Of a stretch of DNA of 64,000 nucleotides, positions 1 through 64,000 are shown one piece after another. Under the pieces are notes generated by a model. The model did no database searches. It worked only from the letters and a program-made list of their open reading frames with translations, and was not told where the DNA came from. Position 1 is the stretch's first letter. Each line of letters starts with the position of its first letter. The stretch comes from Peptococcaceae bacterium UBA5318. GTDB lineage: Bacteria > Bacillota > Peptococcia > DRI-13 > UBA5318. The position numbers and the translations under genes are program-made. The stretch lies in the NCBI GenBank assembly GCA_002408285.1, contig DHRG01000044.1, forward strand, positions 73,101 through 137,100, written 5' to 3'.

Positions 1-467
1 GTAGTTCTAATAATAGTCGGCAGAATCATAATGGCTGCCGTAAGGGAGCCCGAAATCAGCGACCAGCCGCCGGTCACCGGTTTCAATAACACCACGAAAA
101 ACGCAAAACCGAAGAGGCCAAATACTATGGAAGGGATACCTGCCAAAGCGTCCGTACCAAACCTTATGACTCCGGCTACAGGCCCGCGGCTCATATATTC
201 CGTCAGATAAATGGCGGCCAGGACGCCGACAGGAACAGACATAACAAGAGTTACTAGGGTAAATATTACGGTGCTTATAATCGTCGAAAAAATACCCCCT
301 TTGGCCCCCATAGCTTCAGGCTCAGTGGTAAGAAACTCCCAGCTCACTTTGGGCAACCCGTTCAATAAAATATAGCCCAGCACTAATACCAGGAAGGTAA
401 CAGTCAATATTGCCGCAACCCACATGATAAACTTGGCAATTTTCTCGGTTGTACGGGGTTTAAGCAT
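1..467 (-). CDS. pstA: Phosphate ABC transporter permease PstA, N-terminal part (gene continues past the window start)
   Basis: Absent from the ORF track because the window edge cuts it. Hand translation from ATG at 467 gives MLKPRTTEKIAKFIMWVAAILTV...DALAGIPSIVFGLFGFAFF...AAIMILPTIIRT, a PstA-type permease. The start lies next to the pstC stop (460-462). Gene order is pstS-pstC-pstA. Confidence 0.8.
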   Translation of the reverse strand, partial: MLKPRTTEKIAKFIMWVAAILTVTFLVLVLGYILLNGLPKVSWEFLTTEPEAMGAKGGIFSTIISTVIFTLVTLVMSVPVGVLAAIYLTEYMSRGPVAGVIRFGTDALAGIPSIVFGLFGFAFFVVLLKPVTGGWSLISGSLTAAIMILPTIIRT

Positions 468-1356
468 TTTTTACCCTCCTTTTAATGATCCGGAGCGCAA
501 AAGAATTTACGATCATAATAAAAACAAAAAGTACTATACCCGTAGCAAATAAGGCTTGAGTATGTTCTCCGGAAGAATAGGCCATTTCGATAGCAATATT
601 ACCTGTAAGACTCCTGACTGAAGAAAAAATTGAATCAGGGATTATCGGGGCATTGCCGGCCACCATGATAATGGCCATTGTTTCCCCGATAGCCCGTCCC
701 ATCCCCAGTATAACGGCAGCGATAATTCCTGAACCGGCCGCAGGTATCATCACCTTGTAAATAGTTTGCCAATGAGTCGCTCCCAAAGCTAAAGAGCCTT
801 CTTTATATTCGGCGGGCACGCTGCGAATAGCGTCTTCCGATATATTGATTATTGTCGGTAAGATCATGATAGATAGAATAATCGAACCGGCAATGATCCC
901 ATATCCGGAGGAAAGCAGAGGGTCTTCGGCATAGGCGGGAATTTTTGAGGCTAAAGCTCTGATGGCCGGTACGACGATGACCATACCAAACAACCCGTAG
1001 ACAACTGATGGAATCCCGGCTAACAACTCAATGGCCGGCCTGATTACAAGAGCTACAAGCCGCTTAGGCGCCAGTTCCGCTAAAAAAATAGCCGTGAGTA
1101 CACCCAAAGGGACTCCTAGGATTAGTGCGCCTACGGTAAGATAAATTGATCCTATGATCATCGGCCAAAGTCCATAAAGCTGAGTGCTGGGTTGCCATTT
1201 GCCGCCAAAAAGCACTTGAGGCAAACCATATTTTGAAAATACGGGCATTCCTTCCTTAAAGATAAACCCGCCGATCATGATGATAACTAATAAGGCGGTC
1301 AGCGCACTGGCAAACAATATTATTTTATAGGCCCTTTCTCTAAGCTTTCTTGGCAC
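460..1356 (-). CDS. pstC: Phosphate ABC transporter permease PstC
   Basis: 298-aa multi-TM protein with a binding-protein-dependent permease signature (GMGRAIGETMAIIMVAGN). It lies between pstS and pstA. Confidence 0.9.
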   Translation of the reverse strand: MPRKLRERAYKIILFASALTALLVIIMIGGFIFKEGMPVFSKYGLPQVLFGGKWQPSTQLYGLWPMIIGSIYLTVGALILGVPLGVLTAIFLAELAPKRLVALVIRPAIELLAGIPSVVYGLFGMVIVVPAIRALASKIPAYAEDPLLSSGYGIIAGSIILSIMILPTIINISEDAIRSVPAEYKEGSLALGATHWQTIYKVMIPAAGSGIIAAVILGMGRAIGETMAIIMVAGNAPIIPDSIFSSVRSLTGNIAIEMAYSSGEHTQALFATGIVLFVFIMIVNSFALRIIKRRVKNA

Positions 1357-1381
1357 CGTTTCACCTGCTTTACATGTTGGA

Positions 1382-2248
1382 TTATTTTACTGAAATGAAA
1401 CTCTCCTTGACTACAGCCTGTCCTTCATCACTCAGCACCCAGTCAATAAAAGTCTTGGTCGCGCCGGCCGGATCTTTTGGGGTCAGATAGATGAAGGGGC
1501 GCGAGATTTTATATGTTTTATTCTTGATGTTCTCGACAGTAGCTTCCACCCCATTAACCTTGACCGCCTTTACTTCGTCATTCAAAGAGCCAAGCGAAAC
1601 ATAACCAATAGCGTTTTTGTCAGCAGCGACAGCAGTTCTTACCGCACCCGTGGAATTTTGTACATTAGCTTTGTCAAAAATTTTTAATTCCTTGCCCGCC
1701 GCATCCTTGCCCAGAACAAGTTCTTCGAAAGCGCCGCGGGTACCGGAGCCCTCTTCACGGGTTATTACACGGATAACCCCATTATCTCCGCCCAGCAAAG
1801 ACCAATCGGTAACCTCCCCGAGGAAGATTTTTTTGATATCATCTTGCTTCAATTCAGCGGTTTTATTGTCCTTATGCACTATTACCGCGATACCGTCTAA
1901 AGCGATCACAAATTCCTTAACAGTTTTCTCTTCGGTTTTTAAATCACGGGAAGAAGCCCCTATATCAGCGGTTCCTTCCTGGGCCGCTTTAATTCCGGCG
2001 CCTGAACCGCCGCCCGCGACATTGATCCTTACTTTAGAATTTTTTGCCATAAACACCTTAGCCAGCTCTTCAGAAAGAGGTTGGACCGATGTAGACCCGG
2101 CTATTTGAATATTACCGGTCAGCTCATTAGGATCAGCGTTAGGGCCGGCATTCTCCGGCGTCTTGCTGCCGCCGCAACCTGTAGCTGTAACAGCCAGCAT
2201 AAGCGCCATTAGTAATGCAGGCATCCTTGTCTTAAACATTTTTTTCAT
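1382..2248 (-). CDS. pstS: Phosphate-binding lipoprotein PstS
   Basis: Lipoprotein signal with lipobox (LAVTATGCGG). PBP-like phosphate-binding motifs are present (GSTSVQP, GSGTRG). First gene of the pst cluster. Confidence 0.9.
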   Translation of the reverse strand: MKKMFKTRMPALLMALMLAVTATGCGGSKTPENAGPNADPNELTGNIQIAGSTSVQPLSEELAKVFMAKNSKVRINVAGGGSGAGIKAAQEGTADIGASSRDLKTEEKTVKEFVIALDGIAVIVHKDNKTAELKQDDIKKIFLGEVTDWSLLGGDNGVIRVITREEGSGTRGAFEELVLGKDAAGKELKIFDKANVQNSTGAVRTAVAADKNAIGYVSLGSLNDEVKAVKVNGVEATVENIKNKTYKISRPFIYLTPKDPAGATKTFIDWVLSDEGQAVVKESFISVK

Positions 2249-2289
2249 TTTCTTATCCCCCGCTTCTATTTTTATTTACGCGTTCATCC

Positions 2290-2339
2290 TAACAAGTTAT
2301 GATTAATCTCTAATTAAGCCAATGTTAAGCTTGTGTTAA
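2290..2339 (-). promoter_or_regulatory. PhoP-box array: five TTAACA-like hexamers at exact 11-bp phasing upstream of pstS
   Basis: The minus strand reads TTAACAcaagcTTAACAttggcTTAATTagagaTTAATCataacTTGTTA. Hexamers are at 2334-2339, 2323-2328, 2312-2317, 2301-2306 and 2290-2295. This matches the Firmicute PhoP direct-repeat consensus TT(A/T/C)ACA with about 5-bp spacers. Confidence 0.55.
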
Positions 2340-2380
2340 AAAAGCAGCCTCAGTTCGGTCTTTTACCGAACTGAGGCTGC
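2338..2380 (-). terminator. Rho-independent terminator of the V-ATPase operon
   Basis: Perfect 15-bp stem (2344-2358 gcagcctcagttcgg / 2366-2380 ccgaactgaggctgc) with a 7-nt loop. A run of 6 T follows on the minus strand (plus-strand A-run 2338-2343). It lies 29 nt after the atpD stop. Confidence 0.8.
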
Positions 2381-2408
2381 CTAAAAATCTTTTGATTCTA
2401 TTTATGCT

Positions 2409-3110
2409 TTAATGCATACTCTGATAAGCGGCGATGCCCTCTTCCATCAGCTTGCGTTTTGCCTGCCGCGCCTCTTCCAGCATCATGTCTTTGACTTTCA
2501 TGAGCCGCGACAAGTTGCCGCGCTCGTTCTCGCCCAGCTTCATACGGATCGACTTAATCGTGTCCTCCAACTGGGGTATCATAACATGTTCAAGGGCGTT
2601 GACACGGCGGCGAGTTTTTTCAATCTCCTGGGCAAGCATCTGGGCGCTCTTTTCCGCTTCAGCCAGCTCCAGCAGCAGAGGAAGGGCTTTGGACAGTGCC
2701 TCTATCGACGCGTCCAACTCGCCGGATGTGAAAGCATAACCATAAGGATAAATATTTTGAGGATCGTCACTGGACATTTGAAAGGAGAATCTAGGCACAT
2801 TCACACTCATCACATTTCGATAAGATATCTTCAATTTCACCGACTGTTTCGGGAACATGAGCGCTTCGTGCATGTTTTCCGGCGAGGTTACGGCGGCGGC
2901 AATCTGAAAATTCTTGTGCGATGCGAGGATCATGGCCTCAACCTGCTCTCTAAGTTCCTTATTCCTGCGAACAAGTTCGAGAAACTTACGCATCAGATCA
3001 TCTCTCTTGTCCTTTAAGAGCTTATGTCCGCGCCGGGAGGTTACAAGCCGTTTTTTTAGCTTGGTCATCTCCATCCTTGTTGGATTCACAGGCAATAATT
3101 TAACAGCCAT
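2409..3110 (-). CDS. atpD: V-type ATP synthase subunit D
   Basis: 233-aa coiled-coil protein beginning MAVKLLPVNPTRMEMTKLKKRL, typical of V/A-ATPase D. Last gene of the operon. Confidence 0.9.
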   Translation of the reverse strand: MAVKLLPVNPTRMEMTKLKKRLVTSRRGHKLLKDKRDDLMRKFLELVRRNKELREQVEAMILASHKNFQIAAAVTSPENMHEALMFPKQSVKLKISYRNVMSVNVPRFSFQMSSDDPQNIYPYGYAFTSGELDASIEALSKALPLLLELAEAEKSAQMLAQEIEKTRRRVNALEHVMIPQLEDTIKSIRMKLGENERGNLSRLMKVKDMMLEEARQAKRKLMEEGIAAYQSMH

Positions 3111-3132
3111 ATCGGTTCATACCTTTCCTCCC

Positions 3133-4512
3133 CTATTTGTGTTCATCGGGATAGTATTTGTCAAGATGTTGACTGCGCACACGTTTGAGCTCGCCACGGG
3201 GCAGGATCTTCAGTAAATCCCAACCGATGTCCAGGGTTTCCTCAATGGTCCTGTTAGTTTCATATCCTTGGGAAACATAACGTTTCTCAAATTCATCAGA
3301 GAATCTTGCATACAGCTTGTCGACATCAGTCAGAGCCGCCTCGCCAAGTATAACCATCAGCTCCTTGGTATCCTTCCCGCGGGAATAGGCTGCGAAAAGC
3401 TGGTTCATCGTATCGGCGTGATCCTCTCTGGTTTTTCCCTTGCCTATACCCTTGTCTTTCAGACGCGACAGCGAAGGAAGAACGTCGATAGGCGGAGTAA
3501 GGCCTTTGCGATGTAATTCACGGGACAGTATTACCTGTCCTTCAGTAATATAACCCGTCAGGTCGGGAATCGGATGGGTCTTGTCGTCCTCAGGCATTGT
3601 CAGGATAGGGATCATCGTAATGGAGCCTTCCGAGCCGATTTTCCTTCCGGCACGTTCGTACATGGTGGCCAGGTCGGTATACAGATAACCCGGATAACCA
3701 CGGCGGCCCGGAACCTCTTTACGGGCTGCGGACACCTCCCGCAGCGCCTCAGCGTAATTTGTTATATCTGTGATTATGACCAGTACGTGCATGTCTTTTT
3801 CAAAAGCCAGAAACTCCGCGGCGGTCAAAGCCATACGCGGCGTTGAGATACGCTCTACGGCAGGGTCGTCGGCCAGATTGATGAATAAGACTGTCCTGTC
3901 GATGGCGCCGGTCTTCTTAAAATCGGAAATAAAGAAATCGGCTTCTTCAAAAGTGATACCAACAGCGGCAAAGACAACGGCAAAGTTGGCCTCACCGCCG
4001 AGCACTTTGGACTGCCGCGCAATCTGGGCGGCTAATTCAGCATGGGGCAACCCGGACCCGGAAAATATCGGCAGCTTTTGTCCGCGCACCAGGGTGTTCA
4101 AACCATCAATAGCCGAAACCCCCGTTTGGATAAATTCGGCTGGGTAATCGCGGGCTACCGGATTGATAGGCGCACCATTGATATCCAGATGCTTTTCAGC
4201 CAATATGGCGGGGCCTCCATCCATCGGACTGCCCATTCCGTCAAAAACTCGGCCAAGCATATCAAGGGAAACTGCAAGCTCCGCGCCCTTCCCAAGGAAA
4301 CGCACCTTGCTTTGGGCCACATTGATGCCGGCCGCGCTCTCATAGAGCTGTACAAGCACGTTAGAACCGTCGATTTCCAGAACCTTGCACTGGCGTATAT
4401 CGCCATTAGCCAGCTCGATTTCGCCCAGTTCACCATTGGTCACTCCTTCGACCTGACGCACTAGCACTAGAGGGCCGGCAACTTCATCTATCGTTCTATA
4501 CTCTCGGATCAT
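3133..4512 (-). CDS. atpB: V-type ATP synthase subunit B
   Basis: 459 aa with clear V/A-type B subunit similarity ([25 protein letters not shown]). Confidence 0.95.
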
Positions 4513-4514
4513 AT

Positions 4515-6284
4515 TTACTCCGCCTCCTTTTCTACCAGTGCGTTGATCGATTCCTCAAGCTCCTTGGCTATGGCTGCAAATCCGGTGGAAAGATCGGCGT
4601 CGGGAGTATACTTGGCCCGGGCTATTCGTTCGCGCACCGGAAGGCTAAAGAGCTTGTTCATATCGGCGCCTCTTTGCAGCGCTTCACTTCCGTGCTCGTA
4701 ATATTGTATAACCAGTTTGAGCAAAGATGTCTGCTTTTTCAGCGATGTATAATAATCATTCTCATCGAAGGAATTCTGCTGGAGATAGTCCTCGCGAATG
4801 GAACGGGCGCTTTCTAAAACCAGACGTTCCGAGGCTGACAGGGCGTCGACACCCACAAGGCGGACGATTTCCTCCAATTCCGATTCCTTCTGCAGCAGTT
4901 CCATGGTTATATCCCGGTATCTTCTCCAGTTCTCATCCACATTTTCATTCATCCACCTGGAGATGGTTTCTATATACAGCGAATAGCTGTTAAGCCAACT
5001 GATAGCCGGGAAATGACGCGCATAAGCCAGGCTCGAATCCAGTCCCCAGAAAACCTTGACAATACGAAGGGTAGCCTGTGAAACAGGTTCGGAGATATCC
5101 CCGCCTGGGGGTGAAACTGCGCCAATGGCTGTAAGACTTGCCTTGCGTCCCTCCTGCCCCTTGCATATAACGCTTCCGGCCCGCTCGTAAAACTGAGCCA
5201 GACGGGAGGTCAGATAAGCGGGGTATCCTTCTTCACCGGGCATTTCCTCAAGTCTTCCGGACATTTCACGTAAGGCTTCAGCCCAACGGGAAGTCGAGTC
5301 GGCCATTATCGCCACATGATATCCCATATCGCGAAAATATTCCCCAATCGTGATACCTGTATAGATGGAGGCTTCGCGGGCTGCCACCGGCATATCGGAG
5401 GTATTGGCGATCATAATAGTTCTTTTCATAAGGGATTCGCCTGTACGCGGATCGGCCAGTTCGGGAAACTCCAGTAAAACGTCGGTCATCTCATTACCAC
5501 GCTCACCACATCCGACATAAACAACGATATCCACATCGGACCATTTGGCAAGCTGGTGCTGGATAACCGTTTTGCCGCTGCCGAAAGGACCGGGAACTGC
5601 CGCTGTTCCGCCCTTAGGAAGCGGGAACAGGGTATCAATGACCCGCTGTCCGGTAATCATCGGTACTCCGGGCGCCAGTTTTTGTTTATAAGGCCGGCCG
5701 ATACGGACAGGCCATTTTTGCAGCATCGGATAAGTATGGCTTTCGCCATCATCGCCTTTGATAGTCACAATAGGCTCGATAATAGTGAAGGAACCGGCTT
5801 CGATCTTCTCAATAGTGCCGCTTACACGGTGGGGGACCATGATTTTGTGTAAAACCACGGGGGTTTCCTGTACCGTACCAAGAATGTCCCCGGCCTCAAC
5901 CTTATCCCCTACTTTGGCGACCGGAACAAAGTCCCATTTCTTCTCATGGTTTAGAGGAGTGACCTCAATACCCCGGGTGATATTGGTACCCGCCACGTCC
6001 ATCATGGCTTTCAGCGGGCGCTGTATTCCATCGAACATGGTTTCAATAAGTCCGGGAGCCAGTTCGACCGAAAGCTGTGCTCCGGTCGTCACTACAACAC
6101 TACCGGGGCCTAATCCCGCTGTTTCTTCGTAAACCTGAACCGAGGCCTGGTCGCCCCTCATTTCAATAATTTCACCGATGAGCTTTTGAGGTCCGACCTG
6201 GACAACGTCATAGAGGTTTACATCCCGCATACCGTCGGCTACAACAAGCGGCCCGGAGATTTTTACAATTCTACCTTCGCTCAT
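4515..6284 (-). CDS. atpA: V-type ATP synthase catalytic subunit A
   Basis: 589 aa with Walker A GPFGSGKT and the non-homologous insert typical of V/A-type A subunits. Confidence 0.95.
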
Positions 6285-6346
6285 GTTAAGAACTCACCTG
6301 CTTTCGCATGAATTTACGGATGGTTGATGCCGCATCATATCTTTGT

Positions 6347-6667
6347 CTATTCATCTCTAAAGAGGATATCCGCGCCCACGGCGCGTTCCACGCTCTTTTT
6401 TACGTTTGCCATCCCCAGTCCCAACGATCCTTCTTTGCCGGGTATGGGTAAAATCGCCGGAATTGTGGAGTCCTTATATCTGTCGACCGTGTCTTGTATC
6501 TTCTGAAATACCGATTCTGTTATATATATGACAGCATAGTCCTCCTTGGCAAGTTTCACCAGCGTATCCTCCGCTTCTTCCTTGCCGGTCACCGCGAACA
6601 CCGAAAAACCCAAGGCCATAAACCCCAGTACGCTTTCACGGTCTCCAATTACAGCTATCTTATACAT
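6347..6667 (-). CDS. atpF: V-type ATP synthase subunit F
   Basis: 106 aa starting MYKIAVIGDRESVLGFMALG, typical of subunit F. Position is between C and A. Confidence 0.85.
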   Translation of the reverse strand: MYKIAVIGDRESVLGFMALGFSVFAVTGKEEAEDTLVKLAKEDYAVIYITESVFQKIQDTVDRYKDSTIPAILPIPGKEGSLGLGMANVKKSVERAVGADILFRDE

Positions 6668-7652
6668 ATGTTCCCCTCACCCTCTCGGCAATTTGTTCAG
6701 ACTTAATATCCGCCGCCTTGCCTGCTAAAATGATGCGGGCTGTTTTTATGTCACTCTCTTTTGCCGCCATATAAGCAACAATAGTTTCAACGCCAAACGA
6801 CACTATCTTCGCTTTTTTCAACTTGCCGATCTTGAAATCATCCAGGATCTTTTCAAGGTTGCCCAGATTCCCTGCAGAAATATGAGGTGCAGCCGCCTCC
6901 AACACCTTCCCGAAATCCGTATAAGACAAGGCCTGGGCAAAAGTGTTGGTATCATCGTCGAAATGGGCGAGGAAAACCGGCAGCCCGATCGTTCCGCCCT
7001 CGAAAAAGACATTCCTGAACAGCTCGGCATTTCCGCCCTGACGTTTTATCCGGGCGTACGCCTTAATATTGGCGCTGTCGATTTCCCTTTTTACATATTC
7101 AAGAACAAAAGGAGATCTCATGTTCTTAGCCTTAAACAACATCTCTTCAAAACATGCGGCGTCAAGTATCAGGTCAATGCATTGGGGATCGCCTGTTTTT
7201 CCATACTCTTCGATCGCATAACCGGAAGCATTCCGCATAATAGGCGACATTACTTCAAAACTGCGGTCATGTATCGACGTCTTGAGCCTTGCCACCTGAA
7301 GCTCGCCCAAGGGTGAAAATACACCCTCTTCACGTCCCAGAAATTCCGATTTCAGCAAAATCTTCACGTTGAGATAGTCATATTGTAATTGAAAAACGGA
7401 AACCAGCTCAGGGTCCAGGGATCTGACGATGGCAAACGTCTTCCGGTGTTCCTGCGTGAGAAGTTCTTCGTAACGTGCCGACGGTAATTCTTGCCCATCG
7501 CCGTACTCACAGTCACCAAGCACCTTGACGCTGTCTTCAAGAGTTTTGGCGTCAAGCATGCGGTCGATGCGCTCCTTGTTCAACAATGTTTTTTCAAGGG
7601 CTCTGATACGACCAGAAGCGTATAAGTAGTCCGTATTCTTGCGTTTAGACAT
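6660..7652 (-). CDS. atpC: V-type ATP synthase subunit C
   Basis: 330-aa helical protein. N-terminal YLYASGRIRALE motif and operon position fit subunit C (d-like). Confidence 0.85.
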   Translation of the reverse strand: MSKRKNTDYLYASGRIRALEKTLLNKERIDRMLDAKTLEDSVKVLGDCEYGDGQELPSARYEELLTQEHRKTFAIVRSLDPELVSVFQLQYDYLNVKILLKSEFLGREEGVFSPLGELQVARLKTSIHDRSFEVMSPIMRNASGYAIEEYGKTGDPQCIDLILDAACFEEMLFKAKNMRSPFVLEYVKREIDSANIKAYARIKRQGGNAELFRNVFFEGGTIGLPVFLAHFDDDTNTFAQALSYTDFGKVLEAAAPHISAGNLGNLEKILDDFKIGKLKKAKIVSFGVETIVAYMAAKESDIKTARIILAGKAADIKSEQIAERVRGTYV

Positions 7653-7666
7653 TTGATCCCTCCTTC

Positions 7667-8287
7667 CTAACCTTTTCCACCGGTTCCTTCAGTAAACAGC
7701 ACTTCGGCGATCCTGCTCTCCAATTCCTCTTTGGAAACCTTGACCAAGGCATCATAGGTATTGTTGTATTCAATATCGTCTATTTTCAGGATAAAACCGC
7801 CGCCGGCATTAATGACACGGTCAGATATCTTCAGGCCGGTCTTGATGCCTTTTTGGGCGTAAAGCTCCGTAACAGCGGACAGCAAACCGCTGCCAAATTC
7901 AGCGGCCTCCTTGGCGGTCATCAGGATTTCTCCGCGGCCGTCAGGGGACGCCTCATAGACACGCGGCGCCAACATAGCGATCTTGCTGTCGGCAGACATC
8001 GCAGAAAGTTTACTCAGCGCTTTTTCAAATACGCTGTCCAGAATCTGACGGCGTACCGTCAAGACCTCCTTGCGGAGTTCTGATTCTATCGCCGACAGCT
8101 TCCGCTTTTTCTGTTCCTCCGCTGCCTGAGAAGCTTCTTGCGCTGCCTGTTTTGTATAAGCATCGGCCTGTTCTTTGGCCTTTTGCAGACTTTTTTGGGC
8201 TTCGGAATTAGCCGACGCTATTACAGCATTGCGGGATTCTTCGGCCTCGTTCAAGATTCGTTCAGTTATTTTTTGTGTGCTTTGCAA
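7667..8287 (-). CDS. atpE: V-type ATP synthase subunit E
   Basis: 206 aa with a long charged N-terminal helix plus a globular C-terminus. Operon position fits. Confidence 0.8.
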   Translation of the reverse strand: MQSTQKITERILNEAEESRNAVIASANSEAQKSLQKAKEQADAYTKQAAQEASQAAEEQKKRKLSAIESELRKEVLTVRRQILDSVFEKALSKLSAMSADSKIAMLAPRVYEASPDGRGEILMTAKEAAEFGSGLLSAVTELYAQKGIKTGLKISDRVINAGGGFILKIDDIEYNNTYDALVKVSKEELESRIAEVLFTEGTGGKG

Positions 8288-8334
8288 AGCATAGCTCCTC
8301 CTTCCTTAATAATCAGATGCGGCCTTTTTGAAAA

Positions 8335-8826
8335 TTACAGTTTGAGCCCATTGACCATCAGGAAAGATACTAATAACGACAAAATAGCATACGTTTCAAC
8401 CATGGCCGGATAAATCATGGCCTTGGCAAACTCTTCAGGCCGCTTGGCAATAGTGCCTACGCCGGCTGCGGACGCCTTGCCCTGGGCGATTGCCGAACCC
8501 AGCCCGCACCAGGCGATCGGCTGTGCGGCTGCGAACAGGTAAAGTCCCTGGTAAAGGGTAATATCAACAGGAGTACCGATAACGCCAATTTTCAGCATGA
8601 TGATAAAAGCGATCAGCAGGCCGTATATACCCTGCGTACCTGGAAGCGCCTGTAAGACCAACGTCTGTCCAAACTTCTCGGGTTCTTCCGAGATAAGTCC
8701 CGCGGCAGCCTCGCCGCAGATGCCAACTCCTATTGCGGAACCAATGCCTGCAAGCATTGCCGCCATAGATGCTCCTAAAACTGCCCAAAATGTCCCATTC
8801 CCAAAAATAAGTTCCAACATTTCCAT
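8335..8826 (-). CDS. atpK: V-type ATP synthase proteolipid subunit K (4-TM, duplicated c-type)
   Basis: Glycine/alanine-rich TM hairpins with a carboxylate in MVETYAIL. I start it at the internal ATG 8826 (MEMLELIF...), one nt after the atpI stop (8828-8830). The track's longer start would overlap atpI by 90 nt. Confidence 0.85.
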   Translation of the reverse strand: MEMLELIFGNGTFWAVLGASMAAMLAGIGSAIGVGICGEAAAGLISEEPEKFGQTLVLQALPGTQGIYGLLIAFIIMLKIGVIGTPVDITLYQGLYLFAAAQPIAWCGLGSAIAQGKASAAGVGTIAKRPEEFAKAMIYPAMVETYAILSLLVSFLMVNGLKL

Positions 8827-8827
8827 G

Positions 8828-10786
8828 TTAAACTGCCTCCCTATCAATAATTTGAATATACCGGGTTTTCCTTTCAAACGGTTGAAACGCCCGTCCGCCT
8901 GACTCATAAAACTTGCCAAAGAATTCTACATAATTAAGTCTTAAAGAGTGAACAAACGAGCCCAGGGAACTGAGGGCCAAATTAAACGTTCCCCCAACCG
9001 CAAATACCAAAATAAAGAAAATCGCGCCAATAAAACCGCCGCCTAACAAAGTACCTAACGTGTTAAACACGGTAGCCATAACCGCCGATGAAAGGCCCAA
9101 GGCCAGAATACGGGAATAGGAGAGGACATCTCCTAGATAACCGGTAATATTGTATAGGCTCATAATACCGGAAAGCAATTTCATAACAGGGTTCTTTTTT
9201 TCCCGTCCCTGTGTCAACACCAAACCGGCTGTTCCGATAATGGCCATATACATGCCGGCCTTCCCCGCCAGTGCCCATACTAAAAGTCCAATAATCACCA
9301 GATACCAAAATCCCACATCAGTGATCGCCAGCCATATTTTCCCTTTTTTTATCAGGAGATAGGCATTTAAAGCCATCCCTATAAAGATGTGAATCAAACC
9401 TATGGCAAGACAGATAATCAGCATGGTCATTGATTCATTCAACGGATTGAGCACAATTGACAGATCGCCTATTTCGACGCCAAAGAAGGTTTTGCCTACG
9501 ACTGATATTGCATCACCGAAATAGCTGCCTGTCAAAACCCCCCAGATCATGGTGGAGATCCCGCAAATGCCAATCATCGTCATGAATTTCTTTAAAAATA
9601 CCCCTTTGGGCTTAATACCGAATACTACCGTAAAGCTGCCGATTGCCAAAATAGCGCCAAAAGCCGCATCACCCAGCATCATGCCAAAAAATATGGGATA
9701 GAATACGGCAATAAACGGATTAGGGTCGATTGATCCATAGGCGGGGAGGCTGTATAACTCAGTAACACAACTGAATGGAGCGACAAGTCCTGAGTTTTTC
9801 ATCTGTACCGGCGGTTCCTCTCCTTCCAGAGGATCTCTGATTTCATAACTGCAGTCATATTCCGACAGTAGCTTTTCCACCCTTTCCGAGCTTTCCTCCG
9901 GTACCCAGCATTCAGAAAAAAACGCGTGATTGCTGCACATCAGTTTTTCGAACTTCTTATCTTTTTGCAGTTCAAGCGATAAACTGTCATAAGCCGCTTT
10001 AATATCCGGAAGTGTTTTAACCATCTCCGCAAGGACGTCGTCAATAGCTTTTTGTTCAATCGCTATTTCAGCAAGGCGTGATCCCATCGTATCAATGTTA
10101 TCCCTGGCCGTACCGCTTTCGATATCCCTGAACACAGCTTTTTGGAACCCAAAAGATTTTAGCAGCTGCAAGTTCTCTTCTTCCCTGTCTTTGGGATATA
10201 TACCAAAAATATAATGCGCATCATTATCACTGCCCAATATTCTGATAATAAGCTCCGCCCCTGCGGCCGCGATAGACTCGTCCAGGGTAAGCTCTGTCCA
10301 GGAGGCGGCGGGAATAGTACCCGCGATAAGATTAGTCTTGGCCGTATCGGTACTGCCCAGATCTACATCAAGTGTTTCATAGGGCTTCAGCGAAGCTATG
10401 TTTGCTGTAAAGCGATGCTCTTCGTTTTTTAAGACGTTAAGACGGGTAATGCGCTCCGCTACCTGATCCGAAGCCGCCATGGCCGCTTCAAGCTTGCCTT
10501 TCGCTTCTTCATCTGATACGGGTCGAAGTTTGGCGAAAAGCGGTCTTGGTGATTTATCATAGCGTTCCAGCGCTTCAATGGTCTGTCCTAATTTCCTTAC
10601 ATCATTTTCTAATGAAGCCTGCACCTTTTCCCCTTGAGATAGGAGGTCCGTCATTTCTACTCCGTCAAGTCCCTCTCCCGGAGAAGACATCTCTACGCAA
10701 GAGTATTTCATCAGTTCATTCAGCAGGTCATTCCTGTCCTTTTTGAGTGCGGCTAAAAACAGCCGCTTCATTTTTAAAATAGCCAT
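8828..10786 (-). CDS. atpI: V-type ATP synthase subunit I (a-type stator)
   Basis: 652 aa with a cytoplasmic coiled N-half and a multi-TM C-half containing the conserved RLxxLG-type arginine region (SYSRILALGLSS). Confidence 0.9.
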   Translation of the reverse strand: MAILKMKRLFLAALKKDRNDLLNELMKYSCVEMSSPGEGLDGVEMTDLLSQGEKVQASLENDVRKLGQTIEALERYDKSPRPLFAKLRPVSDEEAKGKLEAAMAASDQVAERITRLNVLKNEEHRFTANIASLKPYETLDVDLGSTDTAKTNLIAGTIPAASWTELTLDESIAAAGAELIIRILGSDNDAHYIFGIYPKDREEENLQLLKSFGFQKAVFRDIESGTARDNIDTMGSRLAEIAIEQKAIDDVLAEMVKTLPDIKAAYDSLSLELQKDKKFEKLMCSNHAFFSECWVPEESSERVEKLLSEYDCSYEIRDPLEGEEPPVQMKNSGLVAPFSCVTELYSLPAYGSIDPNPFIAVFYPIFFGMMLGDAAFGAILAIGSFTVVFGIKPKGVFLKKFMTMIGICGISTMIWGVLTGSYFGDAISVVGKTFFGVEIGDLSIVLNPLNESMTMLIICLAIGLIHIFIGMALNAYLLIKKGKIWLAITDVGFWYLVIIGLLVWALAGKAGMYMAIIGTAGLVLTQGREKKNPVMKLLSGIMSLYNITGYLGDVLSYSRILALGLSSAVMATVFNTLGTLLGGGFIGAIFFILVFAVGGTFNLALSSLGSFVHSLRLNYVEFFGKFYESGGRAFQPFERKTRYIQIIDREAV

Positions 10787-11101
10787 TTAACCCCTCACTA
10801 TCCTGTCGACAACAATGTCAACCGCTGCATTAATTCTTGACGTAGTCGCTATTTTTATTGCTTCGCACTGGGATGCTACTTTGGCACGGCGCACCTCGCC
10901 CTCAATCTCTGCGGCGGCATCGGCTGAACGTAAAGCGTCGTTCCTGTTGGCCCTTGCCTGTCCCCTGGCGGCTTCTATCAAGGCTGCGCAGGCTTTCTGG
11001 CTGTCAAGGGCAATTTGTTTAGCCTGGGCTGCAGCATCCTTTTTTATCATTTCCGCCTGTGCTTCAGCTTCTTTGATCGTCTGCACCATTTCCAGTGACA
11101 T
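10787..11101 (-). CDS. Small coiled-coil V-ATPase peripheral-stalk subunit (G/H-like)
   Basis: Ala/Glu/Gln-rich helix (MSLEMVQTIKEAEAQAEMIKKDAAAQAKQ...). First gene of the operon, and its stop abuts the atpI start. ATG 11101 is chosen because a GGAGG lies 9 nt upstream (11111-11115). Confidence 0.6.
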   Translation of the reverse strand: MSLEMVQTIKEAEAQAEMIKKDAAAQAKQIALDSQKACAALIEAARGQARANRNDALRSADAAAEIEGEVRRAKVASQCEAIKIATTSRINAAVDIVVDRIVRG

Positions 11102-11206
11102 TTGACATACCTCCTTTTGTAAAAATTTGCACATGCTTCATTAAAAAAGCGGCCCGTACCCCTTACGGTATACTCCCCTATTCATTTCGTTGTGCATTCA
11201 ATATCA

Positions 11207-11235
11207 ATTGTAATAATCTTTTCTGTGTAAGTCAA
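11207..11235 (-). promoter_or_regulatory. Candidate sigma-A promoter of the V-ATPase operon
   Basis: The minus strand reads TTGACT (11235-11230), a 17-nt spacer, then TACAAT (11212-11207). It lies about 100 nt upstream of the first ATPase gene. Confidence 0.4.
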
Positions 11236-11302
11236 ATTGTTTTAATAGTTCTTTAAATTATGGCAGATCGTTTTTGGAGGGCCTATTCAATATTTTGAAA
11301 TA

Positions 11303-11330
11303 CAAAAAAATCGGTCGTTATCGACCGATA
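11303..11330 (-). terminator. Rho-independent terminator after spoIVA
   Basis: 8-bp stem atcggtcg / cgaccgat (11310-11317 / 11322-11329) with a ttat loop. A T-run follows on the minus strand (plus-strand A-run 11304-11310). It sits just after the spoIVA stop at 11336. Confidence 0.6.
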
Positions 11331-11335
11331 GTCTT

Positions 11336-12808
11336 TTAAATAATGATGCAAATAATTCCTCCGCTTCCTTCGTTCACAATCCGGCCCAATGTTTCTCTAA
11401 GCTTGACCTGCGCATTCTCCGGCATCTTTTGCAGCTTGCCTTGGATACTATCCTTTACCAAATCGTGCAATGATTTGCCAAAGATATCATACGACCAAAT
11501 TTGGGAAGGATTTTCCTGAAACTTCTCCGTGATATAACGGGCCAGATCGGCGCACTGCTTTTCTGTTCCCATCAGCGGAGTGATTTCCGCCGCGATATCT
11601 GTCCGGATGATATGAAGAGAGGGAGCGCTGGCCTTTAATTTGACCCCAAAAAGGCCCCCCTGTTTAATCAATTCCGGCTCTTCCAGGTTGATTTCAGACA
11701 TGATGGGGCTTACCACTCCATATCCCGTTTCCTTTACCAGCGCCATCGCGTCCGCGATCTTGTCATATTCTTGTTTGGCTGAGCTTAGCTCCTTCATGAT
11801 GCGGAGCAAATCGTGCTCTCCTTCCACCAAAAGTCCGGTGCTTTCTTTTAATACCTGATAAAACAACCCTTCCTTAGCTGTCATTTCAATAGAAGCGGCG
11901 CCTGTCCCCATATTCATTTCATCCAGAACCACTTCTTCCACCACATCTTTTTTAGCCAGTTCCTCAATGGCTCCATCAAGATCCCGCAATCTTCTGACTT
12001 TGCTGATGACCTCATGGACCGTTGTTTCAAATTCCTTACGTAGCCAGTGTTCTCCTTCCAGTTCTTCGATCCACTTGGGAAGGCTCACGTTGACCTCGGT
12101 TACCGGAAACTCAAAGAGAGCCTCCTCCAGGATCTGCATGATGACTCCCTGGGATAACTGGGCCACATCTACCGGAATGACGGGCACCTCATAGAGGCTT
12201 TCCAATTCCTGCGCCAGCTCAATGGCTGTCACCTCATTAGGGTGTATGGTGTTTAAGATTATAACAAAGGGTTTGCCCAAACCTTTCAGCTCTTCCACGA
12301 CTCGCGCTTCCGCTTCCAAATAGCTCTCCCGCGGCAAATCAGTGATGCTCCCGTCGGTGGTTATCACAATCCCAATGGTAGAATGATCGGTGATGACTTT
12401 ACGGGTCCCCATTTCGGCCGCTTCCTGAAACGGCATAGGCTCTTCCGACCAAGGCGTGTGAACCATCCGGGGCCCGTTTTCATCTTCATAACCTTTGGCT
12501 CCCGATACGGTGTACCCAACGCAATCCACCATCCGGACCTTAACGGACAAGCCCTCTTTTATCTGGATTTCCACCGCCTCATTGGGTATGAACTTCGGCT
12601 CTGTGGTCATGATGGTTTTACCGGCGCCGCTCTGGGGCAATTCATCAATAGCCCGTTCACGGTCATACGCGTCCTGGATATTCGGAATGACCAGCAGGTC
12701 CATGAACTTCTTGATAAACGTTGATTTGCCCACCCGGACTGGGCCGACAACACCTATATAGACATCACCTCCTGTCCGTTCGGCAATGTCACGGAAAATA
12801 CTTTCCAC
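11336..12808 (-). CDS. spoIVA: Stage IV sporulation protein A (spore coat morphogenetic ATPase)
   Basis: Collinear with my recollection of B. subtilis SpoIVA (FRDIAERTGGDVYIGVVGPVRVGKSTFIKKFM ... NEGSGGIICIII). I prefer the GTG start at 12808, preceded by GAGGGAGGGG, over the track's longer start at 12838. Confidence 0.92.
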   Translation of the reverse strand: MESIFRDIAERTGGDVYIGVVGPVRVGKSTFIKKFMDLLVIPNIQDAYDRERAIDELPQSGAGKTIMTTEPKFIPNEAVEIQIKEGLSVKVRMVDCVGYTVSGAKGYEDENGPRMVHTPWSEEPMPFQEAAEMGTRKVITDHSTIGIVITTDGSITDLPRESYLEAEARVVEELKGLGKPFVIILNTIHPNEVTAIELAQELESLYEVPVIPVDVAQLSQGVIMQILEEALFEFPVTEVNVSLPKWIEELEGEHWLRKEFETTVHEVISKVRRLRDLDGAIEELAKKDVVEEVVLDEMNMGTGAASIEMTAKEGLFYQVLKESTGLLVEGEHDLLRIMKELSSAKQEYDKIADAMALVKETGYGVVSPIMSEINLEEPELIKQGGLFGVKLKASAPSLHIIRTDIAAEITPLMGTEKQCADLARYITEKFQENPSQIWSYDIFGKSLHDLVKDSIQGKLQKMPENAQVKLRETLGRIVNEGSGGIICIII

Positions 12809-12878
12809 AATATCCCCTCCCTCTTCCCTAATAAACAATACATATATACTGGGATAGGGACGGATTTATTACAAATAA

Positions 12879-13922
12879 TCAACAGCTTTTTCCAGTTTCC
12901 CATGAATCGTGCAAAACTACCTCTTCCATTTCGTGTGTCTTCTGACGCTGCATAAGATCTACCACTGCTTCCTGCGGATCCTTTTTCAGAAAAAGCACCT
13001 GATAGATCTGTTCGCTGATAGGCATAGCCACCTGATACTTCTTAGCCAAGGCGCAGGCGGCCTGAGTAGCCCGGATACCTTCTACGACCATTCCTACCTC
13101 TTGTGCCGCCTCCTCCATCGAAAATCCCCGGCCTAATAAAATTCCGGCGCGCCGGTTCCGGCTGTGCATACTGGTACAGGTAACAACCAGATCCCCGATG
13201 CCGGTCAGTCCGGCAAAGGTAAGAGGTTTAGCGCCTGCGCCTATTCCCAGACGGGTAATTTCCGCCAAGCCCCTGGTAATAAGGGCGGCCTTGGCGTTAT
13301 CTCCGTAACCTAAGCCTTCGGCGATCCCCGTCCCTAAAGCGATAACATTCTTCAACGCGGCTCCCAGCTCTATTCCCACGAGATCCGGATTCGTATAGAC
13401 CCGAAACTTCGGCGTCATAAAAAGATCCTGCACCTCTTCGGCCACTTTACGGCTGGCGCCGGCCGCCACTACAGCGGTGGGAATGCCCTTGCCTACTTCT
13501 TCCGCATGGCTGGGGCCTGAAAGGACAGCGATATGCGAATTTTTTCCGGCTAATTCTTCGGCAAGCACCTCGCTCAACCTTTGCAGGGTTTGATTTTCAA
13601 TCCCCTTGGCAGTATTGATCACCACCATTTTCGCAGGAATGAGCCCCCGGAGAAGACGGGCTACTTCCCTGGTTTCATGGGAAGGAACTGATAAAACAAG
13701 GTAGCGGGCTCCCCTTAAAGCGGCTTCCAAATCCGCCGTAACCGCAAGCTGCGGCGGAAGGACCACGCCTGGCAAATACCGGGTATTCTCCCGGCTGTCG
13801 TTGATGACCGTCATCTTTTCTGATTTCCGCCCCCACAGACAAACCCTTTCCCCTTTTTTTGCCAGCAAAACCGCCAGCGCCGTACCCCAACTCCCTGCGC
13901 CCAATACAGCTACATCTGCCAA
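12879..13922 (-). CDS. gpsA: NAD(P)H-dependent glycerol-3-phosphate dehydrogenase
   Basis: N-terminal Rossmann motif [12 protein letters not shown] and a full-length GpsA-like sequence. Conserved der-plsY-gpsA synteny. Confidence 0.92.
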
Positions 13923-13941
13923 AACTACTCCCTCCTTATGC

Positions 13942-14526
13942 TCATCTTTGTCCGATTTTCTGTTCTGTTCCGTTATATAAACGTTTGATATTCGTCCTGT
14001 GACGATAAATCACCAGACTCACTGCCAGTATTCCCATAGCAAGAACAGACAGTGGTTTTTGAAGAATGATCATGGAAACGGGCACACTGGCGGCGCCCAA
14101 AATCGAGCTCAGGGAAACGTAGCGGCTAATCAATAACGACAATATAAAAACCGCTAAGGCCACCGCCGTAACATCCGGCGTCAAAGCCAGGATAACTCCC
14201 AAGCCGGTAGCGACCCCTTTTCCCCCTTTAAACCCAAAATAGATAGGATACGTATGTCCTACCATCGCAGCTAATCCGGTCAATAACGCCAGGGTGGGGT
14301 TTCCAAAGGAGAACCCGATATAGACACTGATCACCCCTTTTAAGGCATCTCCCGCCAGCACCATCGCCGCCGGACCTTTGCCGGCTATCCTTAGAACATT
14401 CGTCATCCCGGCGTTCCCGCTGCCATATTTGCGAATGTCTTCCCGCTTGATCAGCCAAAACACAATAATGCTGAAGGAAACAGACCCGATCAAATAGCCC
14501 GCCAAAACAATTAATATAGATTTCAT
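13942..14526 (-). CDS. plsY: Glycerol-3-phosphate acyltransferase PlsY
   Basis: 194-aa membrane protein with PlsY motifs ([18 protein letters not shown]). Confidence 0.9.
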
Positions 14527-14540
14527 CCTTCGATCCCCTC

Positions 14541-15860
14541 TTATTCTCCTCTTCTTTTAACTGTAATTCTTAGCGGCGCTCCTTCAAAACCGAAATTTTT
14601 ACGGAAAACATTTTCTAAATAACGCTGGTACGAAAAATGCATGAGCTCGGGAAGATTCACAAACAAAACGAAATGCGGTGGTTTTACCGCAACCTGAGCA
14701 CCGTACAAAATCTTTAGCCGCTTGCCTTTATCACCGGGCGGCGGATTGACCTGGACAGCCTCGGTAATCACTTCATTCAACACACTGGTGTTGACGCGCC
14801 TGGCTTGCTGTTCAGCTACAAAATCCACGAGCTCTACAACCTTCCCCAACCGTTGCCCGGTCAAGGCGGAGATAAAGAGGGTAGGCGCGTAGGCGATAAA
14901 ACTCAATTGCTCCCGCACCCGCTGTTCAAATTGATTCATGGTCTTATCATCTTTTTCGATCAGGTCCCATTTATTAATCACCAGGATACAGCCTTTCCCT
15001 GCTTCCCGAATGTATCCGGCAATTTTGGTATCCTGCTCGGTTACTCCGCAAGTAGCGTCAAGAAGTAAAAGGGACACGTCGCTGCGCTCAATTGCCCGCA
15101 AGGAACGCATGACACTATAGCGCTCCGTAGATTCTTCCACATTACCACGCTTTCTCATGCCGGCTGTATCGATCAGCACATAGCGTTGGGCTCCCCTGAC
15201 AAAGGGCGTGTCAATGGCGTCCCGGGTGGTTCCGGGGATATCGCTGACTATGACCCGGTCTTCTCCCAGGATCGCATTGACGAGTGAAGATTTACCCACA
15301 TTTGGCCGTCCCACCACGGCTATTTTGATTACATCGGGTTCCGCTTCTTCCCCGTTTTGTTTGGGCAGATACCCGCTGACCAGATCTAATAAATCACCGA
15401 TATTCATACCATTGGCGGCGGAAACAGGGATGGGCTCCCCCAGTCCCAGATCGTAAAACTCATAAAAGGACTGGTTATTCCGATATTCTTCGATCTTATT
15501 GACCGCCAGTACCACCGGTTTCTTGGATTTTCTCAGCATTTCACCCAGGTCTTGGTCATCAGCGGTCAGTCCGGCCCGTCCGTCTACCAAAAAGAGAATG
15601 ACATCGGCCTCGCTGATAGCAGTATGAACTTGTTTTCTTACCTGCCCTAATATTGAATCATCTTTGCTGGTAAAGTCGATCCCGCCTGTATCGATCAGGG
15701 TAAACGCCTGCCCCAGCCACTCTGCATCGCGGTAAATCCGGTCCCTGGTGACGCCTGGGATATCTTCCACGATTGCGGTCCGGCCTCCCGCCAGTCTGTT
15801 AAACAGAGTGGATTTCCCCACATTAGGCCTGCCGACAATCGCCACAATAGGCTTACTCAT
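14541..15860 (-). CDS. der: Ribosome-associated GTPase Der/EngA
   Basis: Two tandem G domains (GRPNVGKST appears twice) plus a KH-like C-terminus. Confidence 0.95.
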
Positions 15861-17173
15861 GATTTCACCTTCCTATCTCCTGCGGTAATTTCCGTTGCTA
15901 AAACCTGGGCCGACACAGGCACAGGGATCAATTGTATTGCCAATTTTTCCGATACCTTCTCCGGTGTTAGATCATCCAGGAATTTACCTTCCCCTGTTTT
16001 TAACATCACATCCGGTATGAGAACCTCACTGCCCGGGTCTAAATCGCCCAGGGCCGACAACAGGCAGGAACCTGTCAGCAATCCGGCTGCCGTCACGCTG
16101 GGACCAAAAAACTTGTTTTCCACAACCCGCAGCCGCACCTGTAAACCCGGGATCCGGTTAAGGCAATCCAGCAAAGGCTCCAGGGCTTTCTTGCCGGAAA
16201 GTCCTGTCGCAACTGTTATTTTACGCGCCGGTTTTATTTCTTCCGGCAAGGTCAGCTCGGCAAACTCCTGCCATAACAAGCGCACCATCCCTACTCCGTT
16301 TTCCAGTTGGGGAAAATCCTCGTATTCCTGATAGGAAGGAAGCGGCAGCCCCGCTGTCAGATAAAACTCATCCGACAGCCAGACAAAGGCTGTTCCACTC
16401 AAGCGCTTGCTCTCCTCTTGTTTTTTCTTGACCCATTGCACCAGGATCCGCGCCGGCTCCGCCCGAAAAACAGTCAGCGGCCGCAAATTTTTCCGGTGCT
16501 TAGTCAAGCCGACAGGCACAATAGCCAAAGAGAGAACGCCGCCCGTATTTCTCAAGTCCCGGTACGTTTTCTCCAAGTGTTCGCCATCATTTAAGCCCGG
16601 ACATAAAACCACCTGGGTATGAAATTCTATACCCGCTTCCGCTAAATCCCGCATCACAGCCAAAACATCCCGGGCTCTTCTATTCTGCAATAATTGCCGG
16701 CGAAGATCGGGCTCTGTGGTATGCACCGATACATAAAGGGGCGACAAACGCTCCCGTTTTATCCTGCCGATATCCTGCCGGGTAAGATTAGTCAGGGTAA
16801 CGTAACTGCCCTGCAAAAACGACAGTCTATAATCATCATCCTTTATGTATAGACTTGCCCTCATATTAGGAGGCATCTGATCTACAAAACAAAATTGACA
16901 GCGGTTCCGGCATACTTTGATCTTATCAAAGACAGCCTGGCTGAAAACGGCCCCCAGGGGTTCATCGTAACCTTTTTCAATTTCAAAGACCAGCCGTTCG
17001 CCTGATTTTTTCTCCACTTCAAAAACGACTTCTTCACCAGCCCATTCATACTGAAACTGAATAAGATCCTCTGCCTTACGCCCATTTATTGTGACAACGT
17101 GATCCCCGGCTTCCAGGTTTAGCTCATCAGCCAGGGTATCCTTTTCAACCTCTGCAATCTCCGCACCCGCCAA
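15857..17173 (-). CDS. PDZ plus radical-SAM-like DUF512 family protein
   Basis: N-terminal PDZ-like segment, then a CxxxCxFC cluster ([10 protein letters not shown]) and a DUF512-type C-terminus. 4-nt overlap with der. Confidence 0.7.
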
Positions 17174-17193
17174 TTATCCACACCACCAGTAGA

Positions 17194-17646
17194 TTAGATT
17201 TCTACCTCATTATCCATTATTTCGGCCCATTTAGCAATCCTTGGCATAGCCTTCTTCAAGAAGAACGCGGAAATATAAGCGGCGCAAGATATTTGGGGCG
17301 CCAATACACGGAATACCCAGGAGATCTTGACCCCCCAAGTATTACAGTCCGATACGTCGATCAGACGGATCTCATCCTGCTTTAACCCCAGGATGTTCAA
17401 GAGATTTTCGGCGGATACCCGAATTAGTTTTCCCGCGCCGCCAACCCCCAGTGTGTAGACATTATCCCGGCTGGAATTTTTCCCTGCGTAATACAATTTT
17501 CCTGTGTGCAAATCTTGGTGGTCGGCAAAATGAGGCAGTGAAAGGATTTCCGCTATGGTAGGCTCTTTTCCCACCTGCCGGAGATAGTACGCAGCCGCTA
17601 CGCAAGACGCATAAACACCTAACTGGTCCAGAAAAACAATTCTCAC
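17194..17646 (-). CDS. DUF3189-family protein (paralog lacking the N-terminal CYGGSHSS-type motif)
   Basis: 150 aa with the same length and architecture as the adjacent paralog. It shares segments such as SLPHF/SLPYY and a central GxxxxIY block. Confidence 0.55.
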   Translation of the reverse strand: MRIVFLDQLGVYASCVAAAYYLRQVGKEPTIAEILSLPHFADHQDLHTGKLYYAGKNSSRDNVYTLGVGGAGKLIRVSAENLLNILGLKQDEIRLIDVSDCNTWGVKISWVFRVLAPQISCAAYISAFFLKKAMPRIAKWAEIMDNEVEI

Positions 17647-17665
17647 TGGTTTTTCCCCCGGACAG

Positions 17666-18124
17666 TTAAAAATTGTTTTTTTTTAACTGTTCAACCAAAT
17701 GTACAAAGCGATAATAAGACTGCCGGGTGCCCGCAATGATGATAGTCCTGCCTAAATGATTCCAGCCCCAGCGCCGGGAGAGAAAACCGCCCAACATCAT
17801 CCACACATTTACATAGGGCATGGTATTCACAAACGCCACCGCAGGGGCCGGCTCTTTGCTTATGACCGACAGCAGCTGCCTCATGATCCGTTCATAAGAT
17901 TCTCCCAGGTTGTTTTTACTGCTGATATAGATCTGGCGGCCTTTCTCATCATATCCCATGAAACGGATACGTCCGTGATCCTCTTTTACCTGGGCGTCAT
18001 AGTAGGGAAGCGATAGCAGTTCCCGCTTGCAGGGCAGCCTGGTTTCCGGCAGCATCCCCAGATGAATGGCCGCCGCAGTGACGGAAGAGTGGGAACCGCC
18101 ATAACAATGATAGATGATTTTCAT
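17666..18124 (-). CDS. DUF3189-family protein
   Basis: 152 aa starting MKIIYHCYGGSHSSVTAAAIHLG, recalled as the DUF3189 signature. 4-nt overlap with spoIIP. Confidence 0.6.
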   Translation of the reverse strand: MKIIYHCYGGSHSSVTAAAIHLGMLPETRLPCKRELLSLPYYDAQVKEDHGRIRFMGYDEKGRQIYISSKNNLGESYERIMRQLLSVISKEPAPAVAFVNTMPYVNVWMMLGGFLSRRWGWNHLGRTIIIAGTRQSYYRFVHLVEQLKKNNF

Positions 18125-19302
18125 TTTTTCTTACGACCCTTAAGCGGGCCCAGATTGCCGGAAAACTCTTTTCCCAACCCGCTTAATTTTTCTATGGAGC
18201 CCTTCCAGCTTCCGGTAGTAATGAATAAGAAGGCGCCGCCGCCAATAACCAAAGCGACGAGCAGCCAAAGGAGGGACGATCTTGCACCGGTTTTTCCGGC
18301 GGGAGCCGAAACAGCCGGAGCTTTCGCTCCGTCCGCTGCTCCCATCAAACTAGAAATTCCGGCGGCAAAAAAAGCCACCCCGGTTTCCGCTTCCTTTCGG
18401 CTGTTAGTATGGGTTCCTACCTCAATCAGAATGGAACGCGGCGATAGATCCTGATTATAATTTCCCTTAGCCATAAAAATCCCTTTGATTAATCCGGGGC
18501 TCTGTTCATCAAAATAGGATTTGATCTTTTTTGCAAACTCAAGATTGGCCGACATATGCGGATTTTGCCGTCCTACCACCAGCCTGACTTTTGTTCCGGG
18601 CTTACCGTTTACCTTGGTCTTATAAAAGTTGGGATCAGGAACCCCATCTCTATGGACATCGATTAAGGCTGAAGGGTTTTTCTTTAGAAGCTGCACAGCC
18701 GTTTTCCGCGAACGATGGTAAGCATTAGCATCATGGGGATCATGTTTATTCCAGCTGATATCCGTATTTATACCTCTGTTTTCCAGCGTATCAGCCAATT
18801 TTTTTCCGACTTGGAGTATTCCGCCGTTGCCGGGCTTGCTTTCCGTGCCATCGCTGGGAACATAAGATTCATCCGTATGCGTCATGTAGACCGCCACTTT
18901 GTCTTTATTCTCCGCTACCGATAATACCGGGATTTGTCCCCAATCTTCCTGCCAAGCCATGTTCTCCTGACCTACCAACTGACAGACTGCCGTGTATTGC
19001 TCCGAATCAACCCGGATCACCTTATAACGGTTGTTATTTTCCAATATCACCTCATCCCCGATGAAGACCTCATGATTGGTTTGATCGATCATGTTGCCTG
19101 TTTCATCTACGAAACGATAATACTTTCTGTCATTGAGTTCTCCTTCCCATTTACCCAAGGCGTCCAGAAAGTTTAACTCAATTCCAGCCTCAGCGACTGT
19201 ATTATAGACCCGCGGATTGTTTTCATAATAATATAAGATTCCGCCCGCCAGCATAAGCAAAATACAGCCGCAGAGAACGCCCAGCCTGCTTTTATTTTTC
19301 AT
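18121..19302 (-). CDS. spoIIP: Stage II sporulation protein P (engulfment peptidoglycan hydrolase)
   Basis: N-terminal TM segment and a SpoIIP-type amidase-like core (VYMTHTDESY ... IDVHRDG ... ILIEVG). Confidence 0.8.
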   Translation of the reverse strand: MKNKSRLGVLCGCILLMLAGGILYYYENNPRVYNTVAEAGIELNFLDALGKWEGELNDRKYYRFVDETGNMIDQTNHEVFIGDEVILENNNRYKVIRVDSEQYTAVCQLVGQENMAWQEDWGQIPVLSVAENKDKVAVYMTHTDESYVPSDGTESKPGNGGILQVGKKLADTLENRGINTDISWNKHDPHDANAYHRSRKTAVQLLKKNPSALIDVHRDGVPDPNFYKTKVNGKPGTKVRLVVGRQNPHMSANLEFAKKIKSYFDEQSPGLIKGIFMAKGNYNQDLSPRSILIEVGTHTNSRKEAETGVAFFAAGISSLMGAADGAKAPAVSAPAGKTGARSSLLWLLVALVIGGGAFLFITTGSWKGSIEKLSGLGKEFSGNLGPLKGRKKK

Positions 19303-20036
19303 TTACCCCTGCCCCCCGCTTCTTTTGTCGTGGAGGCATCATCCTCATGCCTAACGCTTTCAGGAGCTTGCAGGTTTTGCAGTACGTCCGGATCCCTGTT
19401 TACGGAAGAAGGCCCGCCCTGCAGGCGTTCCCTGGTTTCTCCGATCACTTCCGCCAATAAAACGGCGATTAAACCGGCTATCACAATGGAATCAAAAGCC
19501 CCGGCGCCCCCAATATAAACATTGCCGGGGATTTTATTGTTAACAAGCCACAACCAATGGACCACGTCCAGTGATAAAACCCCTAAAGTAGCGGCGATAA
19601 AGGCGGAACGGCGGGATCTTCCCGCCAGATAAGCTACGATACCGCCCACCAGGGGATAAACGTAAAGCGGGTCGATCAAGTTGTAACGTTCACCCGGATC
19701 ACCCTTCATCAAGACGCTGCCCGCCAGGTAAATTACCAGACCGGTAATAATCGTTGCTCCCAGCGCCCGCATCCATTCCTTGGATGTTCCTGCTTTGACC
19801 AGCAGATAAACCGCCAGCCCAACCGGGACCAGCGCGCCCCCTACGTTTACAGCGACCTGAATATTCCCCCGGGAGATCGGAATGTCGATAAAGCTTCCGG
19901 CAATCAAGGCTCCGATGATAACTAACGCGCCTTTATCCGATAATCTCATTCTGTCTAACAATCGCTGAGCTACACCAAAATAGACCAGGATTGACACAAC
20001 CAGCAAAATGATCAAACCTAACGGCAACCTGTTCAA
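19299..20036 (-). CDS. DUF1614-family integral membrane protein
   Basis: 245-aa polytopic membrane protein. 4-nt overlap with spoIIP, so probably co-transcribed. Confidence 0.55.
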   Translation of the reverse strand: MNRLPLGLIILLVVSILVYFGVAQRLLDRMRLSDKGALVIIGALIAGSFIDIPISRGNIQVAVNVGGALVPVGLAVYLLVKAGTSKEWMRALGATIITGLVIYLAGSVLMKGDPGERYNLIDPLYVYPLVGGIVAYLAGRSRRSAFIAATLGVLSLDVVHWLWLVNNKIPGNVYIGGAGAFDSIVIAGLIAVLLAEVIGETRERLQGGPSSVNRDPDVLQNLQAPESVRHEDDASTTKEAGGRGK

Positions 20037-20149
20037 AAGTTTTCCTCCCTTTTCATTCGAAGTCTTTTGAACGTTAGATTTCCCAGGTTAAGAATAAATA
20101 TGTATATTAACCTGCCCCACGTGTAATATAATGATAAACATAAAGGGGA

Positions 20150-21943
20150 GTGAAGGAATTGAAAAAGCGTGCTGAAATACCTTCCCGGCACACCTGGGAT
20201 TTGACTCCGTTATATCAAGACCAGGCTGCCTGGGAAAAGGATTTGCAGTTCATTTTAAATTTATCGGAAAAAATAGCTGCCAAAAGAGGACAGCTTACCG
20301 TCGGCGCCCAAAATCTACTGGAAGTTCTGCAACAAAGCGATGAATTGAGTCTGCGCCTAGAGTGGGCGGGATCCTATGCAAAAATGTCCTTTGACGTGGA
20401 TATGGGGGATGCCGCCGCCAAAAATAACTTTGAAAAAATCGACAATCTTTATACAAAAATTGGCGATCAACTGGCCTTTTACGAACCGGAATTATTAACG
20501 CTCACTCCTGAAACATTCCGGCGCTACCGGCAGGAGCTCCCCGCCCTTACCGCTTATTCCTTTATGTTTGAAAAGCTGTTCAAGCGCCAAGAACATGTCC
20601 TCACCCCACAAGAAGAAGAAATCTTGGCCCGTATGAGTTCCCTGGGGGGAAGCTTCCACAAAATCTACGATGACCTTGCTGTGAATGATTTATCCTTTCC
20701 GGAAATCGAGGGAGAAAATGGTGAGAAGCTTATCGCTAATGAGGCAAACTACCGTAAAATCTTAAATTCCTATAACCGCCCACTCCGGGAAAGATACTTC
20801 AAGGGTCTTCTGGGAACCTATGGCTCCCATATTAATTCTCTGGCTTCTACCACCTATGGAAACGTCAAATATATGATCCATATGGCCAAGACCCGCAAAT
20901 ATCAATCATCCCGGCACATGGCCCTTGATGAAGATTTTATCCCGTTAGCGGTATATGATACCCTGATTAAAACCATTCGCTCCAATGTCCATTTGCTGCA
21001 GCGCTACCTCGACTACCGAAAACAGGCCTTAGGTTATGAGGAGCTTCATTTCTATGACCTCTTCGTGCCCCTTATTCCTGATCTTCAGGAATCCTTTACT
21101 TTTGAAAACGCCCGTGATACGGTTCTGGAAGCCTTAGCCATCCTGGGTGAAGACTATCACCGTGTTCTGCTGCAAGCCTTTGACGAACGTTGGCTCGATA
21201 TATACCCTAACAAAGGCAAAACATCCGGAGCTTATGCCAATGGTATTTACGGTCTGCACCCCTATTCTCTTCTCAATTTTAACGGCACCCTGGAAGATGT
21301 CTTTACCATGGCTCATGAGCTTGGGCATGTCATGCATAGTTATTACAGTAATAAAACGCAAGCCTACGTCGATTCGAATTATGTGATCTTTACCGCCGAA
21401 GTCACTTCCACGGTAAATGAATACCTTTTGTTCCGTTATTTGCTGCAAAAAACTACCGGCCAAAAAATGCAGGCTTATCTTTTAAGCCTGCATTTGGATA
21501 GCATCCGTTCCACTTTGTACCGTCAAGCCTTTTTCGCCGACTTTGAGATGCGGATGCACCGGATGGCTGAAGAAGACGTGCCTTTAACCCCGGAGCTATT
21601 ATGCGGAAAATACCGGGAACTGTATACTTACTACCACGGCCCTCAATTTGTCGTGGATGAGGAACTCACTTATGAATGGTCACGCATTCCGCATTTTTAT
21701 AATTCCTTTTATGTCTATCAATATGCCACAGGGATCTCAGCCGCCATTTCCCTGGCTAAAGGCATACTTACGCAAAAGCCCCGGGCTTTGGAGGCTTACC
21801 TGCTCTTTTTGACCCGGGGCGGCTCCGACTATCCCCTTCCTTTGCTAAAAGAAGCCGGAGTGGACATGTCAACGTCCGCTCCGGTCATCGCAACCTTACA
21901 GGATTTTTCCGAAACCCTTGATCTTCTGCGTCAAACCCTTTGA
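20150..21943 (+). CDS. pepF: Oligoendopeptidase F (M3B family)
   Basis: 597 aa with the zinc motif HELGH (MAHELGHVMHSYY) and full-length PepF-like sequence. Confidence 0.9.
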   Translation: MKELKKRAEIPSRHTWDLTPLYQDQAAWEKDLQFILNLSEKIAAKRGQLTVGAQNLLEVLQQSDELSLRLEWAGSYAKMSFDVDMGDAAAKNNFEKIDNLYTKIGDQLAFYEPELLTLTPETFRRYRQELPALTAYSFMFEKLFKRQEHVLTPQEEEILARMSSLGGSFHKIYDDLAVNDLSFPEIEGENGEKLIANEANYRKILNSYNRPLRERYFKGLLGTYGSHINSLASTTYGNVKYMIHMAKTRKYQSSRHMALDEDFIPLAVYDTLIKTIRSNVHLLQRYLDYRKQALGYEELHFYDLFVPLIPDLQESFTFENARDTVLEALAILGEDYHRVLLQAFDERWLDIYPNKGKTSGAYANGIYGLHPYSLLNFNGTLEDVFTMAHELGHVMHSYYSNKTQAYVDSNYVIFTAEVTSTVNEYLLFRYLLQKTTGQKMQAYLLSLHLDSIRSTLYRQAFFADFEMRMHRMAEEDVPLTPELLCGKYRELYTYYHGPQFVVDEELTYEWSRIPHFYNSFYVYQYATGISAAISLAKGILTQKPRALEAYLLFLTRGGSDYPLPLLKEAGVDMSTSAPVIATLQDFSETLDLLRQTL

Positions 21944-21952
21944 TTTTTTGAT

Positions 21953-22402
21953 CTATCTTCCGCTGGAACCAAACCCTCCGCCCCGGTTGCCGCCTATTTC
22001 CGCTACGCTGCCGACCTGTTTGAACTCGATCCTGGGAACCTTCTGCAGCACCATTTGGGCGATCCTCTCTCCCTTTTTGATTTGATAAGACCCCTCCTGC
22101 GCTGTGTTGTGCATGATAATCCCCACCTCATCCCGATACCCGGCATCGATGGTGCCGGGGCTGTTAGCCACCCGCAGGGGAGTTTTGAGCGACATTCCGC
22201 TGCGGGGTCTTATTTGTACCTCATAGCCTTCAGGAATGGCTATTTTCAAACCGGTAGGAATCAAACGTGTCTGTCCCGCCGCTATGTTATCATCTTGAAC
22301 GGCATAAATATCCATCCCTGCATCTTGCATCCTGGCGTAAGTAGGTTTCACAGCGTCCGGATGACATAACTCCAGATAAATCTCTACAGCTTCCCTTTCC
22401 AT
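21953..22402 (-). CDS. dut: dUTP diphosphatase (trimeric dUTPase)
   Basis: 149 aa with dUTPase motifs (AGMDIY, RPRSG, GTIDAGYRDE, RGGGFGSSG). Confidence 0.9.
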   Translation of the reverse strand: MEREAVEIYLELCHPDAVKPTYARMQDAGMDIYAVQDDNIAAGQTRLIPTGLKIAIPEGYEVQIRPRSGMSLKTPLRVANSPGTIDAGYRDEVGIIMHNTAQEGSYQIKKGERIAQMVLQKVPRIEFKQVGSVAEIGGNRGGGFGSSGR

Positions 22403-22516
22403 CTTTTACTCTCCCTTTCCCTTGTTAAATTTTTATTGTTTATAGCGCAAATGAATAAAAGAACATCTATTGTACAAAATATAATTGCCGATTATATTGA
22501 TAAGGGGATGGAAATC

Positions 22517-22645
22517 ATGGGCTTACTTGATACGATCTCCGCCTATTTTAAACCGCGAACCCCAGCAATTATGCAAGGCCAAACCCTGCACATCAAAGAC
22601 CGCGTCATGATCAAAGTCCGTCCGCGCCGCAACGACCGTCCCTAA
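22517..22645 (+). CDS. Small hypothetical protein (42 aa)
   Basis: ATG 22517 lies 8 nt downstream of AAGGGGA. Basic C-terminus (KVRPRRNDRP). No recognisable family, so coding status is uncertain. Confidence 0.2.
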   Translation: MGLLDTISAYFKPRTPAIMQGQTLHIKDRVMIKVRPRRNDRP

Positions 22646-22694
22646 TGCTCCAGCCTAAACGGCTAATTTTTCTATTGCGATATTTTTTGTTTAG

Positions 22695-24848
22695 TCAGGC
22701 TATCCTGATCTTATTATCATTGCAACGCGGCAGAAATATAATAAAGGATGTTCCACGACCCAATTCGCTTTCAATCTCTATCCGTCCGCGATGTTCCCTG
22801 ACAATTTGATAACAGATACTTAACCCCAAACCTGTTCCGTTATCTTTCGTGGTAAAAAACGGAGTTCCTACCCGGATTATATCTTCCTCCGACATGCCTT
22901 TGCCATTATCTGAGATTTTTACATAAACCTCATCGGAAACGGAACTATATCCGGTACTGATTGATAACTCCGGTTTTTCCAAATCACTCATAGCCTCCAT
23001 AGCGTTTTGCACAATATTTAAGATCACTTGTTTGATTTGTTCGGCATCGACCCAAACTATCTTATCTTCTTCATGCAATGTTATGGTGAGATTAATGTTT
23101 TTGACATAAGAATTTGTTTCGATCATCATATGTAACGAACGAATGATCTCATTAATCGGAACCTTTTCTAAAACAGGGATACGGGGTTTGGCAAACTTTA
23201 AGAAATCTGTTACCACCTTGTTCAGACGGTCTGTTTCTTTATTGATTAGGTGGGCGCATTCGTTGATCTTATTATCATGGCAAATGTAAGTGATGATCTG
23301 GCTGAATCCTTTGATAGCAGTCAAGGGATTCCTGATTTCATGAACAATGCCCGTAGCCATCTGTCCCAAGACCACCAGCTTTTCGTTTTGTTGAAATCTT
23401 TGCTGTTCTTTTTTCATGAGGGTTACGTCTGTCCCGACGATTATGGAGCCGATCACATCCCCGTCGATATTGGTGATGGATGTTTTTTGCACCAGCAATT
23501 CTTTTTCACAGCCGCTGGAAGACGTAAAAGACGCTTGAAAAACGCTGCCCGCATTTGCGCCGATTAGACACTTATAGTCTTCCTCCGGCGTATTCATATT
23601 GATTAATTTTTCAAAGTCCTCCATATTTTCGCCGATAATATCCCGCGCGTCCCTCTCAATAAAATCGGTGCAAGCCTCATTGCATAAAAGGACTTTATTG
23701 TTCTTATCAAACAGGAGCAGAGGATTGTGGATGGAGTTAACAATGGTCTGGGTTTGAAACTGCATATAATCCAATGCCTGCACCTCTTGCGCTTCATCAA
23801 AAATGCATATGGAATCGCCATTTGCCAATCGGTAAGCGTCAATGGAAACCTTGACGCTATTCCCCCAGTTGTTCTTGAAATTGCATAAATGATTCTTAAT
23901 AACCATGTGTTCCTTACTTAATTTTCGAATGATATGCTGCGCTTCGTTTTCGTATATTTTTTTGAGTATCTCCTGATCGTTTAGTCCCACTAATTCTTTA
24001 TCCTCGTAACCAAATAAACTTTGGGCTTTTTTATTGACAAAGAACATTTTGTAATCCGCACCATATATAGACAGGGCTACCGGAAGATTATTCAAAATCT
24101 CGTTCATATCCCTGTTAAACCGTTCCATTTTTTCATACGGATAAACAACAGTGCTGACAAAAATACCCTTAAACAAAAAATAGTAATAAATGATCCGCAG
24201 AATATGCGCCTGTATATTGAATAGGCCATTTGCCGTTTGGGATAATACAAAACTGAAATTGGAAATAGCGGAAATCACTAAAGCGATCAAGATATAGCAA
24301 TACGTCACCTTATCCCGTTGCTGTAATTTGTTCTTAATATTATAGCTGCTAAGGATTGTCCCCAGCAGGATCAAAAAAATAAAAGTGAAACCAGCCGGTA
24401 TCATGTTATTATTATAAAAATAGGAGGATATCAAGTTGGGATGGAGAGCGATTAAACCGGCGCTGCCGAAAGCAAAAAATATTGAAAGCATCAGGGCAGG
24501 CCATTTATTCATGTTAATATTAAATTGAGTTGTAATAATTAGGAAAACAGTTGCCTCCATTAATCTTACCAAAACAATAAAGTTTGTTTCTGATAACATA
24601 TGGAATAAATTATATATCGCGATAATTAAAAATATAGGCCCCAAAATCTGTCCAATATCGGGTTTTTGTTCATAAGTATACCACATCACCACAAAGATCA
24701 TGAGTGCTATGAAGATACAGCAATACTCGAAAAGGATATGAACGGTATAATAATACTGCACCCAGACAGTTTGCTGTACAAGAAATGAAATTAAAATTCC
24801 TCCCAGTACAGCCAGCAAAACAGTAGAATAAATTCTTTTGTTAACCAT
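22695..24848 (-). CDS. Orphan sensor histidine kinase (MASE3-like membrane domain, two PAS, HisKA, HATPase_c)
   Basis: About 230-aa polytopic N-terminus, PAS-like segments, H-box GIVHEIRNPLTAIKGF, and N/G boxes (NAMEAM, DNGKGM, GTGLGL). No response regulator gene is adjacent. Confidence 0.85.
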   Translation of the reverse strand: MVNKRIYSTVLLAVLGGILISFLVQQTVWVQYYYTVHILFEYCCIFIALMIFVVMWYTYEQKPDIGQILGPIFLIIAIYNLFHMLSETNFIVLVRLMEATVFLIITTQFNINMNKWPALMLSIFFAFGSAGLIALHPNLISSYFYNNNMIPAGFTFIFLILLGTILSSYNIKNKLQQRDKVTYCYILIALVISAISNFSFVLSQTANGLFNIQAHILRIIYYYFLFKGIFVSTVVYPYEKMERFNRDMNEILNNLPVALSIYGADYKMFFVNKKAQSLFGYEDKELVGLNDQEILKKIYENEAQHIIRKLSKEHMVIKNHLCNFKNNWGNSVKVSIDAYRLANGDSICIFDEAQEVQALDYMQFQTQTIVNSIHNPLLLFDKNNKVLLCNEACTDFIERDARDIIGENMEDFEKLINMNTPEEDYKCLIGANAGSVFQASFTSSSGCEKELLVQKTSITNIDGDVIGSIIVGTDVTLMKKEQQRFQQNEKLVVLGQMATGIVHEIRNPLTAIKGFSQIITYICHDNKINECAHLINKETDRLNKVVTDFLKFAKPRIPVLEKVPINEIIRSLHMMIETNSYVKNINLTITLHEEDKIVWVDAEQIKQVILNIVQNAMEAMSDLEKPELSISTGYSSVSDEVYVKISDNGKGMSEEDIIRVGTPFFTTKDNGTGLGLSICYQIVREHRGRIEIESELGRGTSFIIFLPRCNDNKIRIA

Positions 24849-24972
24849 AAAGCATACCCCCCTGGCAGGTTCTCCCTTTCATAATGTAGCATAATCATTT
24901 TACATAATTCCCGTATTTTGTGGCGAAAAATGTTTGCTGTAAAAATAATTCTGCAGCGAACGTTTTAGCTGA

Positions 24973-26502
24973 CTAGCTTCTATTGCCGTCAAATGAACGA
25001 TAATGGATCGCTTCCGCTACGTGGGCTGTTTCTATTTGCTCAGATCCGGCGAGATCCGCAATGGTCCGGGCTATTCTTAGGATACGATGATAAGCCCTGG
25101 CGGAGAATCCCATGCTTTGGAAGGCTTGCTGCAATATTTTTTTTGCCGGGAGAACTAAATGGCAATACTTTTTCACTTCCTTATTACCCATCATGGCGTT
25201 ACAGGAGAATCCATAGCCCTGAAAACGTTGGATCTGTATCTTTCTTGCTCTGATGACCCGTTGCCTGACCTGTACGGAAGATTCTGCCGCGCCGTGCTGG
25301 TCCAACTCCTGAAATGTCACACGGGGCACTTCGATATGGATATCAATCCGGTCTAAAAGCGGCCCCGATACCTTGCTGCGGTATTTATCAACCTGATAAG
25401 GAGTACAGGTACATTCTTTCAGCGGATCGCCAAAGTATCCGCAAGGACAAGGGTTTGCCGCCGCCGCCAATTGAAAGCGGGCTGGAAAAGTCGTGGTCAG
25501 ATGGACCCTTGACAGGGTCACAACATGATCTTCCAGAGGTTGACGCAGCGATTCCAAGACATCACGGCGATATTCCGGCAATTCATCAAGAAAAAGAACG
25601 CCATGGGTAGCCAAGGTTACCTCCCCCGGCTTAGGTACCGGCCCTCCCCCGATCATACCGGATGCTGAGGTAGTATGATGAGGGGAACGGAAGGGCCTTT
25701 GGGTAACAAGAGGACGGTCAGGCGTCAAGAATCCGCCTACACTATAGACCTCGCTTACTTCCAGAGCTTCCTGCTCCGTTAACGGAGGCAGAATCGAAGG
25801 CAGACACCTGGCTAACATACTTTTCCCTGAACCCGGCGAACCCACCAAAAAGATGTTGTGTCCCCCGGCAGCCGCTATCTCCAAAGCCCTTTTGGCGGTG
25901 TTCTGTCCTTTAACTTCCGCCAGGTCCGGGCCTGACAAATCCTGTTGACCAATAAATTCATGAAAGCTTATCCTATTAATAGGTAAAGACGTTTCAGGTT
26001 TCACCAAAAACCTTTGTACCTCATGCAAATTTCTGAATCCATAGGAGTTTAGGGGGGTCAAGGAAGCTTCCCGGCTGTTGTCCTGTGGAATAATCAAACC
26101 TTTACCGCCGAGTTTTTGAAGAAACAAGGCCATAGGCAATACCCCCGGCACCGGACGCAGCGTTCCATCCAGCGATAGCTCCCCTACCAGGACATATGAT
26201 CTTAAATGCCGGAGCGGCAACTGTTTTGTTGCCGCCAAGATACCTACCGCAATAGACAGATCAAAACCGGGGCCTTCCTTTTTGATGTCCGCGGGAGCTA
26301 AATTCACAATGATCCGGCGGGGAGGAAAAATGTATCCGCCGTTTTTAATAGCCGTCCGCACCCGCTCCTTACTTTCTTTTACTGAAAGATCAGGCAGTCC
26401 CACAATATCAAAATGAGGCAGGCCGCTGGAAACATCCACCTCCACCTCAATAAGATAGGGCTCCAGCCCAACAGTTGTGCAGCTAAAGACCTTAGCTAAC
26501 AA
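24973..26502 (-). CDS. comM: YifB/ComM family Mg-chelatase-like AAA+ ATPase
   Basis: 509 aa with an N-terminal Lon-protease-like domain, Walker A GSPGSGKS and a ChlI-like C-terminus. Confidence 0.9.
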   Translation of the reverse strand: MLAKVFSCTTVGLEPYLIEVEVDVSSGLPHFDIVGLPDLSVKESKERVRTAIKNGGYIFPPRRIIVNLAPADIKKEGPGFDLSIAVGILAATKQLPLRHLRSYVLVGELSLDGTLRPVPGVLPMALFLQKLGGKGLIIPQDNSREASLTPLNSYGFRNLHEVQRFLVKPETSLPINRISFHEFIGQQDLSGPDLAEVKGQNTAKRALEIAAAGGHNIFLVGSPGSGKSMLARCLPSILPPLTEQEALEVSEVYSVGGFLTPDRPLVTQRPFRSPHHTTSASGMIGGGPVPKPGEVTLATHGVLFLDELPEYRRDVLESLRQPLEDHVVTLSRVHLTTTFPARFQLAAAANPCPCGYFGDPLKECTCTPYQVDKYRSKVSGPLLDRIDIHIEVPRVTFQELDQHGAAESSVQVRQRVIRARKIQIQRFQGYGFSCNAMMGNKEVKKYCHLVLPAKKILQQAFQSMGFSARAYHRILRIARTIADLAGSEQIETAHVAEAIHYRSFDGNRS

Positions 26503-26772
26503 ATTGAATCACTCCAAAAGCGTTAATAGCATTTTATGGCTATTATACCATTTTATCGCTAACTTCTGCTCGTTTTATCAAAATTTTTATTCCTAATAAG
26601 AATATTATAAATATTTTTTTGCCGGGCAGCCTCCCTCAGCGCCGTACATATAGAAAGAAAACAAACCACCCTTTTGTTTTCAGTGGTTTGTTTGACCAAA
26701 CAGGATTTATTCAATTGGCTGAAGAAATAATAAACAGTCAGTCAAATTGATTTATGGAAAGGAAAAACCTTA

Positions 26773-27549
26773 ATGAAAAAACTATTATTTGCTATATCGT
26801 TGGCCTTGTTCCTGATGATTGGCGCCCCAGCCGTTTCCGCGCAAGATTCTATCAAAATCCTGGTAGATGGCCAGGAAAAATACCTGCCGGATGCAAAACC
26901 CCTTATCACTGCAGCGGGCAAAACTCTCTATCCCTTGCGGGCCATCGGGGAAATATTGGGAGCGACTGTTGATTGGAATCAGGACCAGCAATGTGTCACG
27001 CTGAAGAAAGACAACGATACGATTAAATTGGTTGCAGGGAGCAATAAAGTATTATTTAACCGTATCGAACTGGAATATGATACTTCCTTTGTCATCATAG
27101 ACGGCCGGGTCATGGCGCCTCTTCGCCTGCTGGCGGAATTACTTAACTGCTCTGTTGACTGGAGTCAGGAAGGGTATACGGTTTTAATCAAAATCAAGCA
27201 AAATAAAAGTCCGGTTCATGTTCTGGTCTGTAATGGTTTCCAAGTTGATAAAAACATCGGTCTGGATCTTAGCTTCCCGCTTTCCAGGATCTCTCTGGCC
27301 TGTCCGTTAATCACGAGGAAAAATGACCAGATGACGAAAGAACTGGTAACGCTGAAAGATCTATTATGCCAGCAAATACCGCGCGAAACCGTTGAAGAAG
27401 CTATCCGCTACTCACTTTTAACGCCGCCCGGAGATAAAACAAAACCCAACTCCTTTTATTTCAACGAAAATAAAAGTTTTGTGAATGTTATCTACCTGCG
27501 TCAAGAGAACTTTATAAATCAATGCATCTTTTCGGTTTATCAATACTAA
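26773..27549 (+). CDS. Secreted copper-amine-oxidase-N-domain (stalk-type) protein with an unknown C-terminal domain
   Basis: Signal peptide (MKKLLFAISLALFLMIGAPAVSA). Cu_amine_oxidN1-type repeat pattern (LVDGQ...PLRAIGEILGATVDWN..., GRVMAPLRLLAELLNCSVDWS). Confidence 0.65.
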   Translation: MKKLLFAISLALFLMIGAPAVSAQDSIKILVDGQEKYLPDAKPLITAAGKTLYPLRAIGEILGATVDWNQDQQCVTLKKDNDTIKLVAGSNKVLFNRIELEYDTSFVIIDGRVMAPLRLLAELLNCSVDWSQEGYTVLIKIKQNKSPVHVLVCNGFQVDKNIGLDLSFPLSRISLACPLITRKNDQMTKELVTLKDLLCQQIPRETVEEAIRYSLLTPPGDKTKPNSFYFNENKSFVNVIYLRQENFINQCIFSVYQY

Positions 27550-27551
27550 GC

Positions 27552-29687
27552 TTAAATCCCCATTTCATCCAGCTTTTGCAGTTCATAGCGTTTGATGATA
27601 TCCATCAGCTTCAGCGGGTATTTGGAATCGGTGGCATATCCGGCTCTTTTCAAAGCCCAGGCTCCTTGAGTACTGTCGTGCATGACGTTTCTGAAAGGTT
27701 CATACCTTGCGGCAGTCAGCAAGAGGCGCTTATGGTCTGTCCAGCTCTCAGTCACACTGCGGTAGGCCCGAAACTCAGCATCAATGCGGAAAGTAGCGCC
27801 GTTATATTCTTCCCAGGTATTGGAGGTCACCGAACCGTTTGTTCCGCTTCCCTTTATGCCAAAGAGGTTATTGGACATCTTACCTGTATATTTATCTACC
27901 GGAACGCTTTGTCCCCAGCCTGTTTCCAGAATGGCCTGCGCTGTCTGCAGCGCCGCGGACATGCCTGTTGTCTGCCAGGATTGGCTTGCTAAACCGGAGG
28001 CCAGGTCTAAAAACAGATCCTTCTCTACGACAGGCTTGGCCGGATAGATTTTACCGAGATAAACTCGGAAAGATATTTTTTCACTGGCAGTTTTTGTTCC
28101 CGCAGCGGAAATTCCTTCCGCCTGGATGACCCATCCTCCTTCGTCGCCTTGCGCCGGCGTCCAGGTGTATTCGGCCTGAGGGTCTAGCCCTTGGGCGATC
28201 ACTTTTTTAGCCCCCGTTTGGGGATTGATCAAGAAGTATTGAATACTTTGCAAATCAACATTGCTGGTGACTTTCAGCTTAACCGGACCGGTCACAACCT
28301 GTTTCGGTCCTATCCCTTCCAGGATCAGCCTGGGAACGCCCGTCAGCATAACGCTCACGCTGTCACTGGTATAAGCGACGCCTCTGGTATCCTTAACCCT
28401 GACAAGCAATTCTTTTGCTCCTGTCCGCTCCGGACCGGGAAACCACTTGTAGTTTGCGTACCCGACAACTGCAAGGACTTCCTCGCTGCCTGTCTGGGGA
28501 TCTTTTAATATATATTCGGTCTGGCTCACCTGGAAGTTGCGGGATACCCATAAAGTGACAGGCTTTTCTATCGTACCGCCGGCTGTAACGCCTTTCAGCT
28601 CCAGTTTCCGCGTCACGTCGACCTTGCCGGTGATTTCTTGACTGGGATAGGCCTGTCCATTTTTATCATAAGCGGTTATTTTGAAAGAAACATTCCCGTT
28701 GTCCTCTATCAGCGGCGTCCATTGGTATACTCCCTGGGGATCGGCTTCGTCTGTCACAAATACTTGATTCTTGTCTTGACCGGCAATTTCATATTTCACA
28801 TATGAAGCGTTGAAATTGACGCTTGCCGCTAAGGAAACGCTGTCGGTTATTACTTGTCCCGGCACGACGCCGCCCAACGACACCTGGGGAACCACCGCCA
28901 ATTGAACGGAGATAGCGTCACCGGCTAGAAATCTTCCCGCCTGGTCATAAACGGCGGCCACAAGGACCCGTTGTCCCTTTTCTTCAACATTCGGCAACCA
29001 ACGGTATGTGCCGGTTATCGCGTTTCCCCTGGCAATAACCACACCGAGTCCTGTTTCGGGGCTCAGCAGGAGATATTTTATTTCGGCAGCGCCGGCAGGC
29101 GGGGTTCCCGGAAAGGAAACCTGCAGATTCGTAACCCCTGTAACCGCCTGTCCGGATTGTACGGATGATATTTTCATATCAAAAAAAGGAGTCATATTGG
29201 CCGTTTGGGAGGAATCCACATTAACGGTTCTGCCGGCGTCGTCCCAGTTCACCAAAACACCTAAAGCGTTGCTGACTAAACGAAGGGGTACGAAAGTACG
29301 ATCGCTCATAATTTGCGGCGGTACATCGCATACATTAAAAACTTGCTCTCCTGTCCGATACTCCACCAGATGGCTGTCGATCCTCAAAAGTACTGAGCGG
29401 CCGCCTTTTTGAATATGTACGGTCCTATCTTTTTCATTCCATTCCACCAGCGCTCCTAATTGTTCGGAGATCAAACGCACCGGCACTAATGTCCGGCCGT
29501 TTTGAATCACCGGCGCCGGTGTAGTCTTAATATTTTGACCATCCACCACCAGCTTTATATCATTAGCCGCAAACCCCTGAGGAACACTCCCTAACATAAA
29601 AACAAGCGCCAGGGCCAGCACGGCCGCCAGCTTACGGTTCAATCCCCGAAACCTTGCCTGCATTTTATCCACACCCCTTTTGTTCAA
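27552..29687 (-). CDS. Cell-wall hydrolase: copper-amine-oxidase-N wall-binding domain, four Ig-like repeats, C-terminal GH73 N-acetylglucosaminidase
   Basis: Signal peptide, then a CuAO-N repeat pair (VPVRLISEQLGALVEWN, VPLRLVSNALGVLVNWD). Four modules of about 93 aa follow. C-terminal glucosaminidase motif (AQAILETGWGQS ... NNLFGIKG ... YATD). Confidence 0.75.
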   Translation of the reverse strand: MNKRGVDKMQARFRGLNRKLAAVLALALVFMLGSVPQGFAANDIKLVVDGQNIKTTPAPVIQNGRTLVPVRLISEQLGALVEWNEKDRTVHIQKGGRSVLLRIDSHLVEYRTGEQVFNVCDVPPQIMSDRTFVPLRLVSNALGVLVNWDDAGRTVNVDSSQTANMTPFFDMKISSVQSGQAVTGVTNLQVSFPGTPPAGAAEIKYLLLSPETGLGVVIARGNAITGTYRWLPNVEEKGQRVLVAAVYDQAGRFLAGDAISVQLAVVPQVSLGGVVPGQVITDSVSLAASVNFNASYVKYEIAGQDKNQVFVTDEADPQGVYQWTPLIEDNGNVSFKITAYDKNGQAYPSQEITGKVDVTRKLELKGVTAGGTIEKPVTLWVSRNFQVSQTEYILKDPQTGSEEVLAVVGYANYKWFPGPERTGAKELLVRVKDTRGVAYTSDSVSVMLTGVPRLILEGIGPKQVVTGPVKLKVTSNVDLQSIQYFLINPQTGAKKVIAQGLDPQAEYTWTPAQGDEGGWVIQAEGISAAGTKTASEKISFRVYLGKIYPAKPVVEKDLFLDLASGLASQSWQTTGMSAALQTAQAILETGWGQSVPVDKYTGKMSNNLFGIKGSGTNGSVTSNTWEEYNGATFRIDAEFRAYRSVTESWTDHKRLLLTAARYEPFRNVMHDSTQGAWALKRAGYATDSKYPLKLMDIIKRYELQKLDEMGI

Positions 29688-29749
29688 TTATGCATATTCA
29701 TACTATGATCTATTTTAGTATTTGACGGGCAAAAACACAAAAAGTTCCC

Positions 29750-29781
29750 TGAAAAAACAAACTACAGCATACGCTGTAGTC
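29750..29781 (-). terminator. Rho-independent terminator ending the hydantoinase-to-GcvPB operon
   Basis: The minus strand reads aaactacagcgtatgctgtagtttgttttttc. The stem is 29758-29768 / 29773-29780, and a T-run follows (plus-strand A-run 29752-29757). It lies 24 nt after the stop at 29805. Confidence 0.6.
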
Positions 29782-29804
29782 ACACGCCGTAGTTTTAATG
29801 GCAA

Positions 29805-31370
29805 TCATTTATACTTTTTCAAATAGGTCCGCCATGTGATGGCCCATTTGTCCGGATCATCCAGGCCTGACTCGTCTAATTGATGACATACGCTGTTGTA
29901 AGGCGCTGCTTTAATAATTCCCGGGTTCGTATAGGCCTCTTCAAAAATCCGTTTCAAGGCTTCAATATATTCATCAATATCTTTCTTGGAGGGGGTTTCT
30001 GTAGGCTCCAATGTCATTGGCTGGGGTACGTAATAGGGATGATGGCTGGTCCAAAAGTGCATCCCAAAATCCATCATTCTTCTTTGAATGTCCCCACTGG
30101 TAACTCCCGTTTCTCTGGTGAGTTTCTCAAGGGTATATCTGACCTGTTCGATTCTCTGTTTGCCTTTGCTGTATGGAGCGTCTATACAATCTAATTCCAT
30201 AAGTTTTTTAAACAGATAGTTATTATTTAAAACCGCGACCTTGGCTGTTTCATACAGCCCTTCAGCCCCCATAGACATGATCCAGGCATACGCCTTCAAA
30301 ACAACCGGGGCGACACCGTTAAAAAGTCTTATCTTTCCTATGCTAAAGGGGTTGTTTGTTATTTCATAGTTCAGAAAGTACTTTTCCCCATTATAATCAA
30401 TGAGCGGCGCAGGCAAATACTTTTCCAGTTTTTTTACAACACCCGTAGCTCCGACAGCCGGACCGCCGCATCCGTGGGGCGTGGAAAACGTCTTGTGTAA
30501 ATTAAAAAAACACATATCAAAGCCGGCCTCCCGGGCCCGGGTAATTCCCAGCAAGCCATTCGCATTCGCTTGATCATATCCGCAAAGTCCTCCGGCTTTA
30601 TGGATCAGACCCGTAAACTCTTGGATCCTGTGGTTATAAACGCCCGTATCTTCAGGATTCGCCACGATAAAGCCGGCGGTGCGTTCACTTACCGCTTTAT
30701 TAAATTGCTCAAAATCAGGGTATCCTTCCGCATCAGGATGGATATGGATAATCTTAAAACCCTTAACTGCAGGTGCAGCCGCATCGGAAGGATGGGAATA
30801 CAGAGTCGTAATTACTTCGTTTCTCTGACCCTCTTCGCCCTTTTCCTTATGATAGGCCCTCATCATGGAGGCTATGGCAAGAATTGCCTGGCTGCCGCCC
30901 CCGGGTTGAAAGCTAAAGCGGTCCATACCGGATATTTCTCTCATAAAAAGATCGGTTTTGTACATAATTTCCAAGATTCCCTGGACTGTTTCCTCATCCT
31001 GAAGAGGATGAAGCTCCGCCATCTCAGGCATTCTTGCCAATGCGTCATTGACCTTGGGGCTGTATTTAACAGTACACGTCCCCTGCCCGATTTCAATATT
31101 CACATCGGCGCCTAATGTTTCCTGAGATAATCTGGTATAATGCCGCAGAACTCTCGGCTGGGAAATTTCCGGAAGCTTTGGCGCCGCCTTTCTTTTCATC
31201 ATATCCGGCAGAACGGATACTCCATCCCCAACCACACATACTATTTCATCTTCTGCTTGGGGCACCAGGATGCCCCGCTCGCCTTTTTGGCTCAGCTCGA
31301 ATATGACCGGTTCGTCCCATTTAGCCTGATGAAATTTTCTTGCTTGGAAACTTCTATTAATCCTTTTCAT
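29805..31370 (-). CDS. Glycine-dehydrogenase (decarboxylating) subunit 2-like PLP enzyme (GcvPB-like)
   Basis: 521 aa with the PLP-lysine context FFNLHKTFSTPHGCGGPAVG, typical of GcvPB. Longer than canonical GcvPB as I recall it. Confidence 0.8.
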   Translation of the reverse strand: MKRINRSFQARKFHQAKWDEPVIFELSQKGERGILVPQAEDEIVCVVGDGVSVLPDMMKRKAAPKLPEISQPRVLRHYTRLSQETLGADVNIEIGQGTCTVKYSPKVNDALARMPEMAELHPLQDEETVQGILEIMYKTDLFMREISGMDRFSFQPGGGSQAILAIASMMRAYHKEKGEEGQRNEVITTLYSHPSDAAAPAVKGFKIIHIHPDAEGYPDFEQFNKAVSERTAGFIVANPEDTGVYNHRIQEFTGLIHKAGGLCGYDQANANGLLGITRAREAGFDMCFFNLHKTFSTPHGCGGPAVGATGVVKKLEKYLPAPLIDYNGEKYFLNYEITNNPFSIGKIRLFNGVAPVVLKAYAWIMSMGAEGLYETAKVAVLNNNYLFKKLMELDCIDAPYSKGKQRIEQVRYTLEKLTRETGVTSGDIQRRMMDFGMHFWTSHHPYYVPQPMTLEPTETPSKKDIDEYIEALKRIFEEAYTNPGIIKAAPYNSVCHQLDESGLDDPDKWAITWRTYLKKYK

Positions 31371-31389
31371 ATTTGCTTTCCTTCCCGCC

Positions 31390-32793
31390 TCAATTGTAAA
31401 GGACTTCTTCCAAGGCTAAAATAAGCTTATCAATATCAGTTTTGGTATGGATTTCCGTGACACAATATAGAGCGCATTGCCCAAATTCCGGAAACTCTGC
31501 CGATAAGTCTTTGCCTCCAAATATATTCTTGTGGAGCAATCCCTTATTGATTTCATGCACAGTCTTGCCTGTGGAATTAAAATCCACAATAAATTCCTTA
31601 AAATTGACGGAATTAAATCGCGAACCCACAACACCCCTAATCCCGTTAAGTTTTTTTACAGCATACTGGGATTTTTGAAGTATATTCCTCCCCAGTTCTT
31701 CCATGCCTTGAGGACCCATTGTCGCAAGGTAGACGCCGGCGGTAATGCCCCAAAGGGCGGTTTGAGTACCCACATATTCCTTGGCACGTTCCCGCAGGTG
31801 TCCGAAGGAAGTCCGGTCATAAGCCACATCACCGAACCCATACTCTCCTTCTACCACTGTAGGGACTATGCCAAAAAGCCTTGAGGGAAATTCCAGCACA
31901 TACTTTTTATCATCCATTGTTGCCATAAAACCCGCTTGACCCCCTCCATAGTTCATATGGATGCCAAGGGGCTGTAAATCGCCGCAAACAATATCCGCAC
32001 CGTAGCGGACAGGGGGTTCCAGCACTCCGAGGGAGCTGGGATCGACACCTACCACACATAGCCCGGATACCTGATGCACTATTTCGGCAATCTCGCGGCC
32101 ATTCATTTCAATAAAACCTAAATAAGAAGGATTTTCAAAATAGACTGCGGCTGTTTGGGCGGATATTTTTTTTTGTAAATCCTCTAAGTCCATCAGACCT
32201 GTATTTTCATCATATTCAACAGGCACTAACGATACGTCCGGGCTGCAGTAATTTTTCATGATCAGATACTTTTCATGATCCATTGCTTCGGGAACCAAAA
32301 CTTTTTTCCGGCCTGTTATTCTGGCGGCCATTCTCACGGCTGTCGCAGCCGCCTGAGCCCCATCCATCGTCGGAACATTTACAACCTCCATGTCCACCAA
32401 TTCCGCTACCAGGCTTTGGTATTCAAACAAAGACTGGAATCTTCCAAAGTCATTGTAAGGTTCCCCGCCATACGCCGTAAGGAACTCGCCCCTTGAATTT
32501 ATTTCATCACAGATCGCCGGCACATAATGCTGCCAGCAGCCTGCTCCCAGGAAATTCAGATACTCTTGACAGGTTTTATTTTTTTTCAATAACCCTTCAA
32601 TATGCCTTCTTAATTCATATTCGGACCGAAACGCCTTGGGAATATCCAGGCTTTTTAGTAGTTTCAACTCCTGAGGAACCTCATGATGTAAATCTTCCAG
32701 ACTAGCCAATCCAATTTCTTTTAACATTTCCTGTTGGACCTCAAAAACGGAGTTCGGTATATAGGGGTGATTTTTGAAACCCTTGCTATCCAT
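31390..32793 (-). CDS. Glycine-dehydrogenase subunit 1-like protein (GcvPA-like, divergent)
   Basis: Collinear with GcvPA (YLNFLGAGCWQHYVP, GADIVCGDLQPLG). The conserved region I recall as REQHIRRxKATSNIC reads RERAKEYVGTQTALW here. Start set at ATG 32793 with a GGAGGG 7 nt upstream. Confidence 0.75.
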   Translation of the reverse strand: MDSKGFKNHPYIPNSVFEVQQEMLKEIGLASLEDLHHEVPQELKLLKSLDIPKAFRSEYELRRHIEGLLKKNKTCQEYLNFLGAGCWQHYVPAICDEINSRGEFLTAYGGEPYNDFGRFQSLFEYQSLVAELVDMEVVNVPTMDGAQAAATAVRMAARITGRKKVLVPEAMDHEKYLIMKNYCSPDVSLVPVEYDENTGLMDLEDLQKKISAQTAAVYFENPSYLGFIEMNGREIAEIVHQVSGLCVVGVDPSSLGVLEPPVRYGADIVCGDLQPLGIHMNYGGGQAGFMATMDDKKYVLEFPSRLFGIVPTVVEGEYGFGDVAYDRTSFGHLRERAKEYVGTQTALWGITAGVYLATMGPQGMEELGRNILQKSQYAVKKLNGIRGVVGSRFNSVNFKEFIVDFNSTGKTVHEINKGLLHKNIFGGKDLSAEFPEFGQCALYCVTEIHTKTDIDKLILALEEVLYN

Positions 32794-32833
32794 GTTTTTC
32801 CCTCCATTACAAATCACGCGCCCGGCCATTCCT

Positions 32834-33808
32834 TTATAATAAACGGCATGCAACAAAATGTTTTGGGACGACTTCTTTTAATTCGATATTTTCTTCGGTA
32901 CAGACATTTTGCGCCATAGGGCACCTCTGAGCAAAGCGGCAACCCGGCTTGGGATTGATCGGGCTGACCACTTCTCCTTTAATAATCTGTTTTTCTTTTT
33001 TATTGTCACGAAAATCGAGGGTGGGTATCGCCGCTAATAACGCTTTGGTGTAAGGGTGTACCGGGTTTTGAAATAATTCGTCCGAAGGAGCTGTTTCAAC
33101 ACACTGGCCTAAATACATTACCGCGATCTCATCACTGATATGTTTAACTACGCTCAAATCATGGGTGATAAACATATACGTAAAACCCATACTTTCCTGT
33201 AAATCCATCATTAAGTTTAGTATTTGCGCTTGTATGGAAACATCAAGGGCCGATACCGGCTCGTCACATACAATGAATTTAGGATCCAAAGCTAAGGCTC
33301 TGGCAATGCCGATACGCTGTCTTCTGCCTCCATCCAGCTCGTGGGGATACGTATTGACAAACCGTTCTGCCAGTCCGACAGTTTCCATTAAATCGAACAC
33401 TTTATTATCAATCTCTCTGGAGTTTTTTATCGTCTTGCATACCTTGATAGGCTCCGCGATAATCTGGCTTACTGTCATGCGGGGATTTAACGATGAAAAC
33501 GGGTCTTGAAAGATGATTTGCATTTGCTTTCTCATTTCAAGCATTTTTTTATCATCATATTGTACGATATTATGCCCGTTGAATAAAACCTCCCCGTCTG
33601 TCGGCTCGATAAGCCGGAGTATAGCCCGGCCCAGCGTGGATTTCCCGCACCCCGATTCCCCGACCACCCCTAAGGTTTGGCCTTCCTTAATGGATATATT
33701 GACGCCGTCGACGGCGTGAAGGTTGCCTTTGGGAGTCTTAAAATATTTTTTTAAATTTTTAGTTTGAATTAACGGCACACTCATTAGATTCTTCCTCTCA
33801 TCAGGCAT
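32834..33808 (-). CDS. Peptide/opine/nickel-family ABC transporter ATP-binding protein (OppF-like)
   Basis: Walker A GESGCGKST, signature-region LDGGRRQRIGIARAL, Walker B IVCDEP, and the C-terminal oligopeptide-type extension. Confidence 0.85.
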   Translation of the reverse strand: MPDERKNLMSVPLIQTKNLKKYFKTPKGNLHAVDGVNISIKEGQTLGVVGESGCGKSTLGRAILRLIEPTDGEVLFNGHNIVQYDDKKMLEMRKQMQIIFQDPFSSLNPRMTVSQIIAEPIKVCKTIKNSREIDNKVFDLMETVGLAERFVNTYPHELDGGRRQRIGIARALALDPKFIVCDEPVSALDVSIQAQILNLMMDLQESMGFTYMFITHDLSVVKHISDEIAVMYLGQCVETAPSDELFQNPVHPYTKALLAAIPTLDFRDNKKEKQIIKGEVVSPINPKPGCRFAQRCPMAQNVCTEENIELKEVVPKHFVACRLL

Positions 33809-34772
33809 ATTTAAAAAGATGGCATCTGATCATGTGATCGTTTTTGGTAACGCTTTGGGGCTTTTTTGTTTTGCAAATTTCCATACATTTCGGGCAGCGG
33901 GCATGAAACACGCAGCCTTTTGGCAGATTTGTCGGATCCGGCATCAATCCCTCAATGGGATTCAATCTTCTGGTTTTCTTTGTCATATCGGGGATGGAAC
34001 CGAATAAACCTACGGTATAAGGGTGATGATCGGCGCTTTCAAATATGTCTTTCACACTGCCTAATTCAATGATTTCTCCTGCGTACATGATCGCCACTTT
34101 ATCGCAGGTTTGGGCCACCACGCCCAAGTCGTGGGTTATTAAGATCATCGCCATATTGAATTTATCTTTAAGCCCTTTCATCAACTCCAGTACCTGGGCC
34201 TGGATTGTTACATCCAAAGCTGTGGTAGGTTCATCCGCCAATAATAACTTGGGTTCGCAGGCCAGCGCGATCGCTATAACAACCCTTTGCTTCATACCGC
34301 CTGAAAACTGGTGGGGATACTCATTTTTCCTTTCGGGCGGCAATCCTACAAGCTTAAGGATCTCATCCACTTTAGCAGATATTTGGGCTTTGCTCATTTT
34401 GTTGTTGTGCAGTTCCAAAACCTCATAGATTTGATAACCGATAGTCAAAACAGGATTCAAGCTGGTCATGGGATCCTGAAAGATCATAGACATACTGTTT
34501 CCCCTGACCAATCGCATATCGGCTTCCGATAACTTTGTAATATCATGCTCTTCAAATTGTATTCGCCCATTTTTTATCAGCCCGATTCTATCAGGAAGCA
34601 GCTTCATAATACTTAGTGCGGTCGTCGTTTTTCCCGCTCCGGTTTCACCGACCAGCCCTAAGGTTTCTCCTTTATTAACAACCAAGTCAAGGCCGTTTAC
34701 AGCATATACTGTCGCCTCATCCGTTTCATATACAACATGTAGGTCTTTGATTTCCAATAGTTTTTCTGACAT
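33801..34772 (-). CDS. Peptide/opine/nickel-family ABC transporter ATP-binding protein (OppD-like)
   Basis: Walker A GETGAGKT, signature FSGGMKQR, Walker B LLADEPTTALD. Confidence 0.85.
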   Translation of the reverse strand: MSEKLLEIKDLHVVYETDEATVYAVNGLDLVVNKGETLGLVGETGAGKTTTALSIMKLLPDRIGLIKNGRIQFEEHDITKLSEADMRLVRGNSMSMIFQDPMTSLNPVLTIGYQIYEVLELHNNKMSKAQISAKVDEILKLVGLPPERKNEYPHQFSGGMKQRVVIAIALACEPKLLLADEPTTALDVTIQAQVLELMKGLKDKFNMAMILITHDLGVVAQTCDKVAIMYAGEIIELGSVKDIFESADHHPYTVGLFGSIPDMTKKTRRLNPIEGLMPDPTNLPKGCVFHARCPKCMEICKTKKPQSVTKNDHMIRCHLFKYA

Positions 34773-34797
34773 AGTTTTACTCCTATATTCTCATTCT

Positions 34798-35694
34798 TCA
34801 ATTTTTCAACCTTGGGTCCAGCGCATCACGCAAACCATCACCAATAAGGTTTAGCGATAATACCGCCAATACGATCGCTATTCCCGGAACAACGACCAGG
34901 TACGGATAATACCTCATCTGGCTTTTACCATCCGCCAGCATAGTGCCCCATTCCGGTGTCGGCGGCTGGATCCCAAGGCCGATGAAACTTAATCCCGCAA
35001 CAACTAAGATCGTCGTCGCCATGCTTAACGTTGCCTGTACGATGATAGGTCCAATGGCATTAGGAATAATATGCCGTAATATGATCCTTCTGTCCTTTGT
35101 GCCGCACGCCCTGGCCGCCTCAATAAAATCCTGCTCCTTCACGGATAATATTGCCGAACGCACGACGCGCGCAAATTGCGGCGTTCGGGAAATACTCAAG
35201 GCAATCAGGATGTTTATCAAGCCCGTTCCTAAAGACGCCACGATCGCTATCGCGATAATGGTGGCGGGGATGGCTAAAAATACGTCCATAATACGCATGA
35301 TAATGTTATCAATCTTCCCGCCGTAATACCCTGCCGTCGCGCCGATCAAAGATCCCAATGTCAGGGCTATGGAGATCGTAAACAAACCTACGAACAACGA
35401 TATTCTGCCCCCGTAAATTATTCTGGCAAACATATCCCGGCCAAACTGGTCTGTACCAAAGGGATGGTCCCAACTGGGCCCTAAAAACATGGCTTTCATA
35501 TCCTGCGTTTCGACGTCAGCTTCATAGTCCAGGTATAGCCCTGCCGTTGAAACAATTATAATTAATATCACCAAGATAACAAAACCAAACATGGCAAGTT
35601 TATTTTTTTTGAATTTATGAAAGATTGCTTTTAACTGGCTCCGTTTTTTTACGCTTGATTTTAGATTTATAACATGTTCTGACATGTTTATCAC
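34798..35694 (-). CDS. ABC transporter permease (OppC-like)
   Basis: 298-aa 6-TM permease with an EAA-type loop (FIEAARACGTKDRRIILRHIIPN). Confidence 0.85.
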   Translation of the reverse strand: MINMSEHVINLKSSVKKRSQLKAIFHKFKKNKLAMFGFVILVILIIIVSTAGLYLDYEADVETQDMKAMFLGPSWDHPFGTDQFGRDMFARIIYGGRISLFVGLFTISIALTLGSLIGATAGYYGGKIDNIIMRIMDVFLAIPATIIAIAIVASLGTGLINILIALSISRTPQFARVVRSAILSVKEQDFIEAARACGTKDRRIILRHIIPNAIGPIIVQATLSMATTILVVAGLSFIGLGIQPPTPEWGTMLADGKSQMRYYPYLVVVPGIAIVLAVLSLNLIGDGLRDALDPRLKN

Positions 35695-36629
35695 CTACTA
35701 CCTTTTACATATTGTGACTTGATCCTGGGATCAATAAAGATGTACAAAATGTCGACAATCAAAGTAATCAGCCCCCCGATAAGCGCAATACACGTAACGG
35801 TCGCGATTAACACCGGGGTATCTTTCGCCCTGACAGCCCCTATCATTAAAGTACCCAAACCCGGTATAGCAAAAACTGCCTCGATTACAACAGCGCCTCC
35901 AAGCAAAATTCCAAAGTTTACACCTACTAATGTGATAACCGGTAACAACGCATTCCTGAGCGCGTGGATAAAAATAATCCTTTTTTCATTTCCCCCTTTA
36001 GCCTTTGCCGTCCGTATATAGTCTTGTCTGATAACTTCCAGCATGGTCGACCTGGTCATTCTGATCAAAGTCGCCATCGTCCCTGCGGCCAGCGTTATAC
36101 TTGGCATAATAAAATGCTTCATCGAATCTATTCCCGTCGCAGGCAACAGGTCTAATCGGAGCGAGAAAAAAAGGATCATCATCAAACCTAACCAGAAACC
36201 CGGGATCGACGTCAATAAAAGCGCTGCTATCAGAGTGACATTATCGATGATCGTATACTGTTTTACCGCGGATAAAACACCTATAGGTATGCCGATAAAT
36301 ACAGCCAAGGTCATACCCAAAAAGGTTAATTTCAAAGTAGTAGGAAGCCTTGAGCCCACCTCATTAGAAACAGGAAGATTATTCCTGTACGACTTACCGA
36401 AATCCCCCGTTACCGCGCCTTTAACATACGTGCCAAACCTGACAAAAAAGTTTTCATTAAGGCCCATTTCTTCTCTCAAAGCGTCTATATCCTCTTGAGC
36501 GGCGTATTCGCCCAAAATCAACCGTGCAGGGTCCCCGGGCGTGAAATCCATAATAGTAAATATAATAAACGCTACGCCGATCAAGACGGGTATCATCATT
36601 AAAAGCCTTTTTGAAATATACTTAAACAT
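35691..36629 (-). CDS. ABC transporter permease (OppB-like)
   Basis: Starts MFKYISKRLLMMIPV, a typical OppB/DppB N-terminus. ATG 36629 is preceded by GGGAGG. EAA loop YIRTAKAKGGNEKRIIFIHALRNA. Confidence 0.85.
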   Translation of the reverse strand: MFKYISKRLLMMIPVLIGVAFIIFTIMDFTPGDPARLILGEYAAQEDIDALREEMGLNENFFVRFGTYVKGAVTGDFGKSYRNNLPVSNEVGSRLPTTLKLTFLGMTLAVFIGIPIGVLSAVKQYTIIDNVTLIAALLLTSIPGFWLGLMMILFFSLRLDLLPATGIDSMKHFIMPSITLAAGTMATLIRMTRSTMLEVIRQDYIRTAKAKGGNEKRIIFIHALRNALLPVITLVGVNFGILLGGAVVIEAVFAIPGLGTLMIGAVRAKDTPVLIATVTCIALIGGLITLIVDILYIFIDPRIKSQYVKGSR

Positions 36630-36704
36630 TTTACCTCCCGTGAGGTTCAAATAGGTATATTATTCATATACCTATTTGAACTTCCATCATTTATTATATA
36701 TTAC

Positions 36705-38246
36705 TTATTCGGCCCAGGAATAATCATAACAGTACAGCTTATTGACCGGACTAGCGGCGACGCCCAGCAGATCTTTATGGGCCGCGACACGTCTTCTGCC
36801 ATTGTAGACAGGTATTAAAATGCTTTCTTCTTTCACTAATTCACAAATTTGTCTAAATACCTCATTTCTTTCAGTCCCGGTGGTAATTCTGGATTTTTCT
36901 AATAGGGCGTCCATTTCGGGTAAATTACAGAGAGCGAAATTTCCGTTTCCGTTTCTCATAGAACTATGAAAAGCGGCATATGTGGCAAAATCAGGGTCTG
37001 ACGTTGTAATCGGCATCGCCCAGAAGGTGATCTCATATTTTCCGCCCGCGATGCAATCAGCCTGCCAAGCCGCCCATTCCATTTTTTCTATGTTGGCAGT
37101 GATGCCAATTGCTTTCAACTGCTGCTGGATTATTTCAGAAGGCTTAGAATAGGTCGCTGACTCAGCCGTTTTGAAGGTTACGGTAAATCCATTGGGATAT
37201 CCGGCTTCCGCCAGTATTTGTTTGCCTTTTTCAGGATCATACGGATTTGCTTTAAAATCTTTCGGGTAGGCATCCAGTGTAGGAACCATAGCCGCCTCCA
37301 CGACTTCGCCTTCGCCGTTCAACGCTCCCAGCAGAACCGCTTCCCGGTCGATCGCATAGCTTACGGCTTCTCTGACCTTCTTGTTGCTGAATATGCCTTT
37401 CTCATTGTTAAAGGAAATCAAGTAATAACACGGCATTTCTACTTCATAATATTTTAAATTTTGATTGGCTTTTACATTAGGTACGTCCGCAATTTGCAGA
37501 ACGTCCCGTAAATCTGTTTCGCCCTTTTCCAGTGATAACACCGCTGTAGTATTATCGCTCATGATCCTGTAGGTAACATTCTTGATCGCAGCTTCGCCGC
37601 GATAATAATCGGCAAAGCTTTCAAATATCACCCTGTCCCCGCTTCTCCATTCCTTCAGCATATACGGCCCTGTTCCCACGGGATTTCGCGCAAAACCTTC
37701 CGGATCCGCTTCAACGGCTTTTTTACTTACGATCATCATGTTGCCGGATGACATACATCCTATAGCAGCCGGGAAGGGGAATTTTAACTTCAGTTTCACT
37801 GTGCTTTCATCAATTTTCTCGGCAGCCTCCATAGAACTCGTAACTTTTTTGGTTGCCGGTGCGGCAATGGAACGGTTGATCGAAAAAACAACGTCTTCCG
37901 CCGTCAACGTATCCCCGTTATGGAATTTGACATTGGGCCTGATTTTGAATGTGATTTCCTTATTATCCTCAGACACTGTCCAGCTTTCCGCAAGAGCGGG
38001 TACTAATTTTCCGTCGATCTCTTCCCGCACTAGCCCATCATAGATTTGATAATGGTATTTTTGTGATTCGCTGTCATTAGCTTTGACGGGATCCATGGAA
38101 GAAGCCTCGCCAACAATACTGTACACCAGGCTGTCTTTTTTGGCAGCATCCCCGCTGCCGTTATTAGCGGAGCCGCCGCAGCCCGGCAAAAGAAAGACTG
38201 CTATCAACGCCCAAGTCAGAACCAACATTACCCTCTTCTTTTTCAT
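36705..38246 (-). CDS. Family-5 (peptide/opine/nickel) extracellular solute-binding lipoprotein
   Basis: Lipoprotein signal (LLPGCGGS) and SBP_bac_5-type sequence, 513 aa. Confidence 0.85.
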   Translation of the reverse strand: MKKKRVMLVLTWALIAVFLLPGCGGSANNGSGDAAKKDSLVYSIVGEASSMDPVKANDSESQKYHYQIYDGLVREEIDGKLVPALAESWTVSEDNKEITFKIRPNVKFHNGDTLTAEDVVFSINRSIAAPATKKVTSSMEAAEKIDESTVKLKLKFPFPAAIGCMSSGNMMIVSKKAVEADPEGFARNPVGTGPYMLKEWRSGDRVIFESFADYYRGEAAIKNVTYRIMSDNTTAVLSLEKGETDLRDVLQIADVPNVKANQNLKYYEVEMPCYYLISFNNEKGIFSNKKVREAVSYAIDREAVLLGALNGEGEVVEAAMVPTLDAYPKDFKANPYDPEKGKQILAEAGYPNGFTVTFKTAESATYSKPSEIIQQQLKAIGITANIEKMEWAAWQADCIAGGKYEITFWAMPITTSDPDFATYAAFHSSMRNGNGNFALCNLPEMDALLEKSRITTGTERNEVFRQICELVKEESILIPVYNGRRRVAAHKDLLGVAASPVNKLYCYDYSWAE

Positions 38247-38356
38247 AAGTTTAACCTCCTAAATCATTTTTTAACGCATGCCCTGGGATAAAAAGTATAG
38301 GTTAGTTATTCCTTGCGTTCCTCCTTTCAGGTGATAATCGTTGTTCGTAAGATCAA

Positions 38357-39475
38357 TCAAAACATATGAGGCTTATCCCATAATTTCAATTTTGTGCCTA
38401 TTCCTAAGCGTAAAGCATTTTGATATATTTCATAACTCCAGGCTACATCTTCTACGGACATTCCGGACATCACAAATATTACCTTTTCTTTTTTATTGAC
38501 TCTTCCCGCCTTATTTCCCGCGACTACATCACCCAAATTGATGATGCCGTCGGCAGTCATTTCTCCAGCATCTATATAATCCAATACCCTGCCGCAGATA
38601 GAGCCAAGATAATTTTTATAACCGCCCGGCATCCCTTTATATTCATCATGCCAGGCTTCGTACATCGCCCAATTATCCACAACCAGCTTGGTATTGATAA
38701 TAAACTCTTTAGATAAATTGGCGCCGGCCGGCATTGATATCAAGACGCCGTCTTTAAGCCACTCATCTTTAATTTCAGGCTTCACGCTCCCTGATGTCGC
38801 GGTATTTACAATATCCGCATCTCTAACAGCTTCTTCAATACTGTCCACCGGATAAATATCTACGTCATACTGTTGCTTAATGATCTCGCATAGTCTTTTG
38901 GCCGAAGCGGGGAAAATATCATATACCTTCACCTGCTTGATATTTTTTAAAGACAGAAGCAGCGCCATCAAACATGTCCGGTTGATTACTCCTGCGCCTA
39001 CTAATCCAATGACCTGCGAATCTTTGTTCGCTAAATATTTGGCCCCGACCGCAGGTATGGCGCCGGTTCTCATCGAGCTGATTAAATTAGCCGACATATA
39101 GGCCAGGGGCGCTCCTGTGTCGGCGTCGTTCAAAGTCGCCATCAATATGGAGCGGGGATATCCTTTTTCACCATTAGCCCGGTTGGAACCGTACCATTTT
39201 TCTCCGCAGACATTAAAGCGTCCGCCCAAATAGGATATTAGAACCATAAACCTCCTATCCGGTCCGGCGATAGGCATATTAGGAAAGGGTGAGCTATCCG
39301 GAAATAACAATCTCATCCCGTGGGAATTCTTATTTTTTCCGCCCATTACATAATCGCCTTTACCCAACAGGTCAAACATCTCTTCCATTACCTCAATGCA
39401 TCTGTCCATATCGGTAACACCGGCTTTAAGCATATCTTCCTCCGATAAATATGTGAATTCTATTTTGGTGTCCAT
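38357..39475 (-). CDS. Ornithine cyclodeaminase / mu-crystallin family NAD(P)-dependent enzyme
   Basis: 372 aa with the Rossmann motif VIGLVGAGVINRT in the position typical of the OCD/mu-crystallin family. N-terminal substrate domain present. Confidence 0.7.
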   Translation of the reverse strand: MDTKIEFTYLSEEDMLKAGVTDMDRCIEVMEEMFDLLGKGDYVMGGKNKNSHGMRLLFPDSSPFPNMPIAGPDRRFMVLISYLGGRFNVCGEKWYGSNRANGEKGYPRSILMATLNDADTGAPLAYMSANLISSMRTGAIPAVGAKYLANKDSQVIGLVGAGVINRTCLMALLLSLKNIKQVKVYDIFPASAKRLCEIIKQQYDVDIYPVDSIEEAVRDADIVNTATSGSVKPEIKDEWLKDGVLISMPAGANLSKEFIINTKLVVDNWAMYEAWHDEYKGMPGGYKNYLGSICGRVLDYIDAGEMTADGIINLGDVVAGNKAGRVNKKEKVIFVMSGMSVEDVAWSYEIYQNALRLGIGTKLKLWDKPHMF

Positions 39476-39520
39476 CTATTCTCCCCCTTTGACAACGCAT
39501 TACTGCTGTTAATTTTTAAT

Positions 39521-41137
39521 TTATTTTACTTTTCCTTCAGCTATATCTTTTTTTCTGCTTTCTACGGAACGTTTGGAAGGATCGCCGTATCCGCCTCCGC
39601 CGGCCGTAACCAGTTCGATCAAGTCGTCGGCCCTAAGAGGGAAACCATTGACTTTATTTAAGGTATTGATCCGTTTTCCATCCCGGATGACATTTAACCG
39701 TGCGCCGGCGGCATATTTCCCGCCTAACAGTCCCCACGGCCTTGTTTTAGTCCGCTCGGTCGCCGCTAAAAGCTCGGTATTTTTACTCTCGTCAAGGATC
39801 CTTATACCTCTGATAATTCCCAGACCGCCCCTGTATTCCCCGTCACCCCCGCTGTTTTCAGCCAAGGCATACTTTTCAACTAACAACGGATATTCCATTT
39901 CTAACGCTTCCACCGGCAGGTTAGAAGTGTTGGTCATATGCACCTGCACCGCATCTAACCCGTCTTTATTAAATCTGGCCCCGGAGCCCCCGCCTATCGT
40001 TTCCAGGTATACATAGGGTTTGCCGGTCCTGCTGTCAAAACCCGAAAAGTTAAAAAATGAAACAGCTCCATTACCCGCCGCGGTTACTTTGATCGGATCA
40101 ATTTTTGCAAAGGCGCCGAATATAACGTCCGCAATTCTTTGGGTAGTCGTAGCTCTCGATTGGGTCGGCGCGGGTTCCGTGGAACATACCAATGTCCCCT
40201 CCCTGGCAGTCACATCTATACTTTCAAAAGCTCCGGCATTGGCGGGCATCGTATTGTCCATTAAACACTTTACAGCATAATACACGGTCGCCAGCAAAGC
40301 GTTTCTAATACAATTGAAAGACCCCGTAACCTGCTCACAGCTTTCCGTAAAATCGAAATCTATTTTTTCGCCTTGGATAATAATTTTTAATTTGATTAGC
40401 AGATCTTCCGTTTTATTGCCATCGTCATCCAAATAATCTTCAAACTCATAGATACCGTCAGGCAATTGCTTAATGGACTGCCTTGCTTTTCTTTCTCCGT
40501 ACTTCAGCCATTCCCGGCAAAAATCCGTATAAGTATCTATGCCTATCTTGTCGATCAGTTCAATGATCTTGTTTTCGCCGAACTGGTTGGCGATTAACTG
40601 GGCCCGCAAATCGCCTTTCCTTTCTTCTTTCAACTGAAAATTCAACATGATCAAATCATAGACGTCTTTGACTAATTTATCTTTTTCATACAATTTAATG
40701 ATGGGAATCCTGAGGCCTTCGTCGTATATCGTACTCCTCCTGATGTTTCTGTCGGCATGATGACCGGTGTTTACCGCAAAAGCGATCAACTCGCCCTTAT
40801 AAAATACCGGTTTGACCAAGACGATGTCCGGCAAGTGCGAACCTCCGCCTGAATAGGGATCGTTCCCGATAAAAGTATCCCCTTCGTAGATATCATTGAT
40901 ATTCCACTTATTAAGAACCTCACTGACGGCGCCCAGCAACGAACTGAAGTGCAACGGTATATGCTGCGCCAGTGTGATCAGCTTGCCATTTTTATCAAAC
41001 AACGCTACCGACAGGTCTTTACGTTCCTTTATATTTGTGCTGTATCCCGTTTTAGTGAGAATGACTCCCATCTGTTCGACGATCGAAAGAAGGGAATTAC
41101 TGATGACTTCTAGTGTGACCGAATTTATTGTTCCCAC
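39521..41137 (-). CDS. Hydantoinase B / oxoprolinase family subunit (HyuB-like)
   Basis: 538 aa with Hydantoinase_B-type sequence (NDPYSGGGSHLPD, GGGSGA, GGGGYGDP). Confidence 0.85.
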   Translation of the reverse strand: MGTINSVTLEVISNSLLSIVEQMGVILTKTGYSTNIKERKDLSVALFDKNGKLITLAQHIPLHFSSLLGAVSEVLNKWNINDIYEGDTFIGNDPYSGGGSHLPDIVLVKPVFYKGELIAFAVNTGHHADRNIRRSTIYDEGLRIPIIKLYEKDKLVKDVYDLIMLNFQLKEERKGDLRAQLIANQFGENKIIELIDKIGIDTYTDFCREWLKYGERKARQSIKQLPDGIYEFEDYLDDDGNKTEDLLIKLKIIIQGEKIDFDFTESCEQVTGSFNCIRNALLATVYYAVKCLMDNTMPANAGAFESIDVTAREGTLVCSTEPAPTQSRATTTQRIADVIFGAFAKIDPIKVTAAGNGAVSFFNFSGFDSRTGKPYVYLETIGGGSGARFNKDGLDAVQVHMTNTSNLPVEALEMEYPLLVEKYALAENSGGDGEYRGGLGIIRGIRILDESKNTELLAATERTKTRPWGLLGGKYAAGARLNVIRDGKRINTLNKVNGFPLRADDLIELVTAGGGGYGDPSKRSVESRKKDIAEGKVK

Positions 41138-41149
41138 GAATTTTACCCC

Positions 41150-43198
41150 CTATTTTTCTTGTTCAATAACGATATTCAAATATTCATCTACTACGCCTAT
41201 TTGGTTTTCACCAATTATCGTTGTAGCGTCCATTTGTTCAATAACAGCAGGACCGCGGAGTTTGTTCCCATTATTTAGCATATCCCGGTCATACAATGTA
41301 TACGGTTTCATGCGGTTTTGTCCGTCGCGGACCAGCCTTTCACCTCTAATCGCGGCGGATGAATCCTCCCCGTAATATTTACTGGGAATGGTTTTAGGCT
41401 TATTGATGTAACCGATGGCCGACAACCCATAATTGATGATCTGCACCTCATCATCATAAGAATAGGAATACAGTTGTTTATACGCTTTATTAAATTCATC
41501 AATGATATCCTGGATCTTTTTGACTTTTTGTTTGTCATAGCTCACTAATATTTCATAATTCTGCCCTTTATACCTCATATCCAAATAGTATTCGCACACT
41601 CTGCGGGCCGGGGGTATGGCTTCAAATTCAAACCAAGCTTCAGCCTCTTTTTCAAGCTTTTGGAATTCATGCTCAATATCTTCAAATTGGATTTTCCCCA
41701 GGTCCATAACATTTGTCTGAACAAAATCCCTTCTCATATCTTCTACCAATAAACCATAGGCGGCTAGAATCCCCGGGGTTCTTGGAATGATCGCTTTCGC
41801 GATACTGAGCTCTTCCATAAGTTCGGCGGCGTGCAGCGGACCGGCCCCGCCAAAGGCGAACAAGACAAACTCATTAGGATTGAATCCTTTTTCCACCGTT
41901 ACTTTTTTTATTTCTTTGATGATGTTGGAATTTCCCACAGTAATGATCCCTTGGGCCGTTTCATAGATATCCATATTGATTTTTTTAGACAGCTTTTCAA
42001 CTGCGGTAAAAGAATTGCCGCTATTGATAGGTAATCGACCGTTTAAAAGCTCTTTATTGTTTAAGTGGCCTAGTACGACTCGCGCATCTGTTATGGTGGC
42101 TTCTTCACCGCCCCTATCGTAGCAAGCCGGCCCTGGTTCAGCCCCCGCGCTCTGCGGCCCGACTTTGAGGATTCCTCCGCTGTCGACCCAGGCAATGCTG
42201 CCCCCGCCTGCCCCAATTGTCGCAATATCCACTGATGGGATCCTAACCGGGTATCCGCTGATGTTTTTATCCTTGGAGCTGTCGATTTTACCGTCAATAA
42301 TCAGGCTCAGATCCGTACTTGTTCCGCCGATATCTATCGTTAAAACATTCTTATATCCTATCAAGCCTGTAACATATTGAGCGCCGATAACGCCGGCCGA
42401 AGGGCCGGACAAGCTTGTTTTGATGGGATACTGGGAAGCTTCACTCAGGGACATGATGCCCCCGTTGGAATGATTGATGTACAATTTATTTATATTGATT
42501 TTCGTTAACGTACCTTTTAAATTCTCCAGATATTTCTTGACTTCCGGTCCGATAAAAGAATTCAGAACGGTTCCGCACATCCTTTCGAACTCCCGGAATT
42601 GATTCGATATTTCACTCGATATTGAAAGATAAACATCCGGCAGATATTCTTTGGCGATCCTCTTCACTATTTGCTCATTCGTGGGATTAATGTAGGCATT
42701 TAAAAAAGTAACGGCTAGGGATTCAACCTGCAGCTCCTTTAATTTCCTGATGATTTCGATCACTTCGGCTTCATCTAACTCTCGTATGATCTTGCCTTTG
42801 TAATCCATTCTTTCTTTCACTTCATATCGTAAATCCCTCGTTATTAACACTTTGGGCTTGTCTGCCTGCAAATCATATAAATCTGGTCTTTTCTGCCTGC
42901 CGATTTCCAATAAGTCACGGAATCCTTCGGTAGTAATTAAGGCGGTTCTGGCCCCTCTGCCTTCTAATATCGCATTCGTTGATACAGTTGTGCCGTGAAT
43001 AAACCTATCGATCTCATCTAAAGCAAAACCATACTTTTCAGCTAATGATCTGATCCCTTCAATCACTGCCTGCGACTGATCCTTCGTTGATGACGGCAGC
43101 TTGTATACCTTCAGCTCGCTGGTAATTTCGTCAATTGCGCAAATATCCGTATTGGTCCCGCCCACGTCTACCCCGACTCTATATCTTTTATTCGCCAC
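41150..43198 (-). CDS. Hydantoinase A / oxoprolinase family ATPase subunit (HyuA-like)
   Basis: 682 aa with an ASKHA-fold N-terminus (VGVDVGGTNTD) and Hydantoinase_A core (DIGGTSTD). GTG start with GAGGAG 8 nt upstream. Confidence 0.85.
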   Translation of the reverse strand: MANKRYRVGVDVGGTNTDICAIDEITSELKVYKLPSSTKDQSQAVIEGIRSLAEKYGFALDEIDRFIHGTTVSTNAILEGRGARTALITTEGFRDLLEIGRQKRPDLYDLQADKPKVLITRDLRYEVKERMDYKGKIIRELDEAEVIEIIRKLKELQVESLAVTFLNAYINPTNEQIVKRIAKEYLPDVYLSISSEISNQFREFERMCGTVLNSFIGPEVKKYLENLKGTLTKININKLYINHSNGGIMSLSEASQYPIKTSLSGPSAGVIGAQYVTGLIGYKNVLTIDIGGTSTDLSLIIDGKIDSSKDKNISGYPVRIPSVDIATIGAGGGSIAWVDSGGILKVGPQSAGAEPGPACYDRGGEEATITDARVVLGHLNNKELLNGRLPINSGNSFTAVEKLSKKINMDIYETAQGIITVGNSNIIKEIKKVTVEKGFNPNEFVLFAFGGAGPLHAAELMEELSIAKAIIPRTPGILAAYGLLVEDMRRDFVQTNVMDLGKIQFEDIEHEFQKLEKEAEAWFEFEAIPPARRVCEYYLDMRYKGQNYEILVSYDKQKVKKIQDIIDEFNKAYKQLYSYSYDDEVQIINYGLSAIGYINKPKTIPSKYYGEDSSAAIRGERLVRDGQNRMKPYTLYDRDMLNNGNKLRGPAVIEQMDATTIIGENQIGVVDEYLNIVIEQEK

Positions 43199-43313
43199 TG
43201 TTTTTTCTCCTCACATTTTTGAAATGATTGACACATCCTAATCACACCAAAGTTCAATCACTACGATAGATCATGCGCATCCTTCCTTTCTTTACAACCC
43301 ATTAATATGGTTA

Positions 43314-43329
43314 AGCAAATAACATGCCA
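43314..43329 (-). promoter_or_regulatory. Sigma-54 (-24/-12) promoter for the hyuA operon
   Basis: The minus strand reads TGGCATGTTATTTGCT against the consensus TGGCACG-N4-TTGCW. GG and GC are exactly 12 nt apart. It lies about 115 nt upstream of the hyuA start, and a sigma-54 activator gene is encoded divergently. Confidence 0.65.
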
Positions 43330-43400
43330 ATATGCGAATATATGGTTATGGTGGTTTTTATGCCTGATAACTACAAAATAGCGTTGTCAATTTGCATCAT

Positions 43401-43416
43401 GTTGCTTTTTTGCAAC
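43401..43416. promoter_or_regulatory. Palindrome GTTGC-N6-GCAAC, candidate activator-binding site (UAS)
   Basis: Perfect 5+5 inverted repeat about 75-90 bp upstream of the -24 element. Further TTGCA half-sites occur at 43392-43396 and near 43495-43500. Confidence 0.25.
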
Positions 43417-43500
43417 TATTTCGCGTGAAAAGCAGGGGTTTTAAAAATTGTTACGAAATTAATACCGGACAATGAATTTTATATAAGAGAAGGTGTTGCA

Positions 43501-44364
43501 ATGCCCAAATTAAAGTTGTATTTAAAAGATCTATTGGACAAATTGGTCGTCATCGACAGTATGCCTGAAGAAAGCTTGAAGATTACCGAGTTTATTAAAA
43601 AAAACAAAAAAATGGCTCCCTTTATCAGTCTGGCAAAGTTTGCCGACCTATTGGAACTGGAGCCCGAAAAGATCAATTTATATTTTCAAACGGTCGGCTT
43701 CAGCGACTATGAGGAATTTCACAGGGCAATAAAAGACGTTGTGGGGTCAAACCTCAGCAATACCGATCGTTTTCAAATCGCCCTTTCCCTGAACCCGGAA
43801 AACAGTATTGTCAGCAACATTATTAATACGGAGTTGAAAAACCTGAAATATTTGCTTTCCTCGTTCGACAATGAGAAATTTCTGGAGTTTGTTGATGAAA
43901 TAAACAAAGCCTCAGATTTGATCATAGTTGGCACAAGGGCCTCTTCCTCCATCGCCATGTATGCGGAATTCATTTTTACCAGGATCGGGAAAAACCCGCA
44001 TATCATTACTTCCGGCGCTACACGTGCTCTCGACTTTTTAGTAAACATGGACCGGAACACTTTGGTGTTCGCGGTCGGTTTTCCCAGATACCCAAAAGAA
44101 ACCATCAATATTCTAAGCTTCCTGAAAAAAAATAACTTCAAAATCATATCGCTTACGGACAGTGAACTATCCCCCATAGCCCATCTTTCCGATCTCACCT
44201 TTACAATTAAACGGGATGGCTTTTCATTTCTTGAGTTTTATGCCGCGCCTATGTGTGTGATTAACGCAATCGTTATGTATATCAGCCATCTCAACAAAGA
44301 GGAAGCCTTGCAATTCTTCAAGAAACATGAACTACAAGCTGAGGAATTGGGATATTACTTCTAG
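43501..44364 (+). CDS. RpiR/MurR-family transcriptional regulator (HTH_6 plus SIS domain)
   Basis: 287 aa with an N-terminal HTH segment and a SIS fold (LIIVGTRASSSIAMYAEFIF ... LVFAVGFPRYPKET ... IISLTDS). Confidence 0.8.
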   Translation: MPKLKLYLKDLLDKLVVIDSMPEESLKITEFIKKNKKMAPFISLAKFADLLELEPEKINLYFQTVGFSDYEEFHRAIKDVVGSNLSNTDRFQIALSLNPENSIVSNIINTELKNLKYLLSSFDNEKFLEFVDEINKASDLIIVGTRASSSIAMYAEFIFTRIGKNPHIITSGATRALDFLVNMDRNTLVFAVGFPRYPKETINILSFLKKNNFKIISLTDSELSPIAHLSDLTFTIKRDGFSFLEFYAAPMCVINAIVMYISHLNKEEALQFFKKHELQAEELGYYF

Positions 44365-44395
44365 ACTACGAAACTATGCAGAGGTGAGAAACACC

Positions 44396-45451
44396 ATGGG
44401 CGTTTTTGATTACAGTAAGCATCTTGATAAAAGCGGTTGTATCATCACTCCCTCAAGTTTTTTGCCTTTTATGGAAGGCAACATAGTAACTATTAACAAA
44501 GATTTCCGAAAAACCATTGAATTGCTTAAGAAAATCGCCAAAACAAAAGTTCCGATATTTTTACAAGGCCCCTCCGGCGTAGGAAAAGAAGTTTTAGCCG
44601 ACTATATCCACAATAACAGCGCTAATACATCCGCCCCTTTTGTTAAATTCAACTGTGCCGCTATCCCTGAACAGCTGGTAGAGTCCGAATTTTTTGGTTA
44701 TCTGCCGGGGTCCTTTACAGGGGCTTCGGGCAGCGGCAAAAAAGGCCTGCTCGAACTTGCAAACAATGGCGCCTTGTTTCTTGATGAAATTGCCGAAATG
44801 CCCCTCCATATACAGGCTAAGCTGCTGCGTTTCCTGCAAAATGGCAAATTTCGCAAGGTAGGCGGTGAAAAAGAGTATACGGTTGATGTACGCATTATTG
44901 CGGCGACAAATCAGAACATTTCAGCGTCAATCAAGAACGGCTGCTTTAGAGAGGATTTATTCTTCCGTTTAAATGTCGTCCCCGTATATCTTCAGCCTCT
45001 AAAGGAAAGGAAAGAAGATATACCCGTTTTGGCTTTGTATTTTCTCGATCTTTTTAACAAACAATACAACACCAACAAACGCATAACCTATGAAACAATG
45101 GTGGAGTTCGTCAATTACGGCTGGCCGGGCAATGCCCGGGAACTGAGAAATACGATCGAGCGTTTGGTTCTGATAACACTTGACAATAAATTATCAACAG
45201 GCGATTTGACATATACCCACTATATTTCAGAAAGGTATAACACCTTTAACGATCATGCCCTTTTCAGCATCGATACCGTGAACGACAAAAATAAAACATC
45301 CTTAAAAGCCATCATGGAGGATCTGGAGAAAGACGTTATTCTTAAAGCGGTTCAAAAGTACGGCAGTATCCGCAAGGCCGCCGACATCTTGCAGGTGGCG
45401 TCTTCTACAATCTCCCGGAAAATATCCAAATATAACAAAAATAACATGTAA
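44396..45451 (+). CDS. Sigma-54-dependent transcriptional activator lacking a sensory or receiver domain
   Basis: AAA+ core with Walker A GPSGVGKE, ESEFFGY, the GAFTGA variant GSFTGA, Walker B LFLDEI and WPGNARELRN, plus a C-terminal Fis-type HTH. ATG 44396 has GAGGTG 9 nt upstream. The track's start at 44327 would overlap rpiR. Confidence 0.85.
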   Translation: MGVFDYSKHLDKSGCIITPSSFLPFMEGNIVTINKDFRKTIELLKKIAKTKVPIFLQGPSGVGKEVLADYIHNNSANTSAPFVKFNCAAIPEQLVESEFFGYLPGSFTGASGSGKKGLLELANNGALFLDEIAEMPLHIQAKLLRFLQNGKFRKVGGEKEYTVDVRIIAATNQNISASIKNGCFREDLFFRLNVVPVYLQPLKERKEDIPVLALYFLDLFNKQYNTNKRITYETMVEFVNYGWPGNARELRNTIERLVLITLDNKLSTGDLTYTHYISERYNTFNDHALFSIDTVNDKNKTSLKAIMEDLEKDVILKAVQKYGSIRKAADILQVASSTISRKISKYNKNNM

Positions 45452-45457
45452 CGTCTT
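45450..45457. repeat. Target-site duplication AACGTCTT (left copy) of the IS66 element
   Basis: Identical 8-mer directly abuts the outer end of each terminal inverted repeat. The other copy is at 47876-47883. Confidence 0.85.
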
Positions 45458-45476
45458 GTAAGCGTCAAACCGCCGG

Positions 45477-46991
45477 TCACTCCCGATTCCAAGGAAGTAG
45501 ACTTTCAACATCCGCACCATTCGGGGCTCCGGTGAAAACTTTTGTCAGGTACGCGAACGGCACAAGTCCATTTTCCTTGGCGGAAACGATCAGGCTGTAA
45601 TAGACCGCACTGGCCCTCGCGCCGTTCGGCGTATTGGAAAAAAGCCAATTCTTTCGCCCCATCACAAAGGGACGGATGGAGTTTTCCGCACGGTTATTGC
45701 TGATTTCCAACCTGCCATCCAGCAAATAGGCTTTCAGATATTTGCGTTGGCTTTGGGAGTAATAGACTGCCTTTCCCAGCAAAGACTTTGGCAGCGCATG
45801 AAGTGAATCCGCCCACGCGAAGAATTCGTCCATCAGCGGCCTGCTTAGCCGTTCCCGCTCTTTGTGACGTTCTTCAGAGGACAGTAAAGCGAACTGTTTC
45901 TCCAAATGAAACAGTTTATCACAATAAGCGACTCCTTTGGCGGCGTCGGAGGTGTCCCGTTTATCTTTCGGCAGTGTTTGCAGCATTTCGTCGAATTTCC
46001 GGCGCAGATGCGCCCAGCAGCCGACAACGGCTATCCGATCGGGCAGCTTGTGGTAGCCGTCATAGCCGTCCGCATGGAGAAAACCTGTGAAGTCCTTTAA
46101 AAATACTTCCGGGTGGGTGTGCTTTCGGTCTCGTTGGTAGTCATACAGCACTATCTGGCGCTGTGCCTCGCCGCTTGTGCGGTAGAGCCACATGTAGCTC
46201 TTGCTCTGGGCGGGCTTGCCGTCCTCACGCAGCACCTGAAGCGTGGTTTCATCCGCGTGAAGGACTTGCTGCCGGCATAATCGCCTTTTCATCTCTTGGT
46301 ATATCGGCTCCAGCCAATCCGCACAGGCTTTGATGAGCCAGTTGGACATGGTCTGGCGGGAAAGCAAAATGCCGTTTAGCGCCCATTCCTGCTCCTGGCG
46401 GTACAGCGGGCTGCCCATCACAAATTTCTGCGCGGCGATGTGTGCAACCGCTTCCGGCGAAGCAAACCCGCCCTTAATAACGGGCTCGGGCATATCCGCC
46501 TTGACAATCGGCACACGCTCGGAGGTTTCCTCACAGTGGCGGCAAGCGTAGACGTGCCGCACATGGCGTATAATTACGGCCTTGGCCGGAATAATTTTCA
46601 GTTCCTCGCGGGTATCCTCACCCATTTTGTGCAGACAAGAGCCGCAATCAGGACAGACACGTTTTTCTGCCGGCAGTTCGTGCATAATGATCTCGACAGG
46701 CAAATCCTCCGGTAGTTTGTCGGTGGTCAGACGGGTTTTCTTACGGTAATGCGCCTTGACTTCGGTGATTTCCGGCTCCGGCGCGGTCAACTCCGCGGAC
46801 TGCTCCGCCTCGTTGAACAGGTAGAGCTGATAAAGATTGGTTTGTTCGCTAGAGGCGCCGAATTGTTTATGCTTGGCCAGGCGGAACTGTTCCATAAGCC
46901 ACTGAACCTGATGCCGCAGCTCATCGTTTTCCGCCTTTAACGCTTCATTGGTTTTGAGTAAATTTTCAACCGAAATCTCTTGTGTTTCCAT
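45477..46991 (-). CDS. tnpC: IS66-family transposase TnpC
   Basis: 504 aa with an N-terminal leucine zipper, zinc-finger cysteines (CPDCGSC ... CRHCE) and the DDE region (LHADETTLQVL). Confidence 0.9.
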   Translation of the reverse strand: METQEISVENLLKTNEALKAENDELRHQVQWLMEQFRLAKHKQFGASSEQTNLYQLYLFNEAEQSAELTAPEPEITEVKAHYRKKTRLTTDKLPEDLPVEIIMHELPAEKRVCPDCGSCLHKMGEDTREELKIIPAKAVIIRHVRHVYACRHCEETSERVPIVKADMPEPVIKGGFASPEAVAHIAAQKFVMGSPLYRQEQEWALNGILLSRQTMSNWLIKACADWLEPIYQEMKRRLCRQQVLHADETTLQVLREDGKPAQSKSYMWLYRTSGEAQRQIVLYDYQRDRKHTHPEVFLKDFTGFLHADGYDGYHKLPDRIAVVGCWAHLRRKFDEMLQTLPKDKRDTSDAAKGVAYCDKLFHLEKQFALLSSEERHKERERLSRPLMDEFFAWADSLHALPKSLLGKAVYYSQSQRKYLKAYLLDGRLEISNNRAENSIRPFVMGRKNWLFSNTPNGARASAVYYSLIVSAKENGLVPFAYLTKVFTGAPNGADVESLLPWNRE

Positions 46992-47054
46992 ACTCTAATT
47001 ATACCGGAAAAACCACGTGAAATCTAGGAAAACAGGCATTTTTTTCTCGCTATT

Positions 47055-47408
47055 TTACGAGATTTTGTGCTCGAAAACTTCGCTGCGTTTAAGCTTTTTC
47101 TCCAGCCGCGCACCGTCAATCAGGCAGGATAATTCATCGCTGCTTAAACCCATCGTGGCTTCGCCGTATGACGACGGCCAGCGGAAATGCCCGCGCTCCA
47201 GCCTCTTGAAATACAGCCAGAAGCCGTCGCCGTCCCATTCCAGTATTTTCAGGCGGTCACGATTTCGGTTGCAGAACACAAACAGCGCGTCGGCGAACGG
47301 ATCAAGGGAAAAGCTCTGCTGCACAAGCGTCATCAGCCCGTTGATGGATTTTCTCATGTCCGTGTGCCCGCAGCACAGATACACGGGCTTCTCTCTAAAC
47401 CGCATCAC
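47055..47408 (-). CDS. tnpB: IS66 Orf2-like accessory protein TnpB
   Basis: 117 aa with the typical IS66 Orf2 sequence (DMRKSINGLMTLVQ ... FCNRNRDRLKIL). Confidence 0.9.
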   Translation of the reverse strand: MMRFREKPVYLCCGHTDMRKSINGLMTLVQQSFSLDPFADALFVFCNRNRDRLKILEWDGDGFWLYFKRLERGHFRWPSSYGEATMGLSSDELSCLIDGARLEKKLKRSEVFEHKIS

Positions 47409-47785
47409 AGCGACTTCATCACCCGGCAGACTTTGGCCAGCAGTTGTGCGTCTGTTTCGCCATTTACAGTTATGTGAAACCCGCCGATTTCAATGGTTAG
47501 AGATTCGCCGACAGTTACCGGTTCCGAGCCCGCAAGCCGCGCCCATCCGTTCGGCACGAGCCCATCCTCGCGGTTTTGTGCCCTCACTAGCTCGGTGCAG
47601 GCTGCTTCACGCACTTTCCTCTGTCTGTAGTAATAGGTTGTTTTGCTGATCCCCTTTTCCTCGCAGAATGCCTCTACGGTCTGTCCGCCGGCCATCCGTT
47701 CTTTAACTGCTTCGCTCCAGCCCGACAGCCGAAACTGTGTTACGATTTTTTGTGTGTCCGTTCCAATCACTCCAATTTGCTCCAA
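47405..47785 (-). CDS. tnpA: IS66 Orf1-like HTH protein TnpA
   Basis: 126 aa with an HTH region (FCEEKGISKTTYYYRQRKV). 4-nt overlap with tnpB. Confidence 0.8.
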   Translation of the reverse strand: MEQIGVIGTDTQKIVTQFRLSGWSEAVKERMAGGQTVEAFCEEKGISKTTYYYRQRKVREAACTELVRAQNREDGLVPNGWARLAGSEPVTVGESLTIEIGGFHITVNGETDAQLLAKVCRVMKSL

Positions 47786-47875
47786 AACACTTCATAGAGT
47801 ATTTTGTACTTTCTTGGAGTGTATTGTACCATTTAGAAACGCTGTTCAAAATGTGCGGACTGATTTGACGCTTAC

Positions 47876-47883
47876 AACGTCTT
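47876..47883. repeat. Target-site duplication AACGTCTT (right copy) of the IS66 element
   Basis: Identical to 45450-45457. Confidence 0.85.
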
Positions 47884-47884
47884 C

Positions 47885-47916
47885 AAAAAAACCACAGCCT
47901 ACACTGTGGTTTTTTT
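47885..47916. terminator. Bidirectional rho-independent terminator (serves yraN and, before IS66 insertion, the sigma-54 activator gene)
   Basis: Stem ccacag / ctgtgg (47892-47897 / 47904-47909). An A7 run lies upstream and a T7 run downstream. Confidence 0.7.
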
Positions 47917-47922
47917 GAGGGA

Positions 47923-48282
47923 TTAAAAAGCATCGCGGATGAGTTCCAGCGATTTAATTTTTTGATTTTCATCAATAAGTACGCCAATCACGTCAAAGCG
48001 GCAATTTTTCTGCCATAATCCTTTTTCTTTCAGATAGCGGGCAGCCATGTTTCTTATTTTTTGCTGTTTGGCCCAGTTGACGGTTTCCTGGGGCAAACCA
48101 AAACGGGTCCCCTCCCGACTTCTCACTTCAACGAAGACCAGTTCCCCTTTGTCTTCGGCAATAATATCTATTTCTCCGAAACGCGAACGGTAGTTTCTTT
48201 CCAGGATATGAAATCCCTGATTTTGGAGATAACTTGCGGCGGCATTTTCAGCAAGGATCCCTATGCCGTTCTTATCCATCAA
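47923..48282 (-). CDS. yraN: YraN-family (UPF0102) endonuclease-like protein
   Basis: 119 aa with the motif GEIDIIAEDKGELVFVEVRSR, typical of UPF0102. Confidence 0.85.
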   Translation of the reverse strand: MMDKNGIGILAENAAASYLQNQGFHILERNYRSRFGEIDIIAEDKGELVFVEVRSREGTRFGLPQETVNWAKQQKIRNMAARYLKEKGLWQKNCRFDVIGVLIDENQKIKSLELIRDAF

Positions 48283-48312
48283 ACCACCTTTTTCTTTTCC
48301 TATCTGCCTAAA

Positions 48313-48945
48313 TTATACCATAAACCGCAAAAAACTTATCCTGTGAATGGGACAAGGTCCATAAATCCTTAAAGCCTCCAGATGACGGGGAGTTCCATAA
48401 CCCTTATTTTCCTTAAAACCGTACTGGGGATACAGATCATCCATGGCGATCATCAGGTCGTCACGGTATGTTTTCGCCATAATCGAAGCGCTGGCAATGG
48501 ACGCACACAGGCTATCCCCATGGATAACCGCTTCCTGCAGTATCGGCGCAGGGATCCGAAGGGCGTCGATCAGCAGATAATCCGGACGTTGCGAAGTATT
48601 ATTGACTGCTTCCACCATGGCTTTTTTCGTGGCTTGCAGAATATTGATCCGGTCGATTTCTTCATGGCCGACCAGACCGATCCCCCATGTCACAGCATGC
48701 TCTTTGATCAATTCCGCCAATTTATAGCGTAAGGCCGGAGCGACCTTTTTCGAGTCATTCAAGCCGGGCAGATATGTCTTGGGGGGTAAAACCACACAGG
48801 CGGCCACAACCGGTCCGGCCAAAGGCCCTCTGCCGACCTCGTCGATCCCGGCTATCATGGCGTATCCGCTCTCCTGCAAGGAACTCTCTTTCTCCCAGAG
48901 CCGCTGGAGCCGGCTTTCTTCATTTTCTTTCATCCTGGTCCACAC
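48313..48945 (-). CDS. rnhB: Ribonuclease HII
   Basis: Catalytic motif GIDEVGRGPLAGPVVAA and DSKK. 210 aa. Confidence 0.9.
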   Translation of the reverse strand: MWTRMKENEESRLQRLWEKESSLQESGYAMIAGIDEVGRGPLAGPVVAACVVLPPKTYLPGLNDSKKVAPALRYKLAELIKEHAVTWGIGLVGHEEIDRINILQATKKAMVEAVNNTSQRPDYLLIDALRIPAPILQEAVIHGDSLCASIASASIMAKTYRDDLMIAMDDLYPQYGFKENKGYGTPRHLEALRIYGPCPIHRISFLRFMV

Positions 48946-48977
48946 TCCTCATCGTTTCTATATCTTTATCCCTGAAC

Positions 48978-49829
48978 TCAAGGAGCCTGGTCTAAGGTAA
49001 AGAGCCCCAGCTTCCCCCCGCGAAATTCATCAAGCAGCATGATAGCCGTCTTGAGCTGATCGACCTCCCCTTTCAACCGTAAAAAACCGCGTTTTCTGCC
49101 TATTTCCCCGATAAGCGCCGGCGGATCGTTTGTTTCCGGCACACCATAACGGGCCTGTAATCTGCCGGGGGTATGTTCTACCATCCAGCCCAGCAGCCAG
49201 AAAACTACCTCCAGCGTATCATAAGCCTGCTCACCGATGGCGCCGGTTGCCGCTAACCTAAGTCCGACCTGAGGATCCTCGATCTTGGGCCATAGGAGTC
49301 CGGGCATATCCAAAAGCTCAATATCATTGGACAGACGTATCCATTGCTTCCCACGGGTGATCCCCGGTTTATCACCTGTTTCCGCCGCACCTTTCCCGGC
49401 CAGAAAATTAATCAGGGTCGACTTGCCGACATTGGGAATGCCCACCACCATAATACGGACTGTTTTATTGAGGATCCCCTTTTTTTGCTTTTTCTCCAGC
49501 ATGGGCCAAGCAAGCTTACGAATTAAGGCCAGGAGGTCTTTTTTTACCTCGCGCCCTCCTTTTGTAAAGCTAGCCGGCAATACGGCAAGCCCTTTTTGCC
49601 CGTATTCCTTGACCCATATTTTAGTCGTCGTTTTATCGGCCAGATCTTCTTTTGTCAGAACCAATAAGCGGGGCTTTTCACCGATCATTTCGTTTAACAG
49701 CGGATTGCGGCTGCTCTCCGGCACTCTGGCGTCCGCAAGTTCTAATACCACGTCGGCCAGTTTGAGGTTTTCGGCGATCATACGTTTCGCCTTTGTCATA
49801 TGACCAGGAAACCATTGAACTTGTTCCAC
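48978..49829 (-). CDS. rbgA: Ribosome biogenesis GTPase A (YlqF/RbgA)
   Basis: Circularly permuted GTPase (QWFPGHMTKAKR ... NKEDL-type TKEDL ... GIPNVGKST). The GTG start at 49829 is preceded by AAGGAG. The longer track start would overlap lepB. Confidence 0.88.
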   Translation of the reverse strand: MEQVQWFPGHMTKAKRMIAENLKLADVVLELADARVPESSRNPLLNEMIGEKPRLLVLTKEDLADKTTTKIWVKEYGQKGLAVLPASFTKGGREVKKDLLALIRKLAWPMLEKKQKKGILNKTVRIMVVGIPNVGKSTLINFLAGKGAAETGDKPGITRGKQWIRLSNDIELLDMPGLLWPKIEDPQVGLRLAATGAIGEQAYDTLEVVFWLLGWMVEHTPGRLQARYGVPETNDPPALIGEIGRKRGFLRLKGEVDQLKTAIMLLDEFRGGKLGLFTLDQAP

Positions 49830-49843
49830 GAAAGAATCACTCC

Positions 49844-50377
49844 TTACTGAATTACGGATAGCCGTGAAAACGGCCAAAACCGGTAACATGCTTCCCCTAT
49901 AATCAGATTACGGGGTAAAAATCCCCATACCCTGCTATCCTGGCTTCCTTCCCTGCTATCCCCCATCATAAAGTAGTGTCCCGGAGGGACCTCCACCGGC
50001 CCGTAATCCGGCATCGGTTGAGCAGCCGCCAAATAGGGTTCCGTTAATACCGCCCCATTCAGATTAAGCGTATTATCCTTGATTTCCACCTTATCCCCCG
50101 GAAGACCGATCACTCTCTTCACAAAATGTACCCGCTGATCCAAAGGATATTTGAAAACAAGGATATCTCCTCTTTTCGGTTCCGTTAAAAGATATCTCGC
50201 TTTATTGGCTACGATCCCATCCCCCACCATTAATTGAGGTTCCATGGAAGGGGTAGGTATCCAATAGAGTTGAATAATGAACGTCCTAATAAGCACTGCC
50301 GCGAGCAATGCGAACAAAATCGGTCCAACCGTCCCCCAGCGGGCTTTTCTTAGTTGCTTATCAGGCTTTTTCAGCAT
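49844..50377 (-). CDS. lepB: Signal peptidase I
   Basis: N-terminal TM segment, catalytic SM(E/Q)P motif (PTPSMEPQL), KRVIGLPGD and GDSREGSQDSR boxes. Confidence 0.88.
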   Translation of the reverse strand: MLKKPDKQLRKARWGTVGPILFALLAAVLIRTFIIQLYWIPTPSMEPQLMVGDGIVANKARYLLTEPKRGDILVFKYPLDQRVHFVKRVIGLPGDKVEIKDNTLNLNGAVLTEPYLAAAQPMPDYGPVEVPPGHYFMMGDSREGSQDSRVWGFLPRNLIIGEACYRFWPFSRLSVIQ

Positions 50378-50423
50378 GATCCATCACTCCATCTGTCTTG
50401 CGCCTAGTTATAAACCTAGTTAT

Positions 50424-50449
50424 AAAGGGACTGACAATGCAGTCCCTTT
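50424..50449 (-). terminator. Hairpin between rplS and lepB (possible terminator or attenuator with a weak T-tail)
   Basis: 10-bp perfect stem aaagggactg / cagtcccttt with a 6-nt loop, 13 nt after the rplS stop. Only TTT-A follows on the minus strand. Confidence 0.4.
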
Positions 50450-50461
50450 GATATGATGCTT

Positions 50462-50803
50462 CTATGATCTTTCTTTAATTCTGGCAGCTTTACCCGACCT
50501 TTGACGGAGGTAATAAAGCTTCGCTCTCCGAACGCGCCCCTTGCGAACCACCTCAATTTTACCCAGTCTTGGCGAATGCAACAGGAAGCAACGTTCTACT
50601 CCAACGCCATATGAAACGCGGCGGACTGTAAAGGTTTCGCTTAACCCTCCGCCTCTTTTTTTAATGACGATCCCCATAAAGATTTGTATTCTTTCCCTGG
50701 CGCCTTCAACAACTTTTACATGAACCCTTACTGTATCACCGGCTCTGAATTCCGGAATATCTGAACGTAGTTGTTCTGTTTCAATACTTTTGATCAGATC
50801 CAT
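50462..50803 (-). CDS. rplS: 50S ribosomal protein L19
   Basis: 113 aa. [16 protein letters not shown] ... RRAKLYYLR is characteristic of L19. Confidence 0.95.
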
Positions 50804-50929
50804 ACAAAATCCCTCCTTCCCGCGTAGATGTTCTTATCCTGCACTTCTTCTCAGAACAGCGGACCATCCGTTTTGACCCCTCAAAAGGGATACACAACCG
50901 TCATGTATTATATCATACCAACCGGTGTT

Positions 50930-51535
50930 TCAACAACTTTTTTCCCACCATTTTTCTCCCAACAGCCGGTCTAAAATAATAGCGACAGCGCTTCTCACTG
51001 AGAGATGGTTATAAGCCCCCCGCCCATAAACAGGTTCCAACACATAATCGGCGCTTTCCATGACCTCTCGGATTATCCCCCAACCTGTACCAAACAGAAG
51101 CAGGAAATTGCGGTCATCCTCCCGTTCCAAGATAGTACGCATCTTAGCATAGGAAATTGTTTGGGGATAAGCCCTGGCGTCCGTGACAATTGTAGAAACA
51201 GGCCGCCCGGTAGCCTTTTGGATATCTTCCCGGACTTCTTTGATGGAATCCTTTAGAAGTATCCTGTCCAAGGCGGTCTTACGGTCCGAATTGTAGACGG
51301 CTCCATAGCCCTTCTGCCAATAATCAAGGATTTCCTGGGCCAGCTGATGCTGTGCCGGCAGGGGATGGATCAGGTAATAACGTTCCGCCTGAAAAGTCAT
51401 AACGCAGCGGGCTATATCATGGATATCCAAGTTTGTAATGGAGGTAGTGATCGTTTCCATATTTTTATTATATATAGGGTAATGCACCAGACCCACAAAA
51501 ATATTGTTACGCATGGTCAGATTTCTCCTCATCAT
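50930..51535 (-). CDS. SPOUT-type putative RNA methyltransferase (Methyltrn_RNA_4 / DUF2168-like)
   Basis: About 195 aa. The segment VGLVHYPIYNKNMETITTSITNLDIHDIAR and C-terminal LSVRSAVAIILDRL match my recollection of this family. The start could be 51535 or 51514, and either overlaps the trmD 3' end. Confidence 0.6.
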   Translation of the reverse strand: MMRRNLTMRNNIFVGLVHYPIYNKNMETITTSITNLDIHDIARCVMTFQAERYYLIHPLPAQHQLAQEILDYWQKGYGAVYNSDRKTALDRILLKDSIKEVREDIQKATGRPVSTIVTDARAYPQTISYAKMRTILEREDDRNFLLLFGTGWGIIREVMESADYVLEPVYGRGAYNHLSVRSAVAIILDRLLGEKWWEKSC

Positions 51536-52256
51536 CCGGTAGGGCCAATAATACTTTATCTTCTTCAGTTAAAGTGATTTTATCAAGAAGCTCGGGACGG
51601 CGCCGGCGTGTCCTCCGCAAAGATTCCTTGCGCCGCCAAATCCTGATCTGCTCATGGTTTCCGGAGATAAGGACGTCCGGTACGGCCACACCGCGGTAAA
51701 CACGCGGACGCGTAAAATGGGGGTATTCTAACAGCCCGTTATAAAAAGAGTCGTCCTGGGCGGAATCTTCTTCTCCCAGCACACCCGGTATCAGGCGCGA
51801 AACGGCATCAATGACCACCATGGCGGGAAGTTCTCCCCCTGTCAGGACGTAATCGCCGATTGATATTTCTAAGTCGGCCAAGGCCCTTACTCTCTCGTCA
51901 AAACCCTCATAATGCCCGCATATAAAGGCCAGGTTTTCTTCTTTAGCCAAATCTTTGGCAAGCTCTTGCCGAAAAGGAAGGCCTTGGGGTGAGAGGATGA
52001 TGATTTTGCCGCGGTATTGGCCTGGGATTCCCAAATTTGCTTCCACCGCGTTATAAATAGGCTCCGGTTTCAACACCATTCCGGCCCCCCCTCCAAAGGG
52101 ACTATCGTCAACATTTTTGTGCTTGGACGGTGAATAGGGCCGAAAATCAACGATTTTTGTACTGATCAAGCCATTCTCCTGAGCCCTTTTTAAAATACTG
52201 GTATGAAGCGGCCCCTGAAACATTTCGGGAAAGATGGTAAAAATGGTGATTTCCAT
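51507..52256 (-). CDS. trmD: tRNA (guanine37-N1)-methyltransferase
   Basis: 249 aa with full-length TrmD similarity (IFTIFPEMF ... GGGAGMV ... CGHYEGFDERV ... ISIGDYVLTGGELPAM). Confidence 0.95.
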   Translation of the reverse strand: MEITIFTIFPEMFQGPLHTSILKRAQENGLISTKIVDFRPYSPSKHKNVDDSPFGGGAGMVLKPEPIYNAVEANLGIPGQYRGKIIILSPQGLPFRQELAKDLAKEENLAFICGHYEGFDERVRALADLEISIGDYVLTGGELPAMVVIDAVSRLIPGVLGEEDSAQDDSFYNGLLEYPHFTRPRVYRGVAVPDVLISGNHEQIRIWRRKESLRRTRRRRPELLDKITLTEEDKVLLALPDDEEKSDHA

Positions 52257-52265
52257 ATTTCCTCC

Positions 52266-52778
52266 CTATTCCAACAAACCGGGGAGGGGTGTAATCTCCA
52301 TCCGGCTATTTTGTAAATCTATTTTAGTTACCACCTGCTTTAGAGCGGGGATCAGGATATCTTTCCCTTGCCCCGTTGAAGGTTCCACCACATAGACGTC
52401 GTTGCTGCCCGTCTTTAAAACATCTTTTACTTTTCCCAGTAAAGTGTCGCCGTTATATACCGCAAGACCAAGCAACTGAAAAATATAGTATTGTCCCTCA
52501 GGCAAGGGTTTTACTTCTTCGAGAGGAATCTGCAGATACAGCCCTTTAAGTTTTTCAGCCTGGTTCATATCGGCAATTTCTTTTAAAGTTATCAACACCA
52601 TGCCCTTATGGACCCTAACCTTACGGATGTGATATGCACGAAGGTCTTCATTTTCTCCAATATAAATACGGGATAATTCGTCAAACCGTTGATAATCATC
52701 CGTCAGCGGAAAAATTTTGAGTTCGCCCAAGTGACCATGGGTATTGACGATCTGCCCGATTTGTATGTATCTAAGCAT
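52266..52778 (-). CDS. rimM: 16S rRNA processing protein RimM
   Basis: 170 aa with an N-terminal GxIVNTHGHLGELKI motif and a PRC-barrel C-terminus. Confidence 0.9.
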   Translation of the reverse strand: MLRYIQIGQIVNTHGHLGELKIFPLTDDYQRFDELSRIYIGENEDLRAYHIRKVRVHKGMVLITLKEIADMNQAEKLKGLYLQIPLEEVKPLPEGQYYIFQLLGLAVYNGDTLLGKVKDVLKTGSNDVYVVEPSTGQGKDILIPALKQVVTKIDLQNSRMEITPLPGLLE

Positions 52779-52784
52779 CGGCCC

Positions 52785-53183
52785 CTACCTCAACTCGACA
52801 ACTAAGCCGTCTTTGATGACAATTTCCTGGGTAAAAAGGTCTTCCCAATTCATTCCTATCTCAACTTCCGCGGGTCCGTCCACTTCTCCTTGCAATACTT
52901 CCACCCCTTCTTGCAGGGCGCCGACCTTTTTTATCTGGTCAATGAACCCGTTTTTGGCGTCTTCCCTCTTCTTCTTCTCCCATTCCAGTTGTTCACGTAC
53001 CGACTGAACCTGGGGTGAGGCTTTGAGGGTTAATTCTGTAATTGTTTTCTTTGTTCTCTGTTCGATAAAGCTTATTTCTGCATCCAGCTTTTTGATGTTT
53101 TCCTGTAATTCCGCCGCTAAAGCCTCTTTAAATTGTTCTGTAACAACAACCTTTACTTGGATTTTCCTATGCACCGTAACCAT
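52785..53183 (-). CDS. ylqD: YlqD-family protein
   Basis: Position between the KH protein and rimM matches B. subtilis ylqC-ylqD-rimM. Coiled, charged sequence. ATG 53183 is preferred to avoid overlap with the KH gene. Confidence 0.55.
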   Translation of the reverse strand: MVTVHRKIQVKVVVTEQFKEALAAELQENIKKLDAEISFIEQRTKKTITELTLKASPQVQSVREQLEWEKKKREDAKNGFIDQIKKVGALQEGVEVLQGEVDGPAEVEIGMNWEDLFTQEIVIKDGLVVELR

Positions 53184-53265
53184 TACAGAGCCCCCTTCCC
53201 ATTTTTTGCCTATAATGTCTTCACAAGACCGTCTGTTTTTATGCAAAGAGAGGCCACAGGCCCCT

Positions 53266-53499
53266 CTACTGCATGATGTCAACTATAATTTTTTTGTTTT
53301 CGTCTTTTGCAGCCGCCGCCCTGACAACAGTTCGAATTGCCTTGGCAATCCGGCCTTGTTTGCCAATGACCTTTCCCATATCTTCGGGAGCCACCCGCAA
53401 CTCGATCACAATAGAATAATCGTCTTCATGGCTCGTAACGCTGACTGATTCCGGAAGATCCACCAAGGCCCGGGCCAAAAACTCCACGAGTTCCCTCAT
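53266..53499 (-). CDS. ylqC: KH-domain RNA-binding protein (YlqC / UPF0109)
   Basis: GKVIGKQGRIAKAIRTVV is the KH GxxG motif. ATG 53499 has AAGGTGG 8 nt upstream. Confidence 0.8.
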   Translation of the reverse strand: MRELVEFLARALVDLPESVSVTSHEDDYSIVIELRVAPEDMGKVIGKQGRIAKAIRTVVRAAAAKDENKKIIVDIMQ

Positions 53500-53524
53500 A
53501 TTTCCAACCACCTTCTTCTTACGG

Positions 53525-53782
53525 TTATTCGCTAAGTTTCGCGATAATACCAGCCTTGTTCAGTAAAGACTTGGCAGTTTCAGAAGGCTGTGCCCCTACT
53601 TTTAGCCAATGTAAAGCTCTTTCCTCGTTGATTTGCATAACTATCGGGTTTTTTGCCGGATTATAATAACCAATTTCTTCAATGAAACGCCCATCCCGCG
53701 GGTAACGGGAATCTGCAACCACCACACGGTAAAAAGGGTCTTTTTTGCCACCCATTCTTCTAAGTCGAATCCGAGTTGCCAT
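53525..53782 (-). CDS. rpsP: 30S ribosomal protein S16
   Basis: [26 protein letters not shown] is characteristic of S16. Confidence 0.95.
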
Positions 53783-53821
53783 ATATTCACCTCCTTAGGT
53801 TAATATCTAAATAAATTTCTT

Positions 53822-55171
53822 TTATTTGAAAAAAGGAAACTTTAATCCGCCTTTTTTTCCTTTTCCCGAATACTGCATCTGAGAAAATTGTTTGAGCATT
53901 TTTTGGGTTTGCGCAAACTGTTTTAAAAGCCTGTTTACTTCCTGTACGGACGTCCCGCTTCCCACTGCGATCCTTTTTCTCCGGCTGCCGTTCAAGATTT
54001 CGGGACGGCGCCGCTCATCATTAGTCATAGATTGCACAATAGCTTCGGTGTGTTTGATATCCTTATCATTGATCTCAACGCCTTTAAGAGCATTATTCTG
54101 GCTCAAGCCGGGTATCATATCCATGATCTGATTCATAGGTCCTATTTTCTTCATCTGCTGGATCTGCTCCAGGAAATCTTCCAGGGTAAATTCGTTCTTG
54201 CGCAGTTTCTTTTCCAGCTCTTCCGCTTTTTTGGCGTCAAACTGGGTCTGGGCTTTCTCAATCAGGGTCAAAACGTCGCCCATCCCCAGGATCCGCGAAG
54301 ACATGCGATCCGGATAAAATGGTTCCAGCGCATCCAGTTTTTCGCCCATCCCCGCAAATTTGATGGGTTTACCGGTGACAGCTTTAACAGATAAAGCCGC
54401 CCCGCCCCGGGTATCCCCGTCTAGTTTGGTTAAGACGACCCCATCCAAACCCAAATCCCGGTTAAAAGATTCCGCCACATTGACGGCATCCTGTCCGGTC
54501 ATGGAATCGACGACCAGAAGGATTTCATGAGGATGACACTGGGCTTTGATTTGCGCCAGCTCGGCCATCATGGCTTCATCAATATGCAGCCGCCCGGCTG
54601 TATCAAGGATGACCGGGTCAAACCCCTGCTTTTCGGCATGGATTTTGGCCGCTTTAGCAATATCCACCGGACTTGTCTGGTCACCCATAGAAAACACGGG
54701 GACCGCCAGTTGCTCGCCCAATACCTGCAACTGTTTAATGGCGGCGGGCCGGTAAACATCACAGGCTGCCAGCAGGGGGCTTTTGCCCTGCTTTTTCAGG
54801 TAGCGGGCCAGCTTACCGCTGGAAGTCGTTTTCCCGGAGCCCTGCAGACCGACCATCATAATCATGGTCGGCGGCTTAGAAGCGCTATTAAGCTTGCTCT
54901 GCGTCCCCCCCATCAGCCCGGTCATTTCTTCATGTACGATTTTAATGACCTGCTGCCCGGGAGTCAGGCTCTCCAATACCCCGGAACCGATAGCCCGTTC
55001 TTTGATGCTGTTAACAAATTCTTTGACAACCTTATAACTGACATCCGCCTCGAGCAGCGCTATCCTCACTTCCCGCAGGGCGTCCGTCACATCTTTTTCC
55101 GTAAGTTTGCCCTTGCCGCGTAGTTGCTTAAAGACTTTTTGCAGTTTTTCCGCGAGGTTTTCAAAGGCCAT
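53822..55171 (-). CDS. ffh: Signal recognition particle protein Ffh
   Basis: MAFENLAEKLQ N-terminus, G-domain GLQGSGKTT, DTAGR, TKLDGD, and a methionine-rich M domain. ATG 55171 has AGGTGA upstream. Confidence 0.95.
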   Translation of the reverse strand: MAFENLAEKLQKVFKQLRGKGKLTEKDVTDALREVRIALLEADVSYKVVKEFVNSIKERAIGSGVLESLTPGQQVIKIVHEEMTGLMGGTQSKLNSASKPPTMIMMVGLQGSGKTTSSGKLARYLKKQGKSPLLAACDVYRPAAIKQLQVLGEQLAVPVFSMGDQTSPVDIAKAAKIHAEKQGFDPVILDTAGRLHIDEAMMAELAQIKAQCHPHEILLVVDSMTGQDAVNVAESFNRDLGLDGVVLTKLDGDTRGGAALSVKAVTGKPIKFAGMGEKLDALEPFYPDRMSSRILGMGDVLTLIEKAQTQFDAKKAEELEKKLRKNEFTLEDFLEQIQQMKKIGPMNQIMDMIPGLSQNNALKGVEINDKDIKHTEAIVQSMTNDERRRPEILNGSRRKRIAVGSGTSVQEVNRLLKQFAQTQKMLKQFSQMQYSGKGKKGGLKFPFFK

Positions 55172-55180
55172 TACTTTCAC

Positions 55181-55525
55181 CTACCAGATGTCTTCAATTT
55201 TATTAATTAATAAGAACAGATCATGCAAGCCGATATCCGGGTGTTTCTCGCTCACCCGGACCATAAGCGTCCTGACTTCCCGCAGCAGTTTATTGTGCTC
55301 TTCGTATTTTTTGACCAGCTCAAGTTTTTCTTCATAAGTATTCAGCGCTTCATCCGATCTCTTCAACAGATCATAAACTGCCTGACGGGAAACGCCCTGT
55401 TCCTTAGCGATCTCCCCCAGGGACAAATCCTTTTGGTAATACCAGTCATATATTTCCCGTTGTTTAGGAGTTAATAGCGCACCATAAAAATCAAACAAGA
55501 CGGCGCGCCAGGCCATTTCATCCAT
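55181..55525 (-). CDS. ylxM: YlxM (UPF0122) putative SRP-associated HTH protein
   Basis: 114 aa. LFDFYGALLTPKQREIYDWYYQKDLSLGEIA is typical of YlxM. Located upstream of ffh as in Bacillus. Confidence 0.85.
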   Translation of the reverse strand: MDEMAWRAVLFDFYGALLTPKQREIYDWYYQKDLSLGEIAKEQGVSRQAVYDLLKRSDEALNTYEEKLELVKKYEEHNKLLREVRTLMVRVSEKHPDIGLHDLFLLINKIEDIW

Positions 55526-55560
55526 CCGGAAGCACTCCCTTGGTTGTTAAGGCTTTTTAC

Positions 55561-55881
55561 TTAACAGACAATATTGTACCCTGTAAGCAACCTTCTTGTC
55601 AAGACACGGTCGGTGGGGTCAATGTATTTGCCTGCCTGGTTGTCGGTTATGGAGAATGTAAATCCATCCGCGGTGGTTACGGTTAGTTTGTCCCCCTGCC
55701 CCGGTGTATAGGTCAGTATTACGCTGGTATAGTAGGGGTCTTTGGCGGCTTCGGTATTTGCCCCCGGCTCATGTTCGCTATAAGGTAGGAAATTAGCTTC
55801 TTCAGGCGAGGGTTCCATGCAAGAAAACGCGGGGGCCCCCATCCCCGCCTGGGGTGGAACCCTCGCTTTCTTCAGTCGCAA
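55561..55881 (-). other. Open frame of doubtful coding value, flanking and entering the IS3 end (possible decayed gene remnant)
   Basis: Its N-terminal codons lie inside the IS3 terminal repeat, so the ORF as drawn cannot be a native gene. There is no RBS and I recognise no family. Confidence 0.15.
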
Positions 55882-56873
55882 ATTTCTTTGAACAATGGCT
55901 CAAAATCGCCGGAAGGGCAAATATCTTCACCCATGTAAGATTTGGCAGATTCAGGAGGAAAAGCGTGAAAGTGGGATTTGCTTGGCGTAACCAAGCCACT
56001 GATTCTTGCTTTGAAAGAAATCAAATTACACAAAATATTCCGCAGACCCATATACCAGAACACAGCCTTCTTGGCCTCATCCCGTGTTCTGAAATGAAAA
56101 TCGTTCAGGTACTCCTGCTTCAGCTTCCCCCAGAAGCTCTCCATCGGCGCGTTATCCCAACAATTCCCTTTACGACTCATGGAACAGATGAAGCCGTACT
56201 CGCGGAGTAGTTCCTGGTATTCCTTAGAGCAGTACTGGCTCCCACGGTCAGAATGCAACAGCACGCCTTTGGGGTTCCTGCGCCGCAGGCGAGCCTGCTT
56301 TAGGCAATCCACGACGAGGCCCTTCGTCATTCTTTCACCCATGGACCATCCTGCGACTTCACGGCCGCAGAGGTCTAAGATACCGGCTAGGTACAGCCAG
56401 CCCTCGTCTGTCGGGATATATGTTATATCGCTTACCCACTTCTTGTTCGGCCTATCTGCGGTGAAGTCCCGGTTCAATATGTTTTCGGCCACCGGAAGGT
56501 CATGTTTGGAGTTCGTCGTCGCCTTGTATTTCTTGACCGTCTTCGATTTCCATTTGTTCTCCCGCATGATCTTGGCCACGGCCTTCGTGTTGACCGGCTT
56601 AGCCTCTGTCGAGAGCTTCGCTGCGATTTTTTTCGCTCCCGATATCTGCTTGTTGCTGAAGAACTCTTCCTTTACCTGTGTTATCAGTTCGCGCCGTCGC
56701 CGGCTCCGTTTGCTTTCAGGGCGGTTATCCCATGCGTAATACCCTGGTCTTGACACGTCCAGTATCTCGCACAGCTTTGCAACCCTAAACCTCTTGTCCT
56801 CTCCTACGGTGGCCTTGATGAACCCGTACTTCTCTACTTTTGGTGCTTTGCAAAGTAGGCCGCCGCTTTTTTT
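55872..56873 (-). CDS. IS3-family transposase OrfB (DDE integrase), expressed by -1 frameshift from orfA
   Basis: The track ORF 55872-56756 carries the rve-type core (SDITYI ... HSDRGSQY ... NAPMESFW). The same frame stays open upstream to the A7 slippery run at 56867-56873, reading SGGLLCKAPKVEKYGFIKATVGEDKRFRVAKLCEILDVSRPGYYAW. Confidence 0.85.
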   Translation of the reverse strand, partial: KKSGGLLCKAPKVEKYGFIKATVGEDKRFRVAKLCEILDVSRPGYYAWDNRPESKRSRRRRELITQVKEEFFSNKQISGAKKIAAKLSTEAKPVNTKAVAKIMRENKWKSKTVKKYKATTNSKHDLPVAENILNRDFTADRPNKKWVSDITYIPTDEGWLYLAGILDLCGREVAGWSMGERMTKGLVVDCLKQARLRRRNPKGVLLHSDRGSQYCSKEYQELLREYGFICSMSRKGNCWDNAPMESFWGKLKQEYLNDFHFRTRDEAKKAVFWYMGLRNILCNLISFKARISGLVTPSKSHFHAFPPESAKSYMGEDICPSGDFEPLFKEICD

Positions 56874-57125
56874 AGGATCTCGTTCTCCTCACGGAGATCC
56901 TTGTTCTCACGCCGCAGCCGTGCCATCTCCTCGTTCTCCGGGAGTACGCGGCCCCCCGCCGCTTCCCACGAACGGCTTCTCGGTGTTCTTCCGGTAGCGG
57001 GACGACCACCTGTACAGCGTGTTTTCGTGTATGCCCAGTTCTGTGCTTAATGCGGAGACCTTCTCGCCGTCATTAACGATCCGTTTGCATACTTCTTGCT
57101 TGAATGCCGTGTCGAATTGCTTCAT
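56834..57125 (-). pseudogene. IS3-family OrfA (HTH plus leucine zipper) interrupted by a 1-nt frameshift in a G6 homopolymer
   Basis: The N-terminal frame (MKQFDTAFKQ...FVGSGGG) stops at 56907. The expected continuation RVLPENEEMARLRRENKDLREENEILKKAAAYFAKHQK* is in the +1 frame. The switch point is the C6 run at 56952-56957 (plus strand). Confidence 0.7.
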
Positions 57126-57196
57126 TTTTTGAACACCCTTTCGTACTTATATTGTACCTGGATGTTCAATTTGTCTGCAAGTCGGGGTTTGGGTCA

Positions 57197-57339
57197 ATTT
57201 GTTGTCTCCTTACTCTCGCCGCCATTCTTTTCATAACCTAGGCTGTGGTCTAGTTCAGCTTCTAAGAGTTCTTGTCACGGGAAAAGAGTGGTTTCCTTTT
57301 TCCTTCCTTCTTTGCCATTTGTCCAACCTGCCTTTCCAT
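57197..57339 (-). pseudogene. Decayed N-terminal remnant of an IS256/Mutator-family transposase, cut by the IS3 element
   Basis: Hand translation gives MERQVGQMAKKEGKRKPLFSRDKNS*EAELDHSLGYEKNGGESKETTN. The AELDxxLGYEK segment matches my recollection of the IS256-family N-terminal motif (LEAELDEHLGYEK). There is an in-frame stop and abrupt truncation at the IS3 end. Confidence 0.4.
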
Positions 57340-57402
57340 TTCATTTTATTTCGGAAAGGACAGAAGCACAATTTATTTTACACACTCAATAAAAAATTAT
57401 TA

Positions 57403-57990
57403 TTATCGCTGATTTAAATACTTTCTTATTTTTGTTTCAAATATATATTCTAAATCACGAGTTGCTACTCTCCCATTTTCTTCAACACTAACATTTAGCA
57501 CAACCTTAATTTGACTCTTATCAGTTAACTCCATATCATAATCATTTATTTCATCTATTAATATAATCTCACTTGTTTGTACTTCGTTACTTTCATCTTT
57601 ATTAAATTCTAATTCTATACTCAAGTTTCCTTTAGTTATTTTATTAAACTTAACATTCTTAACCCCTTCAACTCTTACATGATTGATAGCAACCTTTTGA
57701 TTATCTGCTCGCTTATAAGCTGCCAACCTTAGAGAATAATTATAATATTTATCTTCATATGTTTTAAAAGGATTTTGTCTTGTATACGGTATCAGTAAAA
57801 CCCCATTAATTTGATACTGTTCTAATTTAGGGTCTGTAAAACTATACCCCTCTTCTACATGTACCTTTTCCGTATCTTTATGAATCAAGTCAGTAATCTC
57901 AGAAAAGCCTCGAGATGTCAAAATAGTTAGTGCAATTAAAATAAGTATCACCACTAATACAACAATAATAATGATTTTTATTAAACGCAT
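57403..57990 (-). CDS. N-terminally membrane-anchored protein, candidate immunity protein for the RHS C-terminal toxin
   Basis: ATG 57990 is preceded by GGAGG. One hydrophobic helix (LIKIIIIVVLVVILILIALTILT) is followed by a soluble domain of about 165 aa. It starts 22 nt after the RHS stop. It is as AT-rich as the toxin-domain DNA. I recognise no family. Confidence 0.6.
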   Translation of the reverse strand: MRLIKIIIIVVLVVILILIALTILTSRGFSEITDLIHKDTEKVHVEEGYSFTDPKLEQYQINGVLLIPYTRQNPFKTYEDKYYNYSLRLAAYKRADNQKVAINHVRVEGVKNVKFNKITKGNLSIELEFNKDESNEVQTSEIILIDEINDYDMELTDKSQIKVVLNVSVEENGRVATRDLEYIFETKIRKYLNQR

Positions 57991-58011
57991 AACTGTAACC
58001 TCCAACATTCT

Positions 58012-61000
58012 TTATTTATCTTGATTTCTTTCATTCTTTGAACCTGTAAGATAATACGGCAACATATCTGTAAAAAAGTGCCCTACACCTTTTCCTGCAA
58101 ATTCTCCCCAACCTATAACATTTAATTTATTCTCTGGCAGTTTTGCTGGAGTTACATAGTTATATGTTGCTTTATAACTAGGATCTGTAACAGGTTGTAA
58201 TGTATCTCCATCAAAAACAGCTTCTCTTCCATTAGGATTAACAAATTTTAACTCAGGTTCTCCCACCCCATTGTCATGATAAATAGACATACTTTTATCT
58301 AATAGAGTCCATCCTGAATCCCTTTTCATCACTTCTGAATAGCTTGGATGAGGTCCATTTAATGCGTCCCTCTTTTCAAACTGAAATTCAGTTACATTCT
58401 TATAAATATCATTTGCAATATTTATTACTGTATCTTTTGCTTTATCAAACCAATTTTTGTTTGTTTCTGTTGTTTGTGCTACCCCACTATTCCCCGTCCC
58501 CTGGTTATAGTTGTACTGGTATAGGCTGCCTGCCGTCAAGGTACTGCTCAGATCAGTTACTTTACGTGTATCTACTATCGGCTCAGCAGGTTTAGTCACT
58601 GTAGTGGTTTTAGTACTCGTATAACTGGGCTGGGTTGCATTCGTAATGGGGGGAACCGTGGGGCTGGCTGCGCTTGGCACATATGTTGTAGCGGTTGATT
58701 TGATATCGCTGGTACTCTTCGTGGTGGTGTCAACGGTCTGCAGAATCTGTGTCACCACATGCAGGTCTGTGATACCACCCATGTATTTCGTACCAATATC
58801 ATACAGCCTCTGGTCTACTACGTCCTTCCAGGCTCCTGTCTGGGAGATATTCATCCGGGCGGCTTCTAACGCATAGTCGATGTAGTGTCCCGTGGGATCA
58901 TAGTATTTGATCGGGTTATTGTGGCAGTATGTGTAGAGGTTGAGGCTTAGGGGGTCGTTGGGATCGCCCCGGTAGGTGTCTTCGCTGAGGAAGCGGGCGG
59001 TTACGGGGTCGTACCAGCGGCTTTGCAGAAAGTAGGTTTGGGTTTCTTGGTCGTGTTGGTAGCCTGCGTAGGTGAAGGGGTTGTTGGTGTTGCCGGTGGA
59101 TTCGAGGATGTTGCCGAATGGGTCGTAGTAGTAGGTGGCTTGGATGCCGCCTGCGGAGTCGATCAGGGCTGTGACGTCGCCGTGCCCGTTATACATGTAG
59201 TAGAGGGTTATGCCGTCCACTGTTCTTGAGATGAGGCTGGTGCCTTGGACGTTGCGGGCGGTCTGGTTGCCGGAGCCGTCCAGTTCCAGGACGATTTTGT
59301 TTCCGATGTAGGTGTATTGGGTGGTTTGGGTGTCGATTTGTTTAGCGACCCTGAGGCCGTCGCCGTTGTAGGTGTTGGTGACGGTGAGGCCCTCCGGGGT
59401 AACGGCGGTGATCATCCGGTTGAGTTCATCATAGGTGCATTCGGAAATACCCGGATATTTTAGGGTTCCGGTGCTTTCTGTTTCGCTTAGGCGGTTTCCT
59501 GCCGCGTCGAAGGTGTAGGCTGTGGTTTTGCCGCTGGGCTCGGTCACTGTTTCCAGACGGTTGAGGTCGTCGTAAGTGTAGGTTGTGATGCCTTTGGCGT
59601 CGGCTTTGGAGATCAGGTTATGGGCCGCGTCAAAGGTGTAGGTATAGGAGTCGATGACGGTCTGGTCGGCTTTTTTATTGACGAGGGTATGGAGCATACC
59701 GTCGTCGTAATAGGTGTATTCTTCGGTGAAGCCGAAGGGATAGAGCACTTGATGCTTGGCTCCATTGTCATAGTAGGTGTAGGTGGTTGTCTGCCCGTCG
59801 GCAATGACTTGCGCCATTCTTCCGGCCTGGTCGAAGACCTGGGTGGTGGTGTTGCCTTTGGGATCAGTAGCGGTTTCCGCCACTTGGCCCGCCGGTAAGT
59901 TTGCGGTGATGTCATAGAGGAAGGTGAGGGTTCCGGCTCCGGGTACGGTCTTGGTCTTGGTTCGGTTCAGTTGGTCGTAGGTTCGGGTGGTGGTGCCCGT
60001 GCCGTCGGTCATGGTGAGTTGATTGCCGTTGTTGTCGTAGGTATAGGTGATGGTGAGGGACCCGGCGGACTCTGAGAGCATCCGGCTGTGCGCATCATAG
60101 GCGTAGGCGGTGATTTGCCCCTTGCGGTCTGTTTTGGTCAGGAGGTTGCCCAGTCCGTCGTAAGTGTAGCTCTCGGTCTTGGCCGCTTCATAAGTATAGC
60201 TGCCCGGCGCTCCGGTCCTGCCGCCGTGGTCGATCTTCCTGCTGAGTTTATTGGCGGCATTGTACTCAAAGGTGGTGACATTATTCTTACCGTCGGTCTG
60301 GGTGAGCATGTTGCCGTTAAGGTCATAAGTATAAGCGGTGGTTTCGTTTAAGGCATTTACTACAGAGCTAAGGCGGTCAAACTCGTCATAGCTGAAGGTG
60401 GTGACCTTGCCCCGTCCGTCTGTGCTGGAGCTTATTTTGCCCGCGTTGTTATAGGTCTGACTTTTGGTATGATTCAGCGGGTCGGTGGTGGAAATGAGCC
60501 GGCTGTTCTTGTCATAAACGTACTGTGTCAGTTTGTTTAAAGCGTCATAGGATTTAATCTGAACGCTGTTATTGTTGTATTCCAGTTTTTCGATGCTTTT
60601 GTTTAGAGGGTCTTTCTTTTCGATCAGCCTGTTTAACGGGTCGTAAATACTGGTATATGTGTTGCCCCGCCAATCTGTGCAGGTGGTCTGGTTGCCGTTT
60701 TTGTCATAGCCAAAGGTTGTGGTCTGGTCATGGGGCACACCGTTAAGATCGGTAACTGTTATCTTGCTGCCGGTTATTTTGTTTACTTCATTGTAGGTAT
60801 TCTCCGTGGTGACATTGTTGCCGTCCGTCAGGAAGCGCTGATTCCCGGCTTTGTCATATCGGACGGAAGTAGTGATGCTCTGGGTTGCGTCGGACTTCTG
60901 CCGGGTATGGGACAGTTCCCGCCCCTGGTTGTCATAGGTATAAAGGTCCACCGGTCCGGCGGAGTTTACTTTTTTCAGCAGGTTGCCCAGCACATCGTAT

Positions 61001-64000
61001 TGATACGTGATATGGCTTGCCGGGATAGTGGCGTCACCCGGATAGATCGCCTTTCTTGTTTTTCCGAAGGCGTTGACTTCATAGACGGCGGTGTTCCCGT
61101 TCCCATCTGTCTGGGTCATAAGATGCCCGGCCAAGTCATAGGTATTTGCCTGGGTCGTCTGGCCATTGACCTGTATGGTGAGGATATTCCCGGCGTCGTC
61201 ATAGGTATAGGCTTTAACAATGCCGTTGGCGTCGGTTTCCGCGATTTTACGGCCTGCCCCGTCATAATCATATTTTACTGTAAAGGGGAGCGCACGGTCC
61301 CTGCTCACCGGATCAAGAATAGTGATGAGCCGGTTGGACAAATCATAGCCATATCCGGTGCTGTTGTTCAGGGCGTCCGCTTCACTGCTTTTGTTGCCGT
61401 TGGCGTCATAGTTGAAGGTTTTGGCAGCAAAGCCGACCCACTGGCCCGTGAGGGGATCAAGATAAGTATATCCTTTGGTTTTCACCCTGTCCATAAGGTC
61501 ATAGGTATATACCGTCCGGCTCATCTCGGTCAAATTCTTGGCCGGATCGTAGCTATTGGGCGCCACCTCTGCGATCAGGCGGCCGGCCCGGTCATAATAG
61601 TAGGCTGTGGTATACCCTTTGGCATCAATGGTTTTAATCAATTGTTCGCGTCCGTCATAGATATTGGTCGTGGTATGGTTATTGGCGTCCGTCCGGGTAA
61701 GGATTTTGCCCGCCCAGTCATAGGTAACGCCGGTGTCAATGGTAACCGGATTGTTGTTTTCGTCTGCTCCGGGCATACTGGTTCCCGTCTGCCGGTTCAG
61801 ATTATCATAAGTATAGGTTACGACTGTAGTATCGGGCCTCGTCATAGTTTGGATATTCCCGTTCTTATCATAGGTATAACTGGTAGTCAGAAGGGTATCC
61901 TGGTCACTGGCGAAGTCATATCCGGCCAGGTCCCCTTCTCTGATATGGAGCTTTTCTTCCACAGGCTTGCCGAAGTAATTGTTGACAAATTCTATAGTAT
62001 TTTTTTCGGCAGCGTCGGTATACACATCTTTTTTGCTTAAAAATCCGTCGTCGTCATAGTAATATTCTGTCCTCCCGCCCGCGCTGTCTGTCTGGATTCT
62101 TAGCCTGTTATCATTGGTGTACTGATTTGTAACCGTCAGGAGATTTTCCGAAGCGGGGACCGCATACAAGGCTGCCGCTGTCTTACCGGCCTTTTCCTCC
62201 AGTATATTGCCCGCTTTGTCATAAACCTTGGCTTTATAGCTGTATAGGGAGCCGTCGGCAGCGGTCGGGATCCACTGCCCGGTATTTCTGTTCAGCCCGT
62301 CGTAACGGAAATAAGTGGCGCTTCCCCGTCCATCGGTCGAAGAATTGATTGTCCCGTTGAGGTTATAATTTACAGTGCTGAATGTTCCGTCCGGATTGAT
62401 CTGTTTGATGAGCCGTCCTTTATAATCATAGGTATATTCTGTTACCGCCCTTTCCGTATCGTTCAGATAACGGGTCACGGTCTTGGTGGTCTTGCCGTCC
62501 GGCAGGATCAAATAGCTGTAACTCGTCAGCAGGACGGAAGCCGCCCCGGCGCTTTCTTTAAATTTAAGTGTAGCCAGCCGGTCCAGAGCGTCATAACTAT
62601 ACTCATAGACGGCCCCGTTGGGCTTGGTTTCGGTCTGCACATTGCCGTACAAATCATAGGTGTAGGTGATCGCCTTGTCTTCCGGGTCGGCGACCGTATG
62701 AACCTTCCCGCTGGGATAGTATGTGTAGCGGTAGCCGTGATTGCCGTTGTAAACATGGTTGACCAGGTTATCTTGTGCGGGATCATAAAGGTTGGCGGCT
62801 ACCACCTTGGATTTTCTTCCCATATTATCATAAGTGGTTCGCGTTACTTCCCCGCCCTGCAGGGTTACCTTCTCCACGTTACCGTTATTATCATAGACGG
62901 TGCTTGTGGTGTACTGCTTCGGTGAAACCGCGCCGGTCCGCCAGCCGATAGTGTTGTAGCTGTAACTAGTGGTCTTGTTTTCGGCGTTCAAAACAGTCTG
63001 GATATTCCCATAAGGATCATAGGTATAAGTGGCGATGTGCCCGTTGGGATCGGTTTCGGATTTCAGCAGTCCTTTAGCGCTGCAGCCCATCTGCTGCGCT
63101 TCCGCGTCTGTATAGTAAGTGTAGGCGGTAACGGTAAAGGGGGCTTCGTCACAGCCATCGGTGTATTGATCCGTGCCGTTTAAGGGCTGCGCCTTTTTCA
63201 GAAGCCTCAGTTTATTGCTGTCGTAAATATAAAAGATATATTTGCCGTCTTCGTCACGCCCACTGATTTTATTGTTCTTTTCATCGTAAGTAAACTCTTG
63301 ATAGCTGGAATCGGGATTATAGATCCTGGTGATATTACCCTGCCCATCCCGCTCATATTCTGTCCGGTTGCCATTCCGGTCGGTGACGGATTCCGCTTCC
63401 CCGTACTTATTGACTCCGTTTGTATCCAGCGTATAAATAGTTGCGCTTCTGCGGCCGTCGGGCTCCTGGACCTGGATCGGGTAAAGCATACTGTCATACC
63501 AGGTAGCCTTTTCCCGGCCGTTAAGATCGGTAATGGTCACCTTGCGGTACTCGTCATCATACATATAAGTCTGAGTATTGCCATAAGCGTCGGTAATCCT
63601 GGCAATTTTCGGCAACGTGCCCGATGTAAAATCATACACAACCGTTTCCAGCACATTATTATCATGATCCTTGATCGTGGTCAAATAGCCTTGAGTGTTA
63701 TAGCTGTAGCTCATTGATTTGCCCTGGGGATCAACGGCCCTGGTCAACTGGTTGTTTGTATACTCATAGCGGACAGTTCGGCCAATAGGATCGGTAATTG
63801 TATCAATCAAACCCTGAGCGTTGTAAATAATAGTGATCTGCCTTCCCACCTGGTCGGTGATAGACGTCACTTTCCCGGTGGCGGCCGCGACGGCCAGGGT
63901 AATGGCGTTGCCGTTGCGGTCCTTCATCCATGTCAGATAACCGTTGCTATCAAATCCATAAGTGTACTGGTCCTTGGTCGTCAGGACATGTGTGTTGTCG
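58012..64000 (-). CDS. RHS / YD-repeat polymorphic toxin (C-terminal 1990+ aa; N-terminus lies beyond the window end)
   Basis: Dozens of YD repeats (YxYDxxGNxxxxxD). The frame stays open from 63927 to 64000 (...YGFDSNGYLTWMKDRNGNA). The RHS core-end motif is NPIKYYDPTGH at 58885-58917, followed by a 290-aa variable C-terminal region. Confidence 0.9.
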   Translation of the reverse strand, partial: DNTHVLTTKDQYTYGFDSNGYLTWMKDRNGNAITLAVAAATGKVTSITDQVGRQITIIYNAQGLIDTITDPIGRTVRYEYTNNQLTRAVDPQGKSMSYSYNTQGYLTTIKDHDNNVLETVVYDFTSGTLPKIARITDAYGNTQTYMYDDEYRKVTITDLNGREKATWYDSMLYPIQVQEPDGRRSATIYTLDTNGVNKYGEAESVTDRNGNRTEYERDGQGNITRIYNPDSSYQEFTYDEKNNKISGRDEDGKYIFYIYDSNKLRLLKKAQPLNGTDQYTDGCDEAPFTVTAYTYYTDAEAQQMGCSAKGLLKSETDPNGHIATYTYDPYGNIQTVLNAENKTTSYSYNTIGWRTGAVSPKQYTTSTVYDNNGNVEKVTLQGGEVTRTTYDNMGRKSKVVAANLYDPAQDNLVNHVYNGNHGYRYTYYPSGKVHTVADPEDKAITYTYDLYGNVQTETKPNGAVYEYSYDALDRLATLKFKESAGAASVLLTSYSYLILPDGKTTKTVTRYLNDTERAVTEYTYDYKGRLIKQINPDGTFSTVNYNLNGTINSSTDGRGSATYFRYDGLNRNTGQWIPTAADGSLYSYKAKVYDKAGNILEEKAGKTAAALYAVPASENLLTVTNQYTNDNRLRIQTDSAGGRTEYYYDDDGFLSKKDVYTDAAEKNTIEFVNNYFGKPVEEKLHIREGDLAGYDFASDQDTLLTTSYTYDKNGNIQTMTRPDTTVVTYTYDNLNRQTGTSMPGADENNNPVTIDTGVTYDWAGKILTRTDANNHTTTNIYDGREQLIKTIDAKGYTTAYYYDRAGRLIAEVAPNSYDPAKNLTEMSRTVYTYDLMDRVKTKGYTYLDPLTGQWVGFAAKTFNYDANGNKSSEADALNNSTGYGYDLSNRLITILDPVSRDRALPFTVKYDYDGAGRKIAETDANGIVKAYTYDDAGNILTIQVNGQTTQANTYDLAGHLMTQTDGNGNTAVYEVNAFGKTRKAIYPGDATIPASHITYQYDVLGNLLKKVNSAGPVDLYTYDNQGRELSHTRQKSDATQSITTSVRYDKAGNQRFLTDGNNVTTENTYNEVNKITGSKITVTDLNGVPHDQTTTFGYDKNGNQTTCTDWRGNTYTSIYDPLNRLIEKKDPLNKSIEKLEYNNNSVQIKSYDALNKLTQYVYDKNSRLISTTDPLNHTKSQTYNNAGKISSSTDGRGKVTTFSYDEFDRLSSVVNALNETTAYTYDLNGNMLTQTDGKNNVTTFEYNAANKLSRKIDHGGRTGAPGSYTYEAAKTESYTYDGLGNLLTKTDRKGQITAYAYDAHSRMLSESAGSLTITYTYDNNGNQLTMTDGTGTTTRTYDQLNRTKTKTVPGAGTLTFLYDITANLPAGQVAETATDPKGNTTTQVFDQAGRMAQVIADGQTTTYTYYDNGAKHQVLYPFGFTEEYTYYDDGMLHTLVNKKADQTVIDSYTYTFDAAHNLISKADAKGITTYTYDDLNRLETVTEPSGKTTAYTFDAAGNRLSETESTGTLKYPGISECTYDELNRMITAVTPEGLTVTNTYNGDGLRVAKQIDTQTTQYTYIGNKIVLELDGSGNQTARNVQGTSLISRTVDGITLYYMYNGHGDVTALIDSAGGIQATYYYDPFGNILESTGNTNNPFTYAGYQHDQETQTYFLQSRWYDPVTARFLSEDTYRGDPNDPLSLNLYTYCHNNPIKYYDPTGHYIDYALEAARMNISQTGAWKDVVDQRLYDIGTKYMGGITDLHVVTQILQTVDTTTKSTSDIKSTATTYVPSAASPTVPPITNATQPSYTSTKTTTVTKPAEPIVDTRKVTDLSSTLTAGSLYQYNYNQGTGNSGVAQTTETNKNWFDKAKDTVINIANDIYKNVTEFQFEKRDALNGPHPSYSEVMKRDSGWTLLDKSMSIYHDNGVGEPELKFVNPNGREAVFDGDTLQPVTDPSYKATYNYVTPAKLPENKLNVIGWGEFAGKGVGHFFTDMLPYYLTGSKNERNQDK

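Follow-up and report, generated by a model that had tools for sequence, protein, structure and literature searches.

The agropinic-acid (aga) system of octopine-type Ti plasmids acts on an N-substituted 5-oxoproline, a lactam opine whose ring is opened before its C–N bond is cleaved. NAD(P)-dependent redox reactions at a C–N bond alpha to a carboxylate are carried out by SbnB, archaeal alanine dehydrogenase and Pyr2C reductase, and the pairs PspF/PspA, HrpRS/HrpV and NifA/NifL exemplify sensor-less sigma-54 EBPs that are regulated in trans, with the gene of the partner nearby. The lactam-opening role of the HyuAB-like aga proteins was reportedly assigned by sequence similarity, by Lyi, Jafri and Winans in 1999. 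One regulon in the aga region (NC_002377, about 77.3–87.9 kb) unites an ABC importer of the Opp type, whose family-5 SBP is AgaA, with genes for an oxidoreductase and a HyuA/HyuB-like pair; this region is the closest known analogue of the genes analyzed here. These lie on the minus strand of the window, the whole 64,000-nucleotide stretch of DNA under analysis, in the following order:

43314–43329, minus strand: sigma-54 (−24/−12) promoter, TGGCATGTTATTTGCT, read directly from the sequence
41150–43198, minus strand: hyuA-like gene, ATP-dependent lactamase/hydantoinase alpha subunit, 682 aa (Pfam Hydant_A_N, Hydantoinase_A, Hydant_A_C)
39521–41137, minus strand: hyuB-like gene, beta subunit, 538 aa (Pfam Hydantoinase_B, 565 bits)
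38357–39475, minus strand: OCD/mu-crystallin-family NAD(P) oxidoreductase, 372 aa, PRK06199 subfamily (Pfam OCD_Mu_crystall)
36705–38246, minus strand: family-5 SBP, 513 aa (Pfam SBP_bac_5)
36642–36684, minus strand: stable 19-bp hairpin between the SBP and permease genes, without a U-run
35691–36629, minus strand: ABC permease, OppB/GsiC-like, 312 aa (BPD_transp_1_N, BPD_transp_1; start from gene call and RBS)
34798–35685, minus strand: ABC permease, OppC/GsiD-like, 295 aa (Pfam OppC_N, BPD_transp_1; gene call)
33801–34772, minus strand: ABC ATPase, OppD-like, 323 aa (Pfam ABC_tran, oligo_HPY)
32834–33784, minus strand: ABC ATPase, OppF-like, 316 aa (Pfam ABC_tran, oligo_HPY; gene call)
31390–32793, minus strand: GcvPA-like, subunit 1 of the glycine decarboxylase P-protein, 467 aa (NF001696, 480 bits, cut-off 364; gene call)
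29805–31370, minus strand: GcvPB-like, P-protein subunit 2, 521 aa (NF003346, 549 bits, cut-off 441)
29759–29795, minus strand: intrinsic terminator, a 15-pair stem followed by GTTTTTT

A preliminary description of this locus is confirmed in part in its observations and supported in part in its interpretation. It had counted eleven genes; the operon comprises ten, as does that description's own list. Its domain assignments all stand against Pfam and NCBIfam profiles (Hydantoinase_A, Hydantoinase_B, OCD_Mu_crystall, SBP_bac_5, two BPD_transp_1, two ABC_tran plus oligo_HPY, GcvPA and GcvPB), and the short gaps it noted measure 5 to 110 nt between operon genes in the Logan gene calls. The terminator it had called is indeed present as a hairpin with a T-run, and no second terminator-like site with a strong stem was found within the operon. 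The hairpin that follows the SBP gene folds at −23.7 kcal/mol (z-score −5.45) and probably stabilizes the mRNA or aids its processing. An IS66 transposase adjoins the cluster, which forms an island flanked by rnhB and comM.

The −24/−12 element had likewise been placed correctly: it reads TTGGCAT-N5-TTGCT, lies upstream of all ten genes, and keeps both TGGCA and TTGC in a species-level relative (L282), with variation in the flanking bases. The strict TGGCA-N6-TTGCW pattern has two matches in the window, where 0.26 would be expected; the second match (37052–37067), inside the SBP gene, was rejected as a promoter and attributed to chance because its TTGC is not kept in the relative. Locally, the promoter call is best supported by a sigma-54 EBP gene overlooked in the preliminary description, located directly downstream of the SIS-domain gene on the opposite strand:

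43382–43416, minus strand: candidate upstream activator/operator site, palindrome GTTGCAAAAAAGCAAC (43401–43416) plus ATGATGCAAATTGACAACG
43501–44364, plus strand: RpiR-like SIS-domain protein, 287 aa (Pfam SIS), divergent from the operon
44396–45451, plus strand: sensor-less sigma-54 EBP, 351 aa (Pfam Sigma54_activat, AAA_lid_14, HTH_50)

The EBP has no domains besides AAA+ and HTH, its alignment to PrdR is confined to PrdR residues 268–577, and it retains the GSFTGA loop and the Walker A and B motifs. Of the earlier designation of its neighbor as an RpiR/SIS regulator, the SIS part holds, Pfam SIS being the only Pfam match, and the RpiR part is weak (NCBIfam MurR/RpiR, 37 bits). Only five homologues of this protein at E ≤ 1e-10 were recovered among the candidates scored from a 5.8-billion-protein database. 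Three further contigs were read at the DNA level (L278–L280, two distinct homologues); there, the SIS homologue is again followed by a short EBP, and the pair recurs together with a divergent −24/−12 promoter in the same position (TGGCAC-N5-TTGCT) and, upstream of the promoter, a GTTGCA-N5-6-CAAC palindrome (in L278 and in L279/L280). The 35-nt candidate site in the window is identical in L282, where the neighboring intergenic sequence has diverged. We propose that the SIS protein probably senses an effector and controls the sensor-less EBP, and that one of the two probably binds the conserved candidate site, GTTGCA-N6-GCAAC, which lies upstream of the −24 element at a distance of about 80 bp. 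The architecture of the EBP and its adjacency to a putative partner gene are shared with PspF/PspA, HrpRS/HrpV and NifA/NifL, whereas the partner here would be an RpiR-like SIS protein, to our knowledge not a described class of EBP partners. Because of the promoter, the EBP and SIS genes, the recurrent regulator cassette, the conservation in the relative (L282/L283), and the terminator and hairpin, we consider it very likely, as far as sequence can tell, that the ten genes form one operon under sigma-54 control.

All ten genes are present in that relative at about 97% identity, with dN/dS values of 0.07–0.15 in the L282 comparison that reflect purifying selection on every gene, and dS is higher in gcvPA/PB than in the remaining operon genes. 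The preliminary description had proposed searching for gene-neighborhood conservation of the hyuAB-OCD-opp-gcvP set, which proves not to be co-conserved beyond this one relative. The sole recurrent core outside the lineage is hyuAB-OCD, found in four other Bacillota loci (L015, L017, L163 and L164) that differ in transporters and regulators; L163, for example, combines a sigma-54 EBP, a TAXI-TRAP transporter, hyuAB and an SbnB-like OCD gene. The operon is a mosaic particular to its lineage, and because its modules occur separately in other bacteria, the pathway, too, looks lineage-specific. The operon was probably acquired by horizontal transfer, the host being an uncultured Peptococcales-like Bacillota anaerobe from fermenters.

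Among solved structures, 7hk5, an entry named N-methylhydantoinase, is closest to both HyuA and HyuB, followed for HyuA by 6yra, and the top NCBIfam model of HyuA is caprolactamase alpha at 518 bits, caprolactamase scores lying far under the cut-off of 1000. Their best plasmid-borne relatives are proteins of the octopine Ti-plasmid aga region (43% identity for HyuA and 44.6% for HyuB). HyuAB orthologues occur at about 45 loci in hyuA-hyuB-nhaC cassettes (61–69% identity), with HyuB orthologues in Clostridia at 61–72%; elsewhere, hyuAB adjoins an octopine-DH-like gene (L015) or AlaDH/PNT-like genes that score under the alanine-dehydrogenase cut-off. The NhaC neighbors would be equally compatible with a conjugate and with a small amino-acid-like lactam, whether free 5-oxoproline or another. 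The OCD-family protein surpasses the cut-off of NCBIfam NF004848 (472 bits, cut-off 362) and falls below those of the true OCD equivalog (82, cut-off 350), SbnB_fam (170, cut-off 327) and ala_DH_arch (145, cut-off 409). Among solved structures it comes closest to Pyr2C reductase, SbnB and archaeal alanine dehydrogenase, and the cyclodeaminase structure 1u7h aligns over residues 95–246 only. A literature search found no source paper for "tyramine oxidase subunit B", the NCBIfam name of this subfamily, whose commonest partner, at 9 of 19 loci, is a GltS-like gene of the glutamate-symporter family and which is also often paired with RpiR or EBP regulators.

The SBP is 30% identical to AgaA. Its top matches among solved structures are 5u4o, GsiB/YliB (1uqw) and AgaA itself (6hlx), and HbpA (3m8u, 3tpa), a glutathione binder like GsiB, is also among the closest. 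The best-scoring named NCBIfam model of the SBP is GsiB. Two whole-collection scans returned no SBP homologue above 37%, and the best homologue found, at 45%, belongs to a GntR-OCD-SBP arrangement (L022), where the direct adjacency of an OCD gene suggests that the imported compound itself is the substrate of the OCD enzyme. Both P-protein subunits exceed their NCBIfam equivalog cut-offs, and the GcvPB-like protein aligns to Thermus thermophilus GcvPB (1wyt, E 1.4e-81) and has retained NLHKTF, the motif presumed to carry the PLP lysine. The operon contains no gcvH, gcvT, peptidase or amidase genes.

This gene content suggests that the operon probably imports and degrades a pyroglutamate-like ring compound containing glycine. 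The GsiB/AgaA-like ABC system would take up a small glutamate-derived conjugate, and HyuAB would use ATP to open its 5-oxoproline-type lactam, free or N-substituted. The OCD-family enzyme, acting as an NAD(P)-linked dehydrogenase like SbnB or archaeal alanine dehydrogenase rather than as a cyclodeaminase, would convert the glutamate-type (secondary) amine to 2-oxoglutarate and an amine or amino acid, and the GcvPA/PB P-protein would decarboxylate the glycine part of the substrate, with the H, T and L proteins encoded elsewhere. We put forward this succession of lactam opening, amine oxidation and glycine decarboxylation tentatively, and any one specific substrate is improbable at best. The earlier idea of a cyclic-amide or opine-like substrate gains from the aga relatives of HyuA and HyuB and from the rank of AgaA among the SBP structures; an Amadori substrate, considered alongside it, finds no direct support because the operon has neither a kinase nor a deglycase gene. 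In line with the preliminary description, the literature searched yielded no account of a pathway built from this set of genes, and a survey of Clostridiales sigma-54 regulons does not mention these genes.

Alternatively, the operon might encode no single pathway, one sigma-54 switch co-expressing a patchwork of independent amino-acid- and peptide-fermentation functions with substrates of their own (uptake of peptide-like compounds, 5-oxoprolinase, amino-acid dehydrogenase and glycine decarboxylase). Modules that stand alone elsewhere (hyuAB-nhaC, OCD with a GltS-like gene, and EBP-gcvPA-gcvPB-NADK-like), the confinement of the full set to one lineage, the neighboring IS66 transposase with the island position between rnhB and comM, and the elevated dS of gcvPA/PB all fit such an arrangement. 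We nevertheless regard it as rather unlikely given the tight spacing, single promoter and single terminator, the strong purifying selection on all ten genes, the hyuAB-OCD adjacency in four other lineages and OCD-SBP adjacency in L022, and the rare dedicated regulator pair, which implies one specific inducer. Salvage of glutathione or gamma-glutamyl peptides by a bacterial gamma-glutamyl cycle would account for a glycine enzyme and a 5-oxoproline-type enzyme in one operon: after GsiB-like import, enzymes encoded elsewhere would free 5-oxoproline and Cys-Gly, HyuAB would act as a 5-oxoprolinase yielding glutamate, the OCD-like dehydrogenase would oxidize the glutamate, and GcvPAB would use the glycine. 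The GsiB match, the presence of GsiB/YliB and HbpA among the solved SBP relatives, and the membership of HyuAB in the 5-oxoprolinase/lactamase family favor this scheme, but it is improbable, as the GsiB model scores 208 bits, far under its cut-off of 594, the operon lacks gamma-glutamyl transferase, cyclotransferase and dipeptidase genes, the L022 adjacency points to an OCD enzyme acting on the imported compound, and the OCD enzyme is left without an obvious role.

Breakdown of creatinine or N-methylhydantoin, in which HyuAB would open the ring, the OCD-like enzyme turn sarcosine into glycine and GcvPAB consume it, agrees with 7hk5 as the best solved relative of both subunits and with glycine as the end product of the route. 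Against this very improbable reading, there is no N-carbamoylsarcosine amidase gene, a family-5 SBP would be unusual for a small neutral ring, and we know of no OCD-family sarcosine dehydrogenase. Furthermore, the only anaerobe studied, Clostridium sp. FS41, works differently, with an ATP-independent enzyme and sarcosine reductase (PMC4417704). The use of diamino-acid lactams, in which HyuAB would open the lactam of ornithine or lysine before a true cyclodeaminase forms proline or pipecolate, has in its favor the top NCBIfam model of HyuA and the fact that ornithine and lysine cyclodeaminases belong to the OCD family; it is nonetheless extremely improbable, as the caprolactamase scores fall so far short, matches to the models and structures of true OCD and lysine cyclodeaminase are weak and limited to the N-terminal half, and glycine decarboxylase would have no role.

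The hyuA-hyuB-nhaC cassettes of gut and rumen Clostridia (e.g., Lientehia hominis NSJ-141 and Emergencia timonensis) carry true HyuAB orthologues in the same gene order but combine them with a LysR regulator and a secondary transporter of the NhaC family, often also with an AlaDH/PNT-like gene, and contain neither the OCD nor the GcvP genes of the window operon. The OCD-type protein shares a fold family with archaeal alanine dehydrogenase, Pyr2C reductase and SbnB of staphyloferrin B L-Dap synthesis, yet falls into a different subfamily (NF004848). GcvPB orthologues 72–81% identical to that of the window reside in separate, sigma-54-associated EBP/gcvPA-gcvPB/NAD-kinase-like modules (Crassaminicella thermophila, a Desulfobacter MAG and others), which, like the window operon, have no gcvT or gcvH nearby; unlike these stand-alone modules, with a dedicated EBP (about 585 aa) and an NAD-kinase-like gene downstream, the window pair has neither and is joined to the end of the transporter genes. 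Finally, the aga genes form two divergent operons with a DeoR/GlpR-family regulator gene near them, no sigma-54 activator being annotated in the stretch examined (NC_002377), and they include fused ATPases and no GcvP genes, in an aerobic alphaproteobacterial host whose FAD-dependent, presumably oxygen-linked aga oxidoreductase contrasts with the NAD(P)-type OCD-family enzyme of the window. On this reasoning, the operon would be the NAD-linked equivalent, in an anaerobe, of the agropinic-acid system of the Ti plasmid, extended by a glycine-decarboxylase module that it may have taken over from a separate sigma-54 unit.

Ten consecutive open reading frames on the minus strand, spanning 43198 to 29805, make up the operon. 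This is one fewer than the eleven genes counted in the preliminary description, whose domain assignments are nevertheless all borne out by Pfam and NCBIfam. The starts of four of the genes were taken from gene calls on L029, in which the sequence had been assembled independently.

Genes of the operon, in window coordinates and with the supporting databases
43198-41150, minus strand, HyuA-like protein (Pfam Hydant_A_N, Hydantoinase_A and Hydant_A_C)
41137-39521, minus strand, HyuB-like protein (Pfam Hydantoinase_B, 565 bits)
39475-38357, minus strand, ornithine cyclodeaminase (OCD)/mu-crystallin-family protein (Pfam, NCBIfam)
38246-36705, minus strand, family-5 substrate-binding protein, SBP (Pfam, NCBIfam)
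36629-35691 and 35685-34798, minus strand, two BPD_transp_1 permeases (Pfam)
34772-33801 and 33784-32834, minus strand, two ABC_tran plus oligo_HPY ATPases (Pfam)
32793-31390, minus strand, GcvPA-like protein (NCBIfam)
31370-29805, minus strand, GcvPB-like protein (NCBIfam)

The intergenic gaps are indeed short (12 nt between hyuA and hyuB), although they range from 5 to 110 nt and do not come down to the 3 nt initially claimed. The terminator ascribed to the operon end, a 15-pair hairpin with a T-run (29795-29759), is confirmed as the only convincing one. A very stable hairpin also lies 3' of the SBP gene (36684-36642; -23.7 kcal/mol, z = -5.45); because it has no U-run and is continuous with the permease ribosome-binding site that directly follows, we rejected it as an internal terminator, and it looks like a usual stabilizer predicted to raise SBP expression. 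Searches against Rfam returned no match in the leader or the operon, and no riboswitch or other RNA element was found there.

Upstream of hyuA, the near-consensus -24/-12 promoter recognized earlier is present as TTGGCATGTTATTTGCTT at 43312-43330, around the element at 43329-43314, with correct spacing and matching the mapped C. difficile SigL promoters (PMC7438776), giving the locus the architecture of a single sigma-54 transcription unit. Within the 64 kb there are two occurrences of the strict pattern TGGCA-N6-TTGCW, against 0.26 expected. The second match, TGGCAGGCTGATTGCA at 37052-37067 on the minus strand, was discarded as a candidate internal sigma-54 promoter: as it falls within the SBP coding sequence and its TTGC is synonymously replaced by CTGC in a close relative, it probably arose by chance.

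A dedicated regulator pair is encoded divergently from the operon. The gene for a sigma-54 enhancer-binding protein (EBP; 44396-45451), absent from the preliminary description, lies directly 3' of the SIS-domain gene (43501-44364). The EBP has 351 residues, carries Sigma54_activat (218 bits), AAA_lid_14 and HTH_50 domains in Pfam, and corresponds in alignment to PrdR residues 268-577, the C-terminal part; it has no sensory domain. Its Walker A and B motifs and its GSFTGA loop are intact, as in a cognate AAA+/GAFTGA-type activator, GSFTGA being a variant seen among Clostridiales EBPs (PMC6615313); a survey of Clostridiales sigma-54 regulons makes no mention of the genes described here. For its partner, previously called an RpiR/SIS regulator, the SIS assignment stands (71 bits), whereas kinship to RpiR is weak: Pfam detects no HTH_6, and full-length alignment to MurR/RpiR is weak, over residues 19-243. 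The SIS protein is very rare, with only five homologues at E<=1e-10 when candidates from a 5.8-billion-protein database were scored; one of them, P0245, carries PF01418, and none of the five is a SIS-EBP fusion. Genomic neighborhoods were looked up for two of the four non-self homologues, on three contigs (L278 and L279/L280).

Cassettes pairing a SIS gene with a sensor-less EBP gene
Window, 43501-45451, divergent from the operon
L278, 1611-3539
L279, 823-2150

On L278 and L279/L280, a short EBP gene begins about 30 nt after the SIS gene (SIS 41-44% and EBP 50-56% identical to the window proteins), and a divergent TGGCAC-N5-TTGCT promoter lies opposite the SIS gene. Furthermore, the window, L278 and L279/L280 all have a GTTGCA-N5-6-CAAC palindrome upstream of this promoter; in L279, as in the window (43416-43401), it is placed about 80 bp upstream of the -24 element. 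In L282, a relative approximately 97% identical, the intergenic region has diverged except for the promoter core and a palindrome-containing block of 35 nt (43416-43382), which are the same as in the window. The promoter call is thus well supported by the cassette promoters, the common palindrome and the conservation in L282, and SIS and EBP look like a conserved two-gene regulatory device. We hold the operon and its regulation with high confidence. In L278, the target gene of the cassette encodes a divergent AlaDh_PNT_N-family protein.

Inspection of the individual protein families places HyuA and HyuB in the hydantoinase/oxoprolinase family, with Hydantoinase_A and Hydantoinase_B domains encoded by adjacent genes. 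The more specific NCBIfam equivalogs were rejected, namely CapAB (CapA 518 and CapB 290 bits, each against a cut-off of 1000) and acetophenone carboxylase (Apc subunits 118-298 against cut-offs of 1250-1500). The OCD-family protein falls short of ornithine cyclodeaminase proper (NF005762, 82 bits against 350), its similarity to the P. putida enzyme 1u7h is restricted to residues 95-246 rather than full-length, and the solved structures closest to it are those of Pyr2C reductase, SbnB and archaeal alanine dehydrogenase; given these relatives and the failure of the true OCD models, we read it as a putative dehydrogenase. It belongs to the NCBIfam subfamily NF004848 (472 against 362), for whose name, 'tyramine oxidase subunit B', a literature search found no source. 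GcvPA and GcvPB both pass their NCBIfam equivalog cut-offs (480 against 364 and 549 against 441), and GcvPB retains the PLP-lysine motif NLHKTF in alignment with T. thermophilus GcvPB; neither gcvH nor gcvT is detected among the ten genes by Pfam or NCBIfam. Finally, the SBP is nearest to GsiB, HbpA and AgaA, yet lies far under every equivalog cut-off in NCBIfam (GsiB 208 against 594, NikA 196 against 393, OppA 130 against 947, CntA 177 against 800); a look-up of PDB entry 5u4o turned up no ligand.

Co-conservation of the hyuAB-OCD-opp-gcvP set, proposed at the outset as a test of the operon, fails beyond the closest relative. Genome contigs were queried with the OCD protein, with the SBP and with HyuB, the last both singly and as an alignment; metagenome contigs were queried with the SBP. 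These scans recovered no further locus with all the genes. The single HyuB query gave no hit, and OCD homologues (42-56% identity, 28 genomes) never lie beside the full set. No SBP homologue above 37% identity was found in the genome or metagenome collections; the best homologue, at 45%, is a shortened gene in contig L022 that immediately follows an OCD gene regulated by GntR. In the relative (L282/L283, from biogas-fermenter metagenomes), all ten genes are intact and under purifying selection (dN/dS 0.07-0.15). Outside the window, the full set appears only in this relative. We therefore take the operon to be genuine and maintained by selection, yet a mosaic specific to its lineage. The sequencing runs that hold the locus are all DNA metagenomes, from fermentation, biogas, landfill and soil, and include none of RNA. 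Synonymous divergence is about twofold higher in gcvPA and gcvPB (dS 0.20-0.28 against 0.05-0.17 for the other eight genes; window 29805-32793 compared with L282 12534-15522). This hints that the operon's 3' end has a history of its own or has undergone recombination.

The host is an uncultured Bacillota bacterium, whose Ffh shares 75% identity with that of a 'Firmicutes HGW-12' MAG and 73% with that of a Peptococcales MAG. The genomic setting is that of an otherwise housekeeping region, with the cluster lying between rnhB and comM/yifB. An intact IS66-family transposase gene (504 aa; 45477-46991, minus strand) directly abuts the EBP gene, and a Logan assembly of this DNA is interrupted within the transposase gene. 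The transposase, the rnhB and comM flanks and a G+C content slightly below that of the flanks together suggest that the 27.5-47 kb stretch is an acquired island. Just downstream of the operon (26773-29687) are two genes with copper-amine-oxidase N-terminal domains, both kept in position in L282; one is fused to a glucosaminidase and probably encodes a cell-wall hydrolase. Elsewhere in the window, a 1971-aa open reading frame (58012-63927, minus strand) coincides with the point, about 58 kb, where a negative GC skew turns positive.

The component modules recur in other contexts. hyuAB-OCD adjacency is found in four other Bacillota loci (L015, L017, L163 and L164), where transporters and regulators differ. 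L017 has a LysR regulator and nearby Opp ATPases 52-53% identical to those of the window. In L015 (965-13368, a Bacillota MAG), RpiR, enolase-like and glycerate-kinase-like genes lie opposite a side comprising OCD, hyuA, hyuB, octopine-dehydrogenase-like, OTCase-like and carbamate kinase genes, and the locus resembles a fermentative pathway for ureides or hydantoins in which ATP is recovered via carbamoyl phosphate. The Bacillaceae loci L163 and L164 both carry an EBP gene upstream of hyuA-hyuB-OCD and represent a second sigma-54-associated hyuAB-OCD operon with another transporter. Annotation, which covers L163 (Mesobacillus maritimus, 2599-14248), shows a PrpR_N-PAS sigma-54 EBP facing a TAXI-TRAP SBP and a fused DctQM permease, followed by hyuA, hyuB, an SbnB-like OCD gene and the gene for a protein of 464 aa that has no Pfam or NCBIfam match. 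Across the OCD subfamily, the commonest partner is a GltS-like transporter of the glutamate symporter family, present at 9 of 19 loci, with RpiR regulators at five loci and EBPs at four. Three Lachnospiraceae loci (L023, L025, L027) combine the OCD-subfamily gene with a PrpD-like gene, two CN-hydrolases, a dihydroorotate/dihydropyrimidine-dehydrogenase-like Fe-S protein and a molybdenum hydroxylase, which suggests a role in N-heterocycle degradation; from this varied context, we consider the subfamily functionally diverse.

Close HyuB orthologues are numerous (61-72% identity), and at about 45 genome loci (HyuB 61-69%), as well as on the closest non-self contig, they form a (lysR)-hyuA-hyuB-nhaC arrangement. 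The hosts are Clostridia of gut, rumen and caecum (Lachnospiraceae, Oscillospiraceae, Anaerovoracaceae, Emergencia timonensis, Lientehia hominis). None of these approximately 45 loci contains an OCD gene or GcvP, and free 5-oxoproline is an obvious candidate substrate. About 15 of the cassettes are accompanied by an AlaDH/PNT-like gene, which does not qualify as a true alanine dehydrogenase (264 bits against 392). GcvPB orthologues, 72-81% identical, occur in Clostridia and even Desulfobacterota. The three contexts examined (in Crassaminicella thermophila, one metagenome contig and a Desulfobacter MAG) share a divergent EBP gene (~585 aa) followed by gcvPA-like (467 aa), gcvPB-like (522 aa) and NAD-kinase-like (~369 aa) genes; no gcvT or gcvH is present among the genes called within 10 kb, and we found no description of such a module.

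Loci carrying the recurrent modules
(lysR)-hyuA-hyuB-nhaC cassette: L118-L161, L173, L186-L189, L195, L364
EBP-gcvPA-gcvPB-NAD-kinase-like module: L115, 5645-12697; L116, 6442-15022; L117, 6506-12687

The L115 module lies 5 kb from glycine reductase (grd) genes. Beside that of L116 lies, at 576-6311, an frl-like gene set typical of Amadori-compound catabolism, which encodes an SBP_bac_1 ABC system, a SIS protein of 341 aa and a sugar epimerase-like AP_endonuc_2 protein; as a single case, this proximity could be coincidence.

We tentatively propose an enzymatic logic for the operon, which we consider plausible, if somewhat less than evenly balanced. The ABC system would import a small glutamate-derived conjugate, and HyuAB would open a 5-oxoproline-type ring at the expense of ATP, ATP-dependent lactam hydrolysis being the chemistry of the HyuAB family (PMC8453981, PMC11033972). 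The OCD-family enzyme, as an NAD(P)-linked dehydrogenase, would then act on the glutamate-type amine to yield 2-oxoglutarate and an amine, and GcvPA/PB would decarboxylate substrate-derived glycine with H, T and L proteins supplied from elsewhere. Any named substrate is improbable. In a further, rather unlikely reading, the SIS protein and sensor-less EBP would constitute an undescribed two-piece sigma-54 activator, the separate SIS protein sensing the ligand and gating the AAA+ EBP at a GTTGCA-N6-GCAAC enhancer, and this device would control an anaerobic, NAD-linked pathway for a natural, glycine-bearing glutamate-lactam conjugate, possibly an opine-like or Maillard-type N-substituted 5-oxoproline. 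Such a pathway would be the first tie of the glycine-cleavage P-protein to lactam catabolism.

Alternatively, the operon could be a patchwork of co-expressed functions serving no single substrate, a reading to which we give about a quarter of our credence. Salvage of glutathione or gamma-glutamyl peptides through a gamma-glutamyl cycle appears improbable. Degradation of creatinine or N-methylhydantoin is very unlikely: carbamoylsarcosine amidase is absent from the operon, and the anaerobe studied, Clostridium sp. FS41, uses an ATP-independent enzyme (PMC4417704). Opening of an ornithine or lysine lactam coupled to a cyclodeaminase, finally, we regard as scarcely credible. Should the conjugate-opening logic be true, strict anaerobes of digesters and guts would possess a route, needing no oxygen, for 5-oxoproline-type lactam conjugates that are chemically stable (pyroglutamate derivatives, lactam opines and Maillard products among them). 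These compounds form a pool of carbon and nitrogen about whose fate under anaerobic conditions little is known. Even a patchwork would illustrate how a sigma-54 operon is assembled from modules beside an IS element. Three of the modules are reusable and largely unstudied: the widespread hyuAB-nhaC cassette of gut Clostridia, the sigma-54-controlled gcvPAB and NAD-kinase-like unit without T or H proteins, and the rare SIS and sensor-less EBP pair with its recognizable operator, the latter two being the most original by-products of the analysis.

All the enzyme families are known and it is their combination that is confined to one lineage, the nearest parallel being found on plasmids. The best plasmid matches to HyuB are two Paracoccus replicons, followed by the Ti/Ri plasmids of Agrobacterium, a genus that accounts for 170 records. 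On the octopine Ti plasmid, a HyuA/HyuB-like pair follows an FAD oxidoreductase gene, opposite an Opp-type ABC operon, with identities to the window proteins of 43% for HyuA, 44.6% for HyuB and 30% for the SBP. Because the Ti-plasmid SBP and AgaA, the agropinic-acid binder of solved structure, score almost equally against the window SBP (188 and 189 bits), we take the former to be AgaA. The FAD oxidoreductase and HyuA/HyuB-like genes are presumably agaE, agaF and agaG of the agropinic-acid catabolism (aga) region. Agropinic acid is an N-substituted 5-oxoproline, and Lyi, Jafri and Winans reportedly proposed in 1999 that the products of these three genes open its lactam and then cleave the secondary amine. 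The oxidoreductases, however, come from unrelated families, OCD-type in the window and FAD-binding in aga, and the window operon is an analogue of the aga system rather than a member of it, with a GcvP module and a mode of regulation that are both new.

Follow-up and report, generated by a model that had tools for sequence, protein, structure and literature searches.

A candidate envelope-acting toxin of a widespread family and its membrane-tethered immunity partner at the exchanged tip of an RHS protein

The DNA analysed here, called the window throughout, is a 64,000-nucleotide stretch from Peptococcaceae bacterium UBA5318 (GCA_002408285.1 DHRG01000044.1:73101-137100). It carries the C-terminal part of a giant RHS protein gene, a candidate immunity gene, an insertion sequence remnant and a fragment of a different RHS protein, laid out as follows:

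58885-64000, minus strand: RHS/YD-repeat shell, partial, with the N-terminus past the window edge
58885-59127, minus strand: Rhs_assc_core plug, TIGR03696 (NCBIfam) matched over positions 1-76 of 76, the last residue being the H of YYDPTGH
58465-58884, minus strand: post-core linker of 140 aa, with host-like composition (G+C 49%, GC3 0.53)
58015-58464, minus strand: predicted C-terminal toxin domain of ~150 aa, with its conserved core at 58015-58401
57260-58500, strand not given: AT-rich block, the exchanged cassette, holding the toxin domain and the immunity gene
57999-58003, minus strand: putative ribosome-binding site GGAGG of the immunity gene, read from the sequence, 8 nt before the ATG at 57990
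57403-57990, minus strand: immunity candidate, 195 aa plus stop, with a predicted signal anchor (57907-57990) and an all-beta sandwich body (57406-57906)
55872-57125, minus strand: IS3-family remnant directly downstream of the cassette, from Pfam matches
56907-57125, minus strand: IS3 OrfA (HTH_Tnp_1, Pfam)
55872-56756, minus strand: IS3 OrfB (rve integrase core, Pfam)
55603-55752, minus strand: 50 codons left over from a different RHS post-core domain, lying between the IS3 remnant and ylxM-ffh

The minus-strand RHS ORF terminates with a stop codon at 58012-58014 and continues uninterrupted to the window edge (in-frame stops are lacking above 63927 and as far as base 64000), which gives a protein of at least 1995 aa within the window. 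It contains 30 RHS_repeat stretches (Pfam, E 2.8e-113) together with YD_repeat_2x matches, and the shell has a G+C content of 51% and a GC3 of 0.65. The host of this giant protein is a spore-forming Firmicute. The preliminary description had placed the end of the RHS core at YYDPTGH, followed by a further 290 aa, and both points were borne out: the TIGR03696 match stops at 58885 and the tail occupies 58015-58884. The homology of most of 49 related cores also stops there, at about query residue 211-213. Past the plug the linker opens with a short helical-looking segment (58732-58884) that gives way to a Ser/Thr/Pro-rich spacer (58465-58731); it has no Pfam match. The spacer aligns at 49% identity over 83 aa with the linker of a Clostridiaceae RHS protein (L029), the flanks of that linker being unrelated. 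An RHS shell, its plug, and a break in homology and in composition at the tip are thus plainly visible in this analysis, and the locus is a polymorphic, WapA-like RHS toxin with an exchangeable tip.

The change in composition is sharp. The window averages 47.0% G+C (SD 4.0%, 1.2-kb windows), but bases 57260-58500 have 31.3%, which is the lowest 1.2-kb value in the window and about 4 SD under the mean. Counted in 100-nt bins, G+C is 0.47 at 58500-58599, drops to 0.31 at 58400-58499 and then stays at 0.26-0.38 to about 57300. The toxin domain has ~33% G+C, and GC3 is 0.18 in the toxin domain and 0.195 in the immunity gene, compared with 0.53 in the linker and 0.65 in the core. The hand counts in the preliminary description (17/60 G+C on the line 57421-57480 and 34/60 on the line 59041-59100) were exact, and its proposal of a swapped AT-rich cassette holds with one correction: the compositional break lies not at the core end but ~140 aa past it, where the conserved toxin domain begins. 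Comparison with other RHS proteins also points to exchange. With an Anaerovorax odorimutans RHS protein the tip shares 66% identity, whereas the two cores share only ~30%; conversely, the closest cores (65-76% identity) bear unrelated tips after DPxGH, and some 20 translated tips of related cores are unlike that of the window, apart from the linker held in common with L029. Elsewhere, the toxin-immunity pair is found as an orphan module behind another RHS gene.

Downstream of the cassette the window keeps traces of the same process. Terminal inverted repeats of the IS3 remnant were looked for and not found, so the element is probably decayed. The 50-codon remnant beyond it is 72% identical over 50 aa (E 4e-25) to the segment directly after DPTGH in RHS proteins of Clostridiaceae BRH_c20a (L029), and the tip of a Peptococcaceae UBA5356 protein (L030) opens with a segment visibly like it; the remnant is what is left of an older, displaced RHS tip, which adds to the case for cassette exchange along with the orphan module. 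With its composition break, IS remnant and stranded fragment of a former tip, the locus is a clear case of RHS tip replacement. It resembles WapA-type and other RHS toxins in its RHS repeats, its TIGR03696 plug ending in DPxGH, its variable tip and adjacent immunity gene; as in those systems, there is also an orphan module, seen here in a relative, and the window keeps the remnant of a displaced tip. It differs from them in that the tip is not a described nuclease, deaminase or ART domain, the immunity protein is predicted to be extracytoplasmic instead of cytoplasmic, and the compositional junction lies 140 aa past the plug and not at the plug.

The preliminary description could not assign the C-terminal domain to any toxin family. 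That remains so, but the domain is far from unique. Neither the 290-aa tail nor the 195-aa downstream protein matched Pfam, NCBIfam or PDB sequences, and no assignable Pfam or NCBIfam match was obtained with 57, 72 and 38 members of the toxin family, even at E<=10. By contrast with this lack of characterised relatives, 56 homologues of the domain were found at 40-65% identity, and the family comprises 882 clusters (50% identity) at E<=1e-3, 322 at <=1e-10 and 112 at <=1e-30. Its motifs are (H/Q)FExRxxxN, SIYHDNGxG, PELKF, DGREAVFDGD, TYNY and GHxxxDxxPY, and ten residues, mostly polar or charged (R, N, H, K, G, E, N, H, D and P), are invariant in 72 diverse members. Judged by these alignments, the domain belongs to a large, previously unnamed family. 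A full-text literature search with the motifs DGREAVF, YHDNG and GREAVFDGD returned no paper, and tblastn against the PLSDB plasmids returned no match.

An AlphaFold model of 157 aa (window 58015-58485; pLDDT 88) has two long helices (residues 6-43 and 123-146), one short helix and one hairpin, and is otherwise loop-rich. Foldseek gave no assignable match for it (best E 2 against PDB and 0.33 against BFVD). The maximum 19-aa Kyte-Doolittle value in the family is 1.33, and 0.48 in the window copy, with a TM-like segment in no member. In the C-terminal helix, which is Gly-rich in the window copy (GWGEFAGKGVG), only one Gly is conserved, and the H, D and P are invariant.

Members of the family occur in at least eight phyla, joined to RHS, PAAR, Tox-PAAR-like (with a DUF2169 adaptor gene upstream), DUF4280, VgrG, eCIS_core or MafB modules. 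Others carry Sec signal peptides or double-glycine leaders, some being plain secreted proteins with no translocation module, and two RHS-sized members (P0072, 2221 aa, and P0081, 2986 aa) have signal-peptide-like N-termini. In the Bacillus, Neobacillus and Sutcliffiella members the N-terminus is a helical domain for which Pfam gave no LXG match, and we therefore make no claim of type VII secretion. Fusions to cell-wall-binding domains were also seen (PG_binding_1, n=3; LysM, n=2). The LysM of the Treponema members is part of an N-terminal delivery module that they have in common and that is found with other tips too, so these fusions are supportive and not decisive. A scan with a hand-made degenerate DNA pattern returned 33 stretches, 18 of them newly inspected; 4 of those 18 were false positives, two being aldehyde-dehydrogenase-like.

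The gene downstream of the toxin domain starts with an ATG (57990) 21 nt past the toxin stop, and its product begins with the MRLIK common to its homologues. As first described, this 57403-57990 gene encodes a protein with a single N-terminal anchor: the only strongly hydrophobic segment (19-aa Kyte-Doolittle mean 3.84) is at the N-terminus, the other 167 aa being free of any. The nature of the anchor had to be amended. Immunity-family proteins are of ~170-195 aa, almost all with a lipobox Cys and three with a signal anchor. The window protein, which lacks the lipobox Cys, reads ...LTILTSRG|FSEITDL where close relatives read ...LTSC|(R)FSEITDL; since LTSRG replaces the LTSC lipobox, the window copy is predicted to be a signal-anchored descendant of a lipoprotein. 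Its AlphaFold model, built from a 14-sequence alignment (pLDDT 85), is an all-beta sandwich of eight strands, for which Foldseek found only generic Ig-like sandwiches (ApaG, PDIP38, TMEM106B, NEAT) at E>=4e-3 and TM ~0.4. The structural comparison of the two models proposed at the outset thus led to no characterised toxin family for either the toxin domain or the 195-aa protein.

Synteny supports the assignment of this gene as the immunity candidate. Of the 27 first related loci, 22 have an immunity-family gene directly after the toxin domain, a kinship established by an iterated HMM on mature sequences only, and BLASTP found no link between the T6SS-associated immunity protein and that of the window. 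Further pairs were found later in FCPU426, Spirochaetaceae, Marinobacter and Billgrantia. The survey of related loci that the preliminary description had called for thus finds the same tip with the same downstream family, and what this comparison shows is that, across Gram-positive and Gram-negative hosts and many delivery modules, the toxin domain is almost always paired with one membrane-tethered beta-sandwich family. We predict with high confidence that the two genes form a genuine toxin-immunity pair.

The immunity proteins are membrane-tethered in Gram-positive and Gram-negative hosts, in every phylum examined. The preliminary description had argued from the membrane anchor for a toxin acting on the envelope, and this argument is strongly supported by the finding of lipoproteins or membrane-anchored proteins on both sides of the Gram divide; an extracytoplasmic site of action is, in our estimate, very likely. 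Characterised RHS and WapA tips are mostly enzymes that act in the cytoplasm. On that general ground one could suppose that the window toxin is a nuclease, an NADase or the like and that the downstream protein has another role. Against this, the downstream protein is exported and tethered in every phylum examined and co-varies with the toxin, neither signatures nor fold matches pointed to a nuclease, deaminase, ART or NADase, and some members are secreted with no translocation module. We consider a cytoplasmic target highly improbable.

How an extracytoplasmic toxin of this family would kill is a separate question, for which we regard enzymatic activity as likely in preference to pore formation or binding. 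The helices that dominate the toxin model (6-43 and 123-146) could be taken as two long amphipathic helices that insert into the membrane from outside, and the Gly-rich C-terminal helix of the window copy and an immunity protein working at the membrane surface would suit such a toxin. However, the family has no hydrophobic segment by the hydropathy values given above, and a single 'zipper' Gly is conserved in a helix whose H, D and P are invariant; on these grounds the toxin does not fit the glycine-zipper/pore-former class. Immunity to pore-formers is usually conferred by a polytopic membrane protein, whereas here it would come from a soluble beta-sandwich on a tether. Membrane disruption is thus quite improbable.

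A second non-enzymatic possibility is that the domain kills by binding, as lectin-like bacteriocins do, and so puts an essential target outside the cytoplasm out of action; lipid II, a penicillin-binding protein or the division machinery could be sequestered or blocked in this way. Family profiles gave weak, repeated matches to beta-prism II (bulb-type) lectins (4oit, E 0.019; garlic lectins, E ~0.7), in which HDN...K...DGREAVF...YNYV aligns to the lectin repeat, and the small size of the domain and its extracytoplasmic immunity are in keeping with a binder. Yet the three profiles compared with PDB sequences gave marginal matches only, no single member matched Pfam B_lectin at E<=10, Foldseek found no lectin, and the window model has a single hairpin and not a beta-prism. 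Moreover, a set of ten invariant residues consisting mainly of H, D, E, R, K and N is more suggestive of a catalytic centre. A binder is therefore unlikely, and we return to the enzyme reading.

Several known enzyme classes were considered and rejected. No Cys is conserved in 57 or 72 aligned members, so there is no Cys-His dyad of an NlpC/P60 or CHAP amidase (Tae-like), for which there was no Pfam match either. A lysozyme-like enzyme or lytic transglycosylase (Tge, pesticin) had no Pfam, PDB-sequence or Foldseek match, and the toxin domain lacks the GxSxG and HxKxxxxD motifs of Tle-type lipases. The gammaproteobacterial members, which have PAAR-like, VgrG or RHS fusions and a DUF2169 adaptor followed by a lipoprotein gene, nevertheless resemble periplasmic T6SS effectors (Tae/Tsi, Tge, Tle) in combining T6SS modules with such a gene. 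The toxin family differs from those effectors in being common to Gram-positive bacteria as well.

A close parallel in organisation is the TelC-TipC pair of Streptococcus intermedius, in which TelC is a lipid II phosphatase toxin and the immunity protein is membrane-anchored and extracellular; TelC has been assigned to the Lipocone superfamily (PMC12419801). Both are Gram-positive antibacterial toxins, known or predicted, whose action is expected only outside the membrane and whose immunity is tethered at the membrane surface, and the family studied here, like TelC (PMC12419801), has been recruited by T6SS and other systems too. Kinship, other than a very remote one, was rejected all the same. 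Lipocone toxins are four-helix cones with a His on H2, a Glu on H3, an Asp on H4 and a glycine capping H4 (PMC12419801), whereas the toxin model consists of two long helices with a loop-rich core and has the His and Glu on the same helix (HFExR); Foldseek against PDB returned no TelC, Wnt or SAA, and there is no sequence likeness to TelC or to any other solved Lipocone structure. The window immunity protein is likewise a larger beta-sandwich, which is not among the immunity folds in PMC12419801. Of the other systems compared, the ABP systems have an immunity described as cytoplasmic, the S8-PTS system requires an S8 peptidase and a BetaH domain, neither of which was seen here, and Salmonella Tox-Act1 has no bearing on the window toxin.

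One published toxin may belong to the same family. PT6 is an uncharacterised 85-aa orphan toxin of Moraxella canis (WP_078255899.1) that is toxic in the periplasm only, with filamentation (Nachmias et al., bioRxiv 10.1101/2021.10.19.465003). It was compared with the window family by description only, its 85 aa standing against the ~130-aa conserved core of that family, in which orphan fragments of 81-97 aa do occur, and no Moraxella locus appeared in either genome scan for the toxin family. If PT6 is a member, its periplasm-only toxicity with filamentation would also fit the binder set out above, through a block of septal wall synthesis. The best reading, with PT6 weighed by description only, is that the toxin-immunity family is new within a known kind of system.

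We propose the following mechanism, which as a whole we hold to be somewhat more probable than all its alternatives together: the RHS tip is an envelope-acting enzyme toxin with a cognate immunity protein. The domain of ~130-150 aa, freed from the RHS shell, would act on the target cell from the outer side of its cytoplasmic membrane. Judged by sequence conservation, the invariant R, N, H, K, E, N, H and D would make up the active site, two long helices and the loop-rich core contributing them; the helix-borne HxxxD may form a metal site together with further histidines. A chemistry is not suggested by any homology or fold match. The target would be a component common to all these bacteria, namely peptidoglycan or a lipid-linked precursor (lipid II or undecaprenyl pyrophosphate), and we put the chance that the substrate is peptidoglycan or lipid II at about even. 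In the producer, the immunity protein would bind the toxin on the outer face of the cell's own membrane, held there by an uncleaved signal anchor in the window and by a lipid anchor in most relatives. More tentatively, and with the odds somewhat against it, the toxin could be the founder of a new enzyme fold with a chemistry on peptidoglycan or its precursor unseen in antibacterial effectors, and the beta-sandwich lipoprotein a new class of surface inhibitor.

Envelope toxins have repeatedly revealed new ways to break cell-wall synthesis, as TelC did with lipid II and as colicin M did. The family described here is a good candidate for discovery of this kind, with hundreds of clusters in at least eight phyla, and nothing of known structure or function is detectably related to it. 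RHS, T6SS, eCIS, MafB and bacteriocin-type export have all taken it up, with one cognate immunity family retained across the Gram divide. If the more tentative reading is true, a pair at work in monoderms and diderms, and in at least six delivery systems, would point to a broadly vulnerable envelope target. Identification of that target would add an antibacterial mechanism and a toxin-inhibitor pair, and would allow ~1000 'hypothetical' proteins to be annotated.

The window copy departs from its family at two positions: it has a Q where the first His stands in 41 of 44 and 68 of 72 relatives, and an N in place of the usual D of DGRE. Because of these two substitutions, it could be attenuated.

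The RHS gene occupies the minus strand as an open frame that runs from the window edge to a stop codon at 58012-58014, with at least 1995 aa visible and no in-frame stop from 63927 up to the edge. Thirty stretches of the protein match RHS_repeat (Pfam, E 2.8e-113), and the full-length match to Rhs_assc_core (NCBIfam TIGR03696) ends at the H of YYDPTGH, base 58885, in agreement with the 290-aa continuation past this core-end motif reported in the preliminary description. The tail and the elements downstream of it are:

58015-58884, minus strand: post-core tail, 290 aa after DPTGH, in three parts
57403-57990, minus strand: immunity candidate, 195 aa, with its ATG 21 nt past the toxin stop and 8 nt past GGAGG
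57907-57990, minus strand: signal peptide of the immunity candidate, ending LTSRG (lipobox LTSC in close relatives)
55872-57125, minus strand: IS3-family element abutting the cassette, with an HTH_Tnp_1 OrfA (72 aa) and an rve OrfB (294 aa)
55603-55752, minus strand: RHS post-core remnant of 50 codons, between the IS remnant and ylxM

The first 51 residues of the tail after DPTGH have a host-like composition, and a search for their relatives found none. Residues ~52-140 form a Ser/Thr/Pro-rich spacer, 49% identical to that of the RHS protein of Clostridiaceae BRH_c20a (locus L029), whose flanks differ, and the AT-rich toxin domain makes up the final ~150 aa. A recount reproduced exactly the two hand counts of G+C made earlier (17/60 and 34/60). 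The abrupt drop claimed for the cassette is real, since the region 57260-58500 has 31.3% G+C compared with 47.0% for the window, about 4 SD under the mean and the lowest of any 1.2-kb stretch; however, the break, a fall from 0.47 to 0.31 between 58500 and 58400 in 100-nt bins, lies ~140 aa past the RHS core end, where the conserved toxin domain starts. GC3 is 0.18 in the toxin domain, 0.195 in the immunity gene, 0.53 in the linker and 0.65 in the RHS core. The second-lowest G+C stretch of the window (~35%, around 23700-24900) lies in another gene:

22695-24848, minus strand: MASE3-PAS-HisKA-HATPase sensor kinase

The tip of the window protein is an exchanged cassette, as had been proposed from its composition. 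The window protein and the complete RHS protein of Anaerovorax share ~30% identity in their cores but 66% in the last 134 aa. The closest RHS cores, from Desulfosporosinus, Candidatus Formimonas and a Peptococcaceae MAG, share 65-76% identity up to DPxGH, and their translated tips are unrelated to that of the window. These core affinities also set the source organism close to Peptococcaceae and Desulfitobacteriales, with which SpoIVA, a V-type ATPase and ylxM-ffh in the window agree. In an Oscillospiraceae MAG (L113/L114, 4323-6305) the toxin-immunity pair is an orphan module, whose toxin ORF starts with a short RHS-end fragment and which sits behind a 2026-aa RHS gene that ends in another tip and has a separate immunity gene. 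Finally, the 50-codon remnant shares 72% identity (E 4e-25) with the domain directly after DPTGH in the L029 RHS protein, the tip of the Peptococcaceae UBA5356 RHS protein (L030) begins with a visibly similar segment, and the remnant looks like the stump of an earlier tip displaced by the AT-rich cassette. The IS3-family element, whose OrfB has an odd C-terminus, is probably decayed because a search for its terminal inverted repeats found none; it may have carried the cassette in, or mark a recombination scar.

The toxin domain represents a real, large and unnamed family. Searching 5.8 billion proteins gave 56 homologues at 40-65% identity, and the domain profile matched 882 clusters at E<=1e-3 (322 at <=1e-10, 112 at <=1e-30) among 1.84 billion cluster representatives. 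Ten residues are invariant across 72 diverse members: (H)FExRxxxN supplies R and N, HDN its H, PExK its K, DGRE its G and E, TYNY its N, and GHxxxDxxPY its H, D and P; several further positions exceed 90%, and the aligned members have no conserved cysteine. All ten are present in the window copy, which has Gln (Q35 of the 157-aa toxin model; 58381-58383, minus strand) in place of the first His of HFExR, a position that is His in 41/44 and 68/72 relatives, and Asn in place of the usual Asp of DGRE, changes that could alter its activity. The C-terminal domain, described earlier as unrecognisable, had no assignable match in Pfam, NCBIfam or the PDB sequences, whether each member was searched singly at E<=10 or profiles were used. 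A confident AlphaFold2 model built on 57 sequences (pLDDT 88, pTM 0.75) has a long helix at either terminus and, between them, a loop-rich core containing a single beta-hairpin, and Foldseek, the check suggested in the preliminary description, retrieved nothing for it from the PDB (best E 2) or BFVD (best E 0.33), consistent with a novel predicted fold. The central part of the family profile (the 58100-58300 region) gave weak but repeated, marginal matches in the PDB to beta-prism II (bulb-type) lectins (4oit, E 0.019; garlic agglutinins, E ~0.7), the lectin repeat aligning with HDN, K, DGREAVF and YNYV. These matches would fit a non-catalytic binder, but neither Pfam nor Foldseek supported the similarity, which we treat as a lead only, and we consider such a binder unlikely.

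We analysed the gene next to the toxin in related loci, and in the first 27 examined it encodes a 170-196-aa protein. Their N-terminus is a lipoprotein signal, as in ...LSGC|Q, ...LSAC|K, ...ISGC|E or ...LCSC|R; the copies of the window and of two relatives have a signal anchor instead. BLASTP among the immunity proteins did not link the most distant ones; after removal of the signal peptides, an HMM iterated on the mature sequences alone joined 33 proteins (E 1e-26 to 1e-50), including those of Bacillus, Clostridia and the gammaproteobacterial T6SS-linked loci. In FCPU426, Spirochaetaceae, Marinobacter and Billgrantia, too, a homologue lies downstream of the toxin, and the partners in Treponema and Kiritimatiellota are too divergent for the HMM, yet are lipoproteins or membrane-anchored. 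This pairing with one family upholds the candidacy of the downstream gene, which, judged from sequence, we take to encode the cognate immunity protein. Its single N-terminal anchor was also recovered, as one hydrophobic segment (Kyte-Doolittle 3.84 over 19 aa) with no other strongly hydrophobic segment in the remaining 167 aa. Because LTSRG stands where close relatives have LTSC (...LTSRG|FSEITDLIHKD in the window, ...LTSC|(R)FSEITDLIHKD in its closest clade), the window's immunity protein is apparently a lipoprotein descendant that lost the acylated cysteine, and should stay anchored via an uncleaved signal peptide. Its AlphaFold model is an eight-stranded beta-sandwich (pLDDT 85) with only generic Ig-like Foldseek neighbours (ApaG, the PDIP38 C-domain, the TMEM106B luminal domain and NEAT; E>=4e-3, TM ~0.4). 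In Neobacillus vireti (L014, 6436-7595) two tandem immunity lipoprotein paralogues follow the toxin gene, and the immunity gene(s) of L014 and of a further locus, L009, are followed by the gene of a conserved protein of ~250 aa.

Genome scans located the toxin domain in Clostridia (Anaerovorax odorimutans, many Eubacteriales MAGs, Faecalimonas, Acetatifactor, Schaedlerella), Bacilli (Bacillus, Neobacillus, Sutcliffiella), Gammaproteobacteria (Shewanella, Vreelandella/Halomonas, Billgrantia, Marinobacter, Microbulbifer, Saccharospirillum), Rhodospirillales, Treponema and other Spirochaetaceae, Verrucomicrobiales, Kiritimatiellota, Nitrospirota and candidate division FCPU426. Its N-terminal partners are RHS (8/72), PAAR, DUF4280, a VgrG fragment, eCIS_core, MafB, a Tox-PAAR-like domain with a DUF2169 adaptor gene upstream, and the wall- or sugar-binding PG_binding_1 (3), LysM (2) and carbohydrate-binding modules, a variety that is the signature of a polymorphic-toxin tip. 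The cluster representatives also include high-G+C-looking members fused to eCIS_core, some members carry Sec signal peptides, and those of Treponema have double-glycine bacteriocin-type leaders. Two Treponema MAGs (L024, 872-3957; L026, 1554-6874) contain toxin arrays with a common double-glycine leader, differing C-terminal tips and, behind each toxin, a separate small gene for a membrane protein or lipoprotein; a common spacer follows the leader in L024, and the first toxin of L026 has LysM there. The arrangement suggests that these spirochaetes have a polymorphic toxin system of the bacteriocin type. The toxins of L014 and L009 have a ~250-aa helical N-terminal domain with no Pfam match.

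In monoderm and diderm bacteria alike, the toxin is almost constantly paired with an exported, membrane-tethered partner. We infer that it very probably acts outside the cytoplasmic membrane, because its inhibitor is found only there and because some members are plainly secreted, without a translocation device; the same location of the inhibitor makes a cytoplasmic enzyme highly improbable. The envelope-acting toxin anticipated in the preliminary description is thus supported by the tethered extracytoplasmic immunity proteins. The toxin is probably an enzyme, since R, N, H, K, E, N, H and D are invariant, no family member has a membrane-spanning segment, and the immunity protein is not a polytopic membrane protein but a tethered soluble domain. 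The last two observations also speak against a pore-former, for which we see little likelihood. The substrate of the putative enzyme would be common to all host phyla and close to the membrane, suggesting peptidoglycan or lipid II/undecaprenyl pyrophosphate. That the immunity protein is always tethered argues for a target near the membrane, and the PG_binding_1 and LysM fusions favour the wall, although the Treponema LysM belongs to a delivery module common to other tips, which tempers the latter argument. More speculatively, the helix-borne HxxxD and two other His could form a metal site.

In architecture the window system is a textbook match to RHS polymorphic toxins, and its logic is similar to that of TelC-TipC and of the T6SS effectors that act in the periplasm. 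The toxin and its immunity protein form a new family within an established type of system. We rejected membership of the Lipocone/TelC group, having found no four-helix cone and no fold match (PMC12419801), and the toxin could likewise not be assigned to the Cys-His amidases, lysozyme-like enzymes, lipase-motif toxins or glycine-zipper toxins. Among published entities only PT6, described by Nachmias et al., is possibly the same. This orphan from Moraxella canis, 85 aa long and joined to DUF4157 in other proteins, is toxic only in the periplasm, where it causes filamentation, and neither a structural neighbour nor an immunity gene was found for it (bioRxiv 10.1101/2021.10.19.465003). Compared by description only, PT6 has the same unusual phylum spread; our genome scans contained no Moraxella locus with the toxin domain, and we regard the identity as possible though doubtful. 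Were PT6 the same, there would still be novelty in the mechanism, the complete domain boundaries and the cognate immunity family. The family is of interest because it is widespread, occurs on both sides of the Gram divide, is predicted to have a novel fold and directs attention to an envelope target.

Two other genes of the window deserve mention:

45477-46991, minus strand: IS66-family transposase, intact-looking
27552-29687, minus strand: wall hydrolase with Cu_amine_oxidN1 and glucosaminidase domains

The remainder is ordinary spore-former chromosome, with SpoIVA, V-type ATPase, glycine cleavage, hydantoinase and ylxM-ffh genes.
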